Part shown: piece after piece, positions 1 through 64,000 of the stretch
Position numbering within the stretch: position 1 is the stretch's first letter
Layout: every line of letters begins with the position of its first letter
Virus record (IMG/VR): IMGVR_UViG_3300033463_000093
Location: 1-64,000 of that record
Reading direction: 5' to 3' (one strand)
Length of the DNA stretch: 64,000 nt
From: a virus
Lineage: Duplodnaviria > Caudoviricetes
Made by a program: the position numbers and the translations under genes
The notes under the pieces: generated by a model
Databases searched by the model: none
Told to the model about the DNA's origin: nothing
The model's input: only the letters and a program-made list of their open reading frames with translations

Positions 1-579
1 GGTGGTTTAAAGGCATATTCATTGTGTATCGAAAGCGCGTCCGACGGCACACCAAGTTCGTCGAGGTATGGCGAGATTAACCGCTACAGCGGAGACCTGC
101 ATCTACAATACGACAGCGGGACTGGAGAGGATGGCACTGGCGGCATCACGATGTGCCAGCACTCTCTGAGGCTTTCGTTCTACCAAGGCATCATCACTTT
201 TAACACGAGTGGCAACGTTCCGTATATCACAACGGCATGGCAGCAAGGCTCTGATATGCGCAGAAAGGATATAGAAGATTATATTGATAATGTCGATGTG
301 AACGCCATCGCTCTGGCTCCCATCTTCGATTTCAGATGGAAGGAAGACAGACGGAAGCTATGGGTCGGAACGTCGGCGCAATACTGGAGAAACGTGCTTC
401 CGAATGCCGTTTGTCAGAACCCAGACGGATTCCTTTCCATGGACTACAGCGCAACGGCTCTGGCCTCAGCTGTCATCACGGCACGCAAGGTCGTAGACCA
501 TGAGCGCAGGATTCAGGAATTGGAACGTGAGAACGAGTATTTGAAGGAACAGATAGAAGATTTAAAGGCAGCAGCATAA
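1..579 (+). CDS. Tail fibre/spike C-terminal part with intramolecular chaperone (peptidase S74-like); 5'-truncated
   Basis: Frame open from base 1; RRKDIEDY..IFDFRWKED..G.SAQ..DY...RIQELERENEYLKEQI is typical of S74 chaperone plus coiled coil. Confidence 0.75.
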   Translation, partial: GGLKAYSLCIESASDGTPSSSRYGEINRYSGDLHLQYDSGTGEDGTGGITMCQHSLRLSFYQGIITFNTSGNVPYITTAWQQGSDMRRKDIEDYIDNVDVNAIALAPIFDFRWKEDRRKLWVGTSAQYWRNVLPNAVCQNPDGFLSMDYSATALASAVITARKVVDHERRIQELERENEYLKEQIEDLKAAA

Positions 580-580
580 T

Positions 581-1990
581 ATGGGATACAATGGAGGTAT
601 GATAACACGGCCAGTCAGCATCGCTGACGTTCAAAAGGCTCTCGGGACGTCGAAGAACGATGTCGGCCAGCTGTGTACTCACGACAACATCAACGCGATG
701 GCAAAATACAAGCCCATCAGAAACTCGAATATCGGCATGCTGGCACCGGCACAGTCAGGCACACCGTCTGACCGATATAGTGCGCGATTCGGTTTTGCGG
801 CCATCACGCCGACCATCACGTTTGACGGCACTAACCTTAACCCTCACAGTAAATGGGTATATGACAAGCCAAGGGGTGGCAGTTACAACGAGCCTTTCCG
901 TCTCACGGACTTTATAAACGAGGACAATCCGACAGGTCATGGTTATGACGCTGGAGCCGTTCCACCGTTCGCTTTCAGACCTGAAGGTCTTGAATTGACA
1001 TTCAATTCAACGGCAGACGGAGAAGGCGGTGTAGGCATATCGCTGTATGTAAACAGCGGCGTAAACTCATATTACTATGGCGGCGGGTGGAACCCAGAGA
1101 CATGTTTAACGATGTCTGAACTGCTGAATTTCTACAGCGGTGGTGCCTACATCGGTTTTGCCATCCGAGATATTGACGAACCTGCTGGTGGATTTGTGGC
1201 CGTCGTGACAAGACACAAGCTGAATAGCGTAAGTTCTTCTGTTCCCACCGTGATACTTCGCTCATCAAACGTCATACAGTCAGGGATGCTCTCGCCAGAG
1301 GTTGCCATTCTTCATGACGGAGACCGAGCTGGTCATAGGTTCAGATTTATCGCTTTCCTGTATAACACATTTCCGTCGTTTACATACGATGGTACTACCT
1401 ACACTGATATAAACGCAGAATATTCTGTATTGACCACCACCCCGAATTTCAGCGCAAACTCGCTGGAGTTTGTTGACAACATTGACAGACAAGACATAGT
1501 GGCTTATCTTGTCCAGGGCGGCATTACGGGATTGACTGGATTCATACAAGGCCCTGGCGTATCATTGACGCTGACAAGCAACACGCCGGTCACCTACAAC
1601 GGAAGGCAATACTACAAATACCAGATTGGCGGTACGGCTTACGGAAGTTTCACCACACCAACGGGACACTGGAATCCAGATGGAGACATACGAATACATC
1701 TGAAGATCGCAAGTGACGGAATACCGAGCTATGTCAACCCTCAGACAGGAAACTTTGAATATGTTGTGAATGTATCTATGCCGAGCGGCAACACGCAGTA
1801 CAACAACATTTCGCTAATAAACTTCTCCATTCTGAGCGAACCAGCATACATCTATGTGGAGCCTGCTGTCGCTAAGAATGAAGACCCTTATATCAAAATC
1901 ACGGCGTATGCCACGCCAAGCTATGTCAACGAGGTGGTCCAGATAGAGGGCGTGATCAACGCATCTTCTCCAAGGATAACGAATCAGTAA
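581..1990 (+). CDS. Virion/tail-associated protein (469 aa)
   Basis: N-terminus ITRPVSIADVQKALG..DVGQLC..NINAMAKYKP resembles proteins that follow tail fibres in Bacteroidota phages; beta-rich remainder. Confidence 0.55.
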   Translation: MGYNGGMITRPVSIADVQKALGTSKNDVGQLCTHDNINAMAKYKPIRNSNIGMLAPAQSGTPSDRYSARFGFAAITPTITFDGTNLNPHSKWVYDKPRGGSYNEPFRLTDFINEDNPTGHGYDAGAVPPFAFRPEGLELTFNSTADGEGGVGISLYVNSGVNSYYYGGGWNPETCLTMSELLNFYSGGAYIGFAIRDIDEPAGGFVAVVTRHKLNSVSSSVPTVILRSSNVIQSGMLSPEVAILHDGDRAGHRFRFIAFLYNTFPSFTYDGTTYTDINAEYSVLTTTPNFSANSLEFVDNIDRQDIVAYLVQGGITGLTGFIQGPGVSLTLTSNTPVTYNGRQYYKYQIGGTAYGSFTTPTGHWNPDGDIRIHLKIASDGIPSYVNPQTGNFEYVVNVSMPSGNTQYNNISLINFSILSEPAYIYVEPAVAKNEDPYIKITAYATPSYVNEVVQIEGVINASSPRITNQ

Positions 1991-2027
1991 TTCACTTTAA
2001 TATTAACTCTTTAAAATTTCAACAATT

Positions 2028-2333
2028 ATGGGAACATTTGTAATTACAAGTTCAGCTTTGAACAACCAGTACACTTACACTAACGCTTCTGTCTTTGTAA
2101 GCGGAAGCTACTCTCTCGACGCTCAGACCAACGTGGAGCAGAACATCAGCGGTCAGGTCTATACCGTCGCACAGGGCGGTGGTCAGGGCGACTACATCGG
2201 CAACTTCAACGGCTATCTCAACGGCGACGAGATGCAGTACACCCTGTCGCAGATGACACGCCAGAAGGCCAACATGGTGTGGGATGCGATCGACGAGATT
2301 GACGCTGAAATCCACGGACAAAACGCAGAGTAA
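2028..2333 (+). CDS. Hypothetical protein (101 aa)
   Basis: A-rich leader, co-oriented with the late operon. Confidence 0.7.
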   Translation: MGTFVITSSALNNQYTYTNASVFVSGSYSLDAQTNVEQNISGQVYTVAQGGGQGDYIGNFNGYLNGDEMQYTLSQMTRQKANMVWDAIDEIDAEIHGQNAE

Positions 2334-2336
2334 GCC

Positions 2337-2813
2337 ATGAAGCAGACGATTAAGACAGAGAAGGCCGTTTCAGCATATCGCGTGCTGTCAACGGCAAAGT
2401 ACGGCCAGCTTGCCGATGCCGACAAGATTAAGGTGTGGAAAATCGCGCGTGTCCTGAAGCCCATCGCCACCTCGTTTGAGGATACGGCCAAGGACGCTGC
2501 CGAGAAGTTCAAGCCTACCACAGAGGGCTTTGACGAGCAGTACGAGAAGTTCCTCAGCTTCCAGCGCATGGTGAACCTGCCTAACGTTGATGCTAAGAAG
2601 CTGCCTATGGGCGTAGCCGAGTACAACCAGTTCCTTACTGATGTTGTCTTGCCATACAACAAGCTTGTCGAGGACGCTATCAAGGAGTTCGGCGGCAAGG
2701 ACGTGGAGATTGAGTTCGCTGGCCTGTCAGAAGATGCCTTCGGCAAGCTGATGGCCTCCAACGAGTGGACAGTCGAGCAGGCTATTGAAATCGGAAACCT
2801 AATCGTCGAGTAG
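2337..2813 (+). CDS. Hypothetical protein (158 aa)
   Basis: Tightly packed ORF with phage-like codon use. Confidence 0.7.
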   Translation: MKQTIKTEKAVSAYRVLSTAKYGQLADADKIKVWKIARVLKPIATSFEDTAKDAAEKFKPTTEGFDEQYEKFLSFQRMVNLPNVDAKKLPMGVAEYNQFLTDVVLPYNKLVEDAIKEFGGKDVEIEFAGLSEDAFGKLMASNEWTVEQAIEIGNLIVE

Positions 2814-2814
2814 T

Positions 2815-2985
2815 ATGGCAAAGGTCTATTATTTCATCATGCTCTGCCTGTACGTCGTAGGCGTTATTGGCGGCATCGGATACGCCATCTACTGTGGTGC
2901 ATACCCTGTGGCTGTCGGTGTGGCTGCGACAGGATTCCTTGCCTATCCGAAGGTAAAGGAGTGCTTTGATAAATTGACTGAATGA
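2815..2985 (+). CDS. Small two-TM membrane protein (56 aa)
   Basis: Manual translation MAKVYYFIMLCLYVVGVIGGIGYAIYCGAYPVAVGVAATGFLAYPKVKECFDKLTE; below the ORF-track cutoff. Confidence 0.6.
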   Translation: MAKVYYFIMLCLYVVGVIGGIGYAIYCGAYPVAVGVAATGFLAYPKVKECFDKLTE

Positions 2986-3041
2986 ATTGACCGGCGGGGA
3001 GGGAGGTTCCTCTCTCCCTGCCTTAAAAAAGGAAAAGAAGA

Positions 3042-3641
3042 ATGAAGATACCGCAACCTATAGTGTTGGCCACATCGTCAGGTGTTGCGTCGCTGATAGG
3101 CGTGTTCTGGCATAATTCCGTGGAGGTGATGCTTCCGTGGCTGCTGGTCGTCGTGTCAGCAGTCATTGCCGACCTTGCATCCGGACACTACAAGGCGGGC
3201 AGGCTTGGCATCCACTTCGCATGGTCGACGGCATTCAGAGAATCGTTTGGCAAAGTGGTTGTTTACATTGCCTTTGTCATGACGGCGGCTATGTTCGACG
3301 TGGCCGTGAAAGGGAATGCGCTGATTGCAAAGTGGCTATGCATCTTCGTCTCAGCGGTGGAGATAGGGAGCGTGTTCTCGAATATCCTTATCTGTCATGG
3401 CGTCAAGCTTTCTCTGAAGGCTATACTGAAGTTCCTTCTGAAGAAGTCACCCTTCGGCATCGACGACGAGGCAGCTGACGAAATCATAAAGACCGCCAGA
3501 CGGGAGGACAGGAAATGGAACAAACTTAAGTCAAGGAAGTTCAAGGAGGACGAAGAACCTCTGAATGCGTTTGTGAAGAGTGCCATCACCAAGGAGACGG
3601 ACGAGGAAACGGGAAGGACAGTTTATCATCATAACCTATGA
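3042..3641 (+). CDS. Holin (Phage_holin_4_1-like)
   Basis: Three hydrophobic segments, ADLASG..WS.AFRES.GK, EIGSVFSN motif; upstream of the endolysin. Confidence 0.75.
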   Translation: MKIPQPIVLATSSGVASLIGVFWHNSVEVMLPWLLVVVSAVIADLASGHYKAGRLGIHFAWSTAFRESFGKVVVYIAFVMTAAMFDVAVKGNALIAKWLCIFVSAVEIGSVFSNILICHGVKLSLKAILKFLLKKSPFGIDDEAADEIIKTARREDRKWNKLKSRKFKEDEEPLNAFVKSAITKETDEETGRTVYHHNL

Positions 3642-3754
3642 GGAGGATATTGGATATATTAAAGAGAATGGCCATGTTCTTCTTCGACGTAGAAGAGAAG
3701 ATGGTTGACGAGTTCGAGGGCTACGACCCTGAAACAAACATGGAGGACTAAGTT

Positions 3755-4291
3755 ATGGCAAAAGCTGAGATATTAAAGGATTTTATAAAAAGCTGGGAGG
3801 GGGGCTATTGCAACGTACCAGGCGACAAGGGAGGGCACACGAACATGGGAGTTACGCTTGCAACCTACAGAGAGGTGTTCGGGCAGGAGCGCACCGTGGA
3901 AGACCTGAAGACGCTTACAGACATAGAGTGGATGTATATCTTCGAGAAATACTATTGGGAGAAGTGGAAGGCTGACGAGATAGAGGACCAGTCCATTGCC
4001 AATCTCCTTGTGGATTGGGTATGGGCAAGCGGCGTCTATGGCATCAGGATCCCGCAGTACACTCTCGGTGTCGAGCAGGACGGCATCGTGGGACCGAAGA
4101 CCCTTGCGGCCATCAACAGCTACAAGGACAAGGAGAAGCTGTTCAAGATCCTGTGGCAGGCACGGAGGGATTATTTCATAAGGATTGGGAAAGGCACGCA
4201 GAAGAAGTTCCTCAACGGATGGCTCAGGCGTCTCGACGGCATCCGGTACAGGAGGCTTGTGTGCAACGGAGGAAGGACAATAACGTTTTAA
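3755..4291 (+). CDS. Endolysin, glycoside hydrolase family 108 with peptidoglycan-binding domain
   Basis: WEGGYCNVPGDKGGHTNMGVT catalytic motif; DGIVGPKT; KFLNGWLRR. Confidence 0.92.
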   Translation: MAKAEILKDFIKSWEGGYCNVPGDKGGHTNMGVTLATYREVFGQERTVEDLKTLTDIEWMYIFEKYYWEKWKADEIEDQSIANLLVDWVWASGVYGIRIPQYTLGVEQDGIVGPKTLAAINSYKDKEKLFKILWQARRDYFIRIGKGTQKKFLNGWLRRLDGIRYRRLVCNGGRTITF

Positions 4292-4303
4292 AGGTATAAG
4301 GGT

Positions 4304-4843
4304 ATGAGAAAGTTTTTGTGGATATTGGCAGTAGTGGTGCTTGTCGGTTGTAGGACGATAAACAACGAGGAGAGTTATGTTGAGAGGCACCGGCTCGAGA
4401 GCATGATCGAGCGCATGGACTCCCTTGTGAGCAGGAGCTATGTAATCCAGCAGGACTCTTCGTGGCGAGAGCTTGTCATGCGCCAGTTCGAGAGCATCAA
4501 GGAGAAGAGTGACACAAGCCATATACAGGTCGTCGATACGGCAGGTAATGTCATCAAGGAGACGATAGTCATCAACAACACAAGGGAGGTCGTCTCGGAG
4601 AAAGAGCGTCAGGAAATTGTCGGGCTGCGTCATTCCGTTGAGAAGCTTGACTCCACGGTGACCGTCCAGAACGAGCAGATAAGCAGGATGGACTCCCTGC
4701 TGAAGGAGAGCGTCAAGGAGAAGACCATAGAGAAGCAGCTGTCATGGTGGCAGAAGATAGTGATGCAATGGAAGGGGATGCTTCTTGGATTGGCTATCGG
4801 AGTTGTGGTGCTCCTTGTGTTGAAATGGAAAAAAGTTATATAA
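4304..4843 (+). CDS. Spanin-like lipoprotein
   Basis: Signal peptide with LVGC lipobox, coiled coil, C-terminal TM; follows the endolysin. Confidence 0.7.
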   Translation: MRKFLWILAVVVLVGCRTINNEESYVERHRLESMIERMDSLVSRSYVIQQDSSWRELVMRQFESIKEKSDTSHIQVVDTAGNVIKETIVINNTREVVSEKERQEIVGLRHSVEKLDSTVTVQNEQISRMDSLLKESVKEKTIEKQLSWWQKIVMQWKGMLLGLAIGVVVLLVLKWKKVI

Positions 4844-5029
4844 TTAATATTGTTTTAGGTTATTTGATTGTTTTTTTCTTTAGTTATTTACAGGTTTTCG
4901 GTTAGTAATGACACATTATGTTCACAGCGGTGACGGTCTCATCAGAATCACATGAATTATTTACACAGCGGTGGTAACTTTCATTTATTAGGTTCGTTTG
5001 TATTGAGGAATTGATTGTTTTAGTTTGAA

Positions 5030-5065
5030 ATCCCCGCCGTCCGTGAGGATAGCGGGGATCTTTTC
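5030..5065 (+). terminator. Rho-independent terminator ending the late/lysis operon
   Basis: ATCCCCGC/GCGGGGAT stem followed by CTTTTC, at the convergence of + and - operons. Confidence 0.7.
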
Positions 5066-5084
5066 TACAATGCTTTCATACTGA

Positions 5085-5261
5085 TTATAAATTATAATTA
5101 TTATTCTCTAAATCTTCGAGGTACTTATAGAATACCGTATGGTAATCATTATTTTGTGTTATAGAAATAACAGTCATTATAGTATTATAACCTTTCTCTT
5201 CTAATGAGTTCAAAAAATCAACAGTTTCTTTTCTCCCACGACATATTTCACTTTTAATCAT
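5085..5261 (-). CDS. Hypothetical protein (58 aa)
   Basis: Manual translation MIKSEICRGRKETVDFLNSLEEKGYN...; ATGA overlap with the upstream gene. Confidence 0.5.
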   Translation of the reverse strand: MIKSEICRGRKETVDFLNSLEEKGYNTIMTVISITQNNDYHTVFYKYLEDLENNNYNL

Positions 5262-5692
5262 AACAATTCCCTTTCGTTTAATTGTTTAATCATTTCAACG
5301 CAAGCATCAACAAAATCATCATAAGAATCTGTCCAAATATCATATTCACCCGTATCATCAAGTTCATATCTATAACAAAGTTGATATTGATTATCTTCCT
5401 TGTAAATATTAAAAAAATAACTTACGCCTTCTTCATTCACTATTTCATAGTCCAATACACCGAGCAATGCTGCAAGACTCCAGCAAGGAAAATAGGATAT
5501 ATTTTTATACTTCTGCCTCCATGATTTGTTATACTTGTTAAATGGAACGCATAATGCTTGATGTAACCCATCAAACTTACTATCACTTGTCTCATAAGGT
5601 TCTTCGTGAAGAAGTACCATATCCGCACTTTCAAGCGGCAGTGTTTTTGCCAACTGCTTGCTCTGTTTTAAATCGGTTGCTATCTTTGCCAT
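5258..5692 (-). CDS. Hypothetical phage protein
   Basis: ATDLKQSKQL..LPLESADM..PCWSLAALL pattern recurrent in Bacteroidota phages. Confidence 0.7.
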   Translation of the reverse strand: MAKIATDLKQSKQLAKTLPLESADMVLLHEEPYETSDSKFDGLHQALCVPFNKYNKSWRQKYKNISYFPCWSLAALLGVLDYEIVNEEGVSYFFNIYKEDNQYQLCYRYELDDTGEYDIWTDSYDDFVDACVEMIKQLNERELL

Positions 5693-5694
5693 AA

Positions 5695-6219
5695 CTATAA
5701 TTTTTTCAGATCTTCGAATAGCGTTCTTAAAACCTTAATATCTTCTTCTTTGTATATACCAGAAAAAGACAAAGCTAACACCCTCATTTGCTCTTCGCTC
5801 GGCTTCCAGTGTTTCTGAGGACGGAGAGATTTGTATGATATTGCAAAGTTTTTTAATTCTTGACTGTTAGTACCATGTCTTTCTAAAAATTGTTTATCAC
5901 TTGCTGAAATAGTATAAGCCATCTCTTTAATAGCACCAAGTATTCTTTCATCTTCCTCGCTCCACTCTACAGGCTTCTGCTTTTCGAGCCAAGAAAGTGC
6001 TTTTTTTGCGTCTTCGATACTTACATCGTTATAATCATCATCAATAATAGCTTGCTGGATATCCTGAATTAGCCATTTTCTGATTCTTTCATCCTCTGAC
6101 TCTGCAAGCTCTGGGAAGATGTATTCCACAAGATTCCCGTTACTTTCCGCATACAGCTCCTTCTTGTGAAACTTCTTTGCTCTTTCTAATGCCTCGTTGT
6201 ATTTCTTCTCGTAGTCCAT
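5695..6219 (-). CDS. Modular hypothetical protein, MDYEKKY family
   Basis: Shares N-terminus and WSEEDE / KSLRPQK.WKPSEE modules with 10706..12106. Confidence 0.75.
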   Translation of the reverse strand: MDYEKKYNEALERAKKFHKKELYAESNGNLVEYIFPELAESEDERIRKWLIQDIQQAIIDDDYNDVSIEDAKKALSWLEKQKPVEWSEEDERILGAIKEMAYTISASDKQFLERHGTNSQELKNFAISYKSLRPQKHWKPSEEQMRVLALSFSGIYKEEDIKVLRTLFEDLKKL

Positions 6220-6230
6220 AACATTTACTT

Positions 6231-7619
6231 TTAAGTTAATTCTATTGTCTCTACTACCTTGTTCTGGTAAGAACTCGATCCTTCTTCCTTGAACCTGATG
6301 AGCTTCATGACTACTCCATTCTCGTAGACCTCAAACAAAGCTCCTTCCGATGCACCATAGAGGGTCTTGTTGTTTCCGTCCACAGGTTTTGACAGCGACG
6401 GCAGACCGATAGTCCACCCGGCGTTTCCGCAAGGCTCGTCGGTAGCTTTTGTATAAAGCCTGTAGTCATACTGCGTGTTGGTCAGAGAGTAAAGGTCGTC
6501 AACGAGCGGCATGACTTCATTCCCGGTAGGTTTAACAATCGGGTAGTCGTGTTTGCAGGCTGATATCTTAGGCGTTGCAACACGATGGTTATGACCGCCT
6601 ACGAATATGGCGTTCGGATACTCATTGTTGAGTTTGTCCAAAAACCAAAAAGTTAGTCCACACAACGTGTTGCTTCCAGCATAGTATTTGTTCCGCTCAG
6701 CATCCGTCTCTGGGTGCGGCCAAATACGAAGATGGCTGTACTGGCCGTCGGAGTCTCCAGCTTTGTGAGGGAAGAAAAGATGATGCGGAATGATGACACG
6801 ACGTTTCTTGTTCGCCTCCAAAATGTCCCAAAGCCAACACAACACCTCTGGGTTGTAGAACTGGTAGTCAAATGCTGCCTCCCTTGTACGGTTGTAGTTG
6901 GTATCAGAGACGTATTCAGTCATTCTTTTCACGAACGGGTCATTGTAGTCCAAAAGGTTCCAGCCTCGCGACACATCGTCCCAAGGTTGCCCGTTTGATT
7001 CTCCGTAGTCGACAGACATGCACACGAACATATCTTCGTATTTCTTGAACCAGTAGTTGAGCTTCGACTTGATGGTTCTGTTCCCAGAGTACGGAAGGTC
7101 GTTCCATTTTGCACCATACTCAAAGAAGTGAAGGGCACTCTCAGGCTCATGGAATGGAGATATATTTGTCTGCCACACCATCTCACGGCTTGCATATTTC
7201 TGCTTGTCGTAATCATCAAAAGGATGATAGAGCATCAAATAGTCGTGGTTTCCAAGGACAGAATGGAGTTGCAGTTTGCCGCCTGTAGGAGCAAAGGCGT
7301 GCTCGGTGTAAATGCGATTGAACTGCTCGAAGTCCTCGTAGTTATACTCGCAGATGTCTCCGCAGTTGATTATAAAGTCTGCGCCTTCGTCGATGTAGTA
7401 ATGACACGCATTGATAAGGTCAGCGACATACTCGGAGTTTTTTGAATCTTCCTTGTTGACATGCTCGTCCGATATTCCACCGAAAGTATAGAGGTGCTTG
7501 CCCAAGTCCTTCGGCTGTGGCTGTTCTACACTTGGCTCTGTGGCCGTTTCCTGTTCCCTGACCTTGACGGTGATTTCCTCACCTTGTTCAAGGATGATTG
7601 TCTTTCCGTTAATTTCCAT
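6231..7619 (-). CDS. Calcineurin-like metallophosphoesterase
   Basis: Motifs SDEH, CGDI, LGNHD, PHH, GGHNH; start re-called at MEINGK. Confidence 0.85.
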   Translation of the reverse strand: MEINGKTIILEQGEEITVKVREQETATEPSVEQPQPKDLGKHLYTFGGISDEHVNKEDSKNSEYVADLINACHYYIDEGADFIINCGDICEYNYEDFEQFNRIYTEHAFAPTGGKLQLHSVLGNHDYLMLYHPFDDYDKQKYASREMVWQTNISPFHEPESALHFFEYGAKWNDLPYSGNRTIKSKLNYWFKKYEDMFVCMSVDYGESNGQPWDDVSRGWNLLDYNDPFVKRMTEYVSDTNYNRTREAAFDYQFYNPEVLCWLWDILEANKKRRVIIPHHLFFPHKAGDSDGQYSHLRIWPHPETDAERNKYYAGSNTLCGLTFWFLDKLNNEYPNAIFVGGHNHRVATPKISACKHDYPIVKPTGNEVMPLVDDLYSLTNTQYDYRLYTKATDEPCGNAGWTIGLPSLSKPVDGNNKTLYGASEGALFEVYENGVVMKLIRFKEEGSSSYQNKVVETIELT

Positions 7620-7855
7620 AATTATTATGTTTTTCGTCCCACTTTTTAACCATATACTTAATCGCAAAGTAAGCAATCGCAACGCTTACAAGAAAAGCTA
7701 AATTAGCCAATGTTAGTTCATTCATACTCATTCCTCGTTTAAATCTTTCTTTGCCAACTTTTTTAAATTTAGTACGGCTTTTTCAAGTTGTTTCTCCTTG
7801 CCTTTTAGCCGTTTTCTTAATGAATCTGGGATTTTGTCAATCATACTCAGTCCTC

Positions 7856-8053
7856 CTATTCGATTACAATGAGAGTAATTCTTCTTTTTAAGTTCGGATT
7901 CTTAATGTAGCAATCTTCAAACTCGTCACCGCACATGCAAGAAAGATAATGCTTGCATTTTTCGCATATTTCTTTTTTCATTTCCATGTTATTTCTCATT
8001 AAAATGAAATTCAATCCAACCAACTTTTGTCTTAACTTCAAGATAATCAACAT
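7856..8053 (-). CDS. Small Cys-rich hypothetical protein
   Basis: CEKCKHYLSCMC..C; true start probably the internal Met. Confidence 0.4.
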   Translation of the reverse strand: MLIILKLRQKLVGLNFILMRNNMEMKKEICEKCKHYLSCMCGDEFEDCYIKNPNLKRRITLIVIE

Positions 8054-8174
8054 TTGTATCTATCTGCTTGCCAAGTTCCTCATGCCAGTGCTCTAAAAAT
8101 TTCTTATAATGTCTAAACGGTACACCGTCTATCTCAAAGACTTGCTGCCCGCTTATCCTTACAACCTTTGCCAT
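7989..8174 (-). CDS. Hypothetical protein
   Basis: Packed small ORF in the minus-strand block. Confidence 0.55.
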   Translation of the reverse strand: MAKVVRISGQQVFEIDGVPFRHYKKFLEHWHEELGKQIDTNVDYLEVKTKVGWIEFHFNEK

Positions 8175-8276
8175 ATCAGTCCTCCTTTCCTTTATTCCCG
8201 CCAGCCAAAGCCAGCAGAGCTAATGTTAATACACAGCCAATTAATAGGCCGACTAAAAATACAATGATAAACTGTG

Positions 8277-8561
8277 TCATATCCTCCCTCCTTCTTCATA
8301 CTTCCAGCCCGGCAACCTATCACAGCCTGCTTGTTCACGTCCGCATTTAGTACAACGATATATGCCTATTAAAGAGCCATATGTAGTAGGACTCAATCCG
8401 ACATATGTCATCTGATGAACACAGTTCTCTTGGTCAACAGGATATTTTTTCACTTTATCTCCATCCATTTCCTGTTTCCATTCGCTCCACCAATGTTTTT
8501 TTGTATAACGGATAAGATAAGAATTTTCTTTCTCTGCTACAAGTATAAATTTTTCTTTCAT
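8277..8561 (-). CDS. Hypothetical protein with Zn-ribbon
   Basis: C.H...YRCTKCG. Confidence 0.6.
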   Translation of the reverse strand: MKEKFILVAEKENSYLIRYTKKHWWSEWKQEMDGDKVKKYPVDQENCVHQMTYVGLSPTTYGSLIGIYRCTKCGREQAGCDRLPGWKYEEGGRI

Positions 8562-8565
8562 ATTA

Positions 8566-8778
8566 CTATTCTTTTACATTTTCATCAATATAGTCTCTGA
8601 GAAACGACAGTTCCTGATTAGCAGAAACAATAAGCGTTTCTAACTGCCTACGAGCAGCAATAACCCTATTGGAGTTCTGTAATGCAGCACTTGACACATA
8701 TTCTCCAATCCACTTGTCAATGTCACCACAGAGTTTGTCAATATCCTGTAGTACTTCTTGTTTTGTCATATCAGTCAT
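8566..8778 (-). CDS. Hypothetical protein
   Basis: Overlaps the upstream stop; helical composition. Confidence 0.6.
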   Translation of the reverse strand: MTDMTKQEVLQDIDKLCGDIDKWIGEYVSSAALQNSNRVIAARRQLETLIVSANQELSFLRDYIDENVKE

Positions 8779-9286
8779 CCTTAATGATTATCACTTTTAC
8801 TTTATCGCCTTGTTTTAATAACCCATTATTAACAGCTTCAGTTATAAGCCTAATTTCTTCTCCGCCATCAAGACAAAACTCTGTAGGCTCATTTTCGTAA
8901 GTAATAGGATATATCTTGTCATTATAGACAATAGCCTTGTTAATAGTCTGTTGTTTCTGCCACTGAGCACCCGCTTTTATTGCTGTCAACACTAATTCTT
9001 CCGACCAAGCTGGTTCTTCGCGCTCATTAAGACTACCTTTATTAATGGTATCACAAGCGTCTGGCTCTATGTTTTTAAGGATACTTTTTGCCGCTTCTTC
9101 CAAGTCATTGCTTACAGGCTCTTCTGGGAGGGAGTTGATGAACTTTAAGAGCATCTGCATCCTTGTATAAACTACAGGGCTTGAAGGACTCGGTTCAAAA
9201 CCTCCTTGGCATTGTTCTTCAAATAATGACATTTCTTCTGCCATTATTCTTTCAATCTCGGCTTTAATTTTATCTTTATCTGTCAT
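8771..9286 (-). CDS. Hypothetical phage protein
   Basis: LPEEPVSNDLEEAAK..AGAQWQK..GDKVKVIIIK modules recurrent in Bacteroidota phages. Confidence 0.7.
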   Translation of the reverse strand: MTDKDKIKAEIERIMAEEMSLFEEQCQGGFEPSPSSPVVYTRMQMLLKFINSLPEEPVSNDLEEAAKSILKNIEPDACDTINKGSLNEREEPAWSEELVLTAIKAGAQWQKQQTINKAIVYNDKIYPITYENEPTEFCLDGGEEIRLITEAVNNGLLKQGDKVKVIIIKDD

Positions 9287-9564
9287 ACATCATCATGTCT
9301 TCTATAATCTACACATTTTTCTACAAGATTACTTCCGTGCTCAAAACATTGGCCAAAGCCTTCATAGTGTATACATTCTATGCAACCACATTGTGTCGTT
9401 AATGGTTGTTCTTTGTCTGTCATAACATTTTCGTATTTAGTTCTTACTTTATATTCTTTATCAATGTGCGCTATTGGCACTCTGTTAAACGGCTTGCAAA
9501 ATTTCCATATTAATCTTTTATTAAAAGGATTCTTGAGCCATTTCTTGTATATTCTACGTTTCAT
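9283..9564 (-). CDS. Hypothetical protein
   Basis: ATGA-coupled; Cys cluster at the C-terminus. Confidence 0.55.
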   Translation of the reverse strand: MKRRIYKKWLKNPFNKRLIWKFCKPFNRVPIAHIDKEYKVRTKYENVMTDKEQPLTTQCGCIECIHYEGFGQCFEHGSNLVEKCVDYRRHDDV

Positions 9565-9567
9565 AAC

Positions 9568-9747
9568 TCAATAGTTCTTTATATCCAAAAAATACTCACA
9601 CTTATCTACTTTCTTATCCAAGGTGTACATAGACACCAGTCCTGAGTAGAACTTTGCTCTATTACCTAACCAGAACCTGTAACAGCAAACCTTGCTGGCA
9701 CACTTCTCGTTTTTGCAATGAAGCATATCTCCCTGATAATACGGCAT
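9568..9747 (-). CDS. Small Cys-rich hypothetical protein
   Basis: HCKNEKC..CCYRF..KCEYF; start re-called at MPYYQ. Confidence 0.55.
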   Translation of the reverse strand: MPYYQGDMLHCKNEKCASKVCCYRFWLGNRAKFYSGLVSMYTLDKKVDKCEYFLDIKNY

Positions 9748-9748
9748 A

Positions 9749-10159
9749 CTATTCCTCCTTATGTTTGTTTTCAAACAACTCACACGCTTTATCACTTAGA
9801 TTGACACAATAGTTCCTCTTAATTTTCTTCCCCCAAGTGCGTGCATCACAGAGATACATTTTGAGCCATCCAGACGGGTGACGAACACAATGTACACAGT
9901 TCCTACATCTCAGAGCTTTCTTCTTCTCTTCCTGTTCAAGCAGCCATCTTCGTTTGATTTCAGCTCTCAGTTCTTCTGTTGTAATTACTTCTTTCTCCAA
10001 GTCCACCTCTTTCACTTCAAGGGTGTCAAGAAAAGAAAGTAAACTTCCACAAACATATCTCTTCCCGAATACTTCATCCGTAAATGGTTCATAGTTTGTT
10101 TCGTGTTTTATTCTTTCTATCTCCGCTACTAAAGCGGATTTGTCAATATACTGTTTCAT
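9749..10159 (-). CDS. Hypothetical protein
   Basis: YIDKSALVAEIERI..LLSFLDTLEVKEVDLEKE; CRNCVHC; start re-called. Confidence 0.65.
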   Translation of the reverse strand: MKQYIDKSALVAEIERIKHETNYEPFTDEVFGKRYVCGSLLSFLDTLEVKEVDLEKEVITTEELRAEIKRRWLLEQEEKKKALRCRNCVHCVRHPSGWLKMYLCDARTWGKKIKRNYCVNLSDKACELFENKHKEE

Positions 10160-10340
10160 AACTATTTTTGTTTTAATTATGAGGGAATCTGAAGAATCGA
10201 ACTCCACATAACAAGATATAAGCACCTTCACTACAACAGAACTTTTAGAAAGAGAGTGCTTCTGCTGGTAACATCCTTATACTTCTGTTGATTCAGCTCT
10301 CGTTAGTCACCAAGAGATTCCCTACTATTTTTACTCCTCC

Positions 10341-10703
10341 TTATACTTTAATTTCCTTTTCAATGCCACAAAGTTTGATGGCGTGCTGTAGTTCATGAAC
10401 GTACATACAAGTAACCAATTCGCAAGTACCATTATCAGAGTGAATTTTTAATATAGTTCCACACCAAGATATTGAAAATTCGTCAGTATCAAAACATAGC
10501 CATCCGTCCCAATCTTCAAACCCATTCTGCTCCAATATCTCAGGAGTAAGAGGAATAGGCTCTATTTCATCGTATCTTAACGGAAACGCAGCCTCGGTGT
10601 AAACACTATTGCTATCAATATTGGTCACCGTAGTATTGTGCTGAGTTAACTTAACCATTACCCAATCCCCAATCATGATTGATCTACAATCTAACTTCTC
10701 CAT
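10341..10703 (-). CDS. YopX-like phage protein
   Basis: MIGDWV..IEPIPLTPEILEQNGF..VHELQHAIKLCGIEKEI. Confidence 0.6.
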   Translation of the reverse strand: MEKLDCRSIMIGDWVMVKLTQHNTTVTNIDSNSVYTEAAFPLRYDEIEPIPLTPEILEQNGFEDWDGWLCFDTDEFSISWCGTILKIHSDNGTCELVTCMYVHELQHAIKLCGIEKEIKV

Positions 10704-10705
10704 AA

Positions 10706-12106
10706 CTATCCTCCTATTTCTTTTAGTCGCTCATATAATTCTCTCAAAAGACTTACCTTATAAATCCCTCCATTGGCAGCATTGTTCAGATTGTCAAGAT
10801 GTTCCTCACTCGGCTTCCACTGCTTCTGAGGACGGAGGGATTTGAGCCAATCAACACATCTATCTCTGTCAAGTTGTACACAAAATCCAGCGCGTAAAGC
10901 ACTGTCTATAATATCAGTAGATAGTCTAATACATTTCTCATCCTCTTTATTCCGCTCATGTTGTGGTTGTACTCTGTCTTTGAGGGATTTGAGCCAGTCT
11001 TCTGCATACCAGAGATTACCCATATCATTTTCATCTTTGGCAATAGTTCTTGCTTGTTTTATCGCCCACAAAGCATCATTTAAACCAGCTTCGTCCTCTT
11101 CACTCCACTCTTGCTTTGGCTGCTCAATCTTTTTCAATTCTTTCTTTTCAAAGTCAAAGGTATATCCAGCTTCGTGCATCTTTTGGAATAAGAGGTCACG
11201 CTGTTCTTTGGTTGCGGGTTCTAAATCCATTTCACTAACTATACCATAATCAGCAGGGTCGGTTCCTGTAAACTTATTTTTATTTATCCAAAAATCACAA
11301 TAAACCTTTATCCATCCACAAGTTTGTGACTTGAATATTAAAATGGTATTAGTTTCATTTTCATATAATACATCCCCATCCTTTGCATCTTGGATAGTCC
11401 AGAGCATTGCGTTTTCCATCTTTTTAGAAGAAAGCCATGTTCCTTTTGTAAACCAGTAATGAAAAGTTCCATCAAGCACAGTGTCTATACATGATATTTG
11501 TAGTGTTTTGCCATTTCGTACCACCCAGTCACCAATCTTAAACTTTGGTTCAACCTTATCAGCAGGTTTCTGCTCACCTTGATTTTCAAAGGATTTAATA
11601 TAATGTTCTCCCTCTTTCCAATGTTTAACGATATAGTCTAATTGGCTACCGTGTTCAGTATTACAAACGCCTTTAGTAAGTTCTTTCCAATAATTACCAA
11701 GCTCCCATACATTACGAATAATTTCTTCTAACGGAATGATTTCTTCACTTTGCTTTTCATCTTTCTTTGCTACTCTATTAAGTTGGGAAAGATTGACAAG
11801 CACACCATCCTCGTTCTTTGTTACCTTGTCACCAACTTGGATAGAGTCACGGAACTTTTTATGCTCTGCTTGCTCTTCAAGATAAGCAATAATATCCTTA
11901 ACTGGCATACCGTTCCATTCTTCCTTTGTCTTGTTCCTGAAATGATAAAGAAGATGTTTACTTATCCTCTCATCATCGCTCTCTGTGAGTTCTGGAAAGA
12001 TTGATTCATAATCTTCCATGTCTGATGTATATTCATTGGCTTTTGCCTCGTTATATAATTTACGGGCAGTCGCTAAAGCTTTTTCGTACTTTTCTTTGTA
12101 GTCCAT
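10706..12106 (-). CDS. Modular hypothetical protein, MDYKEKY family (466 aa)
   Basis: Concatenated modules incl. PKFKIGDWVV, WTIQDAKDGDVL, PATKEQRDLLF, WSEEDE. Confidence 0.8.
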   Translation of the reverse strand: MDYKEKYEKALATARKLYNEAKANEYTSDMEDYESIFPELTESDDERISKHLLYHFRNKTKEEWNGMPVKDIIAYLEEQAEHKKFRDSIQVGDKVTKNEDGVLVNLSQLNRVAKKDEKQSEEIIPLEEIIRNVWELGNYWKELTKGVCNTEHGSQLDYIVKHWKEGEHYIKSFENQGEQKPADKVEPKFKIGDWVVRNGKTLQISCIDTVLDGTFHYWFTKGTWLSSKKMENAMLWTIQDAKDGDVLYENETNTILIFKSQTCGWIKVYCDFWINKNKFTGTDPADYGIVSEMDLEPATKEQRDLLFQKMHEAGYTFDFEKKELKKIEQPKQEWSEEDEAGLNDALWAIKQARTIAKDENDMGNLWYAEDWLKSLKDRVQPQHERNKEDEKCIRLSTDIIDSALRAGFCVQLDRDRCVDWLKSLRPQKQWKPSEEHLDNLNNAANGGIYKVSLLRELYERLKEIGG

Positions 12107-12107
12107 A

Positions 12108-12338
12108 TTATTCTCCTTTTAGTTGTTTAATAAGTTCCTTTGCACGATGCACTCTGTTTGCATGTAAGAAGGAATCGTCACAAATGATTTCCTCAAACAG
12201 TTTGAGAATAGCGTTTGCTCCTCTTTTGAACATAACAGTTGCTTCAATCTTTGCCATGTGCTTACCATCAAGTGATATCAGGATATACCCCTTTTCCTTA
12301 AGGCTTTCCTTTGCAAGTTGTTCTATTGTCTTTGTCAT
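12108..12338 (-). CDS. Hypothetical protein
   Basis: Packed ORF. Confidence 0.6.
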   Translation of the reverse strand: MTKTIEQLAKESLKEKGYILISLDGKHMAKIEATVMFKRGANAILKLFEEIICDDSFLHANRVHRAKELIKQLKGE

Positions 12339-12343
12339 AATCG

Positions 12344-12703
12344 TTACTTTTTCGTTTTTATTTTCTCATCGGAGGCAAAAACGACCATTTGCCTCCGATT
12401 TACATCTTCCTGCATAGCCTTTTTGAAGTCTTCAAACTGAAGATGTGACAAATCGGTGTGTTTGACAAGCCACTCGCAAGCCTTCTCGATGTCTACCAAC
12501 CCGTTGCGAATATGGCGGTCCGCCCATTCTGCTCCAAGCACAAAGTATCTCTTGAACGGAATCAGCTCGACACCGATCTGGTCGTTTGCAGCGAGCTGTA
12601 TCTGCTCCTTCCTCGTTATAACCTTTTCAATCATGTCATGGCAGGTTGTCGTTGGCGGAGCAGATGTCGTCGTACGCATTGCGTATTTTCCTAAACTCTT
12701 CAT
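12344..12703 (-). CDS. Hypothetical protein
   Basis: GAEWAD..IEKACEWL; true start probably MIEKVI. Confidence 0.55.
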   Translation of the reverse strand: MKSLGKYAMRTTTSAPPTTTCHDMIEKVITRKEQIQLAANDQIGVELIPFKRYFVLGAEWADRHIRNGLVDIEKACEWLVKHTDLSHLQFEDFKKAMQEDVNRRQMVVFASDEKIKTKK

Positions 12704-12818
12704 TGGAGAGTTCGTGAGAGTCGTGACGCCTGTACATGAGGTCGTCGAGCATGTTGCGAAGGTCCTGGATATGTTCCCTTGCCTTCCTGATGATGATTTC
12801 CTGTTGATAGTTTAACAT
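12636..12818 (-). CDS. Hypothetical protein
   Basis: Packed ORF downstream of the DnaC-like gene. Confidence 0.5.
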   Translation of the reverse strand: MLNYQQEIIIRKAREHIQDLRNMLDDLMYRRHDSHELSNEEFRKIRNAYDDICSANDNLP

Positions 12819-12843
12819 AACTGTATTTGTATTAATTGTTAGT

Positions 12844-13425
12844 TTATCCTCTTAATGACTGTCCCTTGAACAGGACGGTTGTAGTTATCGACCTGAGTCT
12901 GTCTATAGTACGCTCGCCGTATCTGTCGGCGATCTCCTTGAGCCCAAGATTGGTTGATGCAATGAGCAGCTTCTGCTTTCGCTCACAGAGATCGACAAGC
13001 TCGCGGAAGAAGTCGTGCTTCTCTCCGAACTGGTTCGCTATGTCCTCCGTTCCCACGTCGTCGACGGAGATAATCTTATACCGGCTTATCTCCTCATACC
13101 TTGCAGACAGCTCCGTTGCGGTCAGCGTGTTGACGATTAGGCCGTGCCAGTGCCGGAAAACGATAGGAAGGATCCTCTGCGTTATCAGGGACTTGCCCCT
13201 TCCGCAGTTGCCGTAGCACAGAATCCCACGGCTCTTGTTGTCGGCCATCCATTCCGCCACCGACTCGTATTCCGGCAGCCATTGTGTACTGTCGCCGCAG
13301 AAATGCACAAGGCCACGCATGAGCACACGCCTTGCGTCAGCCGTCTCTATGTGTACACGGGTGTCATCGGCACGGAATCCGCTGATGCGCTGGCTGTCTA
13401 TTATCTCCTTTAGTTCATTCACCAT
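12844..13425 (-). CDS. DnaC/IstB-like AAA+ helicase loader
   Basis: Walker A GNCGRGKS, Walker B ISVDDVG, ASTNL..RYGERTIDRL. Confidence 0.88.
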   Translation of the reverse strand: MVNELKEIIDSQRISGFRADDTRVHIETADARRVLMRGLVHFCGDSTQWLPEYESVAEWMADNKSRGILCYGNCGRGKSLITQRILPIVFRHWHGLIVNTLTATELSARYEEISRYKIISVDDVGTEDIANQFGEKHDFFRELVDLCERKQKLLIASTNLGLKEIADRYGERTIDRLRSITTTVLFKGQSLRG

Positions 13426-14156
13426 GATTTTAAGTCGTTTTCATATTTTTCCGGATTGTTGTCTTTCAGATCAAACCCAAGAGGGAGAGTGTCACGCTTC
13501 ATCTGATTGTTCTTCCATGTCCTGACGGCAGCCTTCCAGTCCTTTATCGGGTTATGGCCCTTTCCGTAGACCCAGCCAACCATCTCGTAATGGTCGAATA
13601 TCTTTTGTGCGTCCAGGTTATATCCCTTCTCGATGATATATGCCCTGATTTCCTCAACCGTAGGCTTGACGAACTTTGATGTCCTCTTTCGTTCCCCCTT
13701 GGGGGATAAAGGGGGATTATTCTTTTTAAGTTCTTCATTAAGACATGATATATAATTATCATTCTTATATGCGCGAGGTGTATCGTTTGGTGTATCGTTT
13801 GGTGTATCACTAACACACTCCAAATCCTTTGTAGACGGGCTTTTAGGTGTATCGTTTGGTGTATCGTTTGGTGTATCATTTAGTGTATCACTCACTGTAA
13901 AGACAGTAATTCCGTTAATCTTTGAGACCGTGATGTACCCTTCGTCTGACACGGCCTTTATGAACCTCTGCACCTTTGCGAGACACCACCTCCACCTGTC
14001 TGCGAGCGCACGGATGCTGACGGTAACCATTCGTGTCTTGAAGTCCGCCGACTGGTATATGTCTGTCAGCGCCTCATACTTGCTGAACACCCTTTTCTCG
14101 TTCCAGATGTCAGAAGAGAAGACCTTCCGTGGTATCTTTATAAATCCTTTGCACAT
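13419..14156 (-). CDS. Replication initiator (lambda O-like)
   Basis: N-terminal wHTH (SIRALADRWRW), internal DTPN repeats, C-terminal PTVEEIRAY..FDHYEMVGW..KDWKAAVRTW; adjacent to the helicase loader. Confidence 0.85.
   Translation of the reverse strand: MCKGFIKIPRKVFSSDIWNEKRVFSKYEALTDIYQSADFKTRMVTVSIRALADRWRWCLAKVQRFIKAVSDEGYITVSKINGITVFTVSDTLNDTPNDTPNDTPKSPSTKDLECVSDTPNDTPNDTPRAYKNDNYISCLNEELKKNNPPLSPKGERKRTSKFVKPTVEEIRAYIIEKGYNLDAQKIFDHYEMVGWVYGKGHNPIKDWKAAVRTWKNNQMKRDTLPLGFDLKDNNPEKYENDLKSW
13777..13891. repeat. Iteron-like 12-bp tandem repeats, putative ori
   Basis: GGTGTATCGTTT units in two blocks (13777-13810, 13846-13891; 7 GTGTATC cores) next to an AT-rich tract, inside the initiator gene. 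Confidence 0.7.
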
Positions 14157-14349
14157 GTTCTGTATCGCATAGCTCTTCGTATTCGCATTTTCTGTTGTTG
14201 TAGGTATCGAGTTCCTGATATAGTTCAGGGTGAGAGAAAAACTCAGAGAGTCTGTTGTTGGAGTAGTACGGGCAATGGTCGCGCACCCTGCATGCGTACT
14301 CGTTGAAGTTTCCGTCGAGGCGTATGCCCATGCAGTAGCCGACCATCAC
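14110..14349 (-). CDS. Small Cys-containing hypothetical protein
   Basis: YC..C..RDHCPYY..KCEY; GTG start. Confidence 0.55.
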   Translation of the reverse strand: MMVGYCMGIRLDGNFNEYACRVRDHCPYYSNNRLSEFFSHPELYQELDTYNNRKCEYEELCDTEHVQRIYKDTTEGLLF

Positions 14350-14768
14350 TTGTACGTCTGGTAGAACTCCTCGAAATACCTGTCCTCTGGAAGCGGCAGC
14401 GTTATGCCGAACTCAGTCAGCGCATCAGCCTGCACGTTGTCGAGGAACCATTTCATCTCCTCCTTGCTGAGCCTGCTCGTACCGCGTACCACGATCTCCG
14501 TGCTGCCGTTCCATTCGATGTCCTTCGTGAGGAACCTCTTGCAGTAGTAGTCGTGGACGTCCTGCCGCATCGTCCCCGTCTCCTGCTCTATGCATGTGAA
14601 CCACAGCCACATCAGCGAGTTCTGGTCGATGCTGCGCGGCTCCCTCGCACGGGTTATCGTCACCGTATAGGTCCCGTTACGCAGGAGTGAAAGCACGGCG
14701 GCAGGCTCCTTGGAATAGGAGACCTGGTCGCCCTGCTTCGTTATAGAGAAAGAGTGTACCTTTGCCAT
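14346..14768 (-). CDS. NinB/Orf-like recombination protein
   Basis: RSIDQNSLMWLW..DVHDYYC..GTSRLSKEEM..ITLPLPED. Confidence 0.7.
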   Translation of the reverse strand: MAKVHSFSITKQGDQVSYSKEPAAVLSLLRNGTYTVTITRAREPRSIDQNSLMWLWFTCIEQETGTMRQDVHDYYCKRFLTKDIEWNGSTEIVVRGTSRLSKEEMKWFLDNVQADALTEFGITLPLPEDRYFEEFYQTYK

Positions 14769-14771
14769 TTG

Positions 14772-15188
14772 TTAGAATGGTAATGTCGGGTCGTTCTGCG
14801 ACTCTGGAGCGTGTGTCTGTTGTGCGGCTGCCTGCTGGCTCTTCTGGGAGAACATCTCGATGTCGTACGGACGCACACGGGTGAAGACGTCCTGCTTTCC
14901 GGTGGTCTTGTTGGTGTACTTGGTGCCCTGGATGTCAAAGGTGACGGTCACGATGTCATCCTTCTTCAGTCCCTGCTCGACGAGGGTGTTGAGCTTGTCG
15001 AGGACCTTGCCTCCGAACTCAAGGAGCGGAGTGTTCTCGAAACCGCGCTCGCCCGTGTACTGGTCGTAGCGCGTGCAGTCCATGAAGAGCTTGCGCTTCT
15101 GCATCGGCTGCTTGCTTGGGTCGTTACTTGGTATAGTCTCGATTTCGCTGACGGCAATAACCTTGCCTGTAATTTGATTTTGTGCCAT
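14772..15188 (-). CDS. DUF3127-family ssDNA-binding-like protein
   Basis: ITGKVIAV..EFGG..VTVTFDIQG..FTRVR; acidic tail NDPTLPF. Confidence 0.75.
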   Translation of the reverse strand: MAQNQITGKVIAVSEIETIPSNDPSKQPMQKRKLFMDCTRYDQYTGERGFENTPLLEFGGKVLDKLNTLVEQGLKKDDIVTVTFDIQGTKYTNKTTGKQDVFTRVRPYDIEMFSQKSQQAAAQQTHAPESQNDPTLPF

Positions 15189-15223
15189 AGTGCAAATAAT
15201 TTAAAATAGTTTATTGTCAAACA

Positions 15224-15397
15224 TTACAATTCTCGATACAGATACGGTCTTGGTCTTTTCGACTGTAGGAACTTGTTGTAGACCACGACGCAGTTGTCAT
15301 AGTGGCACGGTGTGCATATTGGTTCACGAATACCAGAAAGTCTGTTCGTTGCAACGACTACATGATAGACGTTTTTGTCAGTTTTTTTCTTACTCAT
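15224..15397 (-). CDS. Hypothetical protein (57 aa)
   Basis: Manual translation MSKKKTDKNVYHVVVATNRLSGIREPICTPC... Confidence 0.45.
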   Translation of the reverse strand: MSKKKTDKNVYHVVVATNRLSGIREPICTPCHYDNCVVVYNKFLQSKRPRPYLYREL

Positions 15398-16299
15398 AAT
15401 ATTGTTATTTTTAGTGATCCGCTTCTGTTTGTTGTCTTGACGTATTTCTCGTACACCTCTGGCATCTCTTCCTTCAGGCGCTTCGAGTCTAATGTCTCTG
15501 ACTTGGTGGGCAGGACACGGGTGATCATCACCTTCTGTCCACGGAACGACTTGACGTCATTCGTTCCCATCAGTTCGTACAGGCCCTTCTTGAGCTGGTC
15601 CTCACGCTCCTTGCACTCCTTGAGCTGCTGCTCGATGCGGACCACCTCGTCCTCGACCTCTGACAGGCGTGCGGGAAGGCTCCCGTAGAGCATGTTCTGG
15701 TCGAACGGCTGGTCCGCAAGGTCTGCCTCGACGAGGCTTCTTATGACTTCCATGTCCATTATCTGCAACTCGCTAAGCTCTGCTATCGACGTGTCCTTGT
15801 TCGGCAGCCAGAGGACGTAGATGTGCTTGACCTCAAGCCCCGGGTTCTGTATCTCGAACAGCCATTTGTAGACGGAGAGCTGCAACTTGACGGACATGTA
15901 GTCGAGATCGTATGTCGTCTTTGTGTCGACAAGGCAGATCTCGTCATTCGCATTCTCCATCACGATGTCGATGGACGAGGCGTAGTTCTTCTCGTCGCTG
16001 ACGAGGTACTCGTTGGCGATGGTCGTAAGTCCGTGCTCCCCTTTCAGGCGCTCGTAGGATGCGATGCGCGGATCGTCGCTCTCGGTCTGGCCGAAATGGT
16101 CGTAGAACTCGATGGCCTCGTGCAGGGAGTGTCCTTTCTCTGCTGCGCGTGCCAGTCTCTCAGGGTCGACGTCCTTGTATTTGTCTGGGAACGCACGGTT
16201 TATGAGTGTGGATGTGACGCCTCTCAGGATGACGCCGTCGAGCGTATAGGTGTGAGTCGTCGCGTCAAAAAGGACTGGTGATTTTCTAAGATATCTCAT
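15394..16299 (-). CDS. PD-(D/E)XK exonuclease partner of the SSAP
   Basis: GVTSTLI..GHSLHEAIE..EYLVSD..ASSIDIV..LVDTKTT..QLSVY. Confidence 0.8.
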   Translation of the reverse strand: MRYLRKSPVLFDATTHTYTLDGVILRGVTSTLINRAFPDKYKDVDPERLARAAEKGHSLHEAIEFYDHFGQTESDDPRIASYERLKGEHGLTTIANEYLVSDEKNYASSIDIVMENANDEICLVDTKTTYDLDYMSVKLQLSVYKWLFEIQNPGLEVKHIYVLWLPNKDTSIAELSELQIMDMEVIRSLVEADLADQPFDQNMLYGSLPARLSEVEDEVVRIEQQLKECKEREDQLKKGLYELMGTNDVKSFRGQKVMITRVLPTKSETLDSKRLKEEMPEVYEKYVKTTNRSGSLKITIL

Positions 16300-17045
16300 T
16301 TCTGCACCTCCTTATACCTTTTGTTCATCGCGTCCTTGTATGGAGCATAGTTGTGCAGTCCTGGGACCTGGCTGTGTATCTTCTGCAAGGTCTCTATGTC
16401 CTTCGCGCCGTTGATGTCAGGGAGAAGCTCGAGCAATGCGTTCTCAAGCTCTTCCTTATCGAACAGGATTCCCTGCGGGTCCTGTTGTTTTGGTGCTGCT
16501 TTTGCCTTTGTGGATTTTGCAGGCTTTGGTGTAGCAGGTGCAGGAGCTGCATCTTGAATCGGGTCTTCGGGAAGATCTTCTCCGGCGTAAATGTATAGGC
16601 CAAGCCCGAACATGGCAAGATTCTTGACAAGGCAGCGCATAATCGTTTTGTTGATATCGAACATCGTAGCAGCCTGTACGGTCTTTGTTACATACTGATT
16701 CTTTTTGAAGTCCCATACCTGATACTGATATGCCTGCCTGCGCATCGCCTTATTAGCCCCGTCCATTACAGGCAGCCACATCTCATGCGTCTGTCCGTTG
16801 ATGGTGACCGTCGTCATGCACATCAGGCCGAAATCGGCATCCTCAATGTACGGACAGTTCCTCTCGTCCCTATAGATGGAGTATTCTGCATTGGGATAAA
16901 GCTTCTTTACCTCGGCCCATGCCCAAGGCCAACTCAAATAAGTGAGCTCTTTGTTACCTCCCGTTGGCTTCTTTTCCGTGTGTCCATTTACATTTATTGC
17001 ACTCAGCTGGGCGAACACACTTTTAATCGTAGATTCTTTACTCAT
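16296..17045 (-). CDS. Single-strand annealing protein, DUF1071/Sak3-like
   Basis: LTYLSWPWAW..MWLPVMD..DINKTIMRCLVKNLAMFGLGLYIYAGEDLP. Confidence 0.9.
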   Translation of the reverse strand: MSKESTIKSVFAQLSAINVNGHTEKKPTGGNKELTYLSWPWAWAEVKKLYPNAEYSIYRDERNCPYIEDADFGLMCMTTVTINGQTHEMWLPVMDGANKAMRRQAYQYQVWDFKKNQYVTKTVQAATMFDINKTIMRCLVKNLAMFGLGLYIYAGEDLPEDPIQDAAPAPATPKPAKSTKAKAAPKQQDPQGILFDKEELENALLELLPDINGAKDIETLQKIHSQVPGLHNYAPYKDAMNKRYKEVQK

Positions 17046-17065
17046 AATGTAAAAATTTTTAATTA

Positions 17066-17371
17066 TCACTTCCCTTTAAGGAATATAGATCCGTGCTTTT
17101 GCTCGAAGTCGCGGATTGACTGGCTTGTCCTGCCGTGTTCTGCCACATACTCGAGCCATTCTTTCTTACGGATGCGTCCGTCGCCCTTGCCAGCATTCTC
17201 AAGGTGCGGGTCCATTCTCCACGAGTTGCAGTATTCCGACGGATGCGTCGGCTTCCTGATGAGTGTGCAGAGACGCTCCTTCTCACTCTTGAACTCCTTG
17301 AACATACAGGAGGCGCAGCACACCACGATGCTGACTCCGAATCCGTTCTTAACTGTCTGTTTTTCTGTCAT
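17066..17371 (-). CDS. Hypothetical Cys-rich protein
   Basis: CCASC..C..YC motif. Confidence 0.65.
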   Translation of the reverse strand: MTEKQTVKNGFGVSIVVCCASCMFKEFKSEKERLCTLIRKPTHPSEYCNSWRMDPHLENAGKGDGRIRKKEWLEYVAEHGRTSQSIRDFEQKHGSIFLKGK

Positions 17372-17377
17372 AATTTT

Positions 17378-17563
17378 TTATTCTTGCTTTTTAGTCCATC
17401 CGTTGCACTTGTAGACGAATTTCTCCGCCTGTATCTTTGTCGGGAAATCGGCTATGAACTCGTCAATCCTCGCGCCGTCCGTACCACGTTTCCCGACCTT
17501 CCACACGCCGTAGGATGCGCGGTGCCTACCGTAGTAGTACTGTCCCTCTCTCAGTTCCGGCAT
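17378..17563 (-). CDS. Hypothetical protein
   Basis: Packed ORF. Confidence 0.6.
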   Translation of the reverse strand: MPELREGQYYYGRHRASYGVWKVGKRGTDGARIDEFIADFPTKIQAEKFVYKCNGWTKKQE

Positions 17564-17799
17564 GGCCTTACCTCTTTAGGGAACCTCTCGTCAAAGCGTG
17601 CCGCAATCTCGATGACTGCGGAGTACCACAGCTCGATCTCGTCGTCGAGGGACTTGACTGCCTCCTCCTCAGAGGGCTGCGGGTCTCCGTAGATGGTCTT
17701 GCCACGGAATGAGCCCCGTGCCTGGAATTTCGTGGGCTTGTCCTTGTGCCACGCCACGGGGTAGACGTCGAACAACGCCTGTTCATCTTTCTTTGTCAT
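17551..17799 (-). CDS. Hypothetical protein
   Basis: Packed ORF. Confidence 0.55.
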   Translation of the reverse strand: MTKKDEQALFDVYPVAWHKDKPTKFQARGSFRGKTIYGDPQPSEEEAVKSLDDEIELWYSAVIEIAARFDERFPKEVRPCRN

Positions 17800-17971
17800 G
17801 ATTCTTCAAGTTTTTAGAGTTTGTACGTTCGATTTTCTTCCTTATTAGCCTGAGCCTCCTCGCATAGTTGTACTCACGGAGAGACGGGCTGCCGTTCTGT
17901 ATGACGGAGACGCACCTGTCTATGAGGACGAGCATGCTGGCGTAGTCCGACTTGGAGATAGAGATTTGCAT
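17783..17971 (-). CDS. Hypothetical protein
   Basis: ISISKSDY..REYNYARRLRLIRKK. Confidence 0.55.
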   Translation of the reverse strand: MQISISKSDYASMLVLIDRCVSVIQNGSPSLREYNYARRLRLIRKKIERTNSKNLKNHDKER

Positions 17972-18120
17972 GGCCTATCCGTAATAGAACTCTGGATAAT
18001 CTTCCATGTGTGTCACATGTTCGCGCCGCATGGCGTCTGCGAACCTTTTGCTTTGTGCCCTGTCAGGGCCGTTGTGATTGTTGAATTTTGTCATAATTTT
18101 TTAGAGTTAAAGAAAAATTG

Positions 18121-18236
18121 TGCAGGAAGGGAGACTCGAACTCCCGTATCAGGACTTCAATTATGGCGAAGGAAATAAATGAATCTTATCAACTGACGTA
18201 TGTCGCCTGACACGTTCTGCCTTTCGGACTTCCTGC
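18121..18236 (-). ncRNA. tRNA-like RNA with an expanded anticodon domain
   Basis: Acceptor GCAGGAA/TTCCTGC + A, T-arm GGGAG-TTCGAGT-CTCCC, 7-bp stem TGTCAGG/CCTGATA enclosing 52 nt. Confidence 0.65.
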
Positions 18237-18478
18237 GGTTGCCCGTCTTTCCGGGCTGTCTTCAGGTAAGCTCCTGTTGTTTCGGTATAACATTGTTCCT
18301 GGGGACTTTCACCCCGCCCTATCCTTTTCGGGCTTATAATCGTTAGTCACTTGGCAGCCGTACGGCCACCTATATCTATTCTCGGTTGTAAATACTTTTT
18401 ACTTGGTATATAAATTCTGTGTCAATAAGTCAAAGAACGATCCGCCTCTTGCGTACGGCTGGCGGAGCCGTTGTCTTT

Positions 18479-18583
18479 TCAGTCAGTCCTGATCCACTCG
18501 GACAGGACTATCGCCGCCATCATGAGCGCCACGAACAACATCGTTACGATGAAGGACATTACCGTTTCCTTGGTCTCGTTCAT
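18479..18583 (-). CDS. 34-aa single-TM peptide
   Basis: MNETKETVMSFIVTMLFVALMMAAIVLSEWIRTD. Confidence 0.5.
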   Translation of the reverse strand: MNETKETVMSFIVTMLFVALMMAAIVLSEWIRTD

Positions 18584-18584
18584 G

Positions 18585-18863
18585 TCATTTGCTGTTTATG
18601 TATGCGAGATAGTTTTCTTTCAGCGTGTCCTCCTCGAAGGACCACCTTGTGCCAGGCCCCTCTCCGCTGCTGATGCCTCCGATGTAAGGTGCGATGCTGC
18701 GAAGCGTGTCCTTGGACAGCCCGAGACGTTCAGCCGCCTGTGCCGTCTTGAGGAGGCGTGACTTGCGTGGCGCCAGTTTCTCCATGCGCTTGAAGAACCT
18801 GTCGTCTGAGAGCAGCAGGTCAACCACGGCCTCTGCCGTACGATGTATTTCGTATTCAGTCAT
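18585..18863 (-). CDS. Excisionase-like HTH protein
   Basis: LLKTAQAAERLGLSKDTLR MerR/Xis-type HTH; start re-called at MTEYEI. Confidence 0.65.
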   Translation of the reverse strand: MTEYEIHRTAEAVVDLLLSDDRFFKRMEKLAPRKSRLLKTAQAAERLGLSKDTLRSIAPYIGGISSGEGPGTRWSFEEDTLKENYLAYINSK

Positions 18864-18873
18864 AGTGCGGGGA

Positions 18874-19065
18874 TTACCAGATAACCTTCTTTGTCTCAAT
18901 GCCGCCATAGTTCTGTATGGCCAGGCGTCGGATTTTCTGTGCAGTGTCAGAGTTAGTAGAGTAGTTCAGTGCATTGTAGACCGATGCACGGCTCACGTTC
19001 ATCTCGGCGCATATTGCACCGATAAATTCCTTTTTTACGGTAATAATATTTCTTTTTATTGGCAT
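18874..19065 (-). CDS. Cro-like repressor
   Basis: 63 aa HTH (ICAEMNVSRASVYNALNY), divergent from CI. Confidence 0.75.
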   Translation of the reverse strand: MPIKRNIITVKKEFIGAICAEMNVSRASVYNALNYSTNSDTAQKIRRLAIQNYGGIETKKVIW

Positions 19066-19113
19066 AATAATAAATTTTTTATTGAAATTCTTGTAATATT
19101 CAAAATTTGTTTG

Positions 19114-19121
19114 TACTTTTG
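19114..19121 (+). promoter_or_regulatory. Bacteroidota -7 promoter element for cI
   Basis: TACTTTTG with TTG about 20 nt upstream. Confidence 0.6.
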
Positions 19122-19176
19122 CAGCCTGGATTTAAATTTAGACGAGTCTTAGACATATAATTTATTAATTTCTTTG

Positions 19177-19184
19177 CAAAGATA
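19177..19184 (-). promoter_or_regulatory. Bacteroidota -7 promoter element for the cro operon
   Basis: TATCTTTG on minus, TTTG at 19204-19207 (19-nt spacer). Confidence 0.65.
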
Positions 19185-19252
19185 AGAAAAATCTTTTTAA
19201 TAACAAAAGTAATTGGCATAAAATTAACATCTTTTATAAAGATAATTCTGTT

Positions 19253-20212
19253 ATGGATAAGAAAGAACGCTTTAATAAGGCGTACGGCTTCTTAAAATAC
19301 GAAGGAGTCATAAAGAAACAGGAGGACGTGGCCAGGGCGATGGGCGCCTCTCCCTCAAACGTATCGAGCGCCCTGAAGGGAAGGGAGGCCGTGCTCACGG
19401 ACAACTTCCTGATGCGCTTTGCGAATGCCTTCAAGCAGATATCACTGACATGGCTCCTGAACGAGGAAGGGCCGATGTTGACTGTCGTGCCTGAGTTCAA
19501 GGACGAGAACATGCCGCAGGTGCTTGAGGGCAACGCTGACAAGGACGTCGTCGCAGAGCAGAGCAAGATGACCGAGAGGATCAGGAGTCTCATACACGAG
19601 AAAGGACACCTCCCCAAGACGTTCGCGCTTGAGGCGAACATAGAGGTCTCTCTGTTCCTTCGCAAGATGAAGGGAGACATCGTATGGTCTGTTGCCGACG
19701 TACACAAGATATGTGATGCGTTCCGTGTCAGGAAGAGCTGGCTCGTCGACGGTGACGGACAGAAGTACCGACTGCCGCAGGAGGTGCTGGAGACCATACC
19801 CGCACGGTCTAACAACGCGCGCGTAGGCGTACCTTATTTTAACGTGGACTTCGAAATGGGCTACGACGTCATGATAAACGACCAGACGACGAACCCCGAG
19901 TACATGATAAACTTTTTCCCATACAACAAGGCCGACTGCTGGTGCAACGCACGGGGCGACTCCATGCACCCGACGATATCCAGCGGTGACCTCATCGCCA
20001 TCAAGGAGGTGCGCGACCCGATGTCCTGCCTCATCAGCGGTGAGATATACGCCATCGTCACGACGAACGACATGCGTACCATCAAGCGTGTGCGAGACAA
20101 CGGGGAGACGGTCACCCTTATCCCAGATAACAAGGACTATCCGGAGCAGACCATATCAAAGTCGTTGATACTGAAGGTTTACAGGGTGCTCGGGAGCATG
20201 AAGACTTTCTGA
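19253..20212 (+). CDS. cI: CI-like repressor, two HTH domains plus S24 peptidase
   Basis: HTH1 ending WLLNEEG, HTH2 ending WLVDGDG, ARGDSMHP (Ser) and TIKRV (Lys). Confidence 0.9.
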   Translation: MDKKERFNKAYGFLKYEGVIKKQEDVARAMGASPSNVSSALKGREAVLTDNFLMRFANAFKQISLTWLLNEEGPMLTVVPEFKDENMPQVLEGNADKDVVAEQSKMTERIRSLIHEKGHLPKTFALEANIEVSLFLRKMKGDIVWSVADVHKICDAFRVRKSWLVDGDGQKYRLPQEVLETIPARSNNARVGVPYFNVDFEMGYDVMINDQTTNPEYMINFFPYNKADCWCNARGDSMHPTISSGDLIAIKEVRDPMSCLISGEIYAIVTTNDMRTIKRVRDNGETVTLIPDNKDYPEQTISKSLILKVYRVLGSMKTF

Positions 20213-20280
20213 CAGAATAATACAATAGTAATACGCATGCGACGAAAACAGCAGGTAACCGACTGAGAACCAGCTTCCGC

Positions 20281-20302
20281 TTCAATTCCCCTATCGACTA
20301 CA
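20281..20302 (+). other. Putative attP core resembling a tRNA 3' end
   Basis: TTCAATT-CCCCT-ATCGACT-A-CA reads as T-loop, T-stem half, acceptor half, discriminator; no 5' half; immediately upstream of the integrase. Confidence 0.55.
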
Positions 20303-20331
20303 AGGTGGTGCGGAAGCACCACTTTTGTTTT
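20303..20331 (+). terminator. Rho-independent terminator
   Basis: AGGTGGTGC-GGAA-GCACCACTT followed by TTGTTTT. Confidence 0.75.
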
Positions 20332-20492
20332 GCCCGTAAACAAAGGGTTTCTCGCCTGAAACGTCGATATACAAAGGATTCCACGGAATACAACCCTCAG
20401 ATTTTAGTTGCGAAAAGTGTCGTTTAGTATGGCCAAGTTGCATCAAAAGTAATACAAATAGTAATACACTCTCACAAAAAATGTAATACACT

Positions 20493-21668
20493 ATGTTAGT
20501 ACCAAAGATAACATTCGTGTTCGACCGCCGTGGAAAGGCGGACAGGACGCACAAGGGGAGCATCGAGCTCAGGATAACGTGGCAGAGGAAGCAGAAGTTC
20601 ATCTCCACGGGCATCACCGTCTTCCCCAATCAGTGGAAGGGCGGCAACCCGTACGTCTCCGGTTACGAGACGTCAGGCGAGGACAACAGGATGCTCTCCG
20701 CCCTCTGGAGCCGTGCCCACAAGATCGTGTCGGAGCAGGTGGAGAGCGGCGAGATAGACCTCGATGCCATTCCGAGGATGCTCAAGCCCGGCGAGGGCGC
20801 TGGCATCACATTGCTACAGTATATCACCAGGCGCCTTGAAAGGCAGAACGTGCAGGAGTCGACATACCGACAGAAGGTGACGTTCTACAACAAGCTGCAT
20901 GAGTACGGCAGGATAAGGCTCTTCTCCGATGTCTCAGAGAAGGCCGTCCGTGATTTCGACGAGTGGCTGCACGCCTACGAGTGGACCGAGAGCGACAAGT
21001 TCGGCAACGAGGTCAGGAAGAAATACTCGCAGGCCACCATCGGCTCGTTCCACAAGAACCTCAAGGCGTTCATAGCGGATGCCGTCGTCGACGGATACCT
21101 CAAGGAGAACGTGTATGTCGCAAGACGCATCAAGGTGGACAAGGGTACGACGAGGATAGACCAGTACCTGACGGCAGAGGAGATATCCCGCCTGCTTGCC
21201 GCAGACATGCCGACAAAGTCGCTCGCAGAGGCGCGAGACCTGTTCGCCGTACAGATTCTGACGGGCATGGCGTACATAGACCTTATGGAATATGACTTTG
21301 CCAGACTAAAAGACATGGAAGTCGGTTCGGTGTGCCACGGAAGGCGGCGGAAGACTGGTACGGAGTTCGTGTTCGTGTTTACCGAGAAGGCGAGGGACAT
21401 CCTTGAGAGGTACGACTACCTTCTTCCGAAGGTCAGCAACCAGAAGTACAACACGAAGCTGAAGCTTGTGGCCGACGCGGCAGGCATAGACAGGCCGATC
21501 ACGAGCCACGACGGACGCAGGAGCTGCGGTTATGTGCTGCTGAATGCAGGCGTTCCCATCGAGGTGGTCAGCAGGGTTCTCGGACACTCGAGCATCAGCC
21601 AGACGGAACAGGCGTACGCAAGGATACTTGACGAGACGGTGGTAAAGGAAATTGGTAAGGTCATTTAG
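20493..21668 (+). CDS. int: Tyrosine integrase with arm-binding and SAM-like domains
   Basis: Bacteroidota Arm-DNA-bind N-terminus (SIELRITW..KFISTGI); catalytic TGMAY.D, K, HDGRR, LGH, Y. Confidence 0.93.
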   Translation: MLVPKITFVFDRRGKADRTHKGSIELRITWQRKQKFISTGITVFPNQWKGGNPYVSGYETSGEDNRMLSALWSRAHKIVSEQVESGEIDLDAIPRMLKPGEGAGITLLQYITRRLERQNVQESTYRQKVTFYNKLHEYGRIRLFSDVSEKAVRDFDEWLHAYEWTESDKFGNEVRKKYSQATIGSFHKNLKAFIADAVVDGYLKENVYVARRIKVDKGTTRIDQYLTAEEISRLLAADMPTKSLAEARDLFAVQILTGMAYIDLMEYDFARLKDMEVGSVCHGRRRKTGTEFVFVFTEKARDILERYDYLLPKVSNQKYNTKLKLVADAAGIDRPITSHDGRRSCGYVLLNAGVPIEVVSRVLGHSSISQTEQAYARILDETVVKEIGKVI

Positions 21669-21691
21669 CCTTACCAATCCTTACCGGCGCC

Positions 21692-22006
21692 TTACCGATG
21701 GGGCTGTTCCGCCCCACCCTCTTCACATTCCCTGAGCTTTTCCTTGAGCCATTCTATGTGGGCGCTGAGGCGCCTGCACTCGCGCCTTTTCTCGACAAGC
21801 TTCTCGTAATAGGCGTCTCTCGACACCTGTGCCTTTGCAAGCCTGTCGCCCTGAGCCTCTATCTTCTGCTCAAGCGACCTGGCATAGGCTGCGAGGCGGT
21901 CGTTCTGTTCGAGCAGCCATCTGTAGTGCTCGATGATGTGCTTCATCCGCTGCTCGTAGGGCAGGTCGTCCTGCGGCCTGCGCCTGGATCCTGTTTCAAT
22001 GTTCAT
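21692..22006 (-). CDS. Coiled-coil hypothetical protein (104 aa)
   Basis: Start re-called at MNIETG; heptad pattern. Confidence 0.55.
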   Translation of the reverse strand: MNIETGSRRRPQDDLPYEQRMKHIIEHYRWLLEQNDRLAAYARSLEQKIEAQGDRLAKAQVSRDAYYEKLVEKRRECRRLSAHIEWLKEKLRECEEGGAEQPHR

Positions 22007-22014
22007 ATTTTGTC

Positions 22015-22971
22015 TTATTGGTTTTCCTCTGTCTTCGGCTGGAAGTACGAGAACGCTGCCGGCGACACCTGCCGCTCTGCGCAGATGTACCGCTTGGTCG
22101 TCTCGATGTTCTTGCCGTGCCCCATCATCAGGGCGATGTCCTCGATGGGGACGTATGCGAGGTACAGGTTGGTGGCGAAGCTGCGCCTGCCCGTGTGGGC
22201 TGAGACGAACTGCCATTTCGGTCCCGTCACCTCCTCGTCCTCCCTGTTTATCGTCACGTTCCTGTTGATCCTGCACGCCTTGCAGATGCGCCTGACGTAG
22301 TCGTTGAACACGTCAGGGCAGCACTCGCGCCTGTATCGGTCCGCGAGGAAGTTGCGCAGCGACATCCCCTCGTCGACAGGAACGTTCACGACGATCTTCG
22401 GCGTCTTCTTCGGGATGTAGGATATCATCTGCGTGTCGATGTTGCAGTTGTCGATGGTGAAGCGTATGGCGTCGCAGTAGCGTGCGCCCGTGAGGCACAT
22501 CACGACGAAGTTGCGTCGCACGAACCTCTCTATCTCTCCCACCACCGTGTAGTTCATGATGCGCTGTATCTCCTCGCGCGTCAGGTAGACGTGTTGTGAC
22601 ACGCTGCCCTTGATGGTCAGCTTGCGCATGTATTCCTCTGACGGGACCTTGCGCCTGTTGTCGTTGATGACGGCCTTCAGCTCTGCGCATATCGTCTTGA
22701 CGGAGGAGGACTTCATGTTGCTGTCCTGCATGGAGAAGACGAAGTCGTCGAGGGTGTCGTCGGTGAGGTCTTCCCATACGGGGACGTGGCCGACGATCTC
22801 CTTGAGCCGGTCAAGCGTCTTCGTGCGCCCGGGCCAGTCATGGATGAACTTGCCTACGAAGGTGTGCCAGAAAAACTGTGGCGCATCCTCGTAGCCGTCG
22901 AAGTATCCAGCCCTGATGGCAGCCTGGTACTTCAGGTTCTTTTCGTAGGATAATCCTTTGATTTCTATCAT
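22015..22971 (-). CDS. Second tyrosine recombinase (318 aa)
   Basis: TGARY (R), PKKT (K), HTGRR (HxxR), MGH, KRY (Y) all intact; no arm-binding domain. Confidence 0.9.
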   Translation of the reverse strand: MIEIKGLSYEKNLKYQAAIRAGYFDGYEDAPQFFWHTFVGKFIHDWPGRTKTLDRLKEIVGHVPVWEDLTDDTLDDFVFSMQDSNMKSSSVKTICAELKAVINDNRRKVPSEEYMRKLTIKGSVSQHVYLTREEIQRIMNYTVVGEIERFVRRNFVVMCLTGARYCDAIRFTIDNCNIDTQMISYIPKKTPKIVVNVPVDEGMSLRNFLADRYRRECCPDVFNDYVRRICKACRINRNVTINREDEEVTGPKWQFVSAHTGRRSFATNLYLAYVPIEDIALMMGHGKNIETTKRYICAERQVSPAAFSYFQPKTEENQ

Positions 22972-22979
22972 ATCCGGTG

Positions 22980-22987
22980 CAAATTTA
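22980..22987 (-). promoter_or_regulatory. -7 promoter element for the second recombinase (near-leaderless mRNA)
   Basis: TAAATTTG ends 8 nt before the ATG. Confidence 0.5.
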
Positions 22988-23100
22988 ATAATATTATTTT
23001 AAATACATGAAAATTCGGTTGTAAAAAGTGAGGCGGAGGGGACTTCACACCCCTCCCGTGGCCGATTCGGACGGCACAGCCCCCAGTGGTGAGACACCGT

Positions 23101-23406
23101 TCATCCCGTCTCGACGTACGGGGTCATGTCGCATGCGGACACGATGTCCTGCCATACGCCTGTGATGTCGTCGTCCCATTCCCCGTCGCCGTGCTGCTGT
23201 ATGAGCCCGCACTCGGAGGTCATCGGGAACGAGTACACGACGAACGGGTGCATCGCCCCGTCGTCATCCTCGAACAGGTGCTTCGAGAACGAGAGCGAGT
23301 AGGATATACCGTCGCAGCTCTCGCACTTCATCCTCCACACCGATTCGTCGTCAGGGAGCCTGATGATCCTGTCCCTGAACTCTTCAAAAGTGAGATAATG
23401 TTTCAT
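23101..23406 (-). CDS. Hypothetical early protein
   Basis: 101 aa, acidic. Confidence 0.65.
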   Translation of the reverse strand: MKHYLTFEEFRDRIIRLPDDESVWRMKCESCDGISYSLSFSKHLFEDDDGAMHPFVVYSFPMTSECGLIQQHGDGEWDDDITGVWQDIVSACDMTPYVETG

Positions 23407-23430
23407 AATGTTGTCTGTAAACGTGGCAAA

Positions 23431-23889
23431 TCAGTGCCACTCTGTGTAGCATGCGTCCATGTTGTCCGCCATTGATTCGATGATTTCCTCGATCTCGTCC
23501 TGCGAGAGGTCTTCCTCCTTGCGGCCTTCGCCCTCGTCCTCAAGATAGGAGTCGATGTCTTGCTTGTAGATGCGGTAGCGCCGGAAGTGCTCCATGTCGG
23601 GCACTCCCATTATCTTCATTGCACACTCGTTGCTGCATGCGTATCCGCAGCAGTCGAGATACCATCCCTCCTCCATGATGGCTCCGCAGTTGGAGCATAT
23701 ACGGCACGAATCCACGTCGAGCCATGATATGAGGATTTCCTCACGGGACTTTCTGGATCCTTCCTCGATAGCCTTTTCGACGGCAGGGAAGACGGTTCCG
23801 AAGGCTTCGTCTCCGACAAGCTGTCTGACCTTTTCCTTGATTTCGTCATAGCAATGAGCAGAAACCATTTTGTTAAGTTTTTTTTCCAT
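23431..23889 (-). CDS. Hypothetical protein with Zn-binding Cys cluster
   Basis: CSNCG..CCGYACSNEC. Confidence 0.7.
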   Translation of the reverse strand: MEKKLNKMVSAHCYDEIKEKVRQLVGDEAFGTVFPAVEKAIEEGSRKSREEILISWLDVDSCRICSNCGAIMEEGWYLDCCGYACSNECAMKIMGVPDMEHFRRYRIYKQDIDSYLEDEGEGRKEEDLSQDEIEEIIESMADNMDACYTEWH

Positions 23890-23954
23890 ATTCGTTTATT
23901 TTTTGGGGTTAATGGTATCATCTTCCTGATGTCAGGAAAATGATAAAGAGACTT

Positions 23955-24584
23955 CTACCAGCTCATGATGACGAACATCCTGTCTTTGTCGTCGGTCCAC
24001 TTGTCCAGCATCTCCGCGCACTCGGTGATGATTTTCTTCACCTGATATGTGTAGTATGCCTTGTCGTAGTCCGTTCCTCCGAAGAAGAAACCGCCCTGCG
24101 TCGGAAGTTTTGCATACGAAAAGCCTTCGTCGCGCTGCGACAGCACATCGGTGGCCGTATGGATGAGCGTGATCAGGTCTGACTTGTAGACCTCGCACAT
24201 CTCGTTCTCAAGCCTGTCGCTGAAATAGTTGTAGACGCTGTTCACCTTTCTGAAGTACCCTGCGAGCGGCTTCGAGAACCACTCCCAGTTTATGCTTTCG
24301 TACCATCTCCTTGCCTCCTCGATTGTCTTGGCCTTCTCAAGCGGCTCGAGCTCGAACTCGCAGTCGAAATACTCGCCAAGCAGTTCATGGCGAAGACTCA
24401 TGATCTGGTACTCAGCATTCTTGTCGTCCATCTCGGCAAGCCTGCCCTCGATGAACTCTTTCGTTACCTTTGCGAAGTCCCTGTCCTGTTTTTCGTTCAC
24501 AGACTCATAGTACTTCTCAACACTCTCGTTCTTTCTCATCTTCCGTGGATGATGAATCAACTTGAAATAAATATCCAATCCCAT
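23955..24584 (-). CDS. Hypothetical phage protein
   Basis: MGLDIY..YFRKVNSVYNYF..LPTQGGFFFG..YD..Y..SW pattern recurrent in phages. Confidence 0.75.
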   Translation of the reverse strand: MGLDIYFKLIHHPRKMRKNESVEKYYESVNEKQDRDFAKVTKEFIEGRLAEMDDKNAEYQIMSLRHELLGEYFDCEFELEPLEKAKTIEEARRWYESINWEWFSKPLAGYFRKVNSVYNYFSDRLENEMCEVYKSDLITLIHTATDVLSQRDEGFSYAKLPTQGGFFFGGTDYDKAYYTYQVKKIITECAEMLDKWTDDKDRMFVIMSW

Positions 24585-24661
24585 AATTGTAAAGTTTTTT
24601 AATCGGTCATTTTAAAGAAATAGTTACAAGCCCCCTCATCGTTAAAAAGGTGGTGAAGAGA

Positions 24662-25066
24662 CTAAATGTTAAATGTTTCGCGTAGCCAGTTGTCAAGTTC
24701 GTAAGCGTCGATATGGAATTTCTTCCATGCCTCCCACGACTTTTTGCATCCGTCATAAGCGTCAATACATTCGGATACTTTTTCGAAGCCGAACTCAGCC
24801 TGAAAGTCGTCGATGTTCTTGCAGTTGTCATAATCAATGGCTTCGGACAGGAACATTTCAAACGCCTCTATGAGCTCTTTTCTTACCATCGGCTTGTGCG
24901 TCCTCGTGTTACCCCAGAAATCGAACGTGTAAACGGCCTCGTTTGCTGATACCGTAACTTTAAAGTGCTTCTTTTTGAATCCGTGACTCCACTTAGGGCA
25001 GTCTTCACCTACAAAACGCGCTTTTACGCATATAGGTGTGTCGCTGTAGTTGATGATTGTTGCCAT
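24662..25066 (-). CDS. Hypothetical protein
   Basis: YTFDFW..FLSEA.DY..DDFQAEFGFE. Confidence 0.7.
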   Translation of the reverse strand: MATIINYSDTPICVKARFVGEDCPKWSHGFKKKHFKVTVSANEAVYTFDFWGNTRTHKPMVRKELIEAFEMFLSEAIDYDNCKNIDDFQAEFGFEKVSECIDAYDGCKKSWEAWKKFHIDAYELDNWLRETFNI

Positions 25067-25123
25067 AATATATCTGTTTGGTTAAATAATTGTAAGCCCG
25101 TCGTTTCCGATGGGCTTTGGAGA

Positions 25124-25963
25124 CTAAACGAACCACAGGTTTTTGTCGGAACGCTCGACATAGAAGAGATGCGTGTACGTCTTTCCCGTCACATAGGCGT
25201 TCCATGCCTTGATGACAAGTTTCTGAACGACGAATCCTGGCAGTCTCTTGAGGAGGCTCCTCTTGCTCTCGTTGAGCTTCTGCTGAAGGAGCGTGATGAC
25301 GCTGTGCGACGGATTCTTGAGACCCTCGATCTCGTTGAAGAACGACATGACGGTGTCTTCCGGATGCTTCTTCTCAAGGATGAGGTAGGACGAGATGCCG
25401 CCGATGTCTGAGCCCTTGAGCAGCTTCCATCTTCCCTTTGCAGCAATCTTCGACGATGTCTTCCCGATGTTGTTCCAGAAGTCCTTTTTCGAGTTGAACT
25501 CGTCTTCGATCTCTGCATTCGACGTTCTGTCTGAGCCGGCCATCTCATTCATGACAGTGTAGTTGTTCTTCAGCTTTAAGAACCTGCGTATCGAAGCCGA
25601 GACGAGCGCAGCGTTTGGCACGTCCTGTACATAGAGGATGTCTGCCGCAGTCCTGTTCTTTCCGTTGTCCATGATGATGTAGGACTCGTTTGGCATGTTG
25701 CGGCACACGATGCACGGCATGGGCACGTTCGACCTTACGCAAGCGGTTAGGCGGTGCTGTCCGTTGAGCAGGATGCCGTTCGTGCCGAAGCAGATGGCGT
25801 CGTTGCTGAGAACGAACAGATGGTTCTTCAGCAGCCTCTGATAGAGACTGACTGTTTTCTCGTCAAGTTTCCTGTTCGAGATGTTGTGGGTTAGAAACTC
25901 CTGTGCCATTGATGGCGTTACAAGCATTACCTGCGTGCTGATTCTTTCAAATTCTTTTTCCAT
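25124..25963 (-). CDS. ParB-N-like phage protein
   Basis: VTPSMAQEFL..N..NRKL..LLNGQHRLTA..MDNGKNRT. Confidence 0.7.
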   Translation of the reverse strand: MEKEFERISTQVMLVTPSMAQEFLTHNISNRKLDEKTVSLYQRLLKNHLFVLSNDAICFGTNGILLNGQHRLTACVRSNVPMPCIVCRNMPNESYIIMDNGKNRTAADILYVQDVPNAALVSASIRRFLKLKNNYTVMNEMAGSDRTSNAEIEDEFNSKKDFWNNIGKTSSKIAAKGRWKLLKGSDIGGISSYLILEKKHPEDTVMSFFNEIEGLKNPSHSVITLLQQKLNESKRSLLKRLPGFVVQKLVIKAWNAYVTGKTYTHLFYVERSDKNLWFV

Positions 25964-26017
25964 ACTCTTATAATTTTAGGGGGTTAAACGTAGAGGGCGG
26001 ATGTCCGCCCTAAAAGA

Positions 26018-26620
26018 CTAAGGCTTCAGATGCGCAAACCAGGGAAGGGCGCCCGACCCCCAGGACATGAAGTCAATCCGGTTGTCTCCTGCGATTTTCT
26101 CACAGTCGAGTTCCGTGTCGATTTTGACGTAGTTCGACAGTTCCTCTTCCGAATACGGGACAAACTTCCGAACTCCGTCCACCTCTTTCCACTCTCCACT
26201 CAGATTGTCATCGTTTGTGATGTCATCGAAAGCCTTTCCGTTGAAGAGATACATGGCGTTTTCGTCGTCGCAGCTGACAGCGCACAAGCCCACCTTGCGG
26301 GCCTCGTCAAAGCACTCGCGTAGACGCTTGATGACAACCCGTTGCTCAAGGCTGAGCCGGAAGATGGAGTCGAGAACGACCGTTTTCACGAGCGTGTTCT
26401 TCTTCAGTTTCTCTACCTGCTCGTCGGTCAGATTCTTGTAGACGTGACAGAACCTGTGTTCCGGATAGATCTGCGCAATACCATACATTACAAGGTTGTC
26501 TGCGTCAGGACCGAGGATGTGCCCAAGCAGATTATGCTTGTTGTCGTAGCACTCGAACAGCTCGTTGTCGTTGAGCCATTCGTCTAAATCCTTTTGTGTT
26601 CTGAATTGTAATACTTTCAT
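26018..26620 (-). CDS. Hypothetical protein (200 aa)
   Basis: Start re-called at MKVLQF after an A-rich leader. Confidence 0.65.
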   Translation of the reverse strand: MKVLQFRTQKDLDEWLNDNELFECYDNKHNLLGHILGPDADNLVMYGIAQIYPEHRFCHVYKNLTDEQVEKLKKNTLVKTVVLDSIFRLSLEQRVVIKRLRECFDEARKVGLCAVSCDDENAMYLFNGKAFDDITNDDNLSGEWKEVDGVRKFVPYSEEELSNYVKIDTELDCEKIAGDNRIDFMSWGSGALPWFAHLKP

Positions 26621-26676
26621 ACTCTGTAAAATAAATTGGTGAATAATTGTGCCGTGTCCTTTGCACGGCTTTGAGA

Positions 26677-26823
26677 CTAATGTTTTCTGTTTACAAGCCA
26701 CGGCCACCTGATATAGGCGAGGTAATACACCGCAGCGAAGACAATGATGACGGGGAGAGTCCACACCCCGCAGAAGACGGAGACGAAGAATACCGCCCAG
26801 AGATTCTTGGACAGCTCACTCAT
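26677..26823 (-). CDS. 48-aa membrane peptide
   Basis: MSELSKNLWAVFFVSVFCGVWTLPVIIVFAAVYYLAYIRWPWLVNRKH. Confidence 0.6.
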   Translation of the reverse strand: MSELSKNLWAVFFVSVFCGVWTLPVIIVFAAVYYLAYIRWPWLVNRKH

Positions 26824-27137
26824 GACACGAAACGTTGGAAATTCTCTTTGCGGAAGCTGCGGAACTGCTGCTTCACCGTGTCATAGTAAGTCACCAGCTC
26901 TGGGTTCGGCTCACGATTCGTCGTGTCCTTGATGAGAGGCAGGATAATCTCGTCCTGTAACGTTCCGAAAGCCTGACGAACCGTGCCGTCCTTCTTGACG
27001 AAGTAGAACTCGACGATGCGGCTCTTCATCTGCTTTACACACTCGGCAATCTGCTGTGCCGTAATCTCGCACTCGGCCATAGGTCGGCCAGTGATCTCGT
27101 TGATGCGCTTGGCATCGCTCATTACTTGTGCTGACAT
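26820..27137 (-). CDS. SH3-fold/WYL-like (DUF2693-type) protein
   Basis: VEFYFVKKDGTVRQAFGTL..VTYYDTVKQQFRSFRKENF. Confidence 0.8.
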   Translation of the reverse strand: MSAQVMSDAKRINEITGRPMAECEITAQQIAECVKQMKSRIVEFYFVKKDGTVRQAFGTLQDEIILPLIKDTTNREPNPELVTYYDTVKQQFRSFRKENFQRFVS

Positions 27138-27141
27138 ACGC

Positions 27142-27288
27142 TTAAAATGTAAACATTTTGTTTTTTATTTTAACTAATACATGATACATGTCTTCGAGAA
27201 GTTCTCCGTCACTTAGTCCGGACTCTTCAGGGCACTCAAAGTCTGTCAACACCCTGCAAATTTCATCATACAATTCTTTATTATCCAT
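27142..27288 (-). CDS. 48-aa hypothetical protein
   Basis: MDNKELYDEICRVLTDFECPEESGLSDGELLEDMYHVLVKIKNKMFTF. Confidence 0.55.
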   Translation of the reverse strand: MDNKELYDEICRVLTDFECPEESGLSDGELLEDMYHVLVKIKNKMFTF

Positions 27289-27339
27289 ATCTTTTTAATT
27301 TGGTTAGACAATAGAACTCCCATGGCTGGGAGTTAAAGA

Positions 27340-27556
27340 CTACATGACATAATTGGACAGATAACTTTCCTTGAGATTGTACTTTTCGCACAACTCAACC
27401 AATAGCAGGAACTTTCCTTTTTTGGTCGAGAAGGCCAGAACGTCTTCTGTATTCGGAAATGGCGTTGTCCCTGTTAGTTATCATTTTGTCATACTCGCGA
27501 GAAGATTCGCGATACATTTGATGAATAGAATACTTTGGAATTGAAAACCATGACAT
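27340..27556 (-). pseudogene. Apparently frameshifted small gene
   Basis: ATG at 27556 stops early; a second frame with no start runs from ~27478 to the TAG of the boundary motif. Confidence 0.4.
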
Positions 27557-27612
27557 ACTTTTTCCTTTCTTTTAGGGGTTAATAATTGTGCCCTCACATA
27601 GAGGGCGGAAGA

Positions 27613-28035
27613 CTAACGGTAGACGATTACCATAGACGGAGCAGGCGCAGCGTTCTTCTGACTACCGAACTTCAGACGTCCACGGACAAAACGGATTTCA
27701 GCCTTGCCGTACACATAGTCATGGAACCATGCCGTGTCTGTCCTTGCAAAAACAAGGGCTACGACGGTGGTATTAGATTTCTGCGATTCCTCATAGCATT
27801 TCCTTATCCATGCTCCGACCTTGCGACCATAAGGGGGATTGCAGAATACGACATTACCGCTCCAGTCCTGCACGAGTCCGTCATCATCGGGCGTGTAGAA
27901 TTTGCTACACTTCGCGTTTGACGGCAAAGCGCAGGGGTCGAGGGTGAAATGAAACTCCTCGTTTAGTTTGTCGTAGAAATCCTGTGGCGTCGACCATACC
28001 TCGTCTTTTGACGAGAACATCAAATCTGTATTCAT
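27613..28035 (-). CDS. Phage DNA N6-adenine methyltransferase (Dam-like)
   Basis: WSTPQDFY..FTLDPCA..DGLVQDW..FCNPPYG..RTDTAWFH..FVRGRLKF. Confidence 0.92.
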   Translation of the reverse strand: MNTDLMFSSKDEVWSTPQDFYDKLNEEFHFTLDPCALPSNAKCSKFYTPDDDGLVQDWSGNVVFCNPPYGRKVGAWIRKCYEESQKSNTTVVALVFARTDTAWFHDYVYGKAEIRFVRGRLKFGSQKNAAPAPSMVIVYR

Positions 28036-28117
28036 ACTCCTGAAAATTTTGGTTAGACAATAGAAAGGGCGGGCAGTATCGCTCTGCCTCACCCCAACCA
28101 ACTAAAACTACGAAACA

Positions 28118-28660
28118 TCATTTGATAGCACTGACGATGGTTCTGATGTCGTTGAGCATCAGGGACGGGAGCTGCTTCTCGACAGGAATGTCAAGGTACT
28201 CAATAGCCTCGGGGAACTCCTCCTCAACCTTCTTGACGGTGCGCAGCTGCATGAGGGCGTTGAACACCTTGTCGCGGAAATCATTCCTTTCCTTTATTAA
28301 ATTGTTCTGTTCGTTTCTGACACTTTCGACAGACTCGAAATCCTTTGCATCGACCTTGATGTAGTTGCAGGAATAAGGAACGGGAATGCTTGTCGTGGCG
28401 GGAATGTAGCCGTACACATGCTGATGTCCATCGCTGTCAGTGGTAAGTTTCTGCACAACAGCGTTGTTGTTTGAACCGAGATAGTCGCCATACTCTTTGG
28501 CGCACGCAAGGACAGGCGCAGGAACGTACTTGATGACGAGCTTCGTCACTTTGTCGGTCAACTCCTGGTTTTTTCTCTCGATCTTACTTGAAAAAGCCTT
28601 CTCTGCCATAACGTCGGCTGCATCATAAGCCATCGTCTTTGTAATTCTAATACTTGCCAT
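28118..28660 (-). CDS. Nmad5-like (nucleotide-modification associated domain) protein
   Basis: RITKTMAY..A..V...QLRTVKKVEEEFPEA pattern. Confidence 0.6.
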   Translation of the reverse strand: MASIRITKTMAYDAADVMAEKAFSSKIERKNQELTDKVTKLVIKYVPAPVLACAKEYGDYLGSNNNAVVQKLTTDSDGHQHVYGYIPATTSIPVPYSCNYIKVDAKDFESVESVRNEQNNLIKERNDFRDKVFNALMQLRTVKKVEEEFPEAIEYLDIPVEKQLPSLMLNDIRTIVSAIK

Positions 28661-28717
28661 ATTCTTAAAATTTTTGGGGTTAATAATTGCGGCAGCCGTG
28701 CAAGACTGCCTTAGAGA

Positions 28718-29650
28718 CTAAGCATCAGGATTTTCCTTCTTAAACTTTTTCAGCTCACGGGGAGATGGTTTGAGCGCAATGCATTCGTTTGATTCGTTAC
28801 CGCAGTAGTCGTAGAACGAAATGCCAGTGTCTGTGAGAAGAAGGTCATTGATAGAAGGACAGCTTCCTCCTTGACTTGGACATATATCGTAGCCCATATA
28901 GGCTACGTCGGCATTGTTCAGGGCGTAGACGTTGCCACCATTAGAACGATCCCATATAAACGAGAGACCAGACTCTTTTGCCTTGTCAAAAGCATTCTTG
29001 AGCGCAAGGAGAAGATAAGACTGCTCTTTCGTAGGTCTGAGACGCAGTTCTGTACCTCGCTCTAAAAGTACCTCTCCGTCCTCGTCGATGACCTCGTACT
29101 CGTTGTTGTCATACGCAATCTTTCTGCTTGACCAAAACTCGTCGGGAAGGCTGCCTTCGTCAAGGCTCCAGCTGTAGTCTTTGTTTAAGATTGCAACAAT
29201 CTGAAGCGGAATGCTGATGGCTTGGCCGTTCTCGAATATCCAAGCCTCAAGATAGACGTTGGACGTACCCTTTTCTTCGTCGGGATCGCATACGTGACAG
29301 TTGCATCCACAAAGACGCTTCCTGTCCGCAAGTTTGAGCATATCCAACGTAGAATAATTGTTCTTGTGCATCTGAAGGTTGTTTTCAAAATCAGAGATTG
29401 TAAGATAAAGATTATAGTCTTCTTGAATGACATAATCCTTTCCATAGGCATCCGTTAGACGCGATACAACACTCTGATCCTTCAAGTTGACTACTACTCC
29501 TTCCACTTTTACGTGAACAAGTTTTCCGTCGGAATGAAGATAACCGCAAGTTTCGCATGTGTAGAACGAATACTTCACATTGGGCACTTTTGCCTCGTCG
29601 GCAGAAACTCTCTTGTAAACACTCTTAATTTTGCTTGATTTTTTTACCAT
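28718..29650 (-). CDS. Hypothetical protein (310 aa)
   Basis: Long ORF bounded by boundary elements. Confidence 0.7.
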   Translation of the reverse strand: MVKKSSKIKSVYKRVSADEAKVPNVKYSFYTCETCGYLHSDGKLVHVKVEGVVVNLKDQSVVSRLTDAYGKDYVIQEDYNLYLTISDFENNLQMHKNNYSTLDMLKLADRKRLCGCNCHVCDPDEEKGTSNVYLEAWIFENGQAISIPLQIVAILNKDYSWSLDEGSLPDEFWSSRKIAYDNNEYEVIDEDGEVLLERGTELRLRPTKEQSYLLLALKNAFDKAKESGLSFIWDRSNGGNVYALNNADVAYMGYDICPSQGGSCPSINDLLLTDTGISFYDYCGNESNECIALKPSPRELKKFKKENPDA

Positions 29651-29711
29651 AATTCTTTTATTTTAAAGGGTTAAACATAAATCGTGCCGTGTCCTTTGCA
29701 CGGCTTTAAGA

Positions 29712-29858
29712 CTACTTGGTGTCGTCAATCCATTCCGGCTTGAGCCAGGCGACGAGCACCCAGAAAACTACGGCTGCTATTGCAGCCCAAATCATAAGAG
29801 GGCCCGCGAAGAGCAGGCAGAGAAGAATGAGCCACGCCCATTTTGCAAGTTCTGTCAT
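29712..29858 (-). CDS. 48-aa membrane peptide (probable paralog of 26677..26823)
   Basis: MTELAKWAWLILLCLLFAGPLMIWAAIAAVVFWVLVAWLKPEWIDDTK. Confidence 0.6.
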   Translation of the reverse strand: MTELAKWAWLILLCLLFAGPLMIWAAIAAVVFWVLVAWLKPEWIDDTK

Positions 29859-29919
29859 AAATCAAACGTTATTTGGGGGTTTGGTTAGTTGAAGGAAGGC
29901 CACACGAGGTGGCCGTTCC

Positions 29920-31131
29920 CTAAGAGACTTTCTTCAGGGAGACGCTGTCGAAGGACAGGTCTCCGACGGCGGCGTCGTCATCATCGTCGTCGTTGTTGAG
30001 TCCGTTCCAATACGTCTCGTTGTACAGGGCGTCCTTGACCTCATAGTAGATGTCGGAAATCTGGTTCTCACACTCCCTGGCGGAGAAGCAGATGCACGCC
30101 ATGAACTCGTCCTTGTAGGACGCCATGATGCGGTCCAAGGACAGCGTGGGGTCGATGCCGAGCAGCGTCTCCATGGTGCAGACGTCCTGGTCGTAGTAGC
30201 CTCCGTCGAAGTAGTAGTCCCAGTCGTCTTCATCCCAGTCCGATTGAGACCCTTGTGCCGTCTGGATATACGATGACTTTTGTCCTGTCTGGACGGACGG
30301 CTCTTTGTTTTCTCCGGAATACCATTTGGATCCTCCGAACCAGTGATAGCCATAGCGACCGTAGCCGTAGTCCCAGTCGCCATAGCCACCCTCGAAAGGG
30401 TACACGTCAGTGCACGTCTCCACGATGTGCTCCACGAAGTTAAGGCAGTTCTCGAGCTCGGACAAAACCGTGATCTCCTGGTCGCTGTGCGCCTCGTAGT
30501 AGCCGCACGACAGGTTCAGGCACGAGATGCCGACACCACGATCGACGAGCTCGCCGACGTCCGTGACAGTGCCGTGGTCCTTCTTGTAGCCGTAAGCCTC
30601 GTAGCCGATGGCGTTGATGAAGTCCTCGGAGCATACGCTGCCGCAGAACATGGCGGTGATGAGGTCGCTGCTGCCCTTCCTGTCAGGCTGGACGATGAAC
30701 CGGCAGTCCTTGAAGAACTCAAGGTCCACCTCTCCAGAGCCCTTGCAGCCTATCTCCTCGCCTACGAAGAACGCCACTTTCATCACGTCGAACTTCCTGA
30801 GAAGCTCAAGACAGATGAAGATGCCGTTCTTGTCGTCGGCTCCGAGACCCTGCTGCTCGTGCATCTTCGGGGAGTAGCCTATGACGTCTCCGCCAATCTC
30901 CACGACCGTGAAGTCCTTGGAGTGTGCGTCCTGCACCTGGTCCATGTGTGCTGCCAGGCACGGGTACGTCTTCGACTGTCCCTTCGTGATGAGGAGGTTT
31001 CCGTATGCGTCAGTGACGATCTCTTCTGCCCCGCACTCTGCCGCCACCTTGCGCAGGTAGCGACGCATCTTCTTCTCGCTACCGCTCCTTGAATGGATGC
31101 GGTAGAGCTGGAATAATAATTCTTTGTTCAT
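29920..31131 (-). CDS. Zn-dependent exopeptidase, M28/M20-like, acidic tail
   Basis: AHMDQV, GADDKNG, EEIG, QPDR, YEAH metal ligands. Confidence 0.85.
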   Translation of the reverse strand: MNKELLFQLYRIHSRSGSEKKMRRYLRKVAAECGAEEIVTDAYGNLLITKGQSKTYPCLAAHMDQVQDAHSKDFTVVEIGGDVIGYSPKMHEQQGLGADDKNGIFICLELLRKFDVMKVAFFVGEEIGCKGSGEVDLEFFKDCRFIVQPDRKGSSDLITAMFCGSVCSEDFINAIGYEAYGYKKDHGTVTDVGELVDRGVGISCLNLSCGYYEAHSDQEITVLSELENCLNFVEHIVETCTDVYPFEGGYGDWDYGYGRYGYHWFGGSKWYSGENKEPSVQTGQKSSYIQTAQGSQSDWDEDDWDYYFDGGYYDQDVCTMETLLGIDPTLSLDRIMASYKDEFMACICFSARECENQISDIYYEVKDALYNETYWNGLNNDDDDDDAAVGDLSFDSVSLKKVS

Positions 31132-31193
31132 ATTCGTAAAAATTTAGTTGGTTAGAAAATGTGCGGCACGCCATGCAAGGCATGCCAAAAAGA

Positions 31194-33020
31194 CTAAGCG
31201 GCTTTCGCGATGAACTCCCAGTGTACCGGCTCGCCGTCGTACAGGACCTTGTCAATGACATGAAGCCCGTTGTACTCTGTGGCCATCCTGTACTCGACAA
31301 GATTGTTGAACGATTCGATAGAGATGGAGGATTTGAGGAACCTCTCGAAATAACGATTCCACTCATAAACGGTGATGACGTCATCGGCGTCCTCGAACCA
31401 CTCTCCGTCATAGGCCGACAATACATGGCCGTTGTCCCGGTGCCACTTTTCTTCGGCCTCGTCGAGGCAGTCCCCGCAGCAGTAGGTCTCTCCTGTAAGG
31501 TCTGAGTAGAATCCCTCTCCGTCGACGAAGAACTCTTCGCAGCGGTCGCAGCAGCAGAGGCCGTTTCCTTCCGGATCTTCCGCATTATATCCAGCGTAGA
31601 AATACTCGCCGTTGACCTCAATGCAGTCTTCCTCGAAACACGTCTCCCAATGGTAGCAGCCTCGTCCGTCATAGACACGGGCGTCCGCAACCTGGTGGTG
31701 GTAGAAATAGTCGTCGCGTGTCTCCACATAGTAGGCGTCATCCTCGTAGATGTATTCTTGGTTGTACTCGGACCAGACGTCGCTGCTGTGGTCGTTGAAG
31801 TTGAGCTCGCTGTCCGTGACGTCAAGGTCGATGTCGCCACATCCATAGTTGTCGGCACGCTGAGCGTCGTAGTCGAAGCTCTTGAACGAGTCCTGATAGG
31901 ACAGCGTGTCTCCGTTCTTAAGATGGCAGTCGATCCAGAACATCTTGTCCTCGAGGGAGTTTCCCTCGCAGTCCACGAACATTTTCTTTGCTCCGCAGCT
32001 CGCTCCAACGGCCTTGTGTCCGTCGATGTGCCCGCCCTGTATGAGGGCGGAGACAAGCTGACGCTGCAAGGACGGGTCGCAGGACTTGGAATACTGGCGC
32101 TCTGCCAGCCTCCAGATCCTGTCGCTGCCCACCTCGTGCACCTCGGTAAAGACGATGCAGCGTGCGTAGATCAGGCCGTTCTTGTCAGCCAGGTACGCAG
32201 CCTTCGCCTTCACAGCGTCACGATAGAACGTCCACTGGTCGTCTCCGACCATGCAGGAGCCGAAGCTGCCGGAATCCTCGTCGTAGCCGGCACAGCTGTG
32301 TCGGTCGTAGATGGCCTCGAAGTTGTCGTCGACATGGAGCTCGTATTCCGTGTCTCCGATGCATCTCCTGGCATGGTCTATCCATTCGGCCACGAACTCC
32401 TCGGACATCCACCGGTTTATCTGCTCGGGGAGATTTTCCGTGATGACGTTGCATGACAGGATGTGGTTGAACATCTTGCCCGCCTTCATCTTGAAAACAC
32501 GACCCTTCTCGATGTTGCGGTAGCGGATGGCGTTGAGCGTGCCGTCCTCGCAGAGACCTTCCATAGAGTCGGTCTCGAAGGAGTTGGAATGGAAGTAACG
32601 TCCGTTGAGCTTCAGATAATGGATGGAACCGGGAATCCTCAGCTCTTCATCCTCGAGCAGGCTGTAGACGTAAGTCTTCAGCGTCGGCAGCGTCTTGCAC
32701 GTCAGAGGCGAGAATTTTTCTGAGTAACGATAATGATTGTAACTCATCTGCTCGTTGAGTCTGATGAGAATGCGACCCATAAGTCTCTCGCCGGTAAAAT
32801 TACAATTAGTGTTGCATGACTCCCTGCGCCGCCTGTAGTGTCTCTTCATCTCGGCCAATCCCTGAATGAAAATGTACCTGATGTGAGCCTTGAGGAATCT
32901 CCTGTCCTTGTACAGGGCGAGGAGAATCTTGTTCTTGCGCGACTTGACTCCATTGCCGTGTTCGACAATACCGAATAGTTCCTTGAACTCTTCGTAGTCC
33001 TTAAAACTGTAGTAAAGCAT
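31194..33020 (-). CDS. Large hypothetical protein with C-terminal Zn-finger-like Cys motifs
   Basis: GSCM..YARCIV..LAERQY..LSYQDSF; CDRC..CGDC; start re-called at MLYYSF. Confidence 0.8.
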   Translation of the reverse strand: MLYYSFKDYEEFKELFGIVEHGNGVKSRKNKILLALYKDRRFLKAHIRYIFIQGLAEMKRHYRRRRESCNTNCNFTGERLMGRILIRLNEQMSYNHYRYSEKFSPLTCKTLPTLKTYVYSLLEDEELRIPGSIHYLKLNGRYFHSNSFETDSMEGLCEDGTLNAIRYRNIEKGRVFKMKAGKMFNHILSCNVITENLPEQINRWMSEEFVAEWIDHARRCIGDTEYELHVDDNFEAIYDRHSCAGYDEDSGSFGSCMVGDDQWTFYRDAVKAKAAYLADKNGLIYARCIVFTEVHEVGSDRIWRLAERQYSKSCDPSLQRQLVSALIQGGHIDGHKAVGASCGAKKMFVDCEGNSLEDKMFWIDCHLKNGDTLSYQDSFKSFDYDAQRADNYGCGDIDLDVTDSELNFNDHSSDVWSEYNQEYIYEDDAYYVETRDDYFYHHQVADARVYDGRGCYHWETCFEEDCIEVNGEYFYAGYNAEDPEGNGLCCCDRCEEFFVDGEGFYSDLTGETYCCGDCLDEAEEKWHRDNGHVLSAYDGEWFEDADDVITVYEWNRYFERFLKSSISIESFNNLVEYRMATEYNGLHVIDKVLYDGEPVHWEFIAKAA

Positions 33021-33082
33021 ATAAATCCTTTCTTTTAGTTGGTGAATAATGTTGTCGTGGCTGCACACGCAGCCGTAGAGAC

Positions 33083-33370
33083 TCATCTGGCGTCCGTCTG
33101 GAGAAGACGGAGATCGTAGAGATCGTAGAGATTGTAGAGATTGTCGTCCTCCGTTACGCTGCACGAGAAATGGTACATACTCTCAGTTATGCGCAGGTCT
33201 TTGAACACCTCCTCGTCAGAGTCGGGATCGTCATCCCTCGCCGTACTGAGCGCAAGCTCGCGCTTCTTCTCATAGAACTTTGCAGCGTCCTCCATGTCGA
33301 GGAAGCTGTCGGAAGTCACATACACATCTCCATGAAACACATGGACATAAACTACATTGTACACTTTCAT
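33083..33370 (-). CDS. Hypothetical protein
   Basis: Contains an in-frame 9-nt tandem repeat (NLYNLYDLYDL). Confidence 0.6.
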   Translation of the reverse strand: MKVYNVVYVHVFHGDVYVTSDSFLDMEDAAKFYEKKRELALSTARDDDPDSDEEVFKDLRITESMYHFSCSVTEDDNLYNLYDLYDLRLLQTDAR

Positions 33371-33409
33371 AATTGTAAGAGTTGGTTATTAGCGGAGCCG
33401 TTCGGCTCC

Positions 33410-33547
33410 TCAGAGACTCCTGTACACATTGTACGATACATAAACACATACCGCCGTCACGATCAAGGCAGACACGCATGACGCATAGAGCCATGCAAAC
33501 ACAGACATCGCCACCTCTGGCACTGCCGAGAAAATAATCTTCTTCAT
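33410..33547 (-). CDS. 45-aa membrane peptide
   Basis: MKKIIFSAVPEVAMSVFAWLYASCVSALIVTAVCVYVSYNVYRSL. Confidence 0.55.
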   Translation of the reverse strand: MKKIIFSAVPEVAMSVFAWLYASCVSALIVTAVCVYVSYNVYRSL

Positions 33548-33620
33548 ATCGTTCAATATTGGTTAAAAAGTCAGCACAGGCAGGTGAACGAACGAAAAAC
33601 CCCACCCATGCCGTAAGAGA

Positions 33621-33806
33621 CTAAGCGAACCTGCTCTCGTAGTTCGACACGTTCAGCTTCATGCGACGTGCGAACGCCTGAGCCCATCCACGATAGACAT
33701 AGAGATTGGACACTCTGCGCCAGCGGCCGTCCGAATCGGTCAGCCTGGCCACGCACCATCCACCCTTGTCGTGGACAATCTTGTAGATACCTTTTCCGTA
33801 AATCAT
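33621..33806 (-). CDS. Hypothetical protein
   Basis: Bounded by boundary elements. Confidence 0.65.
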   Translation of the reverse strand: MIYGKGIYKIVHDKGGWCVARLTDSDGRWRRVSNLYVYRGWAQAFARRMKLNVSNYESRFA

Positions 33807-33853
33807 AACAATTCAGGTTGGTTAAACATAGCGGGAGCTTCTGCTCCCTGAGA

Positions 33854-34120
33854 CTAATACTCGATGAGGACGTCTCTCGTCCGCTCGTTGATGAACTTGC
33901 AGTGGGAGATGTCACGGAAGTCGATGCCGATTTCCCGGAAAAACTCCTCGTAGCGGCTTGTCAGCCACGGGCTCTCCTTGAGCATGCGCAGGGCGGTGAA
34001 AAACGTGGTGACTTTCTCGACGGTCATCCTCACAGTCTTGTGAAGGCCGTTCTTCAACGTGACGATACACTTGAAAATTGCGGTCGTCTTCAGTTCCGGA
34101 TTGATAATTCTTTTTCTCAT
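33854..34120 (-). CDS. Hypothetical protein
   Basis: Start re-called at MRKRIIN. Confidence 0.65.
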   Translation of the reverse strand: MRKRIINPELKTTAIFKCIVTLKNGLHKTVRMTVEKVTTFFTALRMLKESPWLTSRYEEFFREIGIDFRDISHCKFINERTRDVLIEY

Positions 34121-34175
34121 AATCGTACTTTTTAGTTGGTGAAACAATCGTACTCCCCAGACGGGGAGCTGGAGA

Positions 34176-34391
34176 CTATCCCTCTGCCATCGTACGCTCG
34201 ATGCGCTCTATCTCCTCGGTGTAGTCGCGCAGGAACTTCCTGCCTCTGTCGGAATCGTTCAGCCAGATGCCGAGCCATACGAAATACACCATACCAGCCG
34301 TGTTTATCCACAGGCTACCCTCGCTGAAGACGGCCACGACGGGCACCACTGCGAGGAACGCACACAAGTGCAGCAAAATTCTCTTTCTCAT
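34176..34391 (-). CDS. Two-TM membrane protein (71 aa)
   Basis: Hydrophobic N-terminal half; first gene of the bounded array. Confidence 0.65.
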   Translation of the reverse strand: MRKRILLHLCAFLAVVPVVAVFSEGSLWINTAGMVYFVWLGIWLNDSDRGRKFLRDYTEEIERIERTMAEG

Positions 34392-35219
34392 AATCGTACT
34401 TTTTTCAAGTTGGTTAAAATTCGTAGACGGGAGCAGGTCTCCCTGACATCCCGCCCGTAGTCTCTCCCACTTCGTTCTTTATCGTACTCGCTTCTCCTGG
34501 GACTCTCCGTTTCCGGACATCTTTGCCCCAACCGTGGGATGTGGCAGTTTTGTGAATCGTACTGCCAAACCATTCTTTATCGTTCGGGTCTTGCACCCTA
34601 AATATCTTTCGTTGCAGCCGTTCTCCGTACTTGCGTACTCGTTCGGCCCGACCATCCTAAAGTGATTAAATGTGTTGTCGTACTCGTCGACGGGAACCAC
34701 CACGACAGAATCGCTCATCTGCCGTACTGCACAGGGCAGTCGTTCTCGGCCAGTAGCCAGCCGTTATTATCGTACTCGCTCACGCGAGGAATAATAGACT
34801 AAAAGAATATGATTTATTCATGATAAGCCCTCGCCGTGCATTCAGCGGGTGGGAATATCCTCTCACGTCACCGGCTAATAAGACTCAGTCGTTCTCTTGC
34901 TCTCGCTCAACGCCTATCCGTTCACCTGACCCACATCTGCATCTTGACTTGCGACCGCTATCTCTCTCTCAGCGCTCCGTTCCGTATCGTACTTGGCTAC
35001 GCATCCTGCGCTGGTCGCCCGTGGCTTCGGTTCGCCGTTCACGGAACACGTCCGTCACGGCTCAGCCTGCGTATCGGCTGCGGCTCCTCCTACTCCGTAC
35101 AGAGTACGTCATCGGTCTCCGCATACGCTCTAACCGCTTGAATGCTGTTCGTCCGGGCTTGCAACCGGCATCCCGAAGGATGGCCACATTACAGGGAGTC
35201 ACACTCCCTGTGCTCTGTG

Positions 35220-35330
35220 TCAGATTTGGGAAATCACGTCCGCTATCATCAGCGCCAGCGACACCGCAGCGCTCAGCGCTCCCACGACGATCCCGATCCT
35301 CGCAAGGATGACTATCTTCTTCTCGCTCAT
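35220..35330 (-). CDS. 36-aa single-TM peptide
   Basis: MSEKKIVILARIGIVVGALSAAVSLALMIADVISQI. Confidence 0.5.
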   Translation of the reverse strand: MSEKKIVILARIGIVVGALSAAVSLALMIADVISQI

Positions 35331-35335
35331 ATCGT

Positions 35336-35626
35336 TCAGTATTCTATCGTGTTGTTCATCAGCCCGTTCCAGAATCCCATGAGGTCCTTCACGCTGCTGT
35401 CGTTCGTGGTCAGGCAGATGTCGCTCGCCATGTTGTTCTTCTTGATGTATTCCGTATTGAGCTCCACCATTTTGCTGACAATCGTGTCAGCGTATTTCCG
35501 TTCGAGGGATTCGGGGATGCTCACGGGAAATTGCTCGTAACAGATTCCAGGGTACGGGATTTCCCTGCGGTAGCGCAACAATATCCAGATTGTTCGCTCG
35601 TTCCGTTTGTTCGTTCGTTTACTCAT
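35336..35626 (-). CDS. Hypothetical protein
   Basis: GAACGAT-ATG leader shared with neighbouring genes. Confidence 0.55.
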   Translation of the reverse strand: MSKRTNKRNERTIWILLRYRREIPYPGICYEQFPVSIPESLERKYADTIVSKMVELNTEYIKKNNMASDICLTTNDSSVKDLMGFWNGLMNNTIEY

Positions 35627-35760
35627 ATCGTTCGTTCGTTCATATCGTTCGGGCTGTTCGTTCGGCTCGCCCGTTTCTCCGTCACGTCTGCATTTATAGA
35701 GGCTTGTGACTCTCAGGGGATCAGATCCCTGGCTGCATTACCGGAAAATAAACACAAACA

Positions 35761-35792
35761 AGGAGAGGGACAGGTTTTTCCTGTCCTCTCCT
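35761..35792 (-). terminator. Terminator after the first early gene
   Basis: AGGAGAG(G)GACAGG/CCTGTCCTCTCCT stem with a T-rich tail on minus. Confidence 0.6.
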
Positions 35793-35814
35793 TATTAGGT
35801 CGGTGTGTGCTATC

Positions 35815-36204
35815 TTACTTTCCCGTAAGCATTGCCAATAAGGCCTGTTTTTGCTCTAAGGTCAAGTTAGCGAACTCTTTGTTCAAGTTGTTGTTAGCTA
35901 CTTTCTCCTTGTTCAGCCGATAGCGTATATAAGTTGCAATGGCGGTTTTGTCATCGGTGGTGGGCACTAAATACCATTTTACACCATCAGATTCAAAGGT
36001 TTTCACCTTGTCCATATTTTCCGGACGGCTGTCGGTTACTTTGTATTTGCCGTTTTCGGTACGCTCACATACCGCTTTGATAAAGTTTTCACCCGTCACC
36101 AACTCAATAACTGAGTTCACACTTTTGAGAAAACTTTCTTTCGTTGTCTCTCTTACTACTCTACCGCTCTTTTCGTTGTTAGCAGTCTTTGTTACTTTTG
36201 CCAT
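35815..36204 (-). CDS. Lys-rich first early protein (129 aa)
   Basis: Own promoter and terminator; start re-called at MAKVTK. Confidence 0.7.
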   Translation of the reverse strand: MAKVTKTANNEKSGRVVRETTKESFLKSVNSVIELVTGENFIKAVCERTENGKYKVTDSRPENMDKVKTFESDGVKWYLVPTTDDKTAIATYIRYRLNKEKVANNNLNKEFANLTLEQKQALLAMLTGK

Positions 36205-36271
36205 AATTGAAAAATTTTTTGTGTCCCCTCTTGTGGGTGGTAGGACTTGCACCCTTATTGATTTCTTTATG

Positions 36272-36279
36272 CAAAGTTA
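36272..36279 (-). promoter_or_regulatory. Early promoter -7 element
   Basis: TAACTTTG on minus with TTG 20 nt upstream. Confidence 0.65.
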
Positions 36280-36874
36280 CGAAAATATTTCGATATTTGC
36301 AATACTTTTGATATATTTATGTCGATATAATTTTCCGGTTTGTACAAAAATATTTATCAAACGTCGACGAAAAGAGTATGAAAAAGTTTTTACAATTAGA
36401 ATATTCTAATTGTAGAATTTTCTAAATAGGAGGGGAAGCGGCGTGCCGGAAAAATTTTGAAAAATGTTTACAATATAGGGTCTGTGTGGGCACACAGAAC
36501 CTATATTATAATATATAATATAGGTGGGCATGTGAAAAATATTTTACAATAAATTTGCTGAAACTGCCTACATACTGGGGTTTTAGAGAATTTCGAAATG
36601 AAAAATCTTTACAAGAAATCTTGTAAAGAAATTTCATAATACGGGGTACACCCCCTTGGGCTGGCACACTTTTTGCGCGCGGTCGCCTCTCGAAAATTTT
36701 TTCCCCCGTTTTTCAACTATAATTAACAGTTATTAACACGATTTTCTACCATGAGTATTATCATACACTCCCTATGTATAATAATTATATGTATAATATA
36801 TATCGTACATATTAAAAATATTTAATTATACTATGTTTTTATAGAAATAGTGTGTGATATTACTGATATTTTCG

Positions 36875-36882
36875 TATCTTTG
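36875..36882 (+). promoter_or_regulatory. -7 promoter element for the primase operon
   Basis: TATCTTTG followed by CA. Confidence 0.55.
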
Positions 36883-37055
36883 CAGGTGTTTTGGTATAAC
36901 GCGATATAAATAGGAACATGCATGCATAAATAAGGGTTTGGGGTTTTGCGGGTTTTTGCTCATGAAAATCTCTGGAAACCTCTGTGTTTATCGGCATTTC
37001 GGGTTCCGGGTTATCGGTCACTCCTTAAAAACCGATCGCTCATATCGCTCACTAA

Positions 37056-38618
37056 TTGTTCCTTTTTGAGTTTTTTGTGAAGGACAGCGGTGTAATAGAC
37101 CAGGTGTTCGGCAGTATTGTCAAGGAGTCGATGGCTGAGTGCTACGACTTTGCCCATCTGCGTGGCCGTTGGGGCTACAGGAGCGGTGACATATACCAGC
37201 AGAACCTGTTGCTGATGAACAAGAACGTGCGTGCGCTGGCCCGTGCCTGTCCCGTTCTGTACGGTGAGGGTGAGTACTGGCTCTTCGACGGCAGGATCTA
37301 CGTCCCCGTGAGGGAGGAGCTTGTCATAGAGGCGTTCTACAGGATGGTGGAGTACCTTGAGATCATGCCTGCCGTGCAGAACAAGGCTCTGGCGAAGGTC
37401 TTCACGGACAACATCAGGTACTACAACCCGATGGTGCAGTCGAGGAACCTGATAGCCTTCGAGAACGGTGTTTTGGACATCAGTCCGATCCTGAGGGGCA
37501 GCAAGCCCGTCTTCCATACGGAGTTCTCCCCGAACTTCCATGTGACGTACTACCACCCGTACAGGTACGACGAGCAGGCGAAGTGCACGAAGTGGCTGAA
37601 CTTCCTGCACGAGGTCCTTCCCGACAAGAACTCGAGGGTCATACTCCAGATGTTCCTCGGCCTCGGTCTCATAGACTCCAGCGAGGTGTACCTGCCCTAT
37701 GAGGGGAAGGATGCCTCGAGGGTCGAGCTGTGCCTCCTGCTCATAGGCAGCGGCGGCAACGGCAAGAGCGTCATCTACAGGACGGCCAGGGGCGTGTACG
37801 GCTCCGAGAGGATCTCCGACGTCCCGTACGTCGAGCTGACGATGACGGGCGACGAGGGCATGAGGGCGAGGCTCCCGCTCAGGCACAAGATCTTCAACTG
37901 GTCCACGGAGGAGGACTCGCGGAACTTCTGTAGGAGGAACACGAGCACCTTCAAGAGGATCGTCTCGGGCGAGCCGGTGATGGACCGCAGGCTCGGCGGG
38001 AACATCACGAAGAACGACAACCTCCCGTACCTCGTGTTCCACCTCAACGAGCTTCCGTACCCGGACGACCAGAGCCTCGGGTTCATCAGGAGGTTGCAGT
38101 TCATAAGCTTCGACGTCACCGTTCCCAAGGAGAGGAGGAACCCGCACCTCGCGCAGGACCTGATAACGAACTACCCCGGCATCTTCAACTGGATCGTCAG
38201 GGGCGCCTGCGACGTGGTGAGGCGGCGCTTCGTGTTCCCTCCCAGCGAGGGGCACCGCAGGCAGCTGCTGCTGACGCAGCTGAGGAGCAACCCCGTCGTG
38301 GCGTGGGTGAACGCCTACGGGCTCAGGTGGGAGATGCGCGCCAAGAACGAGACGTCGGTGTGGATACAGTCGTCGGACATCATGGCGAGCATAGAGGCGT
38401 TCTGCCAGGACAACGAGATGGACGCCCCGTCGGGTCAGAAGGTCGGCGCCACGCTGAACAGGCTCGGCTTCTCCAACAGGCGCAGGTCCGCCGGCAAGGA
38501 GTATCAGGTCTTCGGGTGCACGCCCGACCATATCAGCAGGCCCTTCGTGATCTCCAAGGAGCGCATAGGGCTTGAGTACGTCGAGGAGAAGGGAACGTTC
38601 ATCAGGGAGGACGATTAG
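37056..38618 (+). CDS. Phage/plasmid primase-helicase, D5/P4 family (D5_N + SF3 helicase)
   Basis: NLIAFENGVLDI, Walker A GSGGNGKS, RRLQFISFD; start uncertain. Confidence 0.88.
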   Translation: MFLFEFFVKDSGVIDQVFGSIVKESMAECYDFAHLRGRWGYRSGDIYQQNLLLMNKNVRALARACPVLYGEGEYWLFDGRIYVPVREELVIEAFYRMVEYLEIMPAVQNKALAKVFTDNIRYYNPMVQSRNLIAFENGVLDISPILRGSKPVFHTEFSPNFHVTYYHPYRYDEQAKCTKWLNFLHEVLPDKNSRVILQMFLGLGLIDSSEVYLPYEGKDASRVELCLLLIGSGGNGKSVIYRTARGVYGSERISDVPYVELTMTGDEGMRARLPLRHKIFNWSTEEDSRNFCRRNTSTFKRIVSGEPVMDRRLGGNITKNDNLPYLVFHLNELPYPDDQSLGFIRRLQFISFDVTVPKERRNPHLAQDLITNYPGIFNWIVRGACDVVRRRFVFPPSEGHRRQLLLTQLRSNPVVAWVNAYGLRWEMRAKNETSVWIQSSDIMASIEAFCQDNEMDAPSGQKVGATLNRLGFSNRRRSAGKEYQVFGCTPDHISRPFVISKERIGLEYVEEKGTFIREDD

Positions 38619-38619
38619 C

Positions 38620-38922
38620 ATGGCAAGGAAGAAGAGAAAGATCGTGATGGGGCTTACGCGCCGTGAGGAGGCCGACGTGATCGACTTCATTGACAGGACC
38701 TTCGGCGGTAAGGACGAACGCTTCCGCGCGGAGCAGTGGATGGCCGCCGGCTACTATATCGTGCTGGCGGCGATGAAGATGCTGGTCAGGCAGGGGGTGA
38801 CGCTGCCCGACGCATACAAGGTCGCCTGTGACGGCTTCGGGGACCTCTTCGAGTACGTCATGGCCGACTTCGGCGAGTTCAGGGACCTTTATGTGAGCTG
38901 TCTTAACGGTGATGCGTCATGA
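38620..38922 (+). CDS. Hypothetical protein
   Basis: Start re-called at MARKKR, 1 nt after the primase stop. Confidence 0.6.
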   Translation: MARKKRKIVMGLTRREEADVIDFIDRTFGGKDERFRAEQWMAAGYYIVLAAMKMLVRQGVTLPDAYKVACDGFGDLFEYVMADFGEFRDLYVSCLNGDAS

Positions 38923-38947
38923 GGAAGGGTGGTAAATTCGGCAGGCT

Positions 38948-39520
38948 ATGATACTCGGGAGTCACAATTCATGGTCGTACCTCCCCGTGAAAAGGTGGTG
39001 GATGAGGCCGCTGGCGTTCATGGCGCGCTGCCAGTCCGTCGACATCAAAAGGCAGTACGAGCTCGGCGTCAGGTGCTTCGACCTGCGGGTGCGCTTTGAA
39101 TACGGACAGTTCCTGGTCGCACACGGCATAATAGAATACGACATCGACAGGGAGGCTCTGAGGAAAGACTTGGAGTGGATAGACGCCAGAAAGGACTGTA
39201 TGGTTAGGGTGCTGCACGAGGTGAGGACAAAGAAGCAGTATGAAACCACATCGAAGATCTTCTTTGAGAGCTTCTGTTATGTTATTCAGTCGGACTACAG
39301 GAACATCCGGTTCTGGAACGGCAGGAACCTCTACAACGAGGAGAAGGACTACGACTTCGGATGGGAGCCGTCCAACGACGGGAAGTACGCCTCCGTCTGC
39401 CCGCCGTGGCTCGTCGACGACTGGTGGCCGTGGCTGTATGCTCGGCTGCACAACAGGAGGAACCTCGAAAAGGGGACCGACAAGGAGGTTTTATTGATAG
39501 ATTTTGTAGACATAAAATGA
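38948..39520 (+). CDS. PI-PLC X-domain-like phosphodiesterase
   Basis: GSHNS, ARCQ..I..QYELGVRCFDLRVR..VAHG. Confidence 0.8.
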   Translation: MILGSHNSWSYLPVKRWWMRPLAFMARCQSVDIKRQYELGVRCFDLRVRFEYGQFLVAHGIIEYDIDREALRKDLEWIDARKDCMVRVLHEVRTKKQYETTSKIFFESFCYVIQSDYRNIRFWNGRNLYNEEKDYDFGWEPSNDGKYASVCPPWLVDDWWPWLYARLHNRRNLEKGTDKEVLLIDFVDIK

Positions 39521-40077
39521 GAACAGTTATGGAAGAGAAGAAGACATTGAGTTTCGGGAAGAGATACCGGGTTGGTAACTTCCAGGTGATAAAGATCAAC
39601 AAGGTGCTGCGCCGTCAGGAGGTGGCTGAGCTGCGCAACCAGCTCGGCATACCCATGGAGGAGCGTAAGAAGCTACAGCGGGCGCAGCTGCCGTTCATCA
39701 AGGTTGAGGCCGTCAGCGGCGTCTGGGCCGTGGAGTTTTCCTGCGCCACGTCGATGTACCGCTTCATAGACATCCTGCTCGCCCGTGCCATAGAGGCCGA
39801 GGAGAACGGGGAGAGGCTCGACATCAACAGCGTCGCGGACTTCGCGCACATCTTCAGCATGATGTTCACCGACACGACGATACTCGGCGACGGCCAGTAC
39901 CTCGCCGACAAGGGGAAGGCGCTGAGGGGTCTCCTTGACCGCCAGAATGCCGAGGATGTGAGTCAGGAGGATGATGACAAGGAGCTTGACCAGATGGAGG
40001 CCGACGAGGAGGCAAAGGCCAATATCATCGACATGGCAGGACAGATAGGAAAGGAGGCCGGCGATGAAGGTAAGTGA
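39517..40077 (+). CDS. Hypothetical protein
   Basis: ATGA overlap; start re-called at MRTVME. Confidence 0.65.
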   Translation: MRTVMEEKKTLSFGKRYRVGNFQVIKINKVLRRQEVAELRNQLGIPMEERKKLQRAQLPFIKVEAVSGVWAVEFSCATSMYRFIDILLARAIEAEENGERLDINSVADFAHIFSMMFTDTTILGDGQYLADKGKALRGLLDRQNAEDVSQEDDDKELDQMEADEEAKANIIDMAGQIGKEAGDEGK

Positions 40078-40276
40078 CAGGATCTTGAACATCATCGAGG
40101 ACCATGCGTGCATCACGCAGTTCCTCGACCAGGTGTGCTGTGCGCTCGAGAACGGCGACACGGACATGCCGAACTTCGTACCTGTGCTCCATGACACGCT
40201 CGTCACGGACCAGCTCAGCATAATCGCAAGGAACCTTACGGAAAGGAGGAAGAGGGATGAAGGTGATAGGGGTTGA
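40064..40276 (+). CDS. Hypothetical protein
   Basis: Packed ORF. Confidence 0.55.
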   Translation: MKVSDRILNIIEDHACITQFLDQVCCALENGDTDMPNFVPVLHDTLVTDQLSIIARNLTERRKRDEGDRG

Positions 40277-40736
40277 TCCGGGCGAGTCCGGCGGCATTGC
40301 CGTCATTGACCACGCCCACAAGGTGATAGAGGTATCGAACATGCCCGACACGCCCATGGACATCCTCGAGTTCCTGAGGAAGTACGATCCGTCGGAGACC
40401 ATAGTCTACCTTGAGGATGTCGGAAAGGGCATGCCGGGCCAGAGCTCGTCTGCCACGGCGAAGTTCGCCCGCCACAACGGACACCTCGAGATGGCGTTGC
40501 TGGCGCTCGGCATGAGGACGGTGAAGGCCACCCCTCAGAAGTGGCAGAAGATGTACCAGCTCGGCAAGAGCGGAGAGTACGGGAAGACCGAATGGAAGAA
40601 CCGTCTCAAGGCGAAGGCGCAGGAGCTGTTCCCCGACCTCGGCAAGAAGGTCACGCTGAAGACCTGTGACGCCCTTTTGATAGCATTGTATGGTATTAGA
40701 AATGAGTTCAGACTGGACAATGATGGAGTTCTTTGA
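40257..40736 (+). CDS. RuvC-like Holliday junction resolvase
   Basis: IGVDPGESGGIAV, YLEDV, TPQKWQK, CDALLIA. Confidence 0.85.
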   Translation: MKVIGVDPGESGGIAVIDHAHKVIEVSNMPDTPMDILEFLRKYDPSETIVYLEDVGKGMPGQSSSATAKFARHNGHLEMALLALGMRTVKATPQKWQKMYQLGKSGEYGKTEWKNRLKAKAQELFPDLGKKVTLKTCDALLIALYGIRNEFRLDNDGVL

Positions 40737-40917
40737 CCATAGACAGCTGAAGGGTATGTGGCACAGCGAGGGCCTTGTCCCGGACAATGCCGTCCTTGTC
40801 ACCTATCCTGACGGCGACCAGTATCTGTATGTGTTCTATGAGGAGAAGAGGACGACGTTCTACACGTTCTGCCAGGCATCGTGCATATTGTCGTCAGGCA
40901 GCAACAGGGACAAGTGA
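40720..40917 (+). CDS. Hypothetical protein
   Basis: Packed ORF; start re-called. Confidence 0.45.
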   Translation: MMEFFDHRQLKGMWHSEGLVPDNAVLVTYPDGDQYLYVFYEEKRTTFYTFCQASCILSSGSNRDK

Positions 40918-40934
40918 TTGTTAAATACAGGATT

Positions 40935-41156
40935 ATGGTTGAATTAAAGGAATTTATCCGTGTGACGTCCATATATGACGGGATGCCTGCCCTCATACGC
41001 TCCGCGTGCATAGAGAGCGTCGAGGACAACGCCGAGCAGCGTAACGGCGACATGATAAAGCTGCCGTGCAGGACGATATACTACTCGGGACACAGCCTCG
41101 ACGTCATCGAGGGCTTCGAGGAGATAGTGGACATGATCTACAGGGCGGAGATGTAA
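40935..41156 (+). CDS. Hypothetical protein (flagellar FlbD-like small beta fold)
   Basis: IESVEDN..TIYY..LDVIEGFEEIVDMI. Confidence 0.5.
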   Translation: MVELKEFIRVTSIYDGMPALIRSACIESVEDNAEQRNGDMIKLPCRTIYYSGHSLDVIEGFEEIVDMIYRAEM

Positions 41157-41350
41157 TGGCTAAAAAGAAGGATACCGTTGAGATGCACCGCTGCGGGGAG
41201 TGTGCCAATATCACTCCCGTGACGCGCTTCCATACGCTGAACATATACGGCGAGCCGACGCTCGGCACATGTCCATACTGGACTCTGAGCAAGTGTACGC
41301 TGCTGTCGTGGATGAGCCCCTGCATTCACTTCAGGCCGAAGGGCGGTTGA
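41156..41350 (+). CDS. Small Cys-rich protein
   Basis: CGEC..TLGTCPY..C..PCIHF. Confidence 0.6.
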   Translation: MAKKKDTVEMHRCGECANITPVTRFHTLNIYGEPTLGTCPYWTLSKCTLLSWMSPCIHFRPKGG

Positions 41351-41353
41351 CGG

Positions 41354-41566
41354 CTATGCCGAGCAGTACACCTCAACCCTGTACTCGATGTTGCAGACCG
41401 AGTACAGGCCATCCGTGAAGACCTGCCGGCATGCGCTCCTCCTTTCGGAATCCGACATGTCTATGGCATGCAGCCACGAGTCCACGACGTCGAGGTCCGT
41501 CAGCGTCACGCCCCGCATTGCGAGGATGCTCACCGCGTTGTCGGCAGGTTCAAGGCTTGTCGTCAT
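41354..41566 (-). CDS. Hypothetical protein
   Basis: Last gene of the minus-strand operon. Confidence 0.45.
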   Translation of the reverse strand: MTTSLEPADNAVSILAMRGVTLTDLDVVDSWLHAIDMSDSERRSACRQVFTDGLYSVCNIEYRVEVYCSA

Positions 41567-41948
41567 TGCACGGTCTCCCCAGCAGCTCCACGGCCTTGCG
41601 CATCAGGAAGCCTATCGTCCATGCGAAGTCCTCCGTGTAGGGCCTGACGTAATAATGTTCGCAGATGGCCGACGCGGCATGGTACAGCTCGTGCGTCACC
41701 GTGTCCCAGAACTGTTCCCCCGATGTCGCGTTGCCGATGAAGACGAGGCTCATCCTGATATCGTCCCTCGATACACACATTCCTGTGTTTTCCCGGAACA
41801 GCAGTATGTCGACGGCCGTGTCGAGGCTTCCTCCCCGCATGCCGAACGACATCATTGCCGCCCTCATCTCGTATTCGTCGAGCCTGCGCAGGTCCGAGCA
41901 CAGGATGACGCCCCAGTCGTCATCGACGTTTATGTAATCCTTCCTCAT
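41550..41948 (-). CDS. Zincin-like protein (HExxH)
   Basis: DTVTHELYHA..E.FAW. Confidence 0.65.
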   Translation of the reverse strand: MRKDYINVDDDWGVILCSDLRRLDEYEMRAAMMSFGMRGGSLDTAVDILLFRENTGMCVSRDDIRMSLVFIGNATSGEQFWDTVTHELYHAASAICEHYYVRPYTEDFAWTIGFLMRKAVELLGRPCNDDKP

Positions 41949-41951
41949 GGC

Positions 41952-42350
41952 CTATATGAACCGTTCCCAGTAGACGGGTATCCCTGCGTTGCACATCTTT
42001 GCCACGAAGCACGCGAGGACGTTCGACGGGTCGCCGTCCGGATCCATAAGCGTCTCCTCGACGTATGTGGACCGCTGCTTGTCCGTGGTCATCGTCTTCG
42101 GGTAGTCTGCCACGCTCATCATGAACAGATACCATGCCGTGTATATGTACCTGTCAGGTATGCTGACGCCGTTTGCACGGAGTATCTCCGCCACGTCGTC
42201 CACCGACCGCTGCGCCACGGGCTTCATCGTCCCTGTGGCGGAGTCCTTCGTCTCCATGTTCCCGATGGCCCATTTCGCCAGCTTACGGCTGAATTGGCCG
42301 TGATAGAGGTCCTGGTACATGGCCTCCTCTTCTGAAATATACTGTCTCAT
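41952..42350 (-). CDS. Conserved phage protein of the CCC operon
   Basis: YHGQFSRKLAKWAIGNM..DPDG..F.AKM. Confidence 0.7.
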   Translation of the reverse strand: MRQYISEEEAMYQDLYHGQFSRKLAKWAIGNMETKDSATGTMKPVAQRSVDDVAEILRANGVSIPDRYIYTAWYLFMMSVADYPKTMTTDKQRSTYVEETLMDPDGDPSNVLACFVAKMCNAGIPVYWERFI

Positions 42351-42421
42351 TCTTTTGAAAGTTTATGGTTGATTACTTGAACCCGGGGGCATCCCATGAC
42401 GGGACACCCCCTTGTCGTTGA

Positions 42422-42655
42422 TTAGATGAACCTGCCGCGTGAGTCGCGTGAACGGCGGTAGTGCTCCTCGCCCATGTCGTCCTCGGAGTCTTCCCATCCG
42501 TGCCTGTAGCCCTCACGGTAGCCTTGTTCGTAGCCACCTCTCATGCCGATGCCTTCGTGTGTGCGGTATCCTCCACGGTAGCCGTGGCGCATGTTCCCGC
42601 GCATCTCTGAGCGCATCTGCTCCTTGTCGCTGTCGTTGATGATGATTACTGGCAT
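42422..42655 (-). CDS. Small Gly/Arg/Tyr-rich protein
   Basis: GYEQGYREG..RRSRDSRGRFI. Confidence 0.7.
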   Translation of the reverse strand: MPVIIINDSDKEQMRSEMRGNMRHGYRGGYRTHEGIGMRGGYEQGYREGYRHGWEDSEDDMGEEHYRRSRDSRGRFI

Positions 42656-42675
42656 AGTCTTAACATTTTAGGGAC

Positions 42676-43218
42676 TCAGTTCTTGGACGCCGGCTCGAAG
42701 AAGTCGTTGAGCCTCGAGAGGATCTGGTCGAGTTTCTTGTCCTGTGCGTCCTGACGCTCCTCCAGCTTCTGTATGACCCTGGCCTGCGCCTTGTTCTCCG
42801 CATACTGCGGGTTGAGCGTCTCGACCATTTTCTCGTACACGGGGAGTGCCTCCTCGTGGTACGGGGTCATCTCGACATGCTTCCTTGATTCCTGCATCCT
42901 TGCGTCGATGGCCTGCAATGTGGCCTCCCTGCTGATGCTGACAAACGTGTTGCCGTTGTTGTATGTCGAACTCTCCGCGCTGACGGGGAGGTTGTTGAAC
43001 GGCACGTCGCTGCCGTCGATGGAGACGACCACGTCCACGATATTGTTCTGCCCGTTCATGGCGGCCAGTCCGTTGAGGATGTTGGGCGTCTGTGTCTGAT
43101 ACGGCATCTTCGGCTCGCTCTTCGACTTCACGACACCAATCTGCAAAACAGGCTTCTTGCCTTCGTACCTGTTGAGTACATAAAACGGCGAACCAGCGCC
43201 AATACTGTTGAAATCCAT
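42676..43218 (-). CDS. Conserved phage protein (beta domain + coiled coil)
   Basis: GSPFYVL..VDVVVSIDG..LNPQYAE. Confidence 0.75.
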   Translation of the reverse strand: MDFNSIGAGSPFYVLNRYEGKKPVLQIGVVKSKSEPKMPYQTQTPNILNGLAAMNGQNNIVDVVVSIDGSDVPFNNLPVSAESSTYNNGNTFVSISREATLQAIDARMQESRKHVEMTPYHEEALPVYEKMVETLNPQYAENKAQARVIQKLEERQDAQDKKLDQILSRLNDFFEPASKN

Positions 43219-43251
43219 TGTTTGAACCTTTTTAATGTTGATACTCCCTGA

Positions 43252-44208
43252 TTAGGTTGCCGCACTCCCGGTTGTCGTGGTGGGTGTCAGCGCCGAAGCG
43301 ATACGGTCTACCACGAGGTCGGCAACGCCTGTCGCCCACAGTGTCGGTACGGCCGTCATGCTGTTGTTGGGCAGCGTGATGGTGGCAGGCTGGCTGCGCT
43401 TGATGGCCTCCACCTCGTTGGAGATGGCGTTGAGCTGTGCGATGACTGGCGCGACGCTCTGCTGTGCGACGGCTGCGGTGTACTTCTGCGACTCCAGCTC
43501 TGCGACCTTGGCGGTGAGGGCTGTGATCTCGCGGTCCTTGCGGCTCGACTCCATAGCGTCGATCTTGTTGTCAAGGGCGAGGAAGTTCTTGTTCATCGTG
43601 TCGCTCAGGCTGTAGGTCTGCTGACAGAGTGCGAGCTGGTCGGCTGCGCTCTTTGCGGCGATCGACTGCTGTACTCCGTTGATTCCCTGTGACAGGGTGT
43701 TCGTCTGCTGACACATTGCCAGTTGGTTCTGGCAGCAGCACTGCTGGAACTGTGATGCGAGGCTTGCGTTGCCCGACTGGATGGCGTTTACCACCTGCAG
43801 GGCGTTCATGCCCTGGTTCGCGGCGATCGTCGCAAGCGAGTTCTGTACGTTCTGTACGGCTGCGTTTACGAGGTTGAAGTCCTGTCCGAGGGTTGTCGCA
43901 AGGCTCTGGATGGCCGTGCGTGACGCCTCGCCCTGGTTGGTTACTGCCTGCATGATGAGGTCGCGGCCCGAGTCGTTTGCGAGCTGGTTGCTCAGGAATG
44001 CTGCGCCACCGCCGTTGTTGCCGCCGAATCCGTTTCCCCATCCGCCGTTACCCCATCCGAACATGGAGGCGATGATGGCGAGTCCGAAGAGGTCTGCGAT
44101 ACCGTTCATGCCGTTGTTGCCGAACAGTCCGTTACCGCCGCCCACGGGAATGCTGAAGGGGATGCCGCTTCCTGCATTGCCGTCTGGAATTTGATAAATT
44201 TCTGCCAT
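43252..44208 (-). CDS. Gly-rich TM + coiled-coil protein with CCC motif
   Basis: LAIIASMFGWGNGG..QQCCCQNQ..heptads. Confidence 0.8.
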   Translation of the reverse strand: MAEIYQIPDGNAGSGIPFSIPVGGGNGLFGNNGMNGIADLFGLAIIASMFGWGNGGWGNGFGGNNGGGAAFLSNQLANDSGRDLIMQAVTNQGEASRTAIQSLATTLGQDFNLVNAAVQNVQNSLATIAANQGMNALQVVNAIQSGNASLASQFQQCCCQNQLAMCQQTNTLSQGINGVQQSIAAKSAADQLALCQQTYSLSDTMNKNFLALDNKIDAMESSRKDREITALTAKVAELESQKYTAAVAQQSVAPVIAQLNAISNEVEAIKRSQPATITLPNNSMTAVPTLWATGVADLVVDRIASALTPTTTTGSAAT

Positions 44209-44269
44209 AGTAGTTGAAATTTGGATTGTTAATAATTAAAGTTTACTCTGTCGCTGCGCATTGACAGGG

Positions 44270-44277
44270 CAAATTTA
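44270..44277 (-). promoter_or_regulatory. -7 promoter element for the CCC operon
   Basis: TAAATTTG on minus, TTG 20 nt upstream; hairpin 44246-44269 at the transcript start. Confidence 0.6.
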
Positions 44278-44323
44278 GCAACCGTATGGCTATTGTGCAA
44301 GGATTACGGCGGATAGACGCTGC

Positions 44324-44557
44324 TCAAAACGTGCAGTCAAGTATCATCTTCCCGATGATCTTATACACTTTACGCTCGCAGATACCGTACTTTTCGGAAA
44401 GGTGGGCGATGATGTATGTCGTCTTATGACCCATCTCCTTCATCATGTCAAACTCCTCTACCATTTGGAGATGCTGATAATAATCCATACAAATGCCGCG
44501 TTCGTGCAGCATTTTCATCAAAATTTCCCCAATTTTTATTAATTCTTTCACTTTCAT
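44324..44557 (-). CDS. Small HTH regulator (Mor-like C-terminus)
   Basis: IIAHLSEKYGICERKVYKII. Confidence 0.65.
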   Translation of the reverse strand: MKVKELIKIGEILMKMLHERGICMDYYQHLQMVEEFDMMKEMGHKTTYIIAHLSEKYGICERKVYKIIGKMILDCTF

Positions 44558-44606
44558 AAGTGCAAAATGTTGGTTGATTAATATTATTTTGTTACTTTTG
44601 CACCCG

Positions 44607-44707
44607 TCTCACCACATCGCGGAATAAAAGAAACCCCACAGACATGGAAGTTGGGTATAGTCCCCCGCCCCATGCCTGTGGGATTTTTCGTAAGAAATGT
44701 GGTGAGA
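44607..44707 (+). ncRNA. Candidate 101-nt hairpin sRNA
   Basis: TACTTTTG promoter at 44593-44600; 11-bp perfect outer stem and 13-bp inner stem. Confidence 0.55.
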
Positions 44708-44736
44708 TACTTTTTTATGAAAGCGGGGGACCTTTT

Positions 44737-45288
44737 CTATTCCCCTGCCTTGTACGCCTTCTTGTACTTGCACTCGTTGCACCTGGAGCGCAGGCAGTAC
44801 TCGCATGACATAGGATAGTCGACAGGTAGGTAGTAGTGGATCGTCTGGTTCTCGTCCTTCACCTCGTCCTGCTTCATCCGCGTGACGTCCACGATGAGCT
44901 TGTTGGTGTCGAGCCATTCCTTGCTGCCCACCGCCATGCCGGACTTTGCCGTCTGTAGGTCGTAGAGCATCTGCTCCTTCGACATGGCAGCACCGAGGAC
45001 GTCCTCACGCTCCTTGTTCGTGGTGTTCTTGATGGCATCCTTCTGACGTTGTGACAGCACGCTCCTCGTCTCGTCGATGCGGTTCTTGACGTGCTCGTTG
45101 TCAAGGAGCTTCTGAACCTCCTCCTTCAGCGCACGCTTCACCCATGTGGAGCCCTTGTGGAAGGCGACGATGAATGCGTCGGACGGCTCCCATCCGACCG
45201 CCACGAGGTCTGCGAACGCAAGCCCCTCTGCCGATAGCTTCAGTGCCTTGCATATCTTCTCTGTCTTCTGTGATACCTCAAGCTCCAT
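44737..45288 (-). CDS. Probable terminase small subunit
   Basis: Helical N-terminal domain, position next to the portal, C-terminal CEYC..CNEC. Confidence 0.5.
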   Translation of the reverse strand: MELEVSQKTEKICKALKLSAEGLAFADLVAVGWEPSDAFIVAFHKGSTWVKRALKEEVQKLLDNEHVKNRIDETRSVLSQRQKDAIKNTTNKEREDVLGAAMSKEQMLYDLQTAKSGMAVGSKEWLDTNKLIVDVTRMKQDEVKDENQTIHYYLPVDYPMSCEYCLRSRCNECKYKKAYKAGE

Positions 45289-45291
45289 GTC

Positions 45292-46950
45292 TTAGTGTGT
45301 TTGGTTCCACTGCTGCCAGTTGTTCTCGCCGGGCCTGTTCCCCCACTTGTCGGTCTCGCGCCTCTTGTTGCCCTGACCGGTGTTGACGTCCTGGCCTCCT
45401 GCTGACGATGCCTTTATCTCGCGTATCTTCTCGTCCGTCTGTACCTTGATCTTGTCGAGCTCAGCCTGCTGGTCGAGCTTGCGCTTCTCGAGGTCCTCGT
45501 GTATGATGCGCTCTATCTCGTCGTTGCGAGAGTACTTCACGATGCGCTCCGATGCCGTCTGGTGCGAGAGGAACCCGTTCTGTACGGCCGTTGCGAGGTT
45601 CGTGGTGAGCTCCTGGTCATTCTGGTGGATGTACGGCTCTATCCATGCGTTGACGGGAAGGGCAAGCAGCGATGCCTGGCAGTTCTTCTCGAAGCCGTAT
45701 CCGTACTTGACGAAGTAGACGCAGTCGTTGATGAACGGCTGGAGCTTCTGTGCGTCGTGGATGGCCTGCTCGATGGCGGGAGAGAACAGCAGCTTGACGG
45801 CCACGCCCGGCAGGTCTCCTGACTTCAGCTCAGGCGGCTTCACGCCGAAGGACTGCTCGTAGATCATGTCGTACAGGAGCTTCAGCTGCGTGTTGAACGC
45901 TGCGGACACCTCTGCCTTCTGGAGGAATCCGGCATCGCCCTTCTCGTCCTGAATCTCGATGTACTTCACGGCTCCCGTTATCTCGTCCGGCTTGAACTCC
46001 ACGCCGTCGCCCTTTGACCACATGATCGGGAAAGCGTAGGCCCGGTTGTTCTCGCAGAAGTAGGAGAACGCCTCCTCGTATGTCTCGATGGTCTCCTGTG
46101 ACGGTAGGAAGCATGCGCCTCCCTCCTCGCGGTGGTACGCCACGGGCACACGGTCGAAGCCGTGCTCCTTCTGGTAGTATATCTCGTATCCGCTGATGCC
46201 GAAGAATTCCTTGATCTTCTCGAGTACCTTCTGGGTCCTCGTCTGTGCCACGGAACGGCGCGCGCGGTACAGGTATTTCTCGTCCCATATCTCGACATAC
46301 TCCGACGAGTAGCGCCCGTTATCGTCATAGTCTGCGTACTTTCGTGCGAAGAGCTCCATCTTGCCCGTTATGCTGTCTCGGTGCGGGTATAGGGTGTCAC
46401 CTTTCATATATGACATGACGCGCGCCCGCGCATGACCCTCCTCGTCGAAGTAAAACGCTATGGCGGCGTCGCCGACAATCTTGTATTCCGTGAAGTCGTA
46501 GAAGTTGTACTCCATGTCCATGTCGAGCCATCCCTGACGGAATGTGACGAAGTCGGTCTGCTTCTCCTCCTCGGTCCTCTCGCTGCCCACCTTTCCCGAC
46601 AGCTCGAACTGCATGTCGTTGCCGGTGATGTGCACGCGCTGCTTGGTCGCTATGACGTGCTGGAACGCGAATGCCGTGCGTATGATCGGCTGGACGTATA
46701 TCCTTCCTGTCTCCGGGTTCTTCTTCACCACGTCTGGATAGAGCTGCGGATCGTTGATAGCATGTCCTGAGGGGTAGTACATCCGCAGGAAGTCGGCCTG
46801 CGTGATGATGCGCATCATGGGGTTGTCGATAGGCTCGTAGACCTTCTGACCCCTTCTTACCACACGGTGTGCCTTGTAGCCGTTTGGCATTATCTCGTAG
46901 AACGGCTCCCGTGTAAGGATTTCCTTGTAGTTCGGTTTGATGTTATCCAT
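45292..46950 (-). CDS. Portal protein (SPP1 gp6-like)
   Basis: 552 aa; RVPVAY, SGVAVKLLFSP, LSHQTASE. Confidence 0.85.
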   Translation of the reverse strand: MDNIKPNYKEILTREPFYEIMPNGYKAHRVVRRGQKVYEPIDNPMMRIITQADFLRMYYPSGHAINDPQLYPDVVKKNPETGRIYVQPIIRTAFAFQHVIATKQRVHITGNDMQFELSGKVGSERTEEEKQTDFVTFRQGWLDMDMEYNFYDFTEYKIVGDAAIAFYFDEEGHARARVMSYMKGDTLYPHRDSITGKMELFARKYADYDDNGRYSSEYVEIWDEKYLYRARRSVAQTRTQKVLEKIKEFFGISGYEIYYQKEHGFDRVPVAYHREEGGACFLPSQETIETYEEAFSYFCENNRAYAFPIMWSKGDGVEFKPDEITGAVKYIEIQDEKGDAGFLQKAEVSAAFNTQLKLLYDMIYEQSFGVKPPELKSGDLPGVAVKLLFSPAIEQAIHDAQKLQPFINDCVYFVKYGYGFEKNCQASLLALPVNAWIEPYIHQNDQELTTNLATAVQNGFLSHQTASERIVKYSRNDEIERIIHEDLEKRKLDQQAELDKIKVQTDEKIREIKASSAGGQDVNTGQGNKRRETDKWGNRPGENNWQQWNQTH

Positions 46951-46967
46951 ATCTGTTTACCTTAAAT

Positions 46968-48596
46968 TTATATACACCATGTGCCTTTTGCCTTCTTGTG
47001 TTTCCTCTTCGTGTTCAGCTCAAAGATGAACCTGAAGAGCAGGGACTCGAAGAAGTCAGGCGAGTGCCCGATGATCTTCTTCATGTCGTCCTTAGAGATG
47101 AGCTGGAAGGCTTTCCCCGTAGACTCCTTCGTGCGCCGTATGCACTTGCGTTCGCGCATGAGTATGTCCTTGAGCCTCGTCTTCCCGTATCCGTGCCCGT
47201 CGAACGTGCGGTCGAGGAGATGACGGTCTATGGACATCTCCCCGTCGCGCAGGGCCTTGTACAGCATGACCGCGCACTGCGCCTTGAGGTCCTTGTACAG
47301 CTTCTTGTATCCGTCCTGCTCCTTCTCCGACGGTGCTATCGGAGCAGCCTGGTTGATGAATTTCACCGCGTCGGGCAGGTGTCCCTCGAGTATCTGCCCC
47401 ACGCCCTGAAAGTCGTATGTCAGGTTCTCCTCTGCCACACCCCACTCCACGAGCTTCGCCTTGAGGACGTTCTCGAGTGTCTTGGAGTCGTAGCGGCAGA
47501 CGTACACGTCGACGATGTGCTTCCCCTGCCAGAGCCACATGACGCAGTTGTCGCCTCCCTGTAGCGCTATGTCCGCAGTGGCGTACAGCGTGTCGTCGTC
47601 GGTGTTCTGGTATGCGTTGTCGTAGAAGTTCAGCATGTCGTCCATCTTGATGAGGTCGTCGCCAGCGGAGCGGAACTTCCAGTTTCCGTCGAGGTCCCTG
47701 CTCTGCTGTTCCTCGTCCTGGTTCATCAGGTTGGCGAGGTACTCCGGGTTGGACTTCATCAGCTTCTTGTTGTCCTCGAGCTTTCCCTCCACGAACGCCA
47801 CGGACTTGATTGACAGCTCCGCAGGCGTGCCGAACTCCTCGAAGGCCGGCTTCCAGTGCTTGAGGATGTCGTCCCTGCACAGGTCGTAGACCTCATCGCG
47901 GCTGTCGCCCCACACGATCTCGTTGACTTCGTTGCCTGGCATGTAGCAGTATTTTATCATGCCGTCCCTCTCCGGTATGGGATAGCCCTCCTCGTCGAGC
48001 CATCCTCCGTCGTCGAGGAACTTCGCCACCCACGAGTCTGGATCGGGGTTGCAGGTCCCGATGAAGCGCGTGCGTATGCCGTAGGCGTTACGGTTGTCCG
48101 TCAGGAGGTACTTGAACTTCTTGTACGGACAGTGCGTTATCTCGTCGAGACCTATGTATGCGTACTGCTTTCCCTGGAACCTCTTCTTGAACGACTCGTA
48201 TTCGCCCTCATAGTACGAGAACTTCAGCTTTGCGCCGCTGTAGAAGTTCCATGTCATGTCGATGAGCGACTTGTTGTACTCGCCGTATTGCGAATAGACC
48301 TCGTACGACACCTCCACGAGGTCTGCGAGGTCTGGTTTCTCGTTACGGAGTATGAGGCTCCTGAAATTCCTGTTCTGTACGTCCTCGAGTGTCTCCATCA
48401 GCAGGGAGTAGCTCTTCGCGCCGCCCCTCTTTCCTCCGTATATCAGAAGCTGCGCCGGAGAAGAGAGTGCATTCTCCTGGCTTCCCGCCTGCGCATAGAT
48501 TGTGTTGGCGGCGTTGGCGTCACGCAGCGACTGTACGAACTCCTGTGTGTATACAGGCTCGCCATTCGGCAATTTTAGCCCTGAAAACACTCTCAT
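46968..48596 (-). CDS. terL: Terminase large subunit
   Basis: GGKRGGAKS Walker A, GLDEITH Walker B, GTCNPD, ADIALQGGD nuclease, HSPDFFESL. Confidence 0.93.
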   Translation of the reverse strand: MRVFSGLKLPNGEPVYTQEFVQSLRDANAANTIYAQAGSQENALSSPAQLLIYGGKRGGAKSYSLLMETLEDVQNRNFRSLILRNEKPDLADLVEVSYEVYSQYGEYNKSLIDMTWNFYSGAKLKFSYYEGEYESFKKRFQGKQYAYIGLDEITHCPYKKFKYLLTDNRNAYGIRTRFIGTCNPDPDSWVAKFLDDGGWLDEEGYPIPERDGMIKYCYMPGNEVNEIVWGDSRDEVYDLCRDDILKHWKPAFEEFGTPAELSIKSVAFVEGKLEDNKKLMKSNPEYLANLMNQDEEQQSRDLDGNWKFRSAGDDLIKMDDMLNFYDNAYQNTDDDTLYATADIALQGGDNCVMWLWQGKHIVDVYVCRYDSKTLENVLKAKLVEWGVAEENLTYDFQGVGQILEGHLPDAVKFINQAAPIAPSEKEQDGYKKLYKDLKAQCAVMLYKALRDGEMSIDRHLLDRTFDGHGYGKTRLKDILMRERKCIRRTKESTGKAFQLISKDDMKKIIGHSPDFFESLLFRFIFELNTKRKHKKAKGTWCI

Positions 48597-48621
48597 TTTG
48601 TATAATTATACAATTTCTTTG

Positions 48622-48671
48622 CAAAAATACGCAAAAAAATTTGGAAGTTGCAAAAAAATTGCATATTTTTG
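48622..48671. promoter_or_regulatory. Divergent late promoters (packaging vs head/tail)
   Basis: TATTTTTG on minus (48622-48629) and on plus (48664-48671; TTTG at 48640). Confidence 0.6.
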
Positions 48672-48797
48672 CACAAAATTGGTATATTTATTCAAAAATC
48701 GTACCCGTGAGGGCCTGAAAATGTGTCAATTATGGTCAGTAGATTTGTTTTAGATTTATAATCCATTTCTTTGCAAAACCCGAGGCGTCGGGTATCC

Positions 48798-48872
48798 GGG
48801 GTTATAGCTCAGTCTGGTTAGAGCATCTGCTTTGCAAGCAGAGGGTCGTGGGTTCAAATCCCTCTAATTCCA
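48798..48872 (+). tRNA. tRNA-Ala (TGC)
   Basis: Cloverleaf GGGGTTA..TAATTCC-A, anticodon loop TTTGCAA, G3:U70; CCA not encoded. Confidence 0.9.
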
Positions 48873-48923
48873 CGAAAGCAGGAAGGACCTGCAATCAGGA
48901 TAACGTTATAAAAATTTTTAAGC

Positions 48924-49610
48924 ATGGAAAGAGAAGAACTCTTACAGCAGGTTAATGAGAGCATTGAGGCTGACGGAAAGCAGCTGTCACCCTCGCTCAG
49001 TGAGGAATCCATCAATGGTGAGCTCGACGATGCATTGGAGGACATCTCCGACGACGAGGAGAACAACAAGAAGGTCGTATCGCGACTGGCAAAGCGTCTT
49101 CTCCGTATGGACGGTAACATCCACAGCAACGTATCGAAGCAGGTAAGCGACTACAAGAAGGCTCACCCCGGTGCGCAGAAGAAGCCCAAGGAGGGCGAAG
49201 GCAAAGGTAACGAGGACGGCAAGTCAGAGTACCAGAAGCTGCTCGAGCGCATTGAGGCGATGGAGACCGCACAGAAGCAGAAGACCGAGGCAGAGGCGAA
49301 GAACGCCATCGTCGCCGAGGTTAGCAAAGGCTTCAAGGCCAAGTTCAAGGAGGCCGGCATAGAGGTTAACGGTTATATCTTCCGTCAGACTCTCCGGGAT
49401 CTCGAGATCCCCGACACTGAGGAAAAGGTGGACACCGCGTCCCTCGTGAAGGCGCTGGAGAAGGAGTACCACAAGAACCTGAAAGAAGCAGGTCTTGACA
49501 AGAAGGACACCTCCAAGCCGCGCTTCGGCAGCCGTGAGGGAGGCAAAGGCGAAAGTGCCGCCGACCGCTACTGGGCTCGCAAGGGCAGGAAGGAAGGTTG
49601 GAAAAAATAG
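48924..49610 (+). CDS. Capsid scaffolding protein
   Basis: Charged helical protein at the start of the head operon. Confidence 0.7.
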   Translation: MEREELLQQVNESIEADGKQLSPSLSEESINGELDDALEDISDDEENNKKVVSRLAKRLLRMDGNIHSNVSKQVSDYKKAHPGAQKKPKEGEGKGNEDGKSEYQKLLERIEAMETAQKQKTEAEAKNAIVAEVSKGFKAKFKEAGIEVNGYIFRQTLRDLEIPDTEEKVDTASLVKALEKEYHKNLKEAGLDKKDTSKPRFGSREGGKGESAADRYWARKGRKEGWKK

Positions 49611-49677
49611 TACCTCATAAGGTATGAAGATAGTGAGTAAGGATAACATTTTTTATTAACGAAAAAAAAGCATTACT

Positions 49678-50103
49678 ATGGGAAGAATGGGTAACACATT
49701 CGGCAGCCAGACGGTAAGCGCAGGTCACGCCCGCAAGGTGTGGAGAGAGGTCAAGGACCAGTTCCCCGCAGGCGGTGTCGTGTCCAACCTGAGCGACTGG
49801 CTCTCCGGCGGGGTCGGCAAGATTCCCGCAGGTACGTTCTGCAAATGGTATGACGACGGCGCTAACGGCAAGAAGGTGGTGTGCTACACTGCCGCACAGA
49901 TCAAGGCAGCCAGCGGCAACCCCGCAAGCCTCGGCATCAACGGCGCTACCCTCTATGACATCGACATCGAGGCAGGCGAGACCGTAGGAACGGCAACCGT
50001 CGTTTATGCTGGCGAGTACTATGACTTCATGATCAAGGACGCTGATGTCCGCACCATCGTGAAGGGCCTCGCTGCACTGAGTGAGATCAAGTTCGTGTCA
50101 TAG
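49678..50103 (+). CDS. Head decoration protein
   Basis: IPAGT..G.TLYDIDI..TVVYAG; lies between scaffold and MCP. Confidence 0.65.
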   Translation: MGRMGNTFGSQTVSAGHARKVWREVKDQFPAGGVVSNLSDWLSGGVGKIPAGTFCKWYDDGANGKKVVCYTAAQIKAASGNPASLGINGATLYDIDIEAGETVGTATVVYAGEYYDFMIKDADVRTIVKGLAALSEIKFVS

Positions 50104-50143
50104 GCACGGGCAAGTGTTTAACAAATTAAGACAGGAAACAGTT

Positions 50144-51391
50144 ATGAATACTAATCCAGTAGGAATGTTTTCGGTGTTTGACAACGGTCTCGGCGGCCTT
50201 GACTGGCAGTCGTGGGTGGACCGCTACGAGGAGAAGTACGACGCCTTCGAGGTGGACGGCTTCGAGTTCGCCCCCACCACGTTGAACTACACCTTTGCGC
50301 AGCTCATTGCGAGCACCGGCGCAACGGCTCTGCCCACATGGGTGGATCCTGAGTCTCCTGGCTATGAGGCAGCCCTTAGAGAGCTGAGCGGCAGGACTGG
50401 CAACATCCCGACCGCAAAGCGCTTCTACCGCTTCAACCGCACCATCATCAACGAGCAGCTCCAGCTGATCCAGCGCTACGGCAACGTGGCCATGACCCCC
50501 GAGATGGAAGACATCTTCATGGGTCTGAACGATGAGGGTACGGACGGCCTCATCCAGATGTTCAACAACGCCCTGACACACATCCGCAACCAGGTTGTGT
50601 CCACGGGCCAGTTCGCCCTCACAAGCGTGAACAACCCGCGCGGCTTGCAGGGTATCACCATCGACTTCGGCATCGCACAGGACCACTTCGACGTCCTGAC
50701 AGGCAATGACGTATGGTGGACAAGCGATACTCACGCAAGAGAAGGCTCTTCTTCCGATCCTCTCGGCTACATGAAGAACCGTGTGCGCTGGATCCGCAAG
50801 GTCAAGCACTACGCAGGCCCCATCAAGCTCGAGATCTCTCAGGACGATTGGGACGACCTGCTCCTCCACTCGAAGGTACAGTCACGCCTCGGCATCTACT
50901 TCTATCCTACGACCACCGACGGTGCAACCCGCATTGCCGCCATCCAGGACAAGAGCGAGGATGCCCTCAAGGCAGCCATCAAGGCCATCATCAAGGTCGA
51001 CGAGATCGTGGTCAAGGACACCTATGCATTTGTGGACGCTCCCGGAACGGACGCCAACGGCGATCCCGACATCATCACCACCCGCATCGACAACTTCAAG
51101 GCAGGCAACATCGCCTTCATCCCGACGGGCAAGATCGGTGACATCCAGGGCGTGCAGCCGCTTTCCATCGGCTACGAGCCTGACAAGGTGGCATACTACA
51201 ACGGCGGTCGTCTGCTCCTGACCCAGCGTGCAAACCCGAAGACACACTCAGTGTACATCGAGGGTGAGTTCGCACAGATCTGCGTGCCGAGCGTCCCGCA
51301 GTGGATGTTCATCAGCACCGTCGTAGGTGACGGCTCTTCTTCCAGCTCTTCTTCAGGCTCTTCTTCGAGCGAATCGAGTTCAAGTGAGTAA
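50144..51391 (+). CDS. Major capsid protein (phage capsid E-like) with poly-Ser tail
   Basis: ITIDFGI..W..DPLG..IAFIP.G.IG..EGEFAQICVP; ends SSSSSSSGSSSSESSSSE. Confidence 0.85.
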   Translation: MNTNPVGMFSVFDNGLGGLDWQSWVDRYEEKYDAFEVDGFEFAPTTLNYTFAQLIASTGATALPTWVDPESPGYEAALRELSGRTGNIPTAKRFYRFNRTIINEQLQLIQRYGNVAMTPEMEDIFMGLNDEGTDGLIQMFNNALTHIRNQVVSTGQFALTSVNNPRGLQGITIDFGIAQDHFDVLTGNDVWWTSDTHAREGSSSDPLGYMKNRVRWIRKVKHYAGPIKLEISQDDWDDLLLHSKVQSRLGIYFYPTTTDGATRIAAIQDKSEDALKAAIKAIIKVDEIVVKDTYAFVDAPGTDANGDPDIITTRIDNFKAGNIAFIPTGKIGDIQGVQPLSIGYEPDKVAYYNGGRLLLTQRANPKTHSVYIEGEFAQICVPSVPQWMFISTVVGDGSSSSSSSGSSSSESSSSE

Positions 51392-51401
51392 AGGATAGCG
51401 T

Positions 51402-51842
51402 ATGGACTTCTCAAGACAAGTGAACTACAAGTCGGACTTCGACGTGCTCCTGCACGTTGTTGACGCGGACGGCAATGCTGTCGGCTTCCCGACATTCGAT
51501 TTCGTTCTGGCGTTCACCTCGAGCGGCCAGAATAAGTTCGAGGCTGGTCAGGCCAACGGCTTCAAGCGCGGTGTGAGCGATGCAGACGGTGACATCCGTG
51601 TCGTCTTCAATGACCATCACCTGTTGCCCGGCACCCTCAACCTTGAAGTTCGCGCCGACGTTGAGAACGACATCTATCCTGACGGAAAGAAGCTGTATGT
51701 GTTTGAAGTGCCCACGAACATCACCCTGACCAGTGGCGCCGGGGAGGTGAGCACGGGCATCTCTATTGACGTTAACCTGCCGTTTGCCGTGGGGTCTGCC
51801 AGCAGCAGCTCCAGCTCGGAGGGCGGCAGCAGCTCTGAATAA
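51402..51842 (+). CDS. Virion accessory protein with poly-Ser tail
   Basis: YKSDFD..DFVLAF..VFNDHHLLPG..IYPDG domain; ends SASSSSSSEGGSSSE. Confidence 0.65.
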   Translation: MDFSRQVNYKSDFDVLLHVVDADGNAVGFPTFDFVLAFTSSGQNKFEAGQANGFKRGVSDADGDIRVVFNDHHLLPGTLNLEVRADVENDIYPDGKKLYVFEVPTNITLTSGAGEVSTGISIDVNLPFAVGSASSSSSSEGGSSSE

Positions 51843-51863
51843 ACCAAAAGGAATCATCTTCGC

Positions 51864-52298
51864 ATGAATACGAGTAACGATACCGCAAATGTTCGCACGG
51901 TCGGGGACTGGCTCTTCGGCTGTGTGAACTTTGCCGTTCCCGACGAAGCCGTCGTGAACATCGCCATGGACAGGAACTTCTCCGTCGACACCGCAGCAAG
52001 TGACGTCGACAGGGACAGCCTGAGGCTCATGAAGGCAGACCTTTTCAAGTGGATCGTGCTTGGCGCAGGTAAGGTGAACAACACCTCCGACACCGACAAC
52101 GGCTGGAGTCACAGCGAGGGCGGCTATACGCTGTCCGAGTATGACAAGCAGCTGCTGATGGGCGAGGCCAACGCCATCTACGAGGAGCTTGAGCCCGAGA
52201 GCGTGTTCGGCAAGAAGAAGATCAGGATGCGGTCGGCAGGCATCATGCCCGCCTACCGTGACCTTGACGGAACGCCGTTACCAAGGAAGCCGCTATGA
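51864..52298 (+). CDS. Head-tail adaptor
   Basis: LMKADL..SDTDNGWSHSEGG; position after MCP. Confidence 0.65.
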   Translation: MNTSNDTANVRTVGDWLFGCVNFAVPDEAVVNIAMDRNFSVDTAASDVDRDSLRLMKADLFKWIVLGAGKVNNTSDTDNGWSHSEGGYTLSEYDKQLLMGEANAIYEELEPESVFGKKKIRMRSAGIMPAYRDLDGTPLPRKPL

Positions 52299-52672
52299 GA
52301 AAAACGAGAGTCGACAACCCGCGCTATCCGCACTACATACGGATCACCCGTAAGGTGGTGGCAGACTGGCTTGACGAGAGCAAGACGGAAGATGCGTTCA
52401 CGGTGTACGCAGGCCCCGGCAGGAGCTATACGGACACCACGACGACGGGTGACGCGAAAGTGGACTCCAACAAGCGCAAGTGCTCCATCCCGGTGCGTTT
52501 CGACGTATGGGGCGGCAATGTCGACGGAATGCAGCTTGTGCCGATGAGCGGAGACATGGTATACGTCATCAAGGGGAACATCCACGAGGAGTGGGAGGTC
52601 AGTGACTTCGAGCCGGACAACGACCGCTCCGTGGTGTACGGCGAGCATAACAGGAACTTCAATGAGCAGTAG
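52295..52672 (+). CDS. Head closure protein
   Basis: NPRYPH..GD.VYV; synteny. Confidence 0.55.
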   Translation: MRKTRVDNPRYPHYIRITRKVVADWLDESKTEDAFTVYAGPGRSYTDTTTTGDAKVDSNKRKCSIPVRFDVWGGNVDGMQLVPMSGDMVYVIKGNIHEEWEVSDFEPDNDRSVVYGEHNRNFNEQ

Positions 52673-52674
52673 TC

Positions 52675-53217
52675 ATGAGCAGCAACGGAAAGATAGCCAT
52701 TAAAAAGGTCTTTGACAATGTTCGCAAACGGGCGGAGGAAAAGGCTGAGGGAAAGCTTGCAGGCGGCCTTATGCCACTGCTTGAGATGGCCTATTCCGAG
52801 CTGAAGGGCTACAGGCCGTTGACAGGTAACCTGAACAACTCACTCGGTGTTGCGCTTTACAAGGACGGCAAGTGTATTGAGGCTCACGGAAGCATCGAGA
52901 TCACAGGCAGGCGTCCTGTCAGGACAACACTGAAGGAAGGAGACCTGTTCTGGGAACCTGTGACATGGAACGGAAACCACCTCGACGGACCGATACCGAA
53001 GACCGACTGGGTCGGAGACAAGAATATCTGGGCCGACGAGGAAGTCCTGAAGTGGCTTGAACGCTACGCTCCGACGAAAAAGGGATTCTCTTATCGTATC
53101 GTCAGTATCGTTGACTACGCAAAGTATCTTGAGACCAAGGACAACGTGAACGTGCTCAGCAGTCTTGCTGACCGTCTGCGCTCCATGGGAGGAAAGGTCG
53201 GCGACTTTAATCTCTGA
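52675..53217 (+). CDS. Neck/tail completion protein (HK97 gp10-like)
   Basis: LTGNLNNS..YAKYLE. Confidence 0.6.
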   Translation: MSSNGKIAIKKVFDNVRKRAEEKAEGKLAGGLMPLLEMAYSELKGYRPLTGNLNNSLGVALYKDGKCIEAHGSIEITGRRPVRTTLKEGDLFWEPVTWNGNHLDGPIPKTDWVGDKNIWADEEVLKWLERYAPTKKGFSYRIVSIVDYAKYLETKDNVNVLSSLADRLRSMGGKVGDFNL

Positions 53218-53222
53218 AAGAA

Positions 53223-53639
53223 ATGATCACACCGGAAGATATAAGGAAGACGATGGGGTTGCAGGCAAAGAAGGTCTGCGGCAAGATCTATCCGCAGGAC
53301 AGGCCGAGCGCCGTCACGGAGAAGCTGACGGAGTTCATCGTGGTCTCCCTCCCCTACTCCGAGGTCAACAGGACGCTTGGCGAAAACGACGACTGGTGGC
53401 TTGACGTCACCGTCGTGTACGAAATCTTCGTCGCTGACATCAAGACGGCAGCGGATCCGAACCGGCTTGACGATGACGCCATGAGGCGTCTGCGTGAGGC
53501 TCTCCTTGGAACCTTCCCCGTTGTTGACGGCGAAAAGAGGTTCAAGATCGTGCGTCCACGCACTGTCATACCGGCATCCAGTGACGGCAACGGTTATCAC
53601 TATACGCGCATTCAGGCAAAGATGACGACATTGGTTTAA
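53223..53639 (+). CDS. Tail terminator
   Basis: KIYPQDRPSA..FIVVSLP; precedes the tail tube. Confidence 0.6.
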   Translation: MITPEDIRKTMGLQAKKVCGKIYPQDRPSAVTEKLTEFIVVSLPYSEVNRTLGENDDWWLDVTVVYEIFVADIKTAADPNRLDDDAMRRLREALLGTFPVVDGEKRFKIVRPRTVIPASSDGNGYHYTRIQAKMTTLV

Positions 53640-53682
53640 GAATACAAGTAATTTAGTTTAACAGTTAAAAATAACAACGACT

Positions 53683-54246
53683 ATGGCAACAAAGACAAAA
53701 TCTGAATTGAAGGACGTTTTCAATGGCCCTTCGTCCTTGCTGTACCAGAGTGCAGCCCTCGGCAATCCGATGGTGCTGGACCCCGACTATGACGTTCCCG
53801 TCAAGGTCGACAGCATCGAGTTCGAGCAGGGTGAGCCTGACATCGAGCACTACAAGGTCATCGGCCTCGCCGGCGACTGGGTATCCTCCTCGGAGGCAGG
53901 TGACATCACCATCAGCTTCCGCGTCCCCACCAAGAGCACGGACATCCTGAAGCTCGCCTACGGCAACGACGCAGTGACCTCAAAGTCGCTGACCTACGGC
54001 AGCGGCTCGTTCACGGGCGACGGCGTTGTGCTGACCAACAAGAAGATCGTCGGCACCTGGGCCATCCTGAACGACACGGGCAACCAGCTCCTGATCCTGA
54101 ACAACACCGCGCTGTACGCCAGCATGGTGATGGACTCTGACGCCAAGGGCGTGGTGGCCATCGACTTCAACGGAACCATCGAGTCGGACGGCTCCAACCC
54201 CGACATCCTGTTCCTCAAGAAACAAGGCTCCAGCAGCAGCGAGTAA
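53683..54246 (+). CDS. Major tail tube protein with Ser tail
   Basis: Beta-rich 187 aa; ends KQGSSSSE. Confidence 0.75.
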   Translation: MATKTKSELKDVFNGPSSLLYQSAALGNPMVLDPDYDVPVKVDSIEFEQGEPDIEHYKVIGLAGDWVSSSEAGDITISFRVPTKSTDILKLAYGNDAVTSKSLTYGSGSFTGDGVVLTNKKIVGTWAILNDTGNQLLILNNTALYASMVMDSDAKGVVAIDFNGTIESDGSNPDILFLKKQGSSSSE

Positions 54247-54333
54247 CACTTGCTGCGTGAGTGACTGAAAACCCGAGGGGCGGCGGTGACGAGAGAGCCG
54301 CTGCCCCTTATTCATTAACAAACGACAGAGATT

Positions 54334-55674
54334 ATGGACGACTACAGGATTTGGGTAACGTACCACAAGGACGAGCAGGTCTCGCAGTATGGCCTGCACG
54401 ACGATGACACGCACAGGATCTTTGCCGCCAACCGCGACATAGAGGGGAAGAACATCAACGAGATGAACCCGGTCTACAGCGAGATGGTGACGATGTGGTA
54501 TGCGTGGAAGAACAACGTCAGGAGCCCGTACGTCGGCTTCAACCACTACCGCAGGCAGTTCAACGTGAGCAGGCTGCCGGGCAAGGGCGAGTGCCAGGTG
54601 TACAGGATCATCGACTTCGGCGGCATCAGCGTGTACGACCAGTATGCACGCTGCCATAATGTCAAGGACATGGATGCTGTCCTCTCGCTGCTCGACAAAA
54701 AGTACGGCAAGGACAACGCATATACGAAATACATCAGGAACAGCAATACCCTGATAGCGAACTGCTGCTTCCTGATGAAATGGGCTGACTTCACGAAGCT
54801 CTGCAAGTTCTTCTTCGCCATCCTCGACGACTTCTCCGCCATGTGCGGATGCCAGACGCTCGACGACTGGAGGAAGAAGGCGCAGGCCGACTTCGGCAAC
54901 AACAGGCCCGATTACCAGACGAGGGTGCTATCGTTCCTTGCGGAAAGGCTTATCTCCGCGTGGATCAGCGTGAACCTCTCTCCATATATCGACGGCAGGA
55001 ACGTGGCTGTCGTGAACTACAACACCACGAAGCTGACGGAGGCAGCCATCATGTCGCTGTTCAAGCACACGCCTGGTTGTCATGTCTACGTCTTCGACAA
55101 CAGCGATGCGGAGCCATTCAAGACGAAGCTCCCTAATGTCGAGGTCATCGACAACACCAAGGGCAAGCTGGTGGACTTCGATGCAGAGCTTGCGAAATAT
55201 CCAGACAAATGGGAGCGTGACAAGGTCAAGAGCAACTACGGCAGCGCCAAGCACTCGATGAGCATACAGAAGCTGATGGAGCTTATCCCAGGCGGATTCG
55301 TGCTCATGGACTCGGACGTCCTGTTCAAGCAGGACATCGGAAAGTTCTGGGACTACAACGTCGCATGCCTCGGCACAGAGGACTTGAAACACGGAGTACC
55401 CCTGCTCTTGCCGTTCCTATGCTGGCTGAACTGCGTGAAGCTCAACGAAAACGGCATCGGCTACTTCAACGGAGAGAAGATGTGGGCGCTGAGCGAAAAG
55501 GAGCCTAACCAGCACTACGACACAGGCGCATGGCTTCTCGAGGAGGTGCGCAGGAAAAGTCTTCCTGTGGAGTATGTGAACATCTGGGACTATGTCATCC
55601 ATCTGGGTCACGGCTCATGGAAGGACAAGGACACCGACAAATGGCTTGAGGAGAACGCTGTCCTGTGGAAGTGA
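54334..55674 (+). CDS. Bifunctional glycosyltransferase: DUF4422/GT111-like + GT2-like
   Basis: IWVTYHK..YSEMVTMWYAWKN..YVGFNHYRR..ERL; then VVNYNT..VFDNSD..FVLMDSDV (DxD). Confidence 0.85.
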   Translation: MDDYRIWVTYHKDEQVSQYGLHDDDTHRIFAANRDIEGKNINEMNPVYSEMVTMWYAWKNNVRSPYVGFNHYRRQFNVSRLPGKGECQVYRIIDFGGISVYDQYARCHNVKDMDAVLSLLDKKYGKDNAYTKYIRNSNTLIANCCFLMKWADFTKLCKFFFAILDDFSAMCGCQTLDDWRKKAQADFGNNRPDYQTRVLSFLAERLISAWISVNLSPYIDGRNVAVVNYNTTKLTEAAIMSLFKHTPGCHVYVFDNSDAEPFKTKLPNVEVIDNTKGKLVDFDAELAKYPDKWERDKVKSNYGSAKHSMSIQKLMELIPGGFVLMDSDVLFKQDIGKFWDYNVACLGTEDLKHGVPLLLPFLCWLNCVKLNENGIGYFNGEKMWALSEKEPNQHYDTGAWLLEEVRRKSLPVEYVNIWDYVIHLGHGSWKDKDTDKWLEENAVLWK

Positions 55675-56552
55675 GACCGATAGACTACGTCGTGCCGATG
55701 GTGTTCCATGGCGACCCGTTGTGGCAGGAGGATTTCCGCAAGGTGCACCTCCGCTATGACGAGCGGAACAAGTACGACTTTGTGCGTTTCCGCAGCTGGG
55801 ACACCGAGGAGCTGCTGATACGGTGCGTACGGAGGTTCATGCCCTTCGTGCGTACCATATATATCCTTCTCGCGCGTGAGAGCCAGAGGAAGCCGTGGAT
55901 GGACGTAAACGGCATCAGGGTGGTCTACCACAGGGAGTTCATCCCCGAGAAGTTCCTTCCGACGTTCAACAGCTGCGCCATCGAGATGTTCCTCCACAGG
56001 ATCCCCGGCCTTAGCGAGCGTTTCATCTACGGCAACGACGACATGTTCCCGCTTGCGCCACTGACGGAAAAGGACTTCTTCGAGGGCTATATCCCTTGTC
56101 TGAGGCATGGCGAGAAGCCTTTCCCTGACAACCCGAACATCTTCCATCTCTCTTGCAGGAACGGTCTCAACTTCGTCGCCTATGAGTTCGGGAAGAAGTA
56201 CACCGACACATGGGTCAAGGGCGGCCACAGCCTCACACCGATGCTGAAAGGCACATGGGAGTACCTGTGGAAGAGGGGCGGCGAGATTGAGGCGAGCATC
56301 AGCGCAGTCCGGGAGCCATGCAACTTCAACCAATGGCTATGCCCGTGGTGGCATTATCTGGCGGGCAACTATATCGACAGGGTCCCGTCGAGGACATACG
56401 TCAGCACAAGGAACAGCATCGAAGAAGTGGTGAAGGCCATGTCAACTTCAAAGGGAATCGTATGTGTCAACGACAATGAATGCGCCGACAACTACATGGA
56501 ATACGGCAACGCCGTCAAGGCTTGCATAGAAAAGATACTTGAAAAGAGATAA
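55665..56552 (+). CDS. Stealth-family hexose-1-phosphate transferase
   Basis: CR1 IDYVVPMV, CR2 LPTFNSCAIE..RIPGLSERFIYGNDDMF, CR4 CVND; GTG start. Confidence 0.88.
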   Translation: MEVRPIDYVVPMVFHGDPLWQEDFRKVHLRYDERNKYDFVRFRSWDTEELLIRCVRRFMPFVRTIYILLARESQRKPWMDVNGIRVVYHREFIPEKFLPTFNSCAIEMFLHRIPGLSERFIYGNDDMFPLAPLTEKDFFEGYIPCLRHGEKPFPDNPNIFHLSCRNGLNFVAYEFGKKYTDTWVKGGHSLTPMLKGTWEYLWKRGGEIEASISAVREPCNFNQWLCPWWHYLAGNYIDRVPSRTYVSTRNSIEEVVKAMSTSKGIVCVNDNECADNYMEYGNAVKACIEKILEKR

Positions 56553-56553
56553 T

Positions 56554-57015
56554 ATGGCAGAGATAGAACAACCTACGATAGACGTCCAGAAGATGCTCGA
56601 CGACCTTATCAGTCGTGAACCTGACGTGATAAAGGTGTGTGGCAAGAATCGTAAGATACACTGGCTCCATAACGGAACGGTGAGAAAGTTCTCGCACATC
56701 ATGATCAAGGATAAGAATCCGTGGAGACGAAACGTGAAGGTCTGTGCGTGCGTGTTTCTCAACAGGAAGTACGGGTTTATGACATGGCTGCTTCTGTGGT
56801 CATGGCATTGGATATACTGGAGATGGCTCTACTATATAAGGGACATCGACCAGGTAGAAGTGGCAAAGGTGCTTGACTGCGCCAAAAAAAAAATTCAGTT
56901 GGATCCATTAGCGATGGCTACCATATTGGCGACCGGGATGATGGACACGATGATGACGATGGCTCGACACGAGTATGGCCCAGCCGAACGAGGTGGGGAT
57001 CGGCCTACTCCCTGA
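56554..57015 (+). CDS. Tail assembly chaperone (G)
   Basis: Upstream of the tape measure; A10 run at 56884-56893. Confidence 0.7.
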   Translation: MAEIEQPTIDVQKMLDDLISREPDVIKVCGKNRKIHWLHNGTVRKFSHIMIKDKNPWRRNVKVCACVFLNRKYGFMTWLLLWSWHWIYWRWLYYIRDIDQVEVAKVLDCAKKKIQLDPLAMATILATGMMDTMMTMARHEYGPAERGGDRPTP

Positions 57016-57023
57016 GCGAGAAG

Positions 57024-57287
57024 ATGCCGTGGCTCCTTGAGAGAAAGTTCGGAATCAGGGCTTTTGACTATTGGTGGGGCTACACATCCTGCGAGATAGA
57101 GCTGATGGTCATGGACCAGCCGGTCATCAGTTACGGCAAGAGCAAGAACAAGCGCTCCATGATGGCTTCAAGAAAAGAGGTTGACGAGCTTGAACAGCTA
57201 CAGCAGAAATGGGAGAAGAAACGTAATGGCAGGACTTTCGTTGGACAGAAAGTTGACCTTGGGGAGTTCCTGAATCAGAAAATATAA
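57024..57287 (+). CDS. Tail assembly chaperone -1 frameshift extension (GT)
   Basis: The -1 frame is open from 56877 through this ORF. Confidence 0.65.
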   Translation: MPWLLERKFGIRAFDYWWGYTSCEIELMVMDQPVISYGKSKNKRSMMASRKEVDELEQLQQKWEKKRNGRTFVGQKVDLGEFLNQKI

Positions 57288-57317
57288 CACGAATATTCAT
57301 TTTTAAGACATAAAGGT

Positions 57318-60300
57318 ATGGCAGCAGCAGATAAACTTTGGTTAGAGCTTGGCGTCAGGGATGAGATATCAGATGTTTTGAAAAACCTTATGATAGGTGC
57401 TGAAAAACTTGCAGACGCACTGTCTGATGACTCAGCCGAGTTAAAAAATATATATAGAAACATCATGGACGTTGCCAACGTCTACGATAAGATATATATA
57501 GCACAGAAACGGATCAGTAGCCTCAAGGGCGTATCTCTCAGTGCGGAAGAGAAGAAGGGTCTGCGCGACATGACAAAGGACCTTGAAAAGATCAGAAAGC
57601 AGTTCGAACAAATCCTTAATGACCCTAACAGGCTTATGGAAAGCGGTGAGGCTCATTTTGACAAGATGAGGACGAACGTTGACCTCATGGTTAAAAGCAC
57701 TCTTCGTTATGTCGACAATATTGAAGCCAAAGAGGCCGCAGAGGCCAAGAATGCCGCCAATGAAGAGCGTCGTATAGACAGTCTGAAAGATAAGCTTTAT
57801 GAACTTCAGCGTTACAGGAAGCAGCTGTCTGATGCCATTGCGAATGCAGCGCCAGGAACAAACCTTGCAGACGCCACAAGCCTTATAAACGGACTTTCGT
57901 CAAGAATATCGGCAGTTCGTAGTGCTGAGCGTAACGGGAAAGGACTGCCAGCAAGTGCATCTGGTGCAGACTACGAGGAGTTTATCAAAAGGGTTACGGG
58001 AGAAGTGAGGAGTCTCACCTCTGCGACAAATGATTATGACAAGACGTTGAAAGAGAACGAACGTCTCCAAAGGTCGATCAACAAGATATACCTTGATACG
58101 CAAAGCGAAAAGAATATTGCGGGAATAAGAAGACAGACAAACGAATACACTGCCCTTGGGAAGAAACTTGGAGAGCTGGCAAAGCTCATGGCTGAGTTGA
58201 AAAAAGAGGAATCTGGAATAAAGAAAGGACTTATTACAGAGCCTACATATACAAGCGATAAAATTTCTGAACGCCTGAATGAAATAGACAGGACTTACAA
58301 AGAGGATCTTGCAATAGTCCGGCAAATGGAGAAGGATGACGCTGACGCCAAGAACAAGAAGGCGGCAGCAGCAAGAAGGGCGTCAGATGCGATTCAGGCC
58401 CTTTCTCACATGAACAGCAATCTCATCTCGTCGTACAACCGTGTTGCAGAGGCGGGGTCAAGAGCAAACAACATAACCATACAACTTCAACACCAACTGG
58501 CTGGCTATGCCGGCCTATACGGAATAGAGCGTATCTTAAAGTCCGTCATAACGATAGGTGGCCAGTTTGAGTTCCAACACGTTGCCCTACAGAACATCCT
58601 TGGTGACATGCAGCAGGCCAATACGCTGTTCAGGCAGTTACAGGATATGGCCGTAGAATCTCCAAAGACATTCATGGAGCTGACTGGTTATACAAAACAG
58701 CTTTCCGCATATCAGATTCCATACGAGGAGCTGTACGACACTACCAAGAGACTTGCAGACATATCCACCGGTCTCGGCGTTGACATGAGCCGCCTTATCC
58801 TCGCTTACGGTCAGGTGAGAAGCGCCGCCGTCCTCAGAGGACAGGAACTCCGTCAGTTTACGGAGGCGGGCATTCCGCTTGTACAAAAACTTGCAGAGAA
58901 GTTTACGCAGCTGAACGGGAAAGTTGTTACCACAGGAGAGGTTTTTAGCCTTATATCAAAACGTGCCGTACCATTCAAGATGGTTAAGGAAATCCTGTGG
59001 GATATGACAAACGAGGGAGGTCAGTTTGCAGATATGCAGAGCAAGCTTGCAGATACGCTTTACGGTAAATACCAGAAGCTTCAGGATACCTGGCAGATAA
59101 TGCTCGGAAGGATTGCCGACGGCAACGGCATGATGGGAAAGTTCCTGAAAGGCTCTATAGAAGGCGTTGTACAACTTGTCAATGTGTTGAACACTGTAGC
59201 CCCGCTTATCCTTGCTCCGTTTATCGGAAAAGGTATCGACAGTGCAAAGAAGGGAGCCAAGGGGCTTATTGGTAATATTACCGGTGAGACAGCAGTCCGC
59301 AATATGGAGATCGCCAAGCTCAAGCAAGCCAATGCATTAGAGAAGGAGCGTATTTTGAACGGAAGACAGCTGACTCAAATCGAGCAGGATATCGTCAGAC
59401 AGAAGAATGTGCTGACGAGTAATGAGTTGCGCCTCCTTCTCCTTGAGGATCAGATAACAGAGCGCCAGCTTGCCCAGATGGCAAATTCAGGTAAGATAAA
59501 CAAGTTCGCAGCAGCACGTCTTCTACTTGAGCAAGGCTATACAAAGGAACAGATACGTCAAATCCAGCTTGGAAAATATGAGATACTGAAAGGCGACTCT
59601 TTCATAAAGAAATCTGCAAAAGGTGTATGGAACTTCATGGGTGGCTGGATAGGAGCCGGCATGCTTGCTCTTGGTGCTTACGCCTCACTTGCCCAACGTG
59701 TGGACGAACAGGTTGAAAGGGCAAGACAGACGTCTGAAGCTGCGTCAAACGATATGCTTTCCGATTTCAGGCAGGTTAATGACCTGTATAATGAGGTTAG
59801 CAAAAAAGGTCCTGGCTCAACGGACGAGATGACCTCTTCAATACAGCGCATGACGTTTGCCCTGAAGCAAAGCGGAAGCTACACCAAAGAGCTTAACGAG
59901 ATGCTTGAGGGGACTGACGACATAAGGGAGAAGTACACGCTTTTGTATCAAGAACTTCAGAAGGTGTCAGACGAGTACCTTCGTATGAAGGAAAACGTAC
60001 AGGCGTATCTTGAGGCGGCAAACAGGGTCGGAGAAGGAAACTGGTTTACCAAGTTCTTCAACGACAACATGAACGAAGACATCAAGAACTGGGGTGACGC
60101 AAACATTGCAAAAAATGTTGCAAAAAAAGGCGTAGACAGATACAGTGCGGCCGTTAAGCTCCAGCTTGAATTGTTTTACAAAAATATAGGCAAATGGAAC
60201 GAGAAGGAGATGGCCGATCTCGACTGGCAGAGTCTTTTCGACAAGCTATCAGACCAGGAAAGGACGTTTTTCAAAAACTTCTTGGATGCAGGACGCAAGA

Positions 60301-63300
60301 GCGACTTTGACACGGCGGTGTATGAGTCTGTCAAGAAATACACTTCTGCAATAGATAAGCTGAAAGAGCAGGAAGAAGAGGTCGATTCCCAGATGCAGGA
60401 ATACGCCGACACCATCGAGGTTGCTCTTGGAGAGACCTTGTCGAAACGCGGGCTTGACTTGAAGGATATGCCAAAATGGGAGGACGAAGACCTTAAAAAG
60501 TTCCGTGACGCCATAAACGATGTGGTGAACAGCTACGACCTTGACTCTGAAACAAAACAGCGTTTCAAGGACAAGCTCTACGGCAAGCTGCTTGACGAAA
60601 ATCTCATAATAAGGATAAAGGCTCTCCCTGAATACAAGGAGGAGGAGTTGTCGGAATGGCAGCGTGGCGTTAATGAGTATTTCGAGAGCAACAAAATCAA
60701 CATCGTAGTTGATGCGCAAAGCTCTCTTGAAAGCGTGGAAAAAGAGCTTCAAAACAAGCACGAGGAGTTCCAGAACCAAATGGATCGTTCAGGAAAGATT
60801 CTTGTGTCCTTCGGTTTTGACCTCAGTAACCTTCCTAATGACATAGAGGAAGGCATAGGTATGCTCCGCCCGGAATATCAGGGTCTGGTTCGTCATGCTT
60901 TCGCTGAATTTATCGAAGGAAAAACCGGGACCGAAAAAACCACGCAGGCCGGCAAGGATCTTGGAATAAGCGTTGTCAAGAAGAATAAAGGGTCGAGTTC
61001 AGGAGGCTCAAAAAAGGACAAGAAACTTGACGAGATCAAGGAGGCGTATGAGCTTTACAAGAAATTCTTCTCCGAGCTCGAAAATGCCAGAAGCATCTAT
61101 GGGTCTGACGCAATGGGTTGGCTTAAAGAAAACGGTTTTTCGGAGGTCTTCGGATGGAAGGGGATTACTGACCTGACCAACTACGGACAGACTGTCAGGG
61201 AGCTCACAAAAGATTTCAAAGCCAACACCGATGAGCGCAAAAAGTTTGTCAACTCTATTGATGCAGACATTGTAACGCAGAAACGAAAAGAAGAGACCGA
61301 AGCGACCATGGAGTATGTCGAGGAGCTACAGAAGATGATGAACATCATGTCTGAGAGCTATAACACATACAAGAAGTGGTACGAGCTGACTGGTGACGAG
61401 AACCTTGCAGCGCGTATTGCTGGTGTAGCCGAGAACACCACCTACTCCACCTATCTCCGTGATCAGATGCAGAAGCAGCTCACCAAGACAAAGTACGCCG
61501 TATCTCCCGAAGATGTCTTTGGAATGAAGGAGGCGGAAGTTAAGAAACTCTTTGGTGAGAAGAGTGCCATCGCAAGCTATTGGAAGGCATGGCAGGATAA
61601 CGAGAAGGTCTTGAAAAAGGAAGAGCTTGACCGTTACGAGGAGGCCATTAAGAGCTCCAAGAGCTATGAAGACAAAATTGACGATATCAATCGTAAGCTG
61701 AAAGAACAAATCGCTTCGGTTGAAAAACTGGCAAGAAGCGACGAGGAACGTATCCGACTCACAGAACATCTGACAGAAAATGCAGAGAAAGATATCAGCA
61801 AGATTAAATGGGAACAGTTTAAGGATCAGTACAACTGGGGAGAAGTCTTTGGTGACCTTGGTAACGTGCCGCTAAGACAGCTTAAAAAACTTGTCAGCGC
61901 AATGAGGGAGTTGTCCAAAACGACAAGCCTGAGTGCAACCGAAGCAAAGGCTTTCCAAGAAGGAATGAGTAAGGTTGTGAACCAACAAGCCATCCTTGAT
62001 CCTTTGACGGGCATTAATTCTGCTTTGAGCAACTACACGGCGGCAAGGAAGGAGATAGCAAGACTCGAAGGGTTGCGTGAAGGTGTCAGACGTGGTTATT
62101 CACAATACACAAGCCAGTTTAAGGATGAAGATGCTCTTGACAAAGCTATAGAAAATGTAAGGAAGACAATGAATACGGCGCTTTCTGATTTGCAAAAGGC
62201 AATCAAAGCGCTTGCGAACAACATAAATACGCTTGGAACGGCACTCAAGAACATCGGTAATTCCGTTGGCGGGCCGTTAGGTGATGTTTTCAATGGGATT
62301 GGCAGCATCTTCGGAGGTCTTGGAAATAGTATTTCCGCAATATCTAATATTGACCTTAATGCACAAGGAATATCTGCTATTGCAAGTAAGGCAGGCGCTG
62401 TCGCAACTGTTGTTTCTGCAATGATAGACATGAACAAGCAGTTGTCGAAACTTCTCCCAGACTCCTATGATCAATACCAAAAATATGCAGAGAAAGCGCG
62501 CGAGGTAAATAAGCTTAGGGAAGCCGTGGATGACTATACGGTATCTGTAGCTAATGCAAAAGTTGCTGAAAGCCAATGGTTCGCCGGGAACAGTTTGTCT
62601 AAATTGCAGGCGGAAGGTGAGAAGGCGAAAGACACCCTGAAGTCATACTACAAAGAGCTTTATGAGGCTCAGGAGGCGTACCAAGAAAAAGGTGCTGGAA
62701 TCAGTAAGGCTATACTTCCGGCAACTATAGCAGCTGCCGTAGTAGCAGGTTTATTTACTTTTGGAGCAGGCTCTGCTCTTGTTGTAAGTATCGGAACTGC
62801 TCTTGCGTCTGCTCTTGGAAGTGCAGCTCTTGGAGCGGCTGTTACTGCGGCTATTGCTGCTGGCGTTGGTTCTGCGATAGGCCAGATAATACAATCTGCG
62901 GTCTCTGGTATCACATACAAAGACGGTCAGGTCGATGCTCGAAGTAACATGAAGATACAGACCCAGCATTCAAGCTTCTGGAGAGGAGAGAAGACACAAA
63001 ATCTTGAGGAATGGGCAAGAGAACAACTTCATGCAGAATTGTTCGACGACGAAGGACTTGTCAATCTTGAAGCGGCAGAACAAATTCTTGAAAAATACGG
63101 AAACAAGCTTGTCGGCGATACAGAAGAAACTCTGAAAAGGCTTGTTGCTTTACGAAAAGAGTATGATGAGTTTATAAGAAATATTGAGGAGTATGTAGGA
63201 GAGATCGGAACGTCGCTTTCTGACAACATGACAAACGCTATGTGGGATTGGCTAACAAGCGGCAAAGATGCTCTTGACAGCTTTAAAGAGTATGCTAACG

Positions 63301-63857
63301 ACACATGGAAGAGTATAGCTCAGGATATTGTTAAGACTTTCATGAAAGTGACTGTGCTTGACAAATATTCAGACACCATGAAGGAGCTATTCAAAGCATG
63401 GAGTCTCGGAGGGATGTCTGATAGCGATCTCGTCTCGGCTGTAAGTGCGATAGCAGGAGCAATAACGACGGATTTCCAGAACGCACTCCCTGTTGCACAA
63501 CAGCTTATCGAGATGGTAAACAGAGCGTTTGGAAGCCAAGGGTTTGATATTACCGGAAGCGATAGCGGCTCTTCCACAGGTTCCTCTATTAAGAGCATAA
63601 CAGAAGGAACGGCGGATTTGTTGGCTGGTTATATTAATGCCATCAGGGCAGACGTTGGTATGAATCGTATCATGATAGCACAGTACTATCCGCAGTTTAT
63701 GAATGCCATGACCCAGGGAAACATAATAGCAGACGCACAACTTGCTCAGCTGAGGATGGTAGTACAGAACACCGGAAGGAATGCAGGCTTGGTAGAGCAG
63801 ATATACGATCTGTTACATCGTGTGGCCCCAGACGGCACCAAATGGAATGTCAGATAG
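57318..63857 (+). CDS. Tape measure protein (2179 aa)
   Basis: Long helical protein; SPKTFMEL..LADISTGLGVDMSRLILAYGQV..ELRQFTEAGIP tape-measure domain. Confidence 0.95.
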   Translation: MAAADKLWLELGVRDEISDVLKNLMIGAEKLADALSDDSAELKNIYRNIMDVANVYDKIYIAQKRISSLKGVSLSAEEKKGLRDMTKDLEKIRKQFEQILNDPNRLMESGEAHFDKMRTNVDLMVKSTLRYVDNIEAKEAAEAKNAANEERRIDSLKDKLYELQRYRKQLSDAIANAAPGTNLADATSLINGLSSRISAVRSAERNGKGLPASASGADYEEFIKRVTGEVRSLTSATNDYDKTLKENERLQRSINKIYLDTQSEKNIAGIRRQTNEYTALGKKLGELAKLMAELKKEESGIKKGLITEPTYTSDKISERLNEIDRTYKEDLAIVRQMEKDDADAKNKKAAAARRASDAIQALSHMNSNLISSYNRVAEAGSRANNITIQLQHQLAGYAGLYGIERILKSVITIGGQFEFQHVALQNILGDMQQANTLFRQLQDMAVESPKTFMELTGYTKQLSAYQIPYEELYDTTKRLADISTGLGVDMSRLILAYGQVRSAAVLRGQELRQFTEAGIPLVQKLAEKFTQLNGKVVTTGEVFSLISKRAVPFKMVKEILWDMTNEGGQFADMQSKLADTLYGKYQKLQDTWQIMLGRIADGNGMMGKFLKGSIEGVVQLVNVLNTVAPLILAPFIGKGIDSAKKGAKGLIGNITGETAVRNMEIAKLKQANALEKERILNGRQLTQIEQDIVRQKNVLTSNELRLLLLEDQITERQLAQMANSGKINKFAAARLLLEQGYTKEQIRQIQLGKYEILKGDSFIKKSAKGVWNFMGGWIGAGMLALGAYASLAQRVDEQVERARQTSEAASNDMLSDFRQVNDLYNEVSKKGPGSTDEMTSSIQRMTFALKQSGSYTKELNEMLEGTDDIREKYTLLYQELQKVSDEYLRMKENVQAYLEAANRVGEGNWFTKFFNDNMNEDIKNWGDANIAKNVAKKGVDRYSAAVKLQLELFYKNIGKWNEKEMADLDWQSLFDKLSDQERTFFKNFLDAGRKSDFDTAVYESVKKYTSAIDKLKEQEEEVDSQMQEYADTIEVALGETLSKRGLDLKDMPKWEDEDLKKFRDAINDVVNSYDLDSETKQRFKDKLYGKLLDENLIIRIKALPEYKEEELSEWQRGVNEYFESNKINIVVDAQSSLESVEKELQNKHEEFQNQMDRSGKILVSFGFDLSNLPNDIEEGIGMLRPEYQGLVRHAFAEFIEGKTGTEKTTQAGKDLGISVVKKNKGSSSGGSKKDKKLDEIKEAYELYKKFFSELENARSIYGSDAMGWLKENGFSEVFGWKGITDLTNYGQTVRELTKDFKANTDERKKFVNSIDADIVTQKRKEETEATMEYVEELQKMMNIMSESYNTYKKWYELTGDENLAARIAGVAENTTYSTYLRDQMQKQLTKTKYAVSPEDVFGMKEAEVKKLFGEKSAIASYWKAWQDNEKVLKKEELDRYEEAIKSSKSYEDKIDDINRKLKEQIASVEKLARSDEERIRLTEHLTENAEKDISKIKWEQFKDQYNWGEVFGDLGNVPLRQLKKLVSAMRELSKTTSLSATEAKAFQEGMSKVVNQQAILDPLTGINSALSNYTAARKEIARLEGLREGVRRGYSQYTSQFKDEDALDKAIENVRKTMNTALSDLQKAIKALANNINTLGTALKNIGNSVGGPLGDVFNGIGSIFGGLGNSISAISNIDLNAQGISAIASKAGAVATVVSAMIDMNKQLSKLLPDSYDQYQKYAEKAREVNKLREAVDDYTVSVANAKVAESQWFAGNSLSKLQAEGEKAKDTLKSYYKELYEAQEAYQEKGAGISKAILPATIAAAVVAGLFTFGAGSALVVSIGTALASALGSAALGAAVTAAIAAGVGSAIGQIIQSAVSGITYKDGQVDARSNMKIQTQHSSFWRGEKTQNLEEWAREQLHAELFDDEGLVNLEAAEQILEKYGNKLVGDTEETLKRLVALRKEYDEFIRNIEEYVGEIGTSLSDNMTNAMWDWLTSGKDALDSFKEYANDTWKSIAQDIVKTFMKVTVLDKYSDTMKELFKAWSLGGMSDSDLVSAVSAIAGAITTDFQNALPVAQQLIEMVNRAFGSQGFDITGSDSGSSTGSSIKSITEGTADLLAGYINAIRADVGMNRIMIAQYYPQFMNAMTQGNIIADAQLAQLRMVVQNTGRNAGLVEQIYDLLHRVAPDGTKWNVR

Positions 63858-63892
63858 AAAAGAGCAGGGAAACAACCCTGCTCTATTTTTTG
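63858..63892. terminator. Bidirectional terminator
   Basis: AAAAGAGCAGGG-AAACAA-CCCTGCTCTATTTTTT. Confidence 0.75.
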
Positions 63893-64000
63893 TATTTCAA
63901 ACAAACACACATTTTATAGTCTTTTATCTCTCCAGAAGGAAACCTCACGGGAAGTATTAATTCACATACGCTTCTTCCATGACTTTTTATGCTGCTGTCA
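63883..64000 (-). CDS. 3' end of a convergent gene (partial)
   Basis: Open frame ..DSSIKSHGRSVCELILPVRFPSGEIKDYKMCVCLKYKK* ending in the terminator. Confidence 0.45.
   Translation of the reverse strand, partial: DSSIKSHGRSVCELILPVRFPSGEIKDYKMCVCLKYKK

Follow-up and report, generated by a model that had tools for sequence, protein, structure and literature searches.

A conserved accessory tyrosine recombinase with a predicted promoter of its own in temperate phages of Bacteroidales

The gene rec2 encodes an intact 'simple' tyrosine recombinase which, as judged from its sequence and its modelled structure, is composed of a core-binding and a catalytic domain and lacks an arm-binding domain. 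The enzyme is neither a lysogeny integrase, nor an integron integrase, nor a homologue of the Xer proteins. With about even confidence, we read rec2 as an active accessory recombinase of Bacteroidales temperate phages, which has a clade and a promoter of its own and would act in the manner of Cre or Xer. The stretch of DNA analysed here (the window) comprises 64,000 nucleotides. It is part of a 72-kb virus record and is syntenic with Bacteroides phage LoVEphage, in which a small and a large integrase gene likewise converge beside the repressor genes. The features of the rec2 region are listed in Table 1.

Table 1. Features identified around rec2, in coordinates of the window.
Feature	Position	Strand	Description
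Probable attP of int1	20213..20492	.	GTAATAC arm-type repeats at 20216-20236 and 20448-20490, with ~210 nt between them
int1	20493..21668	+	Arm-type integrase, 391 aa; the true lysogeny integrase, on which rec2 converges
Palindromic array of GGTAAGG heptamers	21641..21696	.	Perfect 10-8-10 inverted repeat (21651-21678) plus outer copies, between converging genes
Coiled-coil ORF	21692..22006	-	104 aa; start 8 nt after the rec2 stop; probably co-transcribed with rec2
rec2	22015..22971	-	Tyrosine recombinase of two domains (core-binding and catalytic), 318 aa, without arm domain
TAAATTTG	22980..22987	-	Bacteroidetes-type -7 promoter box, predicted from sequence; 8 nt before the rec2 ATG (near-leaderless)
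G+C-rich hairpin	23030..23060 (about)	-	Ends the upstream unit (gene 23101-23406); followed by CACTTTTTACAACC and the rec2 promoter

Comparison of rec2 with Pfam revealed one domain only, PF00589 (40.8 bits over residues 129-297; cut-off 27.1), which assigns the protein to the tyrosine recombinase superfamily; no arm, Arm-DNA-bind or SAM-like/SAM_5 domain was matched. An alignment with 26-27 homologues sharing 50-66% identity shows no variation at residues R164, K189, H259, R262, H285, and Y295. In the AlphaFold2 model (pLDDT 88.4), the N-terminal half is all-helical and the catalytic domain is of the usual type, while a beta-sheet arm domain is absent. Two traits that had been read from the DNA before any database search are thereby confirmed: the intact R-K-HxxR-H-Y set, by the invariance of the hexad, and the absence of an arm-binding domain, by the Pfam result together with the helical N-terminal half.

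The fold of rec2 does not single out one group of recombinases. XerA, lambda Int (residues 75-356), IntI, Tn1549 Int, XerH, and Cre tie at Z 12-14, with Cre at Z 12.2 over 262 aligned residues. A profile search among PDB sequences gave no match, and in PHROGs the protein falls into generic integrase families. The lower fold matches include MrpR (8a0a, Z 9.7) and phi3T SroF (9rd5, Z 10.1), which is one reason to consider that rec2 may have the fold of a recombinase but act as a non-recombining, DNA-binding regulator, as does MrpR/YopR, the master repressor of SPbeta. A regulator could also be expected of a gene that is separately promoted beside the lysogeny module, and the repeated intergenic elements would be available as possible binding sites. 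Nonetheless, this role appears very improbable, since the six catalytic residues, the tyrosine among them, show no variation within the family, bona fide recombinases are the better fold matches (Z 12-14), and a LexA/CI-type repressor is already encoded upstream of int1 (19253-20212).

Relatives of rec2 are numerous: 222 proteins in the clustered collection, 376 places in IMG/VR, and 568 in metagenome contigs. The closest of these (P0003-P0008) share 64-66% identity with the window protein. On sequence comparison, the clade includes rumen Prevotella-type phages, human-gut phages, LoVEphage, and phages of Porphyromonas gingivalis. A maximum-likelihood tree of 41 recombinases, which was a quick search without bootstrap and without reference sequences of IntI, Cre, or Bacteroides invertases, united 19 rec2 proteins from all phage groups in one branch (SH-aLRT 98). 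Outside this branch were two clades of int1 proteins as well as the XerC- and XerD-like proteins of a host MAG. Comparison with reference recombinases was made by means of NCBIfam scores and the host's own recombinases in place of a full phylogeny. The XerC/XerD equivalog models gave 31.5 and 27.2 bits with rec2 (cut-offs 329.6 and 335), while the XerC- and XerD-like proteins of the host MAG scored 318-328 bits on Xer models.

The position of rec2 is conserved as well. Almost every locus with sufficient downstream sequence has an arm-type integrase of ~390-435 aa on the opposite strand, 0-8 kb away from rec2. The same converging arrangement occurs in three Bacteroidaceae chromosomes, LoVEphage, and P. 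gingivalis phage022a. In the latter phage, the small recombinase belongs to a short operon that is divergent from a CI-like repressor and adjoins int. P. gingivalis phage005b has a different layout, with the small recombinase in the middle of the genome and the large one at the prophage end, 24 kb away. The sequence-only reading had called rec2 a spare recombinase. This description has to be given up: rec2 is no spare oddity but a conserved accessory gene of widespread Bacteroidales temperate phages, a member of a conserved clade that usually converges on an arm-type integrase inside the prophage end.

Among Bacteroidaceae species genomes, rec2 was present in 6 of 301 (E <= 1e-40), which is not the distribution of a near-universal chromosomal gene. 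In the examples examined (G054, G083, and G297), it lies within a prophage, beside int1. Such sporadic occurrence in hosts indicates a gene of mobile elements.

The second integrase of the window, int1, matches Phage_int_SAM_5 and PF00589, and its match to Arm-DNA-bind_5 is borderline (22.2 bits; cut-off 22.6). The gap of 280 nt that separates the repressor gene from int1 is flanked by GTAATAC repeats. In the integrated relatives L004, L006, G083, and G297, the first host genes lie just past the 5' end of int1, and rec2 is internal. These host genes are uvrA and aldose epimerase in L006, glycogen phosphorylase in L004, and large, host-like genes in G083. The location of the junction identifies the int1-type enzyme as the lysogeny integrase and places the att site upstream of int1. 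Accordingly, rec2 is an internal prophage gene and not the lysogeny integrase. This agrees with the initial proposal that a separate arm-type integrase with a putative attP is present at 20.3-21.7 kb, the arm match being borderline, and that rec2 is not needed for lysogeny.

An auxiliary function of rec2 in integration or excision was considered separately. The enzyme might serve an alternative attachment site as a second integrase, or might assist int1 as its partner or directionality factor. Indeed, rec2 nearly always adjoins int1 at the prophage end, and in phage022a its counterpart is the gene next to int in the operon described above. Moreover, a 73-kb relative (L007, record G001) possesses rec2 but no integrase of either int1 type. 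However, rec2 and int1 are not co-inherited, and two unrelated int1 types are paired with closely related rec2 proteins. The window rec2 is 50-61% identical to relatives whose int1 displays no BLAST similarity to the window int1. Conversely, the window int1 has its closest counterparts (34-36%) in LoVEphage and L016/L017, and the rec2 proteins of these phages are only 37-42% identical to the window rec2. The integrase module was thus exchanged, and the small recombinase was kept. Together with the absence of int1 from L007, the exchange argues against an obligate partnership of rec2 and int1. The two genes may also be separated by up to 8 kb of cargo, or by 24 kb as in phage005b. Host DNA was found beside rec2 in no integrated example, and a search of 401 Bacteroidaceae genomes for the sole palindromic site near rec2 was negative. 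We therefore regard an auxiliary part in integration or excision as rather unlikely.

Transcription of rec2 seems to be organized separately from that of the neighbouring genes. On the minus strand, the box TAAATTTG is followed by CACCGGAT and then by the rec2 ATG. Primary-sigma promoters of Bacteroidetes have TAnnTTTG as their -7 element. A box of this type was detected no more than 70 nt upstream of rec2 in 60 of 69 distinct regions from relatives, versus 6 of the 895 control regions upstream of other co-oriented array ORFs. Alignment of the rec2 upstream regions revealed a conserved TATATTATAAA ... TAnnTTTGCA motif. In the rumen group, this motif ends 3-9 nt before the rec2 ATG, and in the gut groups it precedes a linker-type leader of rec2. 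The contrast between these frequencies, together with the host type of the -7 element, makes rec2 a separate transcription unit that should be readable by the host polymerase. As predicted from sequence, the accessory array genes upstream of rec2 otherwise have no promoters of their own, and rec2 has one of the host type. Expression of rec2 in the lysogen, independent of the phage early operon, is therefore plausible. The earlier claim of a promoter of its own, 8 nt from the ATG, is thus well supported by the conservation of the box.

The rec2 unit is also delimited from the array by the hairpin listed in Table 1. A shared layout was seen in L004 and L011, where a hairpin is followed by CACTTTTTA.A.CC and then by the rec2 promoter. 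Homologues of the 104-aa coiled-coil ORF, with 36-58% identity, occur at the same place in L004/5, L007, L011, L034/L104, L089, and L097. The family search with this ORF returned only weak coiled-coil Pfam matches, none of them informative. The location of rec2 at the distal end of the array, as first described, holds true, but rec2 is not the last gene of its unit, as this ORF lies behind it.

The search for a DNA site of rec2 yielded one candidate of the core type, the palindromic array between the converging genes, and it is a weak one. Four of the seven copies of GGTAAGG in the window are located in this array, which folds with -30.7 kcal/mol (z -4.6). The palindrome is present as a single copy in the 72-kb record, and no copy was found in the 401 Bacteroidaceae genomes. 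At the corresponding position, relatives have ordinary, unrelated terminator hairpins, so the palindrome is not conserved. Its simplest reading is that of a bidirectional terminator hairpin, although the 10-8-10 repeat may instead act in the manner of a lox site, for which a layout of about 13-8-13 would be expected. A cluster of four AATTACC copies in L034 was considered as a counterpart of the palindrome and was rejected, as it is an operator-like array that precedes a moron promoter. The search for rec2 sites uncovered neither a lox-like nor a dif-like element that is conserved.

Several other repeats were evaluated. Clusters of 12-nt iterons upstream of rec2 (L006-L009, L007) were examined as a recombination site or an invertible switch and were discarded. 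In L006-L009, L007, and L035, AT-rich DNA borders the iteron clusters beside rec2, which gives them the appearance of replication origins. The window's own iterons are located 8 kb away from rec2 (13777-13890). A perfect inverted repeat of 15 nt (18211/20838) was dismissed as a chance occurrence.

These results bear on the possibility that rec2 is a DNA invertase, as was also raised from the sequence at the outset, or a phase switch, which in lysogens flips a segment of phage or host DNA such as the promoter of a surface structure. The size and architecture of rec2 (~300 aa, without arm domain) fit those of tyrosine invertases, and a host-type promoter would permit expression in the lysogen. 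Yet no inverted segment was found within 10 kb on either side of rec2 in 84 related loci. No significant pair of inverted repeats was found near rec2 either, and a 21-nt repeat pair at 39357/45177 was rejected, as it reflects a shared GWEPS coding motif. Furthermore, rec2 (P0001) does not match the FimB/FimE-type models NF007370/1, which are matched by int1 and by the host Xer proteins. The invertase reading thus found no support, and we judge it less probable still than an auxiliary part in integration.

The array upstream of rec2 consists of small genes separated by linkers with a recurrent layout: TAGTCT, a hairpin of variable sequence, and then (A)TTATTAACC with a short leader. The TAGTCT hexamer is the in-frame TAG stop of each upstream array gene plus TCT. 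The bare hexamer occurs 30 times in the window against an expectation of 25.6, so that it shows no enrichment there. A scan of the collection for TAGTCT..TATTAACC yielded so many chance matches that it was uninformative. By a looser definition of the linker (hairpin, T[ACT]AACC, ATG), strand-biased arrays are present in all groups with rec2 at least 40% identical, including gut phages without TAGTCT. A short form of rec2 is located within a linker array in L413. The proposal that the N-terminal extension of the long rec2 form is tied to arrays was rejected on the basis of this locus, in which the short form occurs with an array.

The sequence-only reading had advanced rec2 as the recombinase of the TAGTCT-hairpin sites. 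In this capacity, the enzyme would act at the stop-hairpin-TTAACC linkers and move accessory genes into and out of the array, recognizing either one conserved flank in an Rci-like manner, as an asymmetric site, or, in an IntI-like manner, the folded hairpin. If this is true, a group of phages that is very common in gut and rumen would possess an integron-like means of gene capture. Within the clade of at least 40% identity, rec2 and strand-biased arrays always occur together. In an unbiased sample of 49 records carrying the gut-type linker, rec2 was present in 34, and in 8 of the 10 near-complete ones; the two near-complete records without rec2 have no real array. All eight near-complete genomes with true arrays in this sample carry rec2, and the array-bearing records without rec2 are all fragments (46-87% complete). 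In addition, related phages differ by entire cassettes, with breakpoints close to linkers.

Against a linker recombinase, positional orthologues of rec2 occur without linker arrays in LoVEphage, the Bacteroidaceae prophage L412, and P. gingivalis phages. The proposed co-occurrence therefore stands for complete genomes of the closer clade but fails in these more distant phages. Even within the closer clade, it is a single lineage trait rather than a series of independent events and neither proves nor excludes a link between rec2 and the arrays. The IntI model TIGR02249 scored 17.3 bits with rec2 (cut-off 265), for residues 255-296 only, and the second IntI model, NF011946, gave no match. The gene is co-oriented with the cassettes at the distal end of the array and not divergent from them at an attI. 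The linker flanks TAGTCT and TTAACC, though conserved, lack complementarity to each other, and the stems differ freely in sequence. In L006/8/9 and L017, rec2 itself is bounded by ordinary linkers, like any cassette. Finally, genes for a Sak annealing protein and a RecE-like exonuclease are present in the window. Systems of the Sak/RecE type recombine short homologies. They could account for linker-mediated swaps by a route that involves no site-specific recombinase. With orthologues in array-less phages and the low IntI scores, the original proposal is not upheld, and we consider action at the linkers very unlikely, on a par with the regulator role.

For the role of rec2 as an accessory recombinase, the following scheme is suggested. 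The host RNA polymerase would read rec2 and the coiled-coil ORF from the TAnnTTTG promoter, apart from the phage early operon. To judge from the architecture of the protein, rec2 would assemble as a tetramer on two short, core-only sites, as Cre or Xer do, and would exchange strands via a 3'-phosphotyrosine at Y295. Its substrate may be the phage's own DNA, with monomerization or circularization of replicating genomes as examples of the outcome. A role of the resolvase type, which was the other alternative named from the sequence at the outset, may still apply to rec2. Of the roles considered, this Cre/Xer-style action on phage DNA is the one we rate most likely, though tentatively. Several observations count against it. 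No target site of rec2 was found, and the candidate palindrome is not conserved and folds like a terminator. The phages integrate into the chromosome, so that a need for plasmid maintenance of the Cre type is not evident. The XerC- and XerD-like proteins of the host and the Sak and RecE proteins of the phage could also cover resolution or circularization. The ranking of roles thus descends from phage DNA topology through auxiliary integration or excision to inversion, and from there to linker recombination and regulation, which are placed equal; the remaining share of our expectation goes to something else.

In the human gut, phages of the LoVEphage type rank among the temperate phages with the highest prevalence, and related phages occur commonly in the rumen. 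These phages, the rumen relatives, and the unrelated P. gingivalis phages all keep a second intact recombinase. The enzyme is approachable, as it forms a clade of its own, was kept while the integrase was swapped, and possesses the sole host-type promoter in the accessory array. BI-TP1 and PV4-TP1 are culturable systems with LoVEphage-type phages. A simple, autonomous recombinase that is active in Bacteroidales could serve as a genetic tool. The importance of the finding would be far greater if the linkers or host DNA proved to be substrates of rec2.

Among known systems, arm-type integrases (lambda-like and IntDOT-like) are distinguished from rec2 by two features, the arm domain and the location at the prophage-host junction. 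Both are found in int1 and neither in rec2. A likeness to IntI/attC is apparent in the neighbourhood of rec2, which adjoins an array of co-oriented, mostly promoter-less small genes with hairpin-forming separators. In contrast to IntI, rec2 is co-oriented and distal rather than divergent at attI with Pc, and it also occurs without arrays. The linkers differ from attC as well, since the flanks TAGTCT/TTAACC are not complementary R''/R' cores (RYYYAAC/GTTRRRY). The shuffling of PeSL (promoter-early stem-loop) elements in T4-type phages proceeds by homologous recombination at stem-loop linkers, for which the window offers Sak and RecE-like genes. No dedicated site-specific recombinase is needed in that system, and the comparison concerns the array, not rec2.

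The closest functional analogies are those with Cre/loxP of phage P1 and with Xer-type recombinases (XerA, XerH, and XerS). Like rec2, these enzymes have two domains without an arm domain, and their folds match at Z 12-14. As in Cre/loxP, rec2 is phage-borne and separate from the integration function. The differences are that the phages with rec2 integrate and are not plasmids, and that the host has XerC- and XerD-like proteins of its own. By the XerA, XerD, and XerC models, rec2 scores 42, 31, and 27 bits, against cut-offs of 220-335.

The nearest described counterparts of rec2 are members of its own clade. The LoVEphage paper mentions only 'two integrase proteins' (PMC8525569), and no functional study of the small recombinase was found in the papers on LoVEphage, BI-TP1, and the P. 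gingivalis phages. The LoVEphage 'second integrase' (QVQ57135.1; BI-TP1 gp60) shares 37% identity with rec2, and the small integrases of P. gingivalis phages (e.g., DBA55742.1) share 27%. The LoVEphage protein differs from rec2 in its length of 272 aa and in following a ParA-like gene without an intergenic gap, in a phage that has no linker arrays. In both LoVEphage and phage022a, the small recombinase takes a position like that of rec2, converging on the arm-type integrase.

In the window, the linkers between array genes consist of a stop codon, a hairpin and TTAACC. Linkers of the same general design were detected in three human-gut relatives; their layout is given in the table. These linkers lack TAGTCT, the stop-codon flank seen in the window. 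It is therefore the TTAACC-plus-leader half that is conserved widely among linkers, with TAGTCT specific to the rumen group.

Four relatives possess a non-coding stretch of about 450 nt directly 5' of the small recombinase gene. This region contains eight iterons with a spacing of 12 nt, and beyond them the DNA becomes very AT-rich. These relatives do not all use the same iteron word; half of the copies are inverted in L006 and L009, and no such inversion occurs in L008 and L007. The arrangement looks origin-like. In the window itself, seven 12-nt iterons form two clusters within the gene for a DnaD-like helicase loader; the phage probably has its replication origin here, inside its own initiator gene. 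Repeats were also found in L034, where a 276-aa gene is inserted between a coiled-coil ORF and the integrase. Four AATTACC copies, spaced by about 11 nt, lie directly ahead of the host-type promoter of this gene, which looks like an operator-controlled moron.

Coordinates of repeats, linkers and recombinase-associated loci
Feature	Location	Sequence or layout
Iterons immediately upstream of recombinase gene	L006:9580-9900	TCACACA
Same	L008:9710-9900	TCACACA
Same	L009:9570-9900	GGGCACA
Same	L007:9530-9780	TGACACA
Iterons in DnaD-like gene (13419-14156)	window 13777-13907	GGTGTATCGTTT
Repeats ahead of 276-aa gene	L034:11390-11470	AATTACC
Gut-type linkers	L012, L025, L037 (each 1-12000)	hairpin, CTATTAACCA, ~12 nt, AGAATTATG
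Perfect inverted repeat, 15 nt	window 18211-18225 / 20838-20852	
Imperfect match	window 18197-18218 / 21106-21127	
Inverted match, 21 nt (20/21)	window 39357-39377 / 45177-45197	both encode GWEPS
ParA/Mrp-like ATPase gene	L001 4649-5905	
Weak recombinase domain	G054:C5:89503-89934	
P. gingivalis phage loci	L168 = BK068103.1 41628-44329; L169 = PP754928.1	

The perfect 15-nt inverted repeat pairs a tRNA-like RNA region with the integrase coding sequence, and there is also a second, imperfect match. The former is probably a chance match, since about two such 15-mers are expected in the window. The 21-nt inverted match was rejected as a recombination site: it falls in two ORFs of opposite orientation, which share the peptide motif GWEPS within unrelated flanking sequence.

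In LoVEphage, the small recombinase is immediately preceded by a gene for a 418-aa ParA/Mrp-like ATPase, a homologue of which was found in none of the other loci examined. A weak recombinase domain was noted in a 556-aa ORF of a Prevotella MAG, on the same contig as the recombinase pair of its prophage and about 54 kb away. Besides an end-located integrase, Porphyromonas gingivalis phages from another family (L168 and L169) likewise encode a small recombinase of this clade. In one P. gingivalis phage, phage022a, the small recombinase lies within a short operon divergent from a CI-like repressor.

Follow-up and report, generated by a model that had tools for sequence, protein, structure and literature searches.

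Organization of the array

The window, that is the whole stretch of 64,000 nucleotides analysed, comes from a 72-kb temperate siphophage of the rumen Prevotella/Bacteroidales host type. Its minus strand carries an array of about 20 accessory genes over roughly 11 kb, with one standard spacer, here called the connector, between genes (Table 1). Two twister ribozymes lie in the array leader, and such ribozymes are also found upstream of the arrays of five relatives (type P1 in L001, L002, L093, L006 and L007; type P5 in L002 and L093). Canonical TAnnTTTG promoters mark the other operon starts of the phage, and the boxes at 36279 and 36352 are the sole ones upstream of the array on the minus strand. 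Since no TAnnTTTG promoter was found on that strand between 36279 and 22987, and hence none inside the array, the array is probably one operon. The CI-proximal lytic operon sits outside of it, running from 19.2 to 5 kb. A large upstream ORF considered as a phage RNA polymerase was rejected, since it lies on the opposite strand and encodes a D5-like helicase.

Table 1. Elements of the array and its surroundings, in the direction of transcription.
Feature	Position	Strand	Description
Two host-type Bacteroidota promoters	36272..36359	-	TAACTTTG with -33 TTG at 36279; TATTTTTG at 36352
Type-P1 twister ribozyme, array leader	35679..35744	-	49.5 bits, E 6e-10; below gathering score of 67.2
Type-P5 twister ribozyme, array leader	35153..35219	-	46.9 bits; gathering score 37.6
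Gene-less TAGTCT, leader	34776..34801	-	Hairpin CTCGC-GTGA-GCGAG, then ATAACGG instead of core
Array head element	34412..34466	-	GAGAGACTA, hairpin, TTAACC 34417-34412, 20-nt leader to ATG 34391
Connector 1	34138..34178	-	TAGTCT is stop of 71-aa gene; hairpin GCTCCCC/GGGGAGT; TTCACC
Connector 2	33820..33856	-	TAGTCT; hairpin GGGAGC-AGAA-GCTCCC; TTAACC
Connector 3	33561..33623	-	TAGTCT; long 13-bp G.U-rich hairpin; TTAACC 33566-33561
Connector 4	33384..33418	-	AGTCT within final codons, stop TGA; hairpin GGAGCCG/CGGCTCC; ATAACC
Connector 5	33041..33085	-	TGA-GTCT; hairpin GGCTGC-GTGT-GCAGCC; TTCACC
Connector 6	31150..31196	-	TAGTCT; 9-bp hairpin, UUGCAU loop; CTAACC
Connector 7	29883..29929	-	AGTCT within final codons, stop TAG 29922-29920; hairpin GGCCAC/GTGGCC; CTAACC
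Connector 8	29669..29714	-	TAGTCT; hairpin GCCGTG-CAAAGGA-CACGGC; TTAACC
Connector 9	28678..28720	-	TAGTCT; hairpin GGCAGTC-TTGCAC-GGCTGCC, one U.G pair; TTAACC
Variant connector, 3' of Nmad5 gene	28051..28118	-	Conserved TTTTAGTTGGTTGGGG, long terminator-like hairpin, T-rich tail, CTAACC; no AGTCT
Connector 10, 3' of Dam methylase gene	27577..27615	-	TAGTCT; hairpin GCCCTC/GAGGGC; TTAACC
Connector 11	27302..27342	-	TAGTCT; hairpin AACTCCCA/TGGGAGTT; CTAACC; TAG closes +1 frame of 27556 gene
Connector 12	26638..26679	-	TAGTCT; hairpin GCCGTG-CAAAGGA-CACGGC, same as connector 8; TTCACC
Connector	25982..26020	-	TAGTCT; hairpin AGGGCGG/CCGCCCT; TTAACC
Connector	25080..25126	-	TAGTCT; 10-bp hairpin, GAAA loop, one A.C mismatch; TTAACC
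Degenerate junction	24585..24664	-	TAGTCT stop; no clear hairpin or core
Last connector	23907..23953	-	AGTCT 3 nt past stop; 13-bp hairpin; TTAACC
Canonical terminator	23030..23080	-	Hairpin and T-run, by sequence; closes array transcription unit; next promoter at 22987
Orphan tyrosine recombinase	22015..22971	-	Own TAAATTTG promoter; syntenic with arrays in relatives

A conserved and specific intercistronic motif

By searching for AGTCT-N15-60-(YTAACC/TTCACC/ATAACC) composites on the minus (sense) strand between 23800 and 34900, we found 15 sites, all within the array at 23.9-34.2 kb, compared to a mean of 0.34 (sd 0.62, maximum 3) in 300 dinucleotide shuffles. The antisense strand of this interval had none, and both strands of the other 61 kb of the phage had only four matches, none of them intergenic. 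On the plus strand, 13 of the 30 AGACTA matches of the window fall in 24659-34801. The TAGTCT-hairpin-TTAACC array proposed in a previous sequence-only reading is therefore real and lies on one strand only, and its intergenic sites do not recur at ordinary gene ends across the genome, the case that this reading had itself named against the array.

Spacing is rigid within each of the two halves of the connector, whereas the linker of 3-8 nt between them is flexible. In the 3' half, the stop codon overlaps or abuts GYCU (TAG-TCT with the stop inside the arm, TAA-GTCT or TGA-GTCT) and a hairpin, whose sequence is arbitrary, follows 2-4 nt on. The 5' half has an invariant (T/C)TAACC core, then a Shine-Dalgarno-less, A-rich leader of Bacteroidota type and 13-18 nt in length, the distance from the core to the next ATG being tight (13-24 nt). 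Adenines at -3, -6 and -11 to -13 before the start codon resemble the Kozak-like pattern of Bacteroidota translation starts. In a rough ORF prediction, 12 of the 18 array genes end in TAG vs 21 of 95 elsewhere. The arm and hairpin of connector 12 match the 29.7-kb copy at 31 of 33 positions, the flanking ORFs being only ~45% identical. No Rfam family matches the element. In four host-type genomes, TTAACC-N13-18-ATG was not enriched compared to the pattern read backwards. Hosts of this type thus do not use the TTAACC core as a general signal for expression, so that its reader must be phage-specific, if it has one at all.

The irregular sites described earlier could be confirmed for the motifs within the last codons at 29925 and 33414, the TGA stop at 33079, the motif beyond the stop at 23949 and the TAGTCT at 34796, where no gene ends. 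Other sites needed revision. First, at 24664 the TAGTCT is present, whereas a convincing hairpin and core are absent. Second, the arm and hairpin at 33623 stand with a different core (Table 1). Third, the TAG at 27342 had been taken as the stop of a 53-aa ORF that in fact ends at the TGA at 27395; it is the +1 frame that this TAG closes, so the gene seems to carry a frameshift within an A6 run. Fourth, an additional hairpin-CTAACC module at 28056 had been missed, and this AGTCT-less variant also occurs in L001, L002, L004, L006 and L093. Finally, the inverted TAGTCT reported at 34458 is present (AGACTA at 34463-34458, reverse-complementary to the TAGTCTY arm) and belongs to a conserved GGAGAGACUA-hairpin-TTAACC head common to six lineages (the window, L001, L004, L007, L010 and L093). 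Among the elements counted, this head comes first in L001, L004 and L007 and is preceded by one in L010.

Hairpin selection on the mRNA-sense strand

All 16 sites that were folded have a hairpin, with a mean z-score of -2.2 compared to shuffles. Interior stem mismatches comprise 54 G.U vs 16 A.C on the sense strand (p = 6e-6), in agreement with the earlier claim, made for the 28.7 and 31.2 kb hairpins, that G:U pairs favour the mRNA strand, and GNRA/UNCG tetraloops number 20 on the sense vs 6 on the antisense strand (p = 0.009). The hairpin of connector 3 has a minimum free energy of -19.7 on the sense and -9.0 on the antisense strand. Connector 6 separates a 608-aa gene from an M42-peptidase-like gene, and in the orthologous hairpin of relatives before the M42-like gene nine pairs are kept, six of the nine with double compensatory changes, U.G pairs being included. 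Connector hairpins are thus under selection on the mRNA-sense strand. They are not plain terminators: post-stem tails are only 40% T, and at least five of eight positions are T in 11% of connectors. A few hairpins do pass a simple terminator scan.

Cassettes are gained and lost at the connectors of related phages

The same module punctuates the corresponding arrays in related Bacteroidales phages from the rumen and the human gut, with the (T/C)TAACC core kept and a lineage-specific 5' arm, either TAGTCT or AGCCTRAA. The nearest rumen relatives have 10-18 sites per locus with the same architecture, and many contigs of human-gut phages, as well as prophages in Prevotella/Bacteroidaceae MAGs, carry the AGCCTRAA version. 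In more distant phages (L013, L020, L031 and L036), some junctions have the core without hairpin.

Relatives differ greatly in the genes that lie between modules; the genes they share are collinear and never reordered. Homology breakpoints between relatives are 3-8 fold enriched on the module, with 38% of end points within -70 to +40 of the core vs 11% at random and 22% of right-hand block boundaries at the core vs 2.8% expected, BLAST end points being partly biased toward conserved blocks. Many block boundaries also sit at the 5' arm. We identified 11 precise cassette indels, all taken from group-B relatives and none from the lineage of the window, for which the sole other copy found is 100% identical. 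Their crossovers lie at the TTAACC core or the GAATTATG start block, being confined to the core in six and to the GAATTATGA start block in two. These results support the cassette-like character first described. The phage encodes a single-strand annealing protein (Sak/Rad52-type) at 16296-17045.

A tyrosine recombinase co-occurs with the arrays

Homologues of the orphan tyrosine recombinase (38-61% identity) follow the array as its last gene, in the same orientation, at almost every element-bearing locus whose flank is long enough, and are rare in element-free loci. For lysogeny, the phage encodes another integrase, of the arm type. The orphan recombinase did not match an integron-integrase model and gave weak generic Xer-like matches only, and no RYYYAAC...GTTRRRY pair was found in the connectors, whose two arms are non-complementary. 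We therefore rejected connectors as integron attC sites. Together with crossovers in two blocks and a fixed order of shared genes, these features do not support the integron-like, recombinase-driven array suggested earlier.

Comparison with known systems

Connectors resemble the promoter-early stem-loops (PeSL), mobile regulatory cassettes of T4-type phages (Arbiol et al. 2010, PMC2839356), in being repeated intergenic modules that reach from a small accessory gene's stop codon to the following gene's start, in their stem-loops with G-T pairs, in their concentration in a hyperplastic region of ORFans, and in the insertions, deletions and replacements between relatives via recombination between modules. 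In contrast to PeSLs, connectors have no host-consensus promoter, conserve short arms (GYCU and TTAACC) unused by the host, make up an apparently single operon with twister ribozymes at its head, and occur in a temperate phage of Bacteroidales.

With integron attC sites and phage attC clusters (Qi et al. 2023, PMC9892861), connectors share promoterless cassettes that all point the same way and follow a single promoter, a conserved short sequence at the stop codon combined with a variable strand-specific hairpin, an adjoining tyrosine recombinase and cassette-by-cassette gain and loss. However, connector arms are not complementary R''/R' boxes, the nearby recombinase is not IntI-like, crossovers occur in more than one block and gene order is unshuffled. 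The connector module is also shorter (35-47 nt), attC sites being roughly 55-140 nt.

Like the RNase III hairpins of T7/T3 early genes, connector hairpins stand between successive genes of one long transcript, and an RNA-level function with stable 3' hairpin ends is expected, but their stems are only 5-13 bp, with conserved single-stranded arms on both sides, and in another host. Lambdoid morons (a gene with its own promoter and terminator) are likewise independently acquired accessory genes with flanking signals, and the array similarly lies toward the integrase end of its temperate phage; connector units nevertheless have a single standard connector in common, and probably a single promoter, and their boundaries are conserved in sequence. 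REP/BIME elements also place hairpins within operons right after stop codons behind a short conserved 5' motif. REP stems, however, are conserved in sequence and tied to RAYT transposases, whereas connectors conserve their flanks only and no Y1 transposase is present with them.

Interpretation

We favour, with roughly even confidence, the explanation that the elements are intercistronic connectors, combining RNA punctuation with a standard leader, whose conserved blocks serve as short-homology joints. The transcript would start at the host-type promoters at ~36.3 kb, and the twister ribozymes would cut its leader. Within this transcript, the hairpin, perhaps together with the arms and a factor reading them, would punctuate and insulate cistrons and could serve as a 3' stabiliser, a weak attenuator or a barrier between upstream coding RNA and the next start. 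The core and leader would give each cassette an identical start region. The few invariant blocks are the sole homology that otherwise unrelated cassettes share, and it is at these blocks that deletion, insertion and replacement take place, in this reading by short-homology recombination.

The connector model does not account for the strict invariance of AACC and GYCU, nor for the conserved inverted GAGAGACUA at the head of group-A arrays. The co-occurrence of the tyrosine recombinase with arrays is compatible with a site-specific mechanism and counts against this model.

The RNA-processing alternative of the sequence-only reading is somewhat strengthened, although we still consider it rather unlikely. 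In this case, the arms would be recognition or cleavage sites of a sequence-specific endoribonuclease, phage-encoded or guided, which would divide the polycistronic RNA, with its ribozymes at the head, into single-cistron pieces capped by hairpins. Consistent with it are hairpins under selection on the RNA-sense strand, the two self-cleaving twister ribozymes of the leader, which are conserved upstream of group-A arrays, and a core that is not a host signal and would need a specific reader. At the leader end of group-A arrays, the purine-rich GAGAGACUA is complementary to the Y-rich arms over 7-9 nt, G.U included, and could pair with UAGUCUY(Y) as a guide or long-range partner. On the other hand, twister ribozymes are absent from group-B arrays, as is any obvious complement of their arm, the conserved neighbours scanned yielded no nuclease or RNA-binding protein, Rfam has no matching family, and the stems are too short for RNase III.

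It is less probable still that the distal tyrosine recombinase recognises the connector in a non-attC site-specific system, with TTAACC as crossover or overlap region and the inverted TAGTCT of the head as terminal site, and would excise, insert or invert cassettes. The distribution of recombinase homologues, the separate integrase for lysogeny, an invariant core without host use and the crossover of most precise indels within that core would fit such a system. However, the attC features and integron-integrase match are missing, inverted binding arms are lacking around the core, shared genes keep a strictly collinear order, and the tetraloops and G.U pairs are RNA-type signatures. Since crossovers also occur in the start-codon block and boundaries at the 5' arm, there is no single cleavage point, and the co-occurrence of the recombinase may reflect shared lineage. 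Finally, we doubt strongly that connectors are terminator-promoter pairs making each cassette its own unit, as in a literal PeSL or moron layout, with TTAACC in a promoter for a modified host RNA polymerase: the fixed core-ATG distance (13-18 nt) is compatible with a short-leader transcription start, and the hairpin-less cores of distant phages and the few hairpins passing the terminator scan also agree with it, but no connector has the TAnnTTTG/-33 TTTG promoter of other operon starts, the proteins scanned include no phage RNA polymerase or sigma factor, host genomes do not use TTAACC, and a canonical U-tract occurs in only ~11% of connectors.

Taking connectors as punctuation and short-homology joints, the best reading by analogy is that they would be the Bacteroidales counterpart of the T4-type PeSL mobile regulatory cassettes and not an integron. 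As judged from genome comparisons, it is exactly at these connectors that related phages gain, lose and swap genes.

A repeated connector is confined to the accessory-gene array

By searching for the composite AGTCT-N15-60-(YTAACC/TTCACC/ATAACC), we found 15 matches at 23.9-34.2 kb on the sense (minus) strand and none on the antisense strand of the array, against a mean of 0.34 (sd 0.62, maximum 3) in 300 dinucleotide shuffles. The other 61 kb hold only four matches, none of them intergenic, and all 19 (T/C)TAACC-like intergenic cores lying 13-24 nt 5' of an ATG fall within the array block. Each of the 16 sites that we folded forms a hairpin (mean z-score -2.2). These results bear out the sequence-only reading, which had described a repeated TAGTCT-hairpin-TTAACC element delimiting the array. 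Some details of that reading, which had counted 17 sites, need correction: the junction at 24664 is degenerate and the one at 28056 is a variant without AGTCT. Likewise, the TAG of TAGTCT had been taken as the stop codon of 12 genes. By a crude ORF call, TAG does close 12 of the 18 array genes (21 of 95 elsewhere), but the site at 27342 differs: the 53-aa annotated frame of the gene stops at TGA 27395 and the +1 frame reaches the connector TAG, so the motif points to a frameshift. The frame changes in an A6 run (CCAAAAAAGG), which could reflect a sequencing error, a pseudogene or programmed slippage.

The anatomy of the connector was parsed from about 250 non-redundant elements of the window and its relatives, by regular-expression searches and stem statistics, an approach chosen because the hairpin sequences and lengths are unrelated. 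The module measures 35-47 nt. First, in its 3' half, GYCU overlaps the stop codon or directly adjoins it (TAG-TCT, TAA-GTCT or TGA-GTCT), and the stem begins 2-4 nt further on. Second, in its 5' half, AACC is invariant within a (T/C)TAACC(A/C) core, followed by an A-rich leader of 13-18 nt with adenines at -3, -6 and -11 to -13, a pattern that matches the Shine-Dalgarno-less start context described for Bacteroidota. Third, the stems of 5-13 bp are unrelated to one another and the distance from hairpin to core varies, being mostly 3-8 nt. This shows two rigid halves joined by a variable linker. A three-frame stop box as the explanation of the 5' arm was rejected, its effect being too weak: stops in at least two frames occur in 17% of group-A arms (rumen lineage, TAGTCT) versus 10% in shuffles, and in 28% versus 12% in group B (human-gut lineage, AGCCTRAA).

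The variant connector that follows the Nmad5 gene carries a conserved TTTTAGTTGGTTGGGG, a long hairpin and a T-rich tail, and is retained in at least five lineages. Its GGUUGG could pair with the downstream CUAACC core, and such a pairing would perhaps mask the start region of the Dam methylase gene.

Coordinates of features in the window and in loci of related phages (handles beginning with L)
Feature	Position	Strand	Remarks
Tape-measure protein, large terminase, portal, major head protein			encoded in genome
Sak single-strand annealing protein	16296-17045	-	
CI-like repressor	19253-20212	+	
Arm-type integrase	20493-21668	+	
Second, shorter tyrosine recombinase	22015-22971	-	318 aa
Gene split by frame change	27340-27556	-	
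Variant connector	28051-28118	-	
Stems with recurrent loops	31164-31187, 28690-28710	-	also in many relatives
Mostly non-coding leader	34120-35100	-	
(G)GAGAGACUA	34458-34466	-	L001:8607, L004:942, L007:7652, L010:7117, L093:6711
Two-stem structure	34480-34545	-	L093 ~6640-6700; L001 ~8540-8600
Twister ribozyme, P5 type	35153-35219	-	Rfam covariance model, 46.9 bits, above gathering score 37.6
Twister ribozyme, P1 type	35679-35744	-	Rfam covariance model, 49.5 bits, E 6e-10, below gathering score 67.2
559-aa ORF, rejected as a gene	37011-38690	-	
D5_N/DUF5906 helicase-primase	37056-38615	+	conserved
AGTACGAT(A/T)AT, examples			L002:7297, L050:6373, L039:4829, L022:4588

The connector is widespread in one clade of Bacteroidales phages

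We retrieved the loci of relatives by way of three proteins: the 608-aa protein, the recombinase and the M42-peptidase-like protein. The nearest are rumen contigs (48-49% identity for the 608-aa protein, 53-71% for the peptidase-like protein and 38-61% for the recombinase), and each of their loci bears 5-18 composite sites, without exception on the strand of the genes. In a larger set of human-gut contigs the hairpin, core, leader and GAATTATG are kept and the 5' arm is AGCCT(A/G)AA. Since the core is common to both sets and the arm differs, the core is deeply conserved and the 5' arm lineage-specific; core and arm do not covary. At the junction 5' of the M42-like gene in four loci of distant phages (L013, L020, L031 and L036), TTAACC and an A-rich leader come right after the stop codon with no hairpin, indicating that the 5' half can stand alone. 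Together, these data show that the element is real, specific and widespread in one clade of Bacteroidales phages. Megablast found nothing in the phage collection matching the array, and for close relatives of the window the sole DNA recovered was 100% identical. The cultured Cellulophaga phage phi38:1 has the peptidase in common, and its genes, as judged from annotation, are tightly packed.

The window covers 64 kb of a 72,098-bp single-contig genome, in which operon starts are marked by canonical Bacteroidota promoters (TAnnTTTG with a -33 TTG/TTTG), and related prophage-like stretches are present in Prevotella and Bacteroidaceae rumen MAGs. These features, together with the structural genes, the integrase and the CI-like repressor, identify it as a temperate tailed phage of Bacteroidales. 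Recoding of TAG was ruled out, since the tRNA scan returned tRNA-Ala only and no suppressor tRNA. Neither a phage RNA polymerase nor a sigma factor was found among the proteins scanned; a 2179-aa candidate polymerase was rejected because it is the tape measure. The 559-aa ORF on the minus strand lies antisense to the D5-like helicase and is an artefact. With the real helicase-primase gene on the plus strand, the AT-rich region at 36.3-37.0 kb becomes a divergent control/promoter region, possibly also a replication origin.

Related phages exchange genes at the connector

When the loci were compared all against all by blastn, internal homology end points fell within -70 to +40 of the core in 38% of cases, versus 11% for random positions. 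Across gene-sized replacements and indels, the core was the point where homology resumed in 22% (2.8% expected) and the 5' arm in 11.5% (4.9% expected); in 19% (3.5% expected) homology stopped in the leader/start block. Breakpoints are thus enriched at the module. The proposal of cassette shuffling in the sequence-only reading holds for gene content, which varies between modules, but not for gene order: the window and two relatives share about nine genes, always in the same order, with unrelated genes in the other slots.

Then, we aligned 11 indel events between close relatives three ways. In six, the junction copy followed the upstream element as far as the core and from there on the downstream one, with 7-12 nt of shared identity; two switched within the GAATTATGA start block; and in another event the exchange took in only leader and ORF, leaving the core on one side and the 5' arm on the other intact. 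Two genes for 48-aa membrane peptides in the window are about 45% identical, and their arm and hairpin match at 31 of 33 positions. The crossover pattern is the one predicted by recombination at short shared blocks and not the one predicted by a single enzymatic cleavage point. Our preferred reading, to which we give about even chances, is that the module acts both as an intercistronic connector and as a short-homology recombination joint.

The hairpin has features of an RNA structure and the operon leader carries twister ribozymes

Isolated interior mismatches in 230 stems, read in the sense orientation, were G.U in 54 cases versus A.C in 16 (p = 6e-6), and GNRA/UNCG tetraloops numbered 20 on the sense versus 6 on the antisense strand (p = 0.009). 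At the junction 5' of the M42-like gene, the one site orthologous across lineages, a 9-bp stem is retained with double compensatory changes in six pairs, sense-strand U.G pairs and a conserved UUGCAU loop. The loops UUGCAU/UUGCAC also recur on otherwise unrelated stems, in 18 of 288 hairpins, and a CAAAGGA loop follows unrelated genes in the window and in the related loci L001 and L002. Such loop classes suggest either that some loops have a function themselves or that hairpin modules move independently of genes.

Most connectors are not canonical terminators: the 8 nt 3' of the stems are on average 40% T, with five or more T in 11% of 254 elements, so the hairpin mostly comes without the immediate U-tract that accompanies the G+C-rich hairpin of Rho-independent terminators. 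Canonical terminators with T-runs do occur in the same unit, at 35.78, 28.07 and 23.05 kb. Most stems are also shorter than T7-type RNase III intercistronic sites, which have an internal loop and about 20 bp or more of duplex RNA. The Rfam search matched no family on the connectors, and a hammerhead-type reading of the arm GUC was set aside, no CUGAUGA/GAAA core being visible in the leader sequence.

All array genes lie on the minus strand, on which we found no TAnnTTTG box from 36279 to 22987. The simplest interpretation is therefore a single transcription unit running from about 36.3 kb to the terminator at 23.05 kb. Within its leader are two twister ribozymes, together with a gene of 129 aa, a strong terminator and 0.75 kb of sequence rich in GTACGA repeats. 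For the 129-aa first gene, the ESM Atlas yielded no informative result. The twisters match Rfam covariance models with conserved core nucleotides; the connectors do not. Sense-strand twisters lie 0.4-1 kb 5' of the array head in five group-A relatives (L001, L002, L093, L006 and L007) and were not found in three group-B loci. The mostly non-coding part of the leader is dense in (A)GTACGA(T) repeats, and AGTACGAT(A/T)AT occurs in hairpin 3' halves or linkers of the first connectors of rumen and human-gut relatives; this GTACGA-type repeat may be a candidate protein-binding motif. A conserved two-stem, RNA-like structure (outer stem, AAAGA, inner hairpin with a GNRA loop) lies 5' of the head element; its stem sequences vary by lineage and it has no Rfam match.

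All group-A arrays open with (G)GAGAGACUA directly 5' of the first hairpin and core. The inverted TAGTCT copy noticed earlier at 34458 is indeed present and belongs to this conserved head element. The sequence is reverse-complementary to the UAGUCUY(Y) arms at gene ends and, counting G.U pairs, is able to base-pair with the C as well as the U version of the arm. An equivalent of this GAGACUA head complement was looked for in group B and not found. The head sequence could serve as an RNA pairing partner or as an inverted DNA site.

TTAACC-N13-18-ATG occurred 52-77 times per genome in four Prevotella/Bacteroidales genomes, and the pattern read backwards 46-104 times. With no enrichment, we rejected the core as a host signal; it needs a phage-specific reader or is kept for another reason. 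Literature searches for TTAACC or for stem-loop motifs of Bacteroides phages brought up nothing relevant. We consider a dedicated RNA-processing signal at the connectors unlikely, with the sense-strand bias of the hairpins on its side and the lack of any match to a known RNA family on the other. In one form of this idea, a phage factor would recognise GYCU-hairpin-TTAACC and cleave the twister-headed RNA into messages of one gene each, capped by a hairpin, and the same signals would double as cassette-exchange joints. We hold this form with low confidence; its reader might be a protein, or else, in the rumen lineage, the leader GAGAGACUA might serve as an antisense guide that pairs with the UAGUCUY arms.

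The connectors are not integron attC sites

The array resembles an integron in that its cassettes are promoterless, share one orientation and sit behind a common promoter. The attC-like nature put forward in the sequence-only reading was nonetheless not borne out. First, the arms are not complementary, the best arm-to-arm pairing being 3.6 nt versus 3.7 nt for random sequences. Second, no RYYYAAC...GTTRRRY pair was found at the connectors, the sole match in 11 kb lying inside a gene. Third, attC sites are roughly 55-140 nt long, and the 35-47-nt module is shorter. Fourth, integron-integrase models did not match the 318-aa recombinase, which gave only weak Xer-like matches (42 bits against a cut-off of 220). 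Finally, crossovers fall in several blocks (six events at the core, two in the start-codon block, with boundaries also at the 5' arm) and not at one point for all sites. Site-specific recombination at the connectors is improbable in our view, even with the company that the recombinase keeps: in nearly all element-bearing loci with sufficient flank its gene follows the array as the last one and, by a crude count, it is much commoner in element-bearing than in element-free loci. In three further records it is located elsewhere. The association may reflect either shared lineage or function.

Comparison with a known system and significance

The closest known system is PeSL, the promoter-early stem-loop cassettes of T4-type phages (PMC2839356). 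Like them, the connector is a stop-to-start intergenic module with a repeated stem-loop, concentrated among variable ORFan genes, at which related phages exchange genes; recombination between motifs explains indels and replacements in related phages here as well. Unlike PeSL, with a host sigma-type early promoter in each motif, no connector contains TAnnTTTG, and internal promoters within connectors are very improbable. The connector further differs by its two short conserved arms unused by the host, its ribozyme-headed operon and the adjoining orphan recombinase.

Bacteroidales phages make up a large share of the gut and rumen virome, and to our knowledge almost nothing is known about how their accessory genes are expressed and exchanged. 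As a signature, the module is simple and can be searched for, and it marks off the accessory-gene cassettes of dozens of uncultured phage contigs. It also predicts where genes truly end, having exposed a frameshifted gene here, and shows at which points phages swap genes. The idea that conserved "linker" sequences stand at the boundaries of modules has long been debated for phage mosaicism, and the connector may be a rare natural case of such a sequence. Connectors could also provide standard intercistronic parts for Bacteroides synthetic biology, and the conserved twisters at the operon head give these ribozymes a concrete biological setting. Since the arms are not host signals, finding their reader could reveal a new RNA-processing or recombination activity in Bacteroidota.

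Follow-up and report, generated by a model that had tools for sequence, protein, structure and literature searches.

Poly-serine C-terminal tags and a co-varying Stealth and glycosyltransferase cassette suggest particle glycosylation in an uncultured LoVEphage-like phage

To our knowledge, self-glycosylation of a phage particle has been demonstrated experimentally only in mycobacteriophages. Elsewhere, GlyE glycosylates a serine-rich-repeat adhesin, glycogenin glycosylates a protein, and in Dictyostelium, Leishmania and Trypanosoma the eukaryotic secretory pathway places sugar-1-phosphate on serines of Ser-rich stretches; we know of no report of such Ser phosphoglycosylation in bacteria or phages, and our searches found none. 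In mycobacteriophages, capsid and tail tube subunits carry C-terminal glycans that phage glycosyltransferases add (PMC12619734; PMC12363180), as the first-pass annotation of the present locus had stated. Stealth enzymes transfer sugar-1-phosphate, and their characterised acceptors are sugars, not protein serine (PMC7729866). The DNA analysed here is a 64-kb stretch (hereafter the window) of an uncultured, LoVEphage-like phage of Bacteroidales, probably of the rumen Prevotella type, for which no isolate exists. Our literature search returned no description of virion glycosylation of this kind in Bacteroidota phages, in line with the annotation's belief that it was undescribed in this host group. 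We consider it likely, without any biochemical or structural evidence, that the enzymes encoded here O-(phospho)glycosylate exposed C-terminal tags in the cytoplasm, in a manner analogous to mycobacteriophage Che8.

Three proteins encoded on the plus strand of the window carry the putative acceptor tags. The major capsid protein (MCP; 415 aa, 50144..51391) is of HK97 type, matching PF03864 (1.4e-5; 24.8 bits, cut-off 22.9) and phrog_29 (3.2e-17), and is 60% identical to the major head proteins of LoVEphage and BI-TP1. After the conserved end ...QWMFISTV it bears the tag GDG-S7-G-S4-E-S4-E (51326..51388), giving the C-terminus GDGSSSSSSSGSSSSESSSSE, with 15 Ser within the last 21 residues; the MCP of relatives without the enzymes ends ...QWMFISTVTA. 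Tagged proteins of ~400 aa from other lineages also match phrog_29. A 146-aa head-module protein of unknown family (51402..51842) ends in GSASSSSSSEGGSSSE, its tag being GSA-S6-E-GG-SSSE (51792-51839). The annotation had called it an accessory protein of the particle; the Ser tail is there, but no Pfam, PHROG or PADLOC match was obtained, and it has not been shown to be a virion component. The tail tube protein (187 aa, 53683..54246; tag QG-SSSS-E at 54223-54243) was recognised by fold, the top Foldseek matches of its AF2 model (pLDDT 84.5) being tail tube proteins (9jgh, Sf11, lambda gpV 7t2e, T1 and Bxb1; probability 1.00, TM 0.40-0.55). Just past the window end, a Dit-like distal tail protein of the p177 family is the fourth to carry a tag. 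As context, the head decoration-like protein (141 aa, 49678..50103, plus strand) is 49% identical to BI-TP1 gp35, which is annotated 'head decoration protein'; it lacks a Ser tail and ends ...SEIKFVS.

The three SSSE-ending tails of the annotation are all present, and no other ORF ends in this way among all six-frame ORFs of at least 60 aa in the window. At the Ser (6.5%) and Glu (7.2%) frequencies of the window itself and with 83 genes, chance would produce 0.0016 such ends, and the probability of three or more is ~7e-10. TCN and AGY codons are mixed in the Ser runs, which indicates selection at the protein level and excludes repeat slippage or a microsatellite. The SSSE-COOH tag of the annotation needs correcting at its end: the last residue, mostly E, can also be D, N, S, GE or EG. 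Judged from sequence, the poly-Ser tags are disordered C-terminal extensions of four multi-copy particle proteins, with the reservation already made for the 146-aa protein; that the MCP C-terminus faces outward is an assumption.

The first of the two enzymes is a 446-aa fusion protein (54334-55674, plus strand). Its N-terminal domain (54334..54978) belongs to DUF4422, or GT111 type (PF14393; 6.6e-24, 85.4 bits against a cut-off of 25), and the protein matches WbbM (6u4b) by sequence (2e-8). In structure, the whole fusion (AF2 model, pLDDT 85.6) resembles WbbM (Foldseek 9.8e-15; VIA Z 19.1 over residues 2-446), and the C-terminal GT-A domain (residues 220-446; 54991..55674) has a GT8/GT24-like fold, scoring a VIA Z of 13.0-13.6 against retaining GT-A enzymes (LgtC, GlyE, glycogenin and the catalytic domain of UGGT). 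In GT8 enzymes a DxD motif and a downstream His bind metal; the conserved residues of this domain are D255, D326-S-D328 and H423, and the DxD and His are nearly invariant across 15 homologues. No Pfam match to Glyco_transf_8 or Glycos_transf_2 was found for the GT-A domain of the window, and its stand-alone homologues gave only sub-threshold matches to GT8 (0.02-0.05) and GT2 (0.06), so that, of the 'DUF4422/GT2 fusion' originally proposed, the DUF4422 half stands and the GT2 label is not established. The protein is best described, from its modelled fold, as a putative WbbM-like two-domain glycosyltransferase (GT111 plus GT8-like), and not clearly GT2. The GT-A domain is a separate gene of ~230 aa in L010, L011, L012 and L022, and Stealth, DUF4422 and GT-A form one ~740-aa protein in L014-L018 and L030 (Rosetta-stone fusions).

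Beside the fusion, as annotated, lies a Stealth-family protein (295 aa, 55665..56552, plus strand), which matches Stealth_CR2 (PF11380) at 2.2e-27 and 95.8 bits (cut-off 39.4; 97.9 bits in the own-genome search). The Pfam models for CR1, CR3 and CR4 do not match it; its N-terminal IDYVVPMV aligns with the CR1-like start of GNPTAB, and CR4 was seen only in L029 among the phage Stealth homologues. PDB matches are GNPTAB (7dxi, 7s6n) and CpsY (8j2n), and residues N124-D125-D126, H188 and R216 are invariant across 16 phage homologues, the NDD region aligning with LNDD of GNPTAB 7dxi and SNDD of CpsY 8j2n. The protein is assigned by homology to the hexose-1-phosphate transferase family, and its transfer activity is a prediction.

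Both enzyme genes belong to the late tail operon and their reading frames overlap, the Stealth gene sharing 10 nt with the fusion gene and 14 nt with the next gene, and together they fill the 2.3-kb space between the tail tube and chaperone genes, a gap of 55-209 bp in enzyme-less relatives. The annotation had placed them between tail tube and chaperone; the former is supported by fold, the latter by position only, since the two small ORFs concerned (158 and 87 aa; 56539-57015 and 57024-57287, together 56539..57287, plus strand) have no family match. Their homologues lie directly 3' of the tail tube gene in enzyme-less relatives, and here they precede the gene for the 2179-aa tape measure protein (57318-63857). 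Ahead of the fusion gene, after the tail-tube stop, an RNA hairpin (54275..54309, plus strand; -35.5 kcal/mol, z -5.6, with 0/200 shuffles equally good in RNA folding) is followed by TTAACA and a 14-nt leader. The same layout is found in the hairpin-TTAACC-leader linkers of the phage's accessory array, and the hairpin is probably an attenuator or stabiliser as well as a cassette linker.

That shared hairpin-TTAAC linker is one reason to ask whether the enzymes serve as morons or in lysogenic conversion, altering the host capsule or O-antigen, for instance to block superinfection, with the Ser tails unrelated. Capsule and O-antigen synthesis typically involves Stealth and WbbM-type enzymes, more distant bacterial homologues (L067-L073) occur in polysaccharide loci, and the MCP tag is missing from three Stealth-bearing lineages. 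We nonetheless regard this explanation as quite unlikely: it leaves unexplained why 2-4 separate virion proteins are tagged only where the enzymes occur (0/35 without), the genes are part of the late tail operon and their frames overlap, and no hydrophobic or membrane segment was found in either the fusion or the Stealth protein. DNA is another conceivable substrate, being a frequent target of phage glycosyltransferases (PMC12619734), and hypermodified bases could protect against restriction. Yet the 72-kb record holds no thymidylate-synthase or dNMP-hydroxymethylase homologue, and the genes, being placed in the tail operon, vary together with tags on proteins. We know of no Stealth enzyme acting on DNA, and give this possibility next to no credence.

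The co-variation of tags and enzymes in relatives speaks for glycosylation of the particle itself. Among 55 distinct MCPs with known gene context, 16 had both Stealth and tail, four Stealth without tail, none a tail without Stealth, and 35 neither (Fisher test, 1.6e-10, without phylogenetic correction). Enzymes were present in all 19 tail-bearing phages with readable context, which is the co-occurrence that the annotation had suggested looking for; the outcome that it said would refute the idea, relatives lacking the transferases and keeping Ser tails, was not seen (0/35 Stealth-negative relatives). The MCP tree provides 5-6 independent contrasts, with the tail following the enzyme in 4-5 and the opposite direction in 0; because contrasts are few, a sign test over them alone gives p 0.06-0.125. 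In the closest enzyme-less relatives, the tail tube (88% identical) and capsid (80%) both end just before the tag. The 88%-identical tail tube of enzyme-less L003 ends ...LFLKKSA, and its homologue of the 146-aa protein (67% identical) has an acidic tail with no poly-Ser, so that MCP, 146-aa protein and tail tube all differ in tag between the window and L003 within one contrast. The Dit-like p177 family is likewise tagged in L008, L009 and the window's phage, and untagged in enzyme-less L001 and L064. With distances of up to 8 kb between the tagged genes, the pattern cannot be put down to hitch-hiking with the cassette. As a prospective check, tailed MCPs collected by MCP homology alone (L047, L048, L054, L107, L153 and L111) all came with enzymes.

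The same data bear on whether the Ser-Glu tails are simply unmodified hydrophilic, acidic spacers that aid solubility or assembly or prevent aggregation, and are associated with the enzymes through shared ancestry or niche. Low-complexity Ser/Gly/Glu tails are widespread, and L173, an unrelated 160-kb phage, encodes a 319-aa protein whose C-terminus is NSSSSSSE, and its record, which is 84% complete, contains no Stealth gene. Against such spacers, tags come and go together with the cassette in several MCP families (A, B, C and the L011 lineage), the tail is the only point of difference between relatives at 80-88% identity, mixed codons imply selection for Ser itself, and the tag type shifts along with the enzyme variant in L111, which combines a (G/S/T)n tag with a divergent Stealth (37% identity). 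We judge the spacer explanation very unlikely. The correspondence is incomplete in the other direction: the three Stealth-bearing lineages without an MCP tag have an intact catalytic motif, L020 and L024/L034 carry Stealth with a tag on no protein, and in L015 only the tail tube is tagged.

Under particle glycosylation as we propose it, the enzymes would act in the cytoplasm late in infection, drawing on host nucleotide sugars. They would recognise an exposed Ser-run and C-terminus and put sugars on Ser hydroxyls, the first step on Ser remaining unassigned, above all in the Stealth-only phages L047 and L048; GT-A domains would add sugars and may polymerise them, and Stealth would add hexose-1-phosphate to yield anionic phosphodiester-linked glycans. 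The glycan coat envisaged by the annotation is supported at the sequence level, but rather than a plain glycan it probably has phosphodiester links, because Stealth enzymes transfer sugar-1-phosphate (PMC7729866); there are no biochemical data on this chemistry. Head and tail would come to be covered by a dense glycan brush, both hydrophilic and negatively charged, likely shielding the particle against antibodies, proteases and non-productive adsorption in the gut or rumen, which is the least certain part of the proposal. In Stealth-only phages, Stealth may phosphoglycosylate Ser directly or extend a host-added sugar. The latter borders on a further explanation, in which host enzymes modify the tails (by phosphorylation or a host GT) and the cassette only elaborates or caps them, or has another acceptor. 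The known Stealth acceptors, being sugars, would fit, as would L047 and L048, which are tagged and Stealth-only with no initiating phage GT found; however, these two records are just 17-59% complete, and most tagged phages encode their own GT-A domain(s) adjoining Stealth. We consider host modification quite unlikely, and it would be a variant of phage-directed glycosylation more than its opposite.

Among described systems, the O-glycosylation of mycobacteriophages Che8, Corndog and Myrna (Freeman et al. 2023, as cited in PMC12363180, PMC12619734 and PMC11256854) is alike in its phage-encoded GTs and proposed particle glycan shield. In the present phage the parallel is one of sequence alone: Ser tags occupy the MCP and tail tube C-termini and vary together with the enzymes. 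It differs in its hosts (Actinomycetota, here Bacteroidota) and enzymes, here a Stealth phosphotransferase and a GT111/GT8-like fusion with likely phosphodiester chemistry. Che8-type GT genes lie near the genome end (PMC11256854), whereas these are located inside the tail operon. The present phage has an explicit, recognisable poly-Ser-Glu tag, while experimental proof exists only for the mycobacteriophages. Close homology to Che8 gp110 or Corndog gp38 is unlikely, though no direct comparison was made, because tblastn found no homologues of the Stealth protein or GT-A domain in 50,697 GenBank phage records, which should include mycobacteriophages.

With the Stealth transferases GNPTAB, the meningococcal serogroup A/X capsule polymerases and M. 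tuberculosis CpsY, the phage protein shares CR2, the NDD motif and predicted sugar-1-phosphate transfer from a nucleotide sugar; it differs in being short (295 aa), soluble, matched only by the CR2 Pfam model and encoded in a structural operon. Stealth acceptors elsewhere are capsule polymer or N-glycan, and here are inferred to be the protein tag or a sugar on it. The fusion has the two-domain architecture and fold of WbbM, the bifunctional Klebsiella D-galactan I polymerase (6u4b; GT111 DUF4422 plus GT8), which makes a disaccharide-repeat galactan, at 18% identity and 446 aa against about 600; the WbbM acceptor is lipid-linked O-antigen, that of the phage presumably a protein-linked primer with sugars unknown. 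Gram-positive serine-rich-repeat adhesin glycosylation (GtfA/B and GT8 enzymes such as GlyE, 5gvv) also uses soluble, cytoplasmic GTs on Ser-rich low-complexity acceptors, and the C-terminal domain of the fusion resembles the GlyE fold (Z 13.2). The phage acceptors are short C-terminal virion tags and not long internal repeats, there is no GtfA/B-type GT4 initiator, and Stealth has no counterpart in the adhesin pathway. If Stealth acts directly on Ser, the resulting Ser-O-phosphate-sugar chemistry would be the same as in the phosphoglycosylation of Dictyostelium, Leishmania and Trypanosoma.

The enzyme cassette lies within the late structural operon on the + strand of a 72,098-bp IMG/VR record, estimated to be 87% complete. 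Genes for a scaffold-like and then a decoration-like protein are followed, all in + orientation, by those for the major capsid protein (MCP; 50144-51391), a 146-aa protein (51402-51842), four connector-type proteins, the tail tube protein (53683-54246), a two-domain glycosyltransferase (446 aa; 54334-55674), a Stealth protein (295 aa; 55665-56552), two small ORFs in the chaperone position, and a 2179-aa tape measure protein. The glycosyltransferase and Stealth genes overlap by 10 nt, and the Stealth and chaperone-position genes by 14 nt. Since the MCP shares 60% identity with the major head proteins of Bacteroides phages LoVEphage and BI-TP1 and Phocaeicola phage PV4-TP1, this phage can be placed among the LoVEphage-like siphoviruses of Bacteroidales, yet these three phages carry neither the C-terminal serine tags nor the enzymes, despite their related capsid. 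A strong hairpin (-35.5 kcal/mol, z -5.6) follows the tail tube stop codon. The junction as a whole (54244-54336) consists of the stop, this hairpin, TTAACA, a 14-nt leader, and the ATG of the glycosyltransferase gene; the same layout is found in the hairpin-TTAACC-leader linkers between accessory genes on the minus strand (23.9-33.8 kb), so that the cassette may have entered by the gene-swapping route of these accessory genes.

ORF translations bear out the first-pass annotation in that the MCP, the 146-aa protein, and the tail tube protein all end in Ser-Glu tails. Across all frames of the window, these three were the only ORFs of at least 60 aa ending in SSSE, with 0.0016 such ends expected by chance from the window's own amino-acid frequencies (probability of three or more ~7e-10). 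The Ser runs use all six codons (TCT, TCC, TCA, TCG, AGC, AGT), a mixture which points to selection as protein rather than to a microsatellite, and rules out a simple-repeat artefact. No family match was obtained for the tail tube protein; its AF2 model (pLDDT 84.5) best matches, in the PDB, the tail tube proteins 9jgh, Sf11, lambda gpV, T1, and Bxb1, with low confidence for the last seven residues, as a disordered tag would give. For the 146-aa protein, neither Pfam, PHROGs, NCBIfam, PADLOC, nor ESM Atlas provided a family. A fourth tagged protein, ending ...TLTPSSTSS, is encoded just outside the window (64513-65118 of the full record; L078:1514-2119), between the tape measure gene, which it directly follows, and an ORF of >2320 aa. 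Its likeness to distal tail (Dit) proteins in ESM Atlas is a lead only, and in two further phages with the enzymes, members of its family end ...STSSSSD or ...SESSSS.

The Stealth protein matches Pfam Stealth_CR2 (2.2e-27) and, by sequence, the solved GlcNAc-1-phosphotransferases 7dxi and 7s6n as well as Mycobacterium tuberculosis CpsY (8j2n), with N124-D125-D126, H188, and R216 invariant across 16 phage homologues. Enzymes of this family use a nucleotide sugar as donor of hexose-1-phosphate, which they join to a sugar acceptor through a phosphodiester (PMC7729866). The neighboring gene had initially been labeled a DUF4422/GT2 fusion. The DUF4422 part holds for the N-terminal half (6.6e-24), but "GT2" is imprecise, as stand-alone homologues of the C-terminal domain reach only sub-threshold Pfam matches to GT8 or GT2, and the modeled fold resembles that of retaining GT-A enzymes. 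Specifically, the AF2 model of the fusion (pLDDT 85.6) aligns over its full length to WbbM, a GT111+GT8 bifunctional O-antigen polymerase (VIA Z 19.1), and residues 220-446 align at Z ~13 to the retaining GT-A enzymes UGGT catalytic domain, LgtC, glycogenin, LARGE1, and GlyE, with D326-x-D328 and H423 kept. No hydrophobic segment was detected in either protein. Glycosylation of phage DNA by these enzymes is unsupported, there being no hydroxymethylase or thymidylate-synthase homologue and no hydroxymethyl-pyrimidine pathway in the 72-kb record; similarly, the lack of any PADLOC match leaves a role as defence-system components without support.

To compare enzymes and tags across relatives, we collected loci from IMG/VR scans with the Stealth protein (31 loci), with three capsid proteins, and with a capsid alignment, from JGI metagenome contigs scanned with the same alignment, and from GTDB genomes scanned with the Stealth protein. 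The last scan yielded a single phage-like locus, in a Prevotellaceae rumen MAG (L066), which is the nearest bacterial contig with the enzymes; the other matches were ordinary polysaccharide loci. A tblastn search of 50,697 GenBank phage records with the Stealth protein and GT-A domain gave no match, hence no isolated phage with the system was found. In enzyme-bearing siphovirus-type relatives with readable context, the Stealth gene occupies the interval from the tail tube gene to the following tail gene, either alone, beside DUF4422, GT-A, GT92/GT2, or PRTase-like genes, or within a ~740-aa Stealth-DUF4422-GT-A fusion. The gap between tail tube and chaperone genes measures 55-209 bp without Stealth vs. 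1.8-2.3 kb in the window and in two related phages (L111, L153).

Tags and enzymes were strongly associated. Among 55 distinct MCPs with known context, a Ser tail was present in 16 of the 20 Stealth-positive capsids and in none of the 35 Stealth-negative ones (Fisher's exact test, 1.6e-10, not corrected for phylogeny). On a capsid tree from which the tail columns had been left out, we identified 5-6 independent enzyme-plus/minus contrasts, with the tail tracking the enzyme in 4-5 and going the opposite way in none (sign test p 0.06-0.125, limited by the number of contrasts). The tailed capsids found by capsid homology alone, and with readable context, all come with enzymes (L047, L048, L054, L107, L153, L111). 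In each of three MCP families, the tag is a clean add-on beyond a conserved C-terminal end: ...QWMFISTVTA vs. ...QWMFISTVVGDG plus Ser run in family A, ...HMYISTVTA vs. ...HMYISTIAPHTAE plus Ser run in family B, and ...YGQVKIYTPQ vs. ...YGRVKVFGVAP plus Ser run in family C. In the nearest enzyme-less relative (L003), the tail tube protein, 88% identical, ends ...LFLKKSA, whereas that of the window ends ...LFLKKQGSSSSE, and the homologue of the 146-aa protein has an acidic tail without poly-Ser. Homologues of the Dit-like protein are likewise tagged only in enzyme-bearing phages. The first-pass annotation had proposed that relatives lacking the transferases but keeping identical Ser tails would refute virion glycosylation; such relatives were looked for, and neither the 35 Stealth-negative capsids nor the tail tube and 146-aa homologues of L003 provided one. 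The absence of tails from all 35 Stealth-negative capsids would remain unexplained if the tails were simply hydrophilic and unmodified. Modification of a host polysaccharide, i.e., lysogenic conversion, agrees with the enzyme families, but accounts for neither the co-variation of the tags nor the late-operon position of the genes. Finally, the tail-tube tag might have hitch-hiked with the cassette next to it, but this cannot be the full explanation, since co-variation extends to the tags of the MCP, 3 kb upstream, of the 146-aa protein, and of the Dit-like protein, 8 kb downstream. At the level of sequence, these comparisons establish that tags lie on four presumed multi-copy particle proteins with two predicted soluble transferases in the same late operon, and that tags and enzymes are gained and lost together, the enzymes being fused into single proteins in other phages.

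Ser-rich tails occur in 35 of the 120 closest capsid clusters of a 5.8-billion-protein collection, either as poly-Ser ending SSSE or as (S/G/T)n; if these are glycosylated, virion glycosylation would be widespread among gut and rumen phages of Bacteroidales. The (S/G/T)n class (e.g., ...ASVSGSGSGSGTGS) includes the capsid homologues P0004, P0007, P0013, P0020, and P0023-P0033, and the phage loci L108, L109, L111, and L114. The only one of these phages with readable context, L111 (from the metagenome scan), combines a divergent Stealth protein (37% identity) with a GT-A domain encoded as a separate gene; its tail tube protein ends ...AAGSGS. This suggests that tag and enzyme co-evolve, each enzyme variant perhaps having its own tag. 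Other cassettes include GT92/GT2_4 enzymes (L010:8364-9149, L012:8474-9220, L107:5017-6519) or combine Stealth and GT genes with one for a ~300-aa protein weakly matching a phosphoribosyltransferase domain (L009:9142-10002, L025:12455-13360, L066:10455-11360), and different phages probably make different glycans. In a larger phage type (L025-L028, 117-135 kb, and L066, from Prevotellaceae MAG RUG12526), Stealth and GT genes follow a ~3300-aa protein, and further downstream two proteins of no known family carry shorter Asp/Ser tags (426 aa, ending ...GGGDSDSSI; 193 aa, ending ...VESDSSN). A 195-kb AT-rich phage (L029:8852-10921) encodes a 130-aa protein ending ...ENSSSSSY just upstream of a 551-aa GT2-Stealth fusion (CR2 and CR4 detected).

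Several loci depart from this pattern. L020 and L024/L034 carry Stealth without partner enzymes; the gene seems intact and, in L020:9995-10858 and L024:7425-8324, lies in the tail tube-chaperone interval. No visible structural protein of these phages, capsid and tail tube included, bears a Ser tag, leaving the acceptor unexplained. L015 is tagged on the tail tube only. Full tags accompany Stealth alone in L047 and L048, whose incomplete records revealed no further phage GT, so that Ser is either a direct substrate of Stealth or first primed by a host enzyme. Since known Stealth acceptors are sugars (PMC7729866), the mechanism is weakest at this initiating step. A DNA-pattern search of IMG/VR (AGY x4, GAG, TAA) was uninformative because real tags use mixed codons: nearly all of its 21 matches were chance occurrences in non-coding frames. 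The one real ORF, in an unrelated 160-kb phage (L173:694-1650, minus strand), encodes a 319-aa protein ending ...NSSSSSSE with no PHROG match; no Stealth gene was found in that record, and this end may serve another enzyme as its tag or may have arisen by chance.

Tag glycosylation and phosphodiester chemistry are inferred, without biochemical evidence. We propose that, within the cytoplasm, the disordered C-terminal tags are the substrate of these enzymes: the GT-A domains would add, and possibly polymerise, sugars, as the WbbM-like architecture suggests, and Stealth would add hexose-1-phosphate, so that head and tail become covered by a negatively charged brush of phosphodiester-linked glycans. 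To our knowledge, phosphodiester-linked sugars have not been described for any phage, and this would probably represent a new chemistry. More tentatively, and with real doubt on our part, Stealth could place sugar-1-phosphate directly on the tag Ser hydroxyls (Ser-O-phosphate-sugar), with the WbbM-like enzyme polymerising a repeat glycan on this primer into a capsule-like phosphoglycan coat over the poly-Ser tag and its C-terminal acidic residue. That variant, if true, would be the first protein phosphoglycosylation among bacteria or phages, and its tag-enzyme pair would be portable for glyco-engineering of capsids and proteins. In either case, a short tag and a soluble enzyme pair would offer a practical tool for such decoration, and a glycan or phosphoglycan brush would bear on how the phages persist, how they interact with mucus and with the immune system, and how they adsorb within dense gut communities. 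As to function, we can only speculate that the brush shields the particle or gives it colloidal protection in gut or rumen, by analogy to the antibody shielding reported for mycobacteriophages (PMC12363180).

Phage-encoded glycosylation of capsid and tail-tube C-termini has been described in mycobacteriophages (PMC12619734). No other phages are known to have been shown to glycosylate their particles in nature, and reviews up to 2026 still cite a single study for it. The system proposed here would have arisen independently, with a tag readable in genomes, making virion glycosylation predictable from metagenomes. Compared to the mycobacteriophage system, the predicted enzymes form a different set and are probably unrelated, their genes are located in the tail operon of a phage from a different host phylum, and the putative tag is explicit; the phosphoglycan chemistry is probably new as well.
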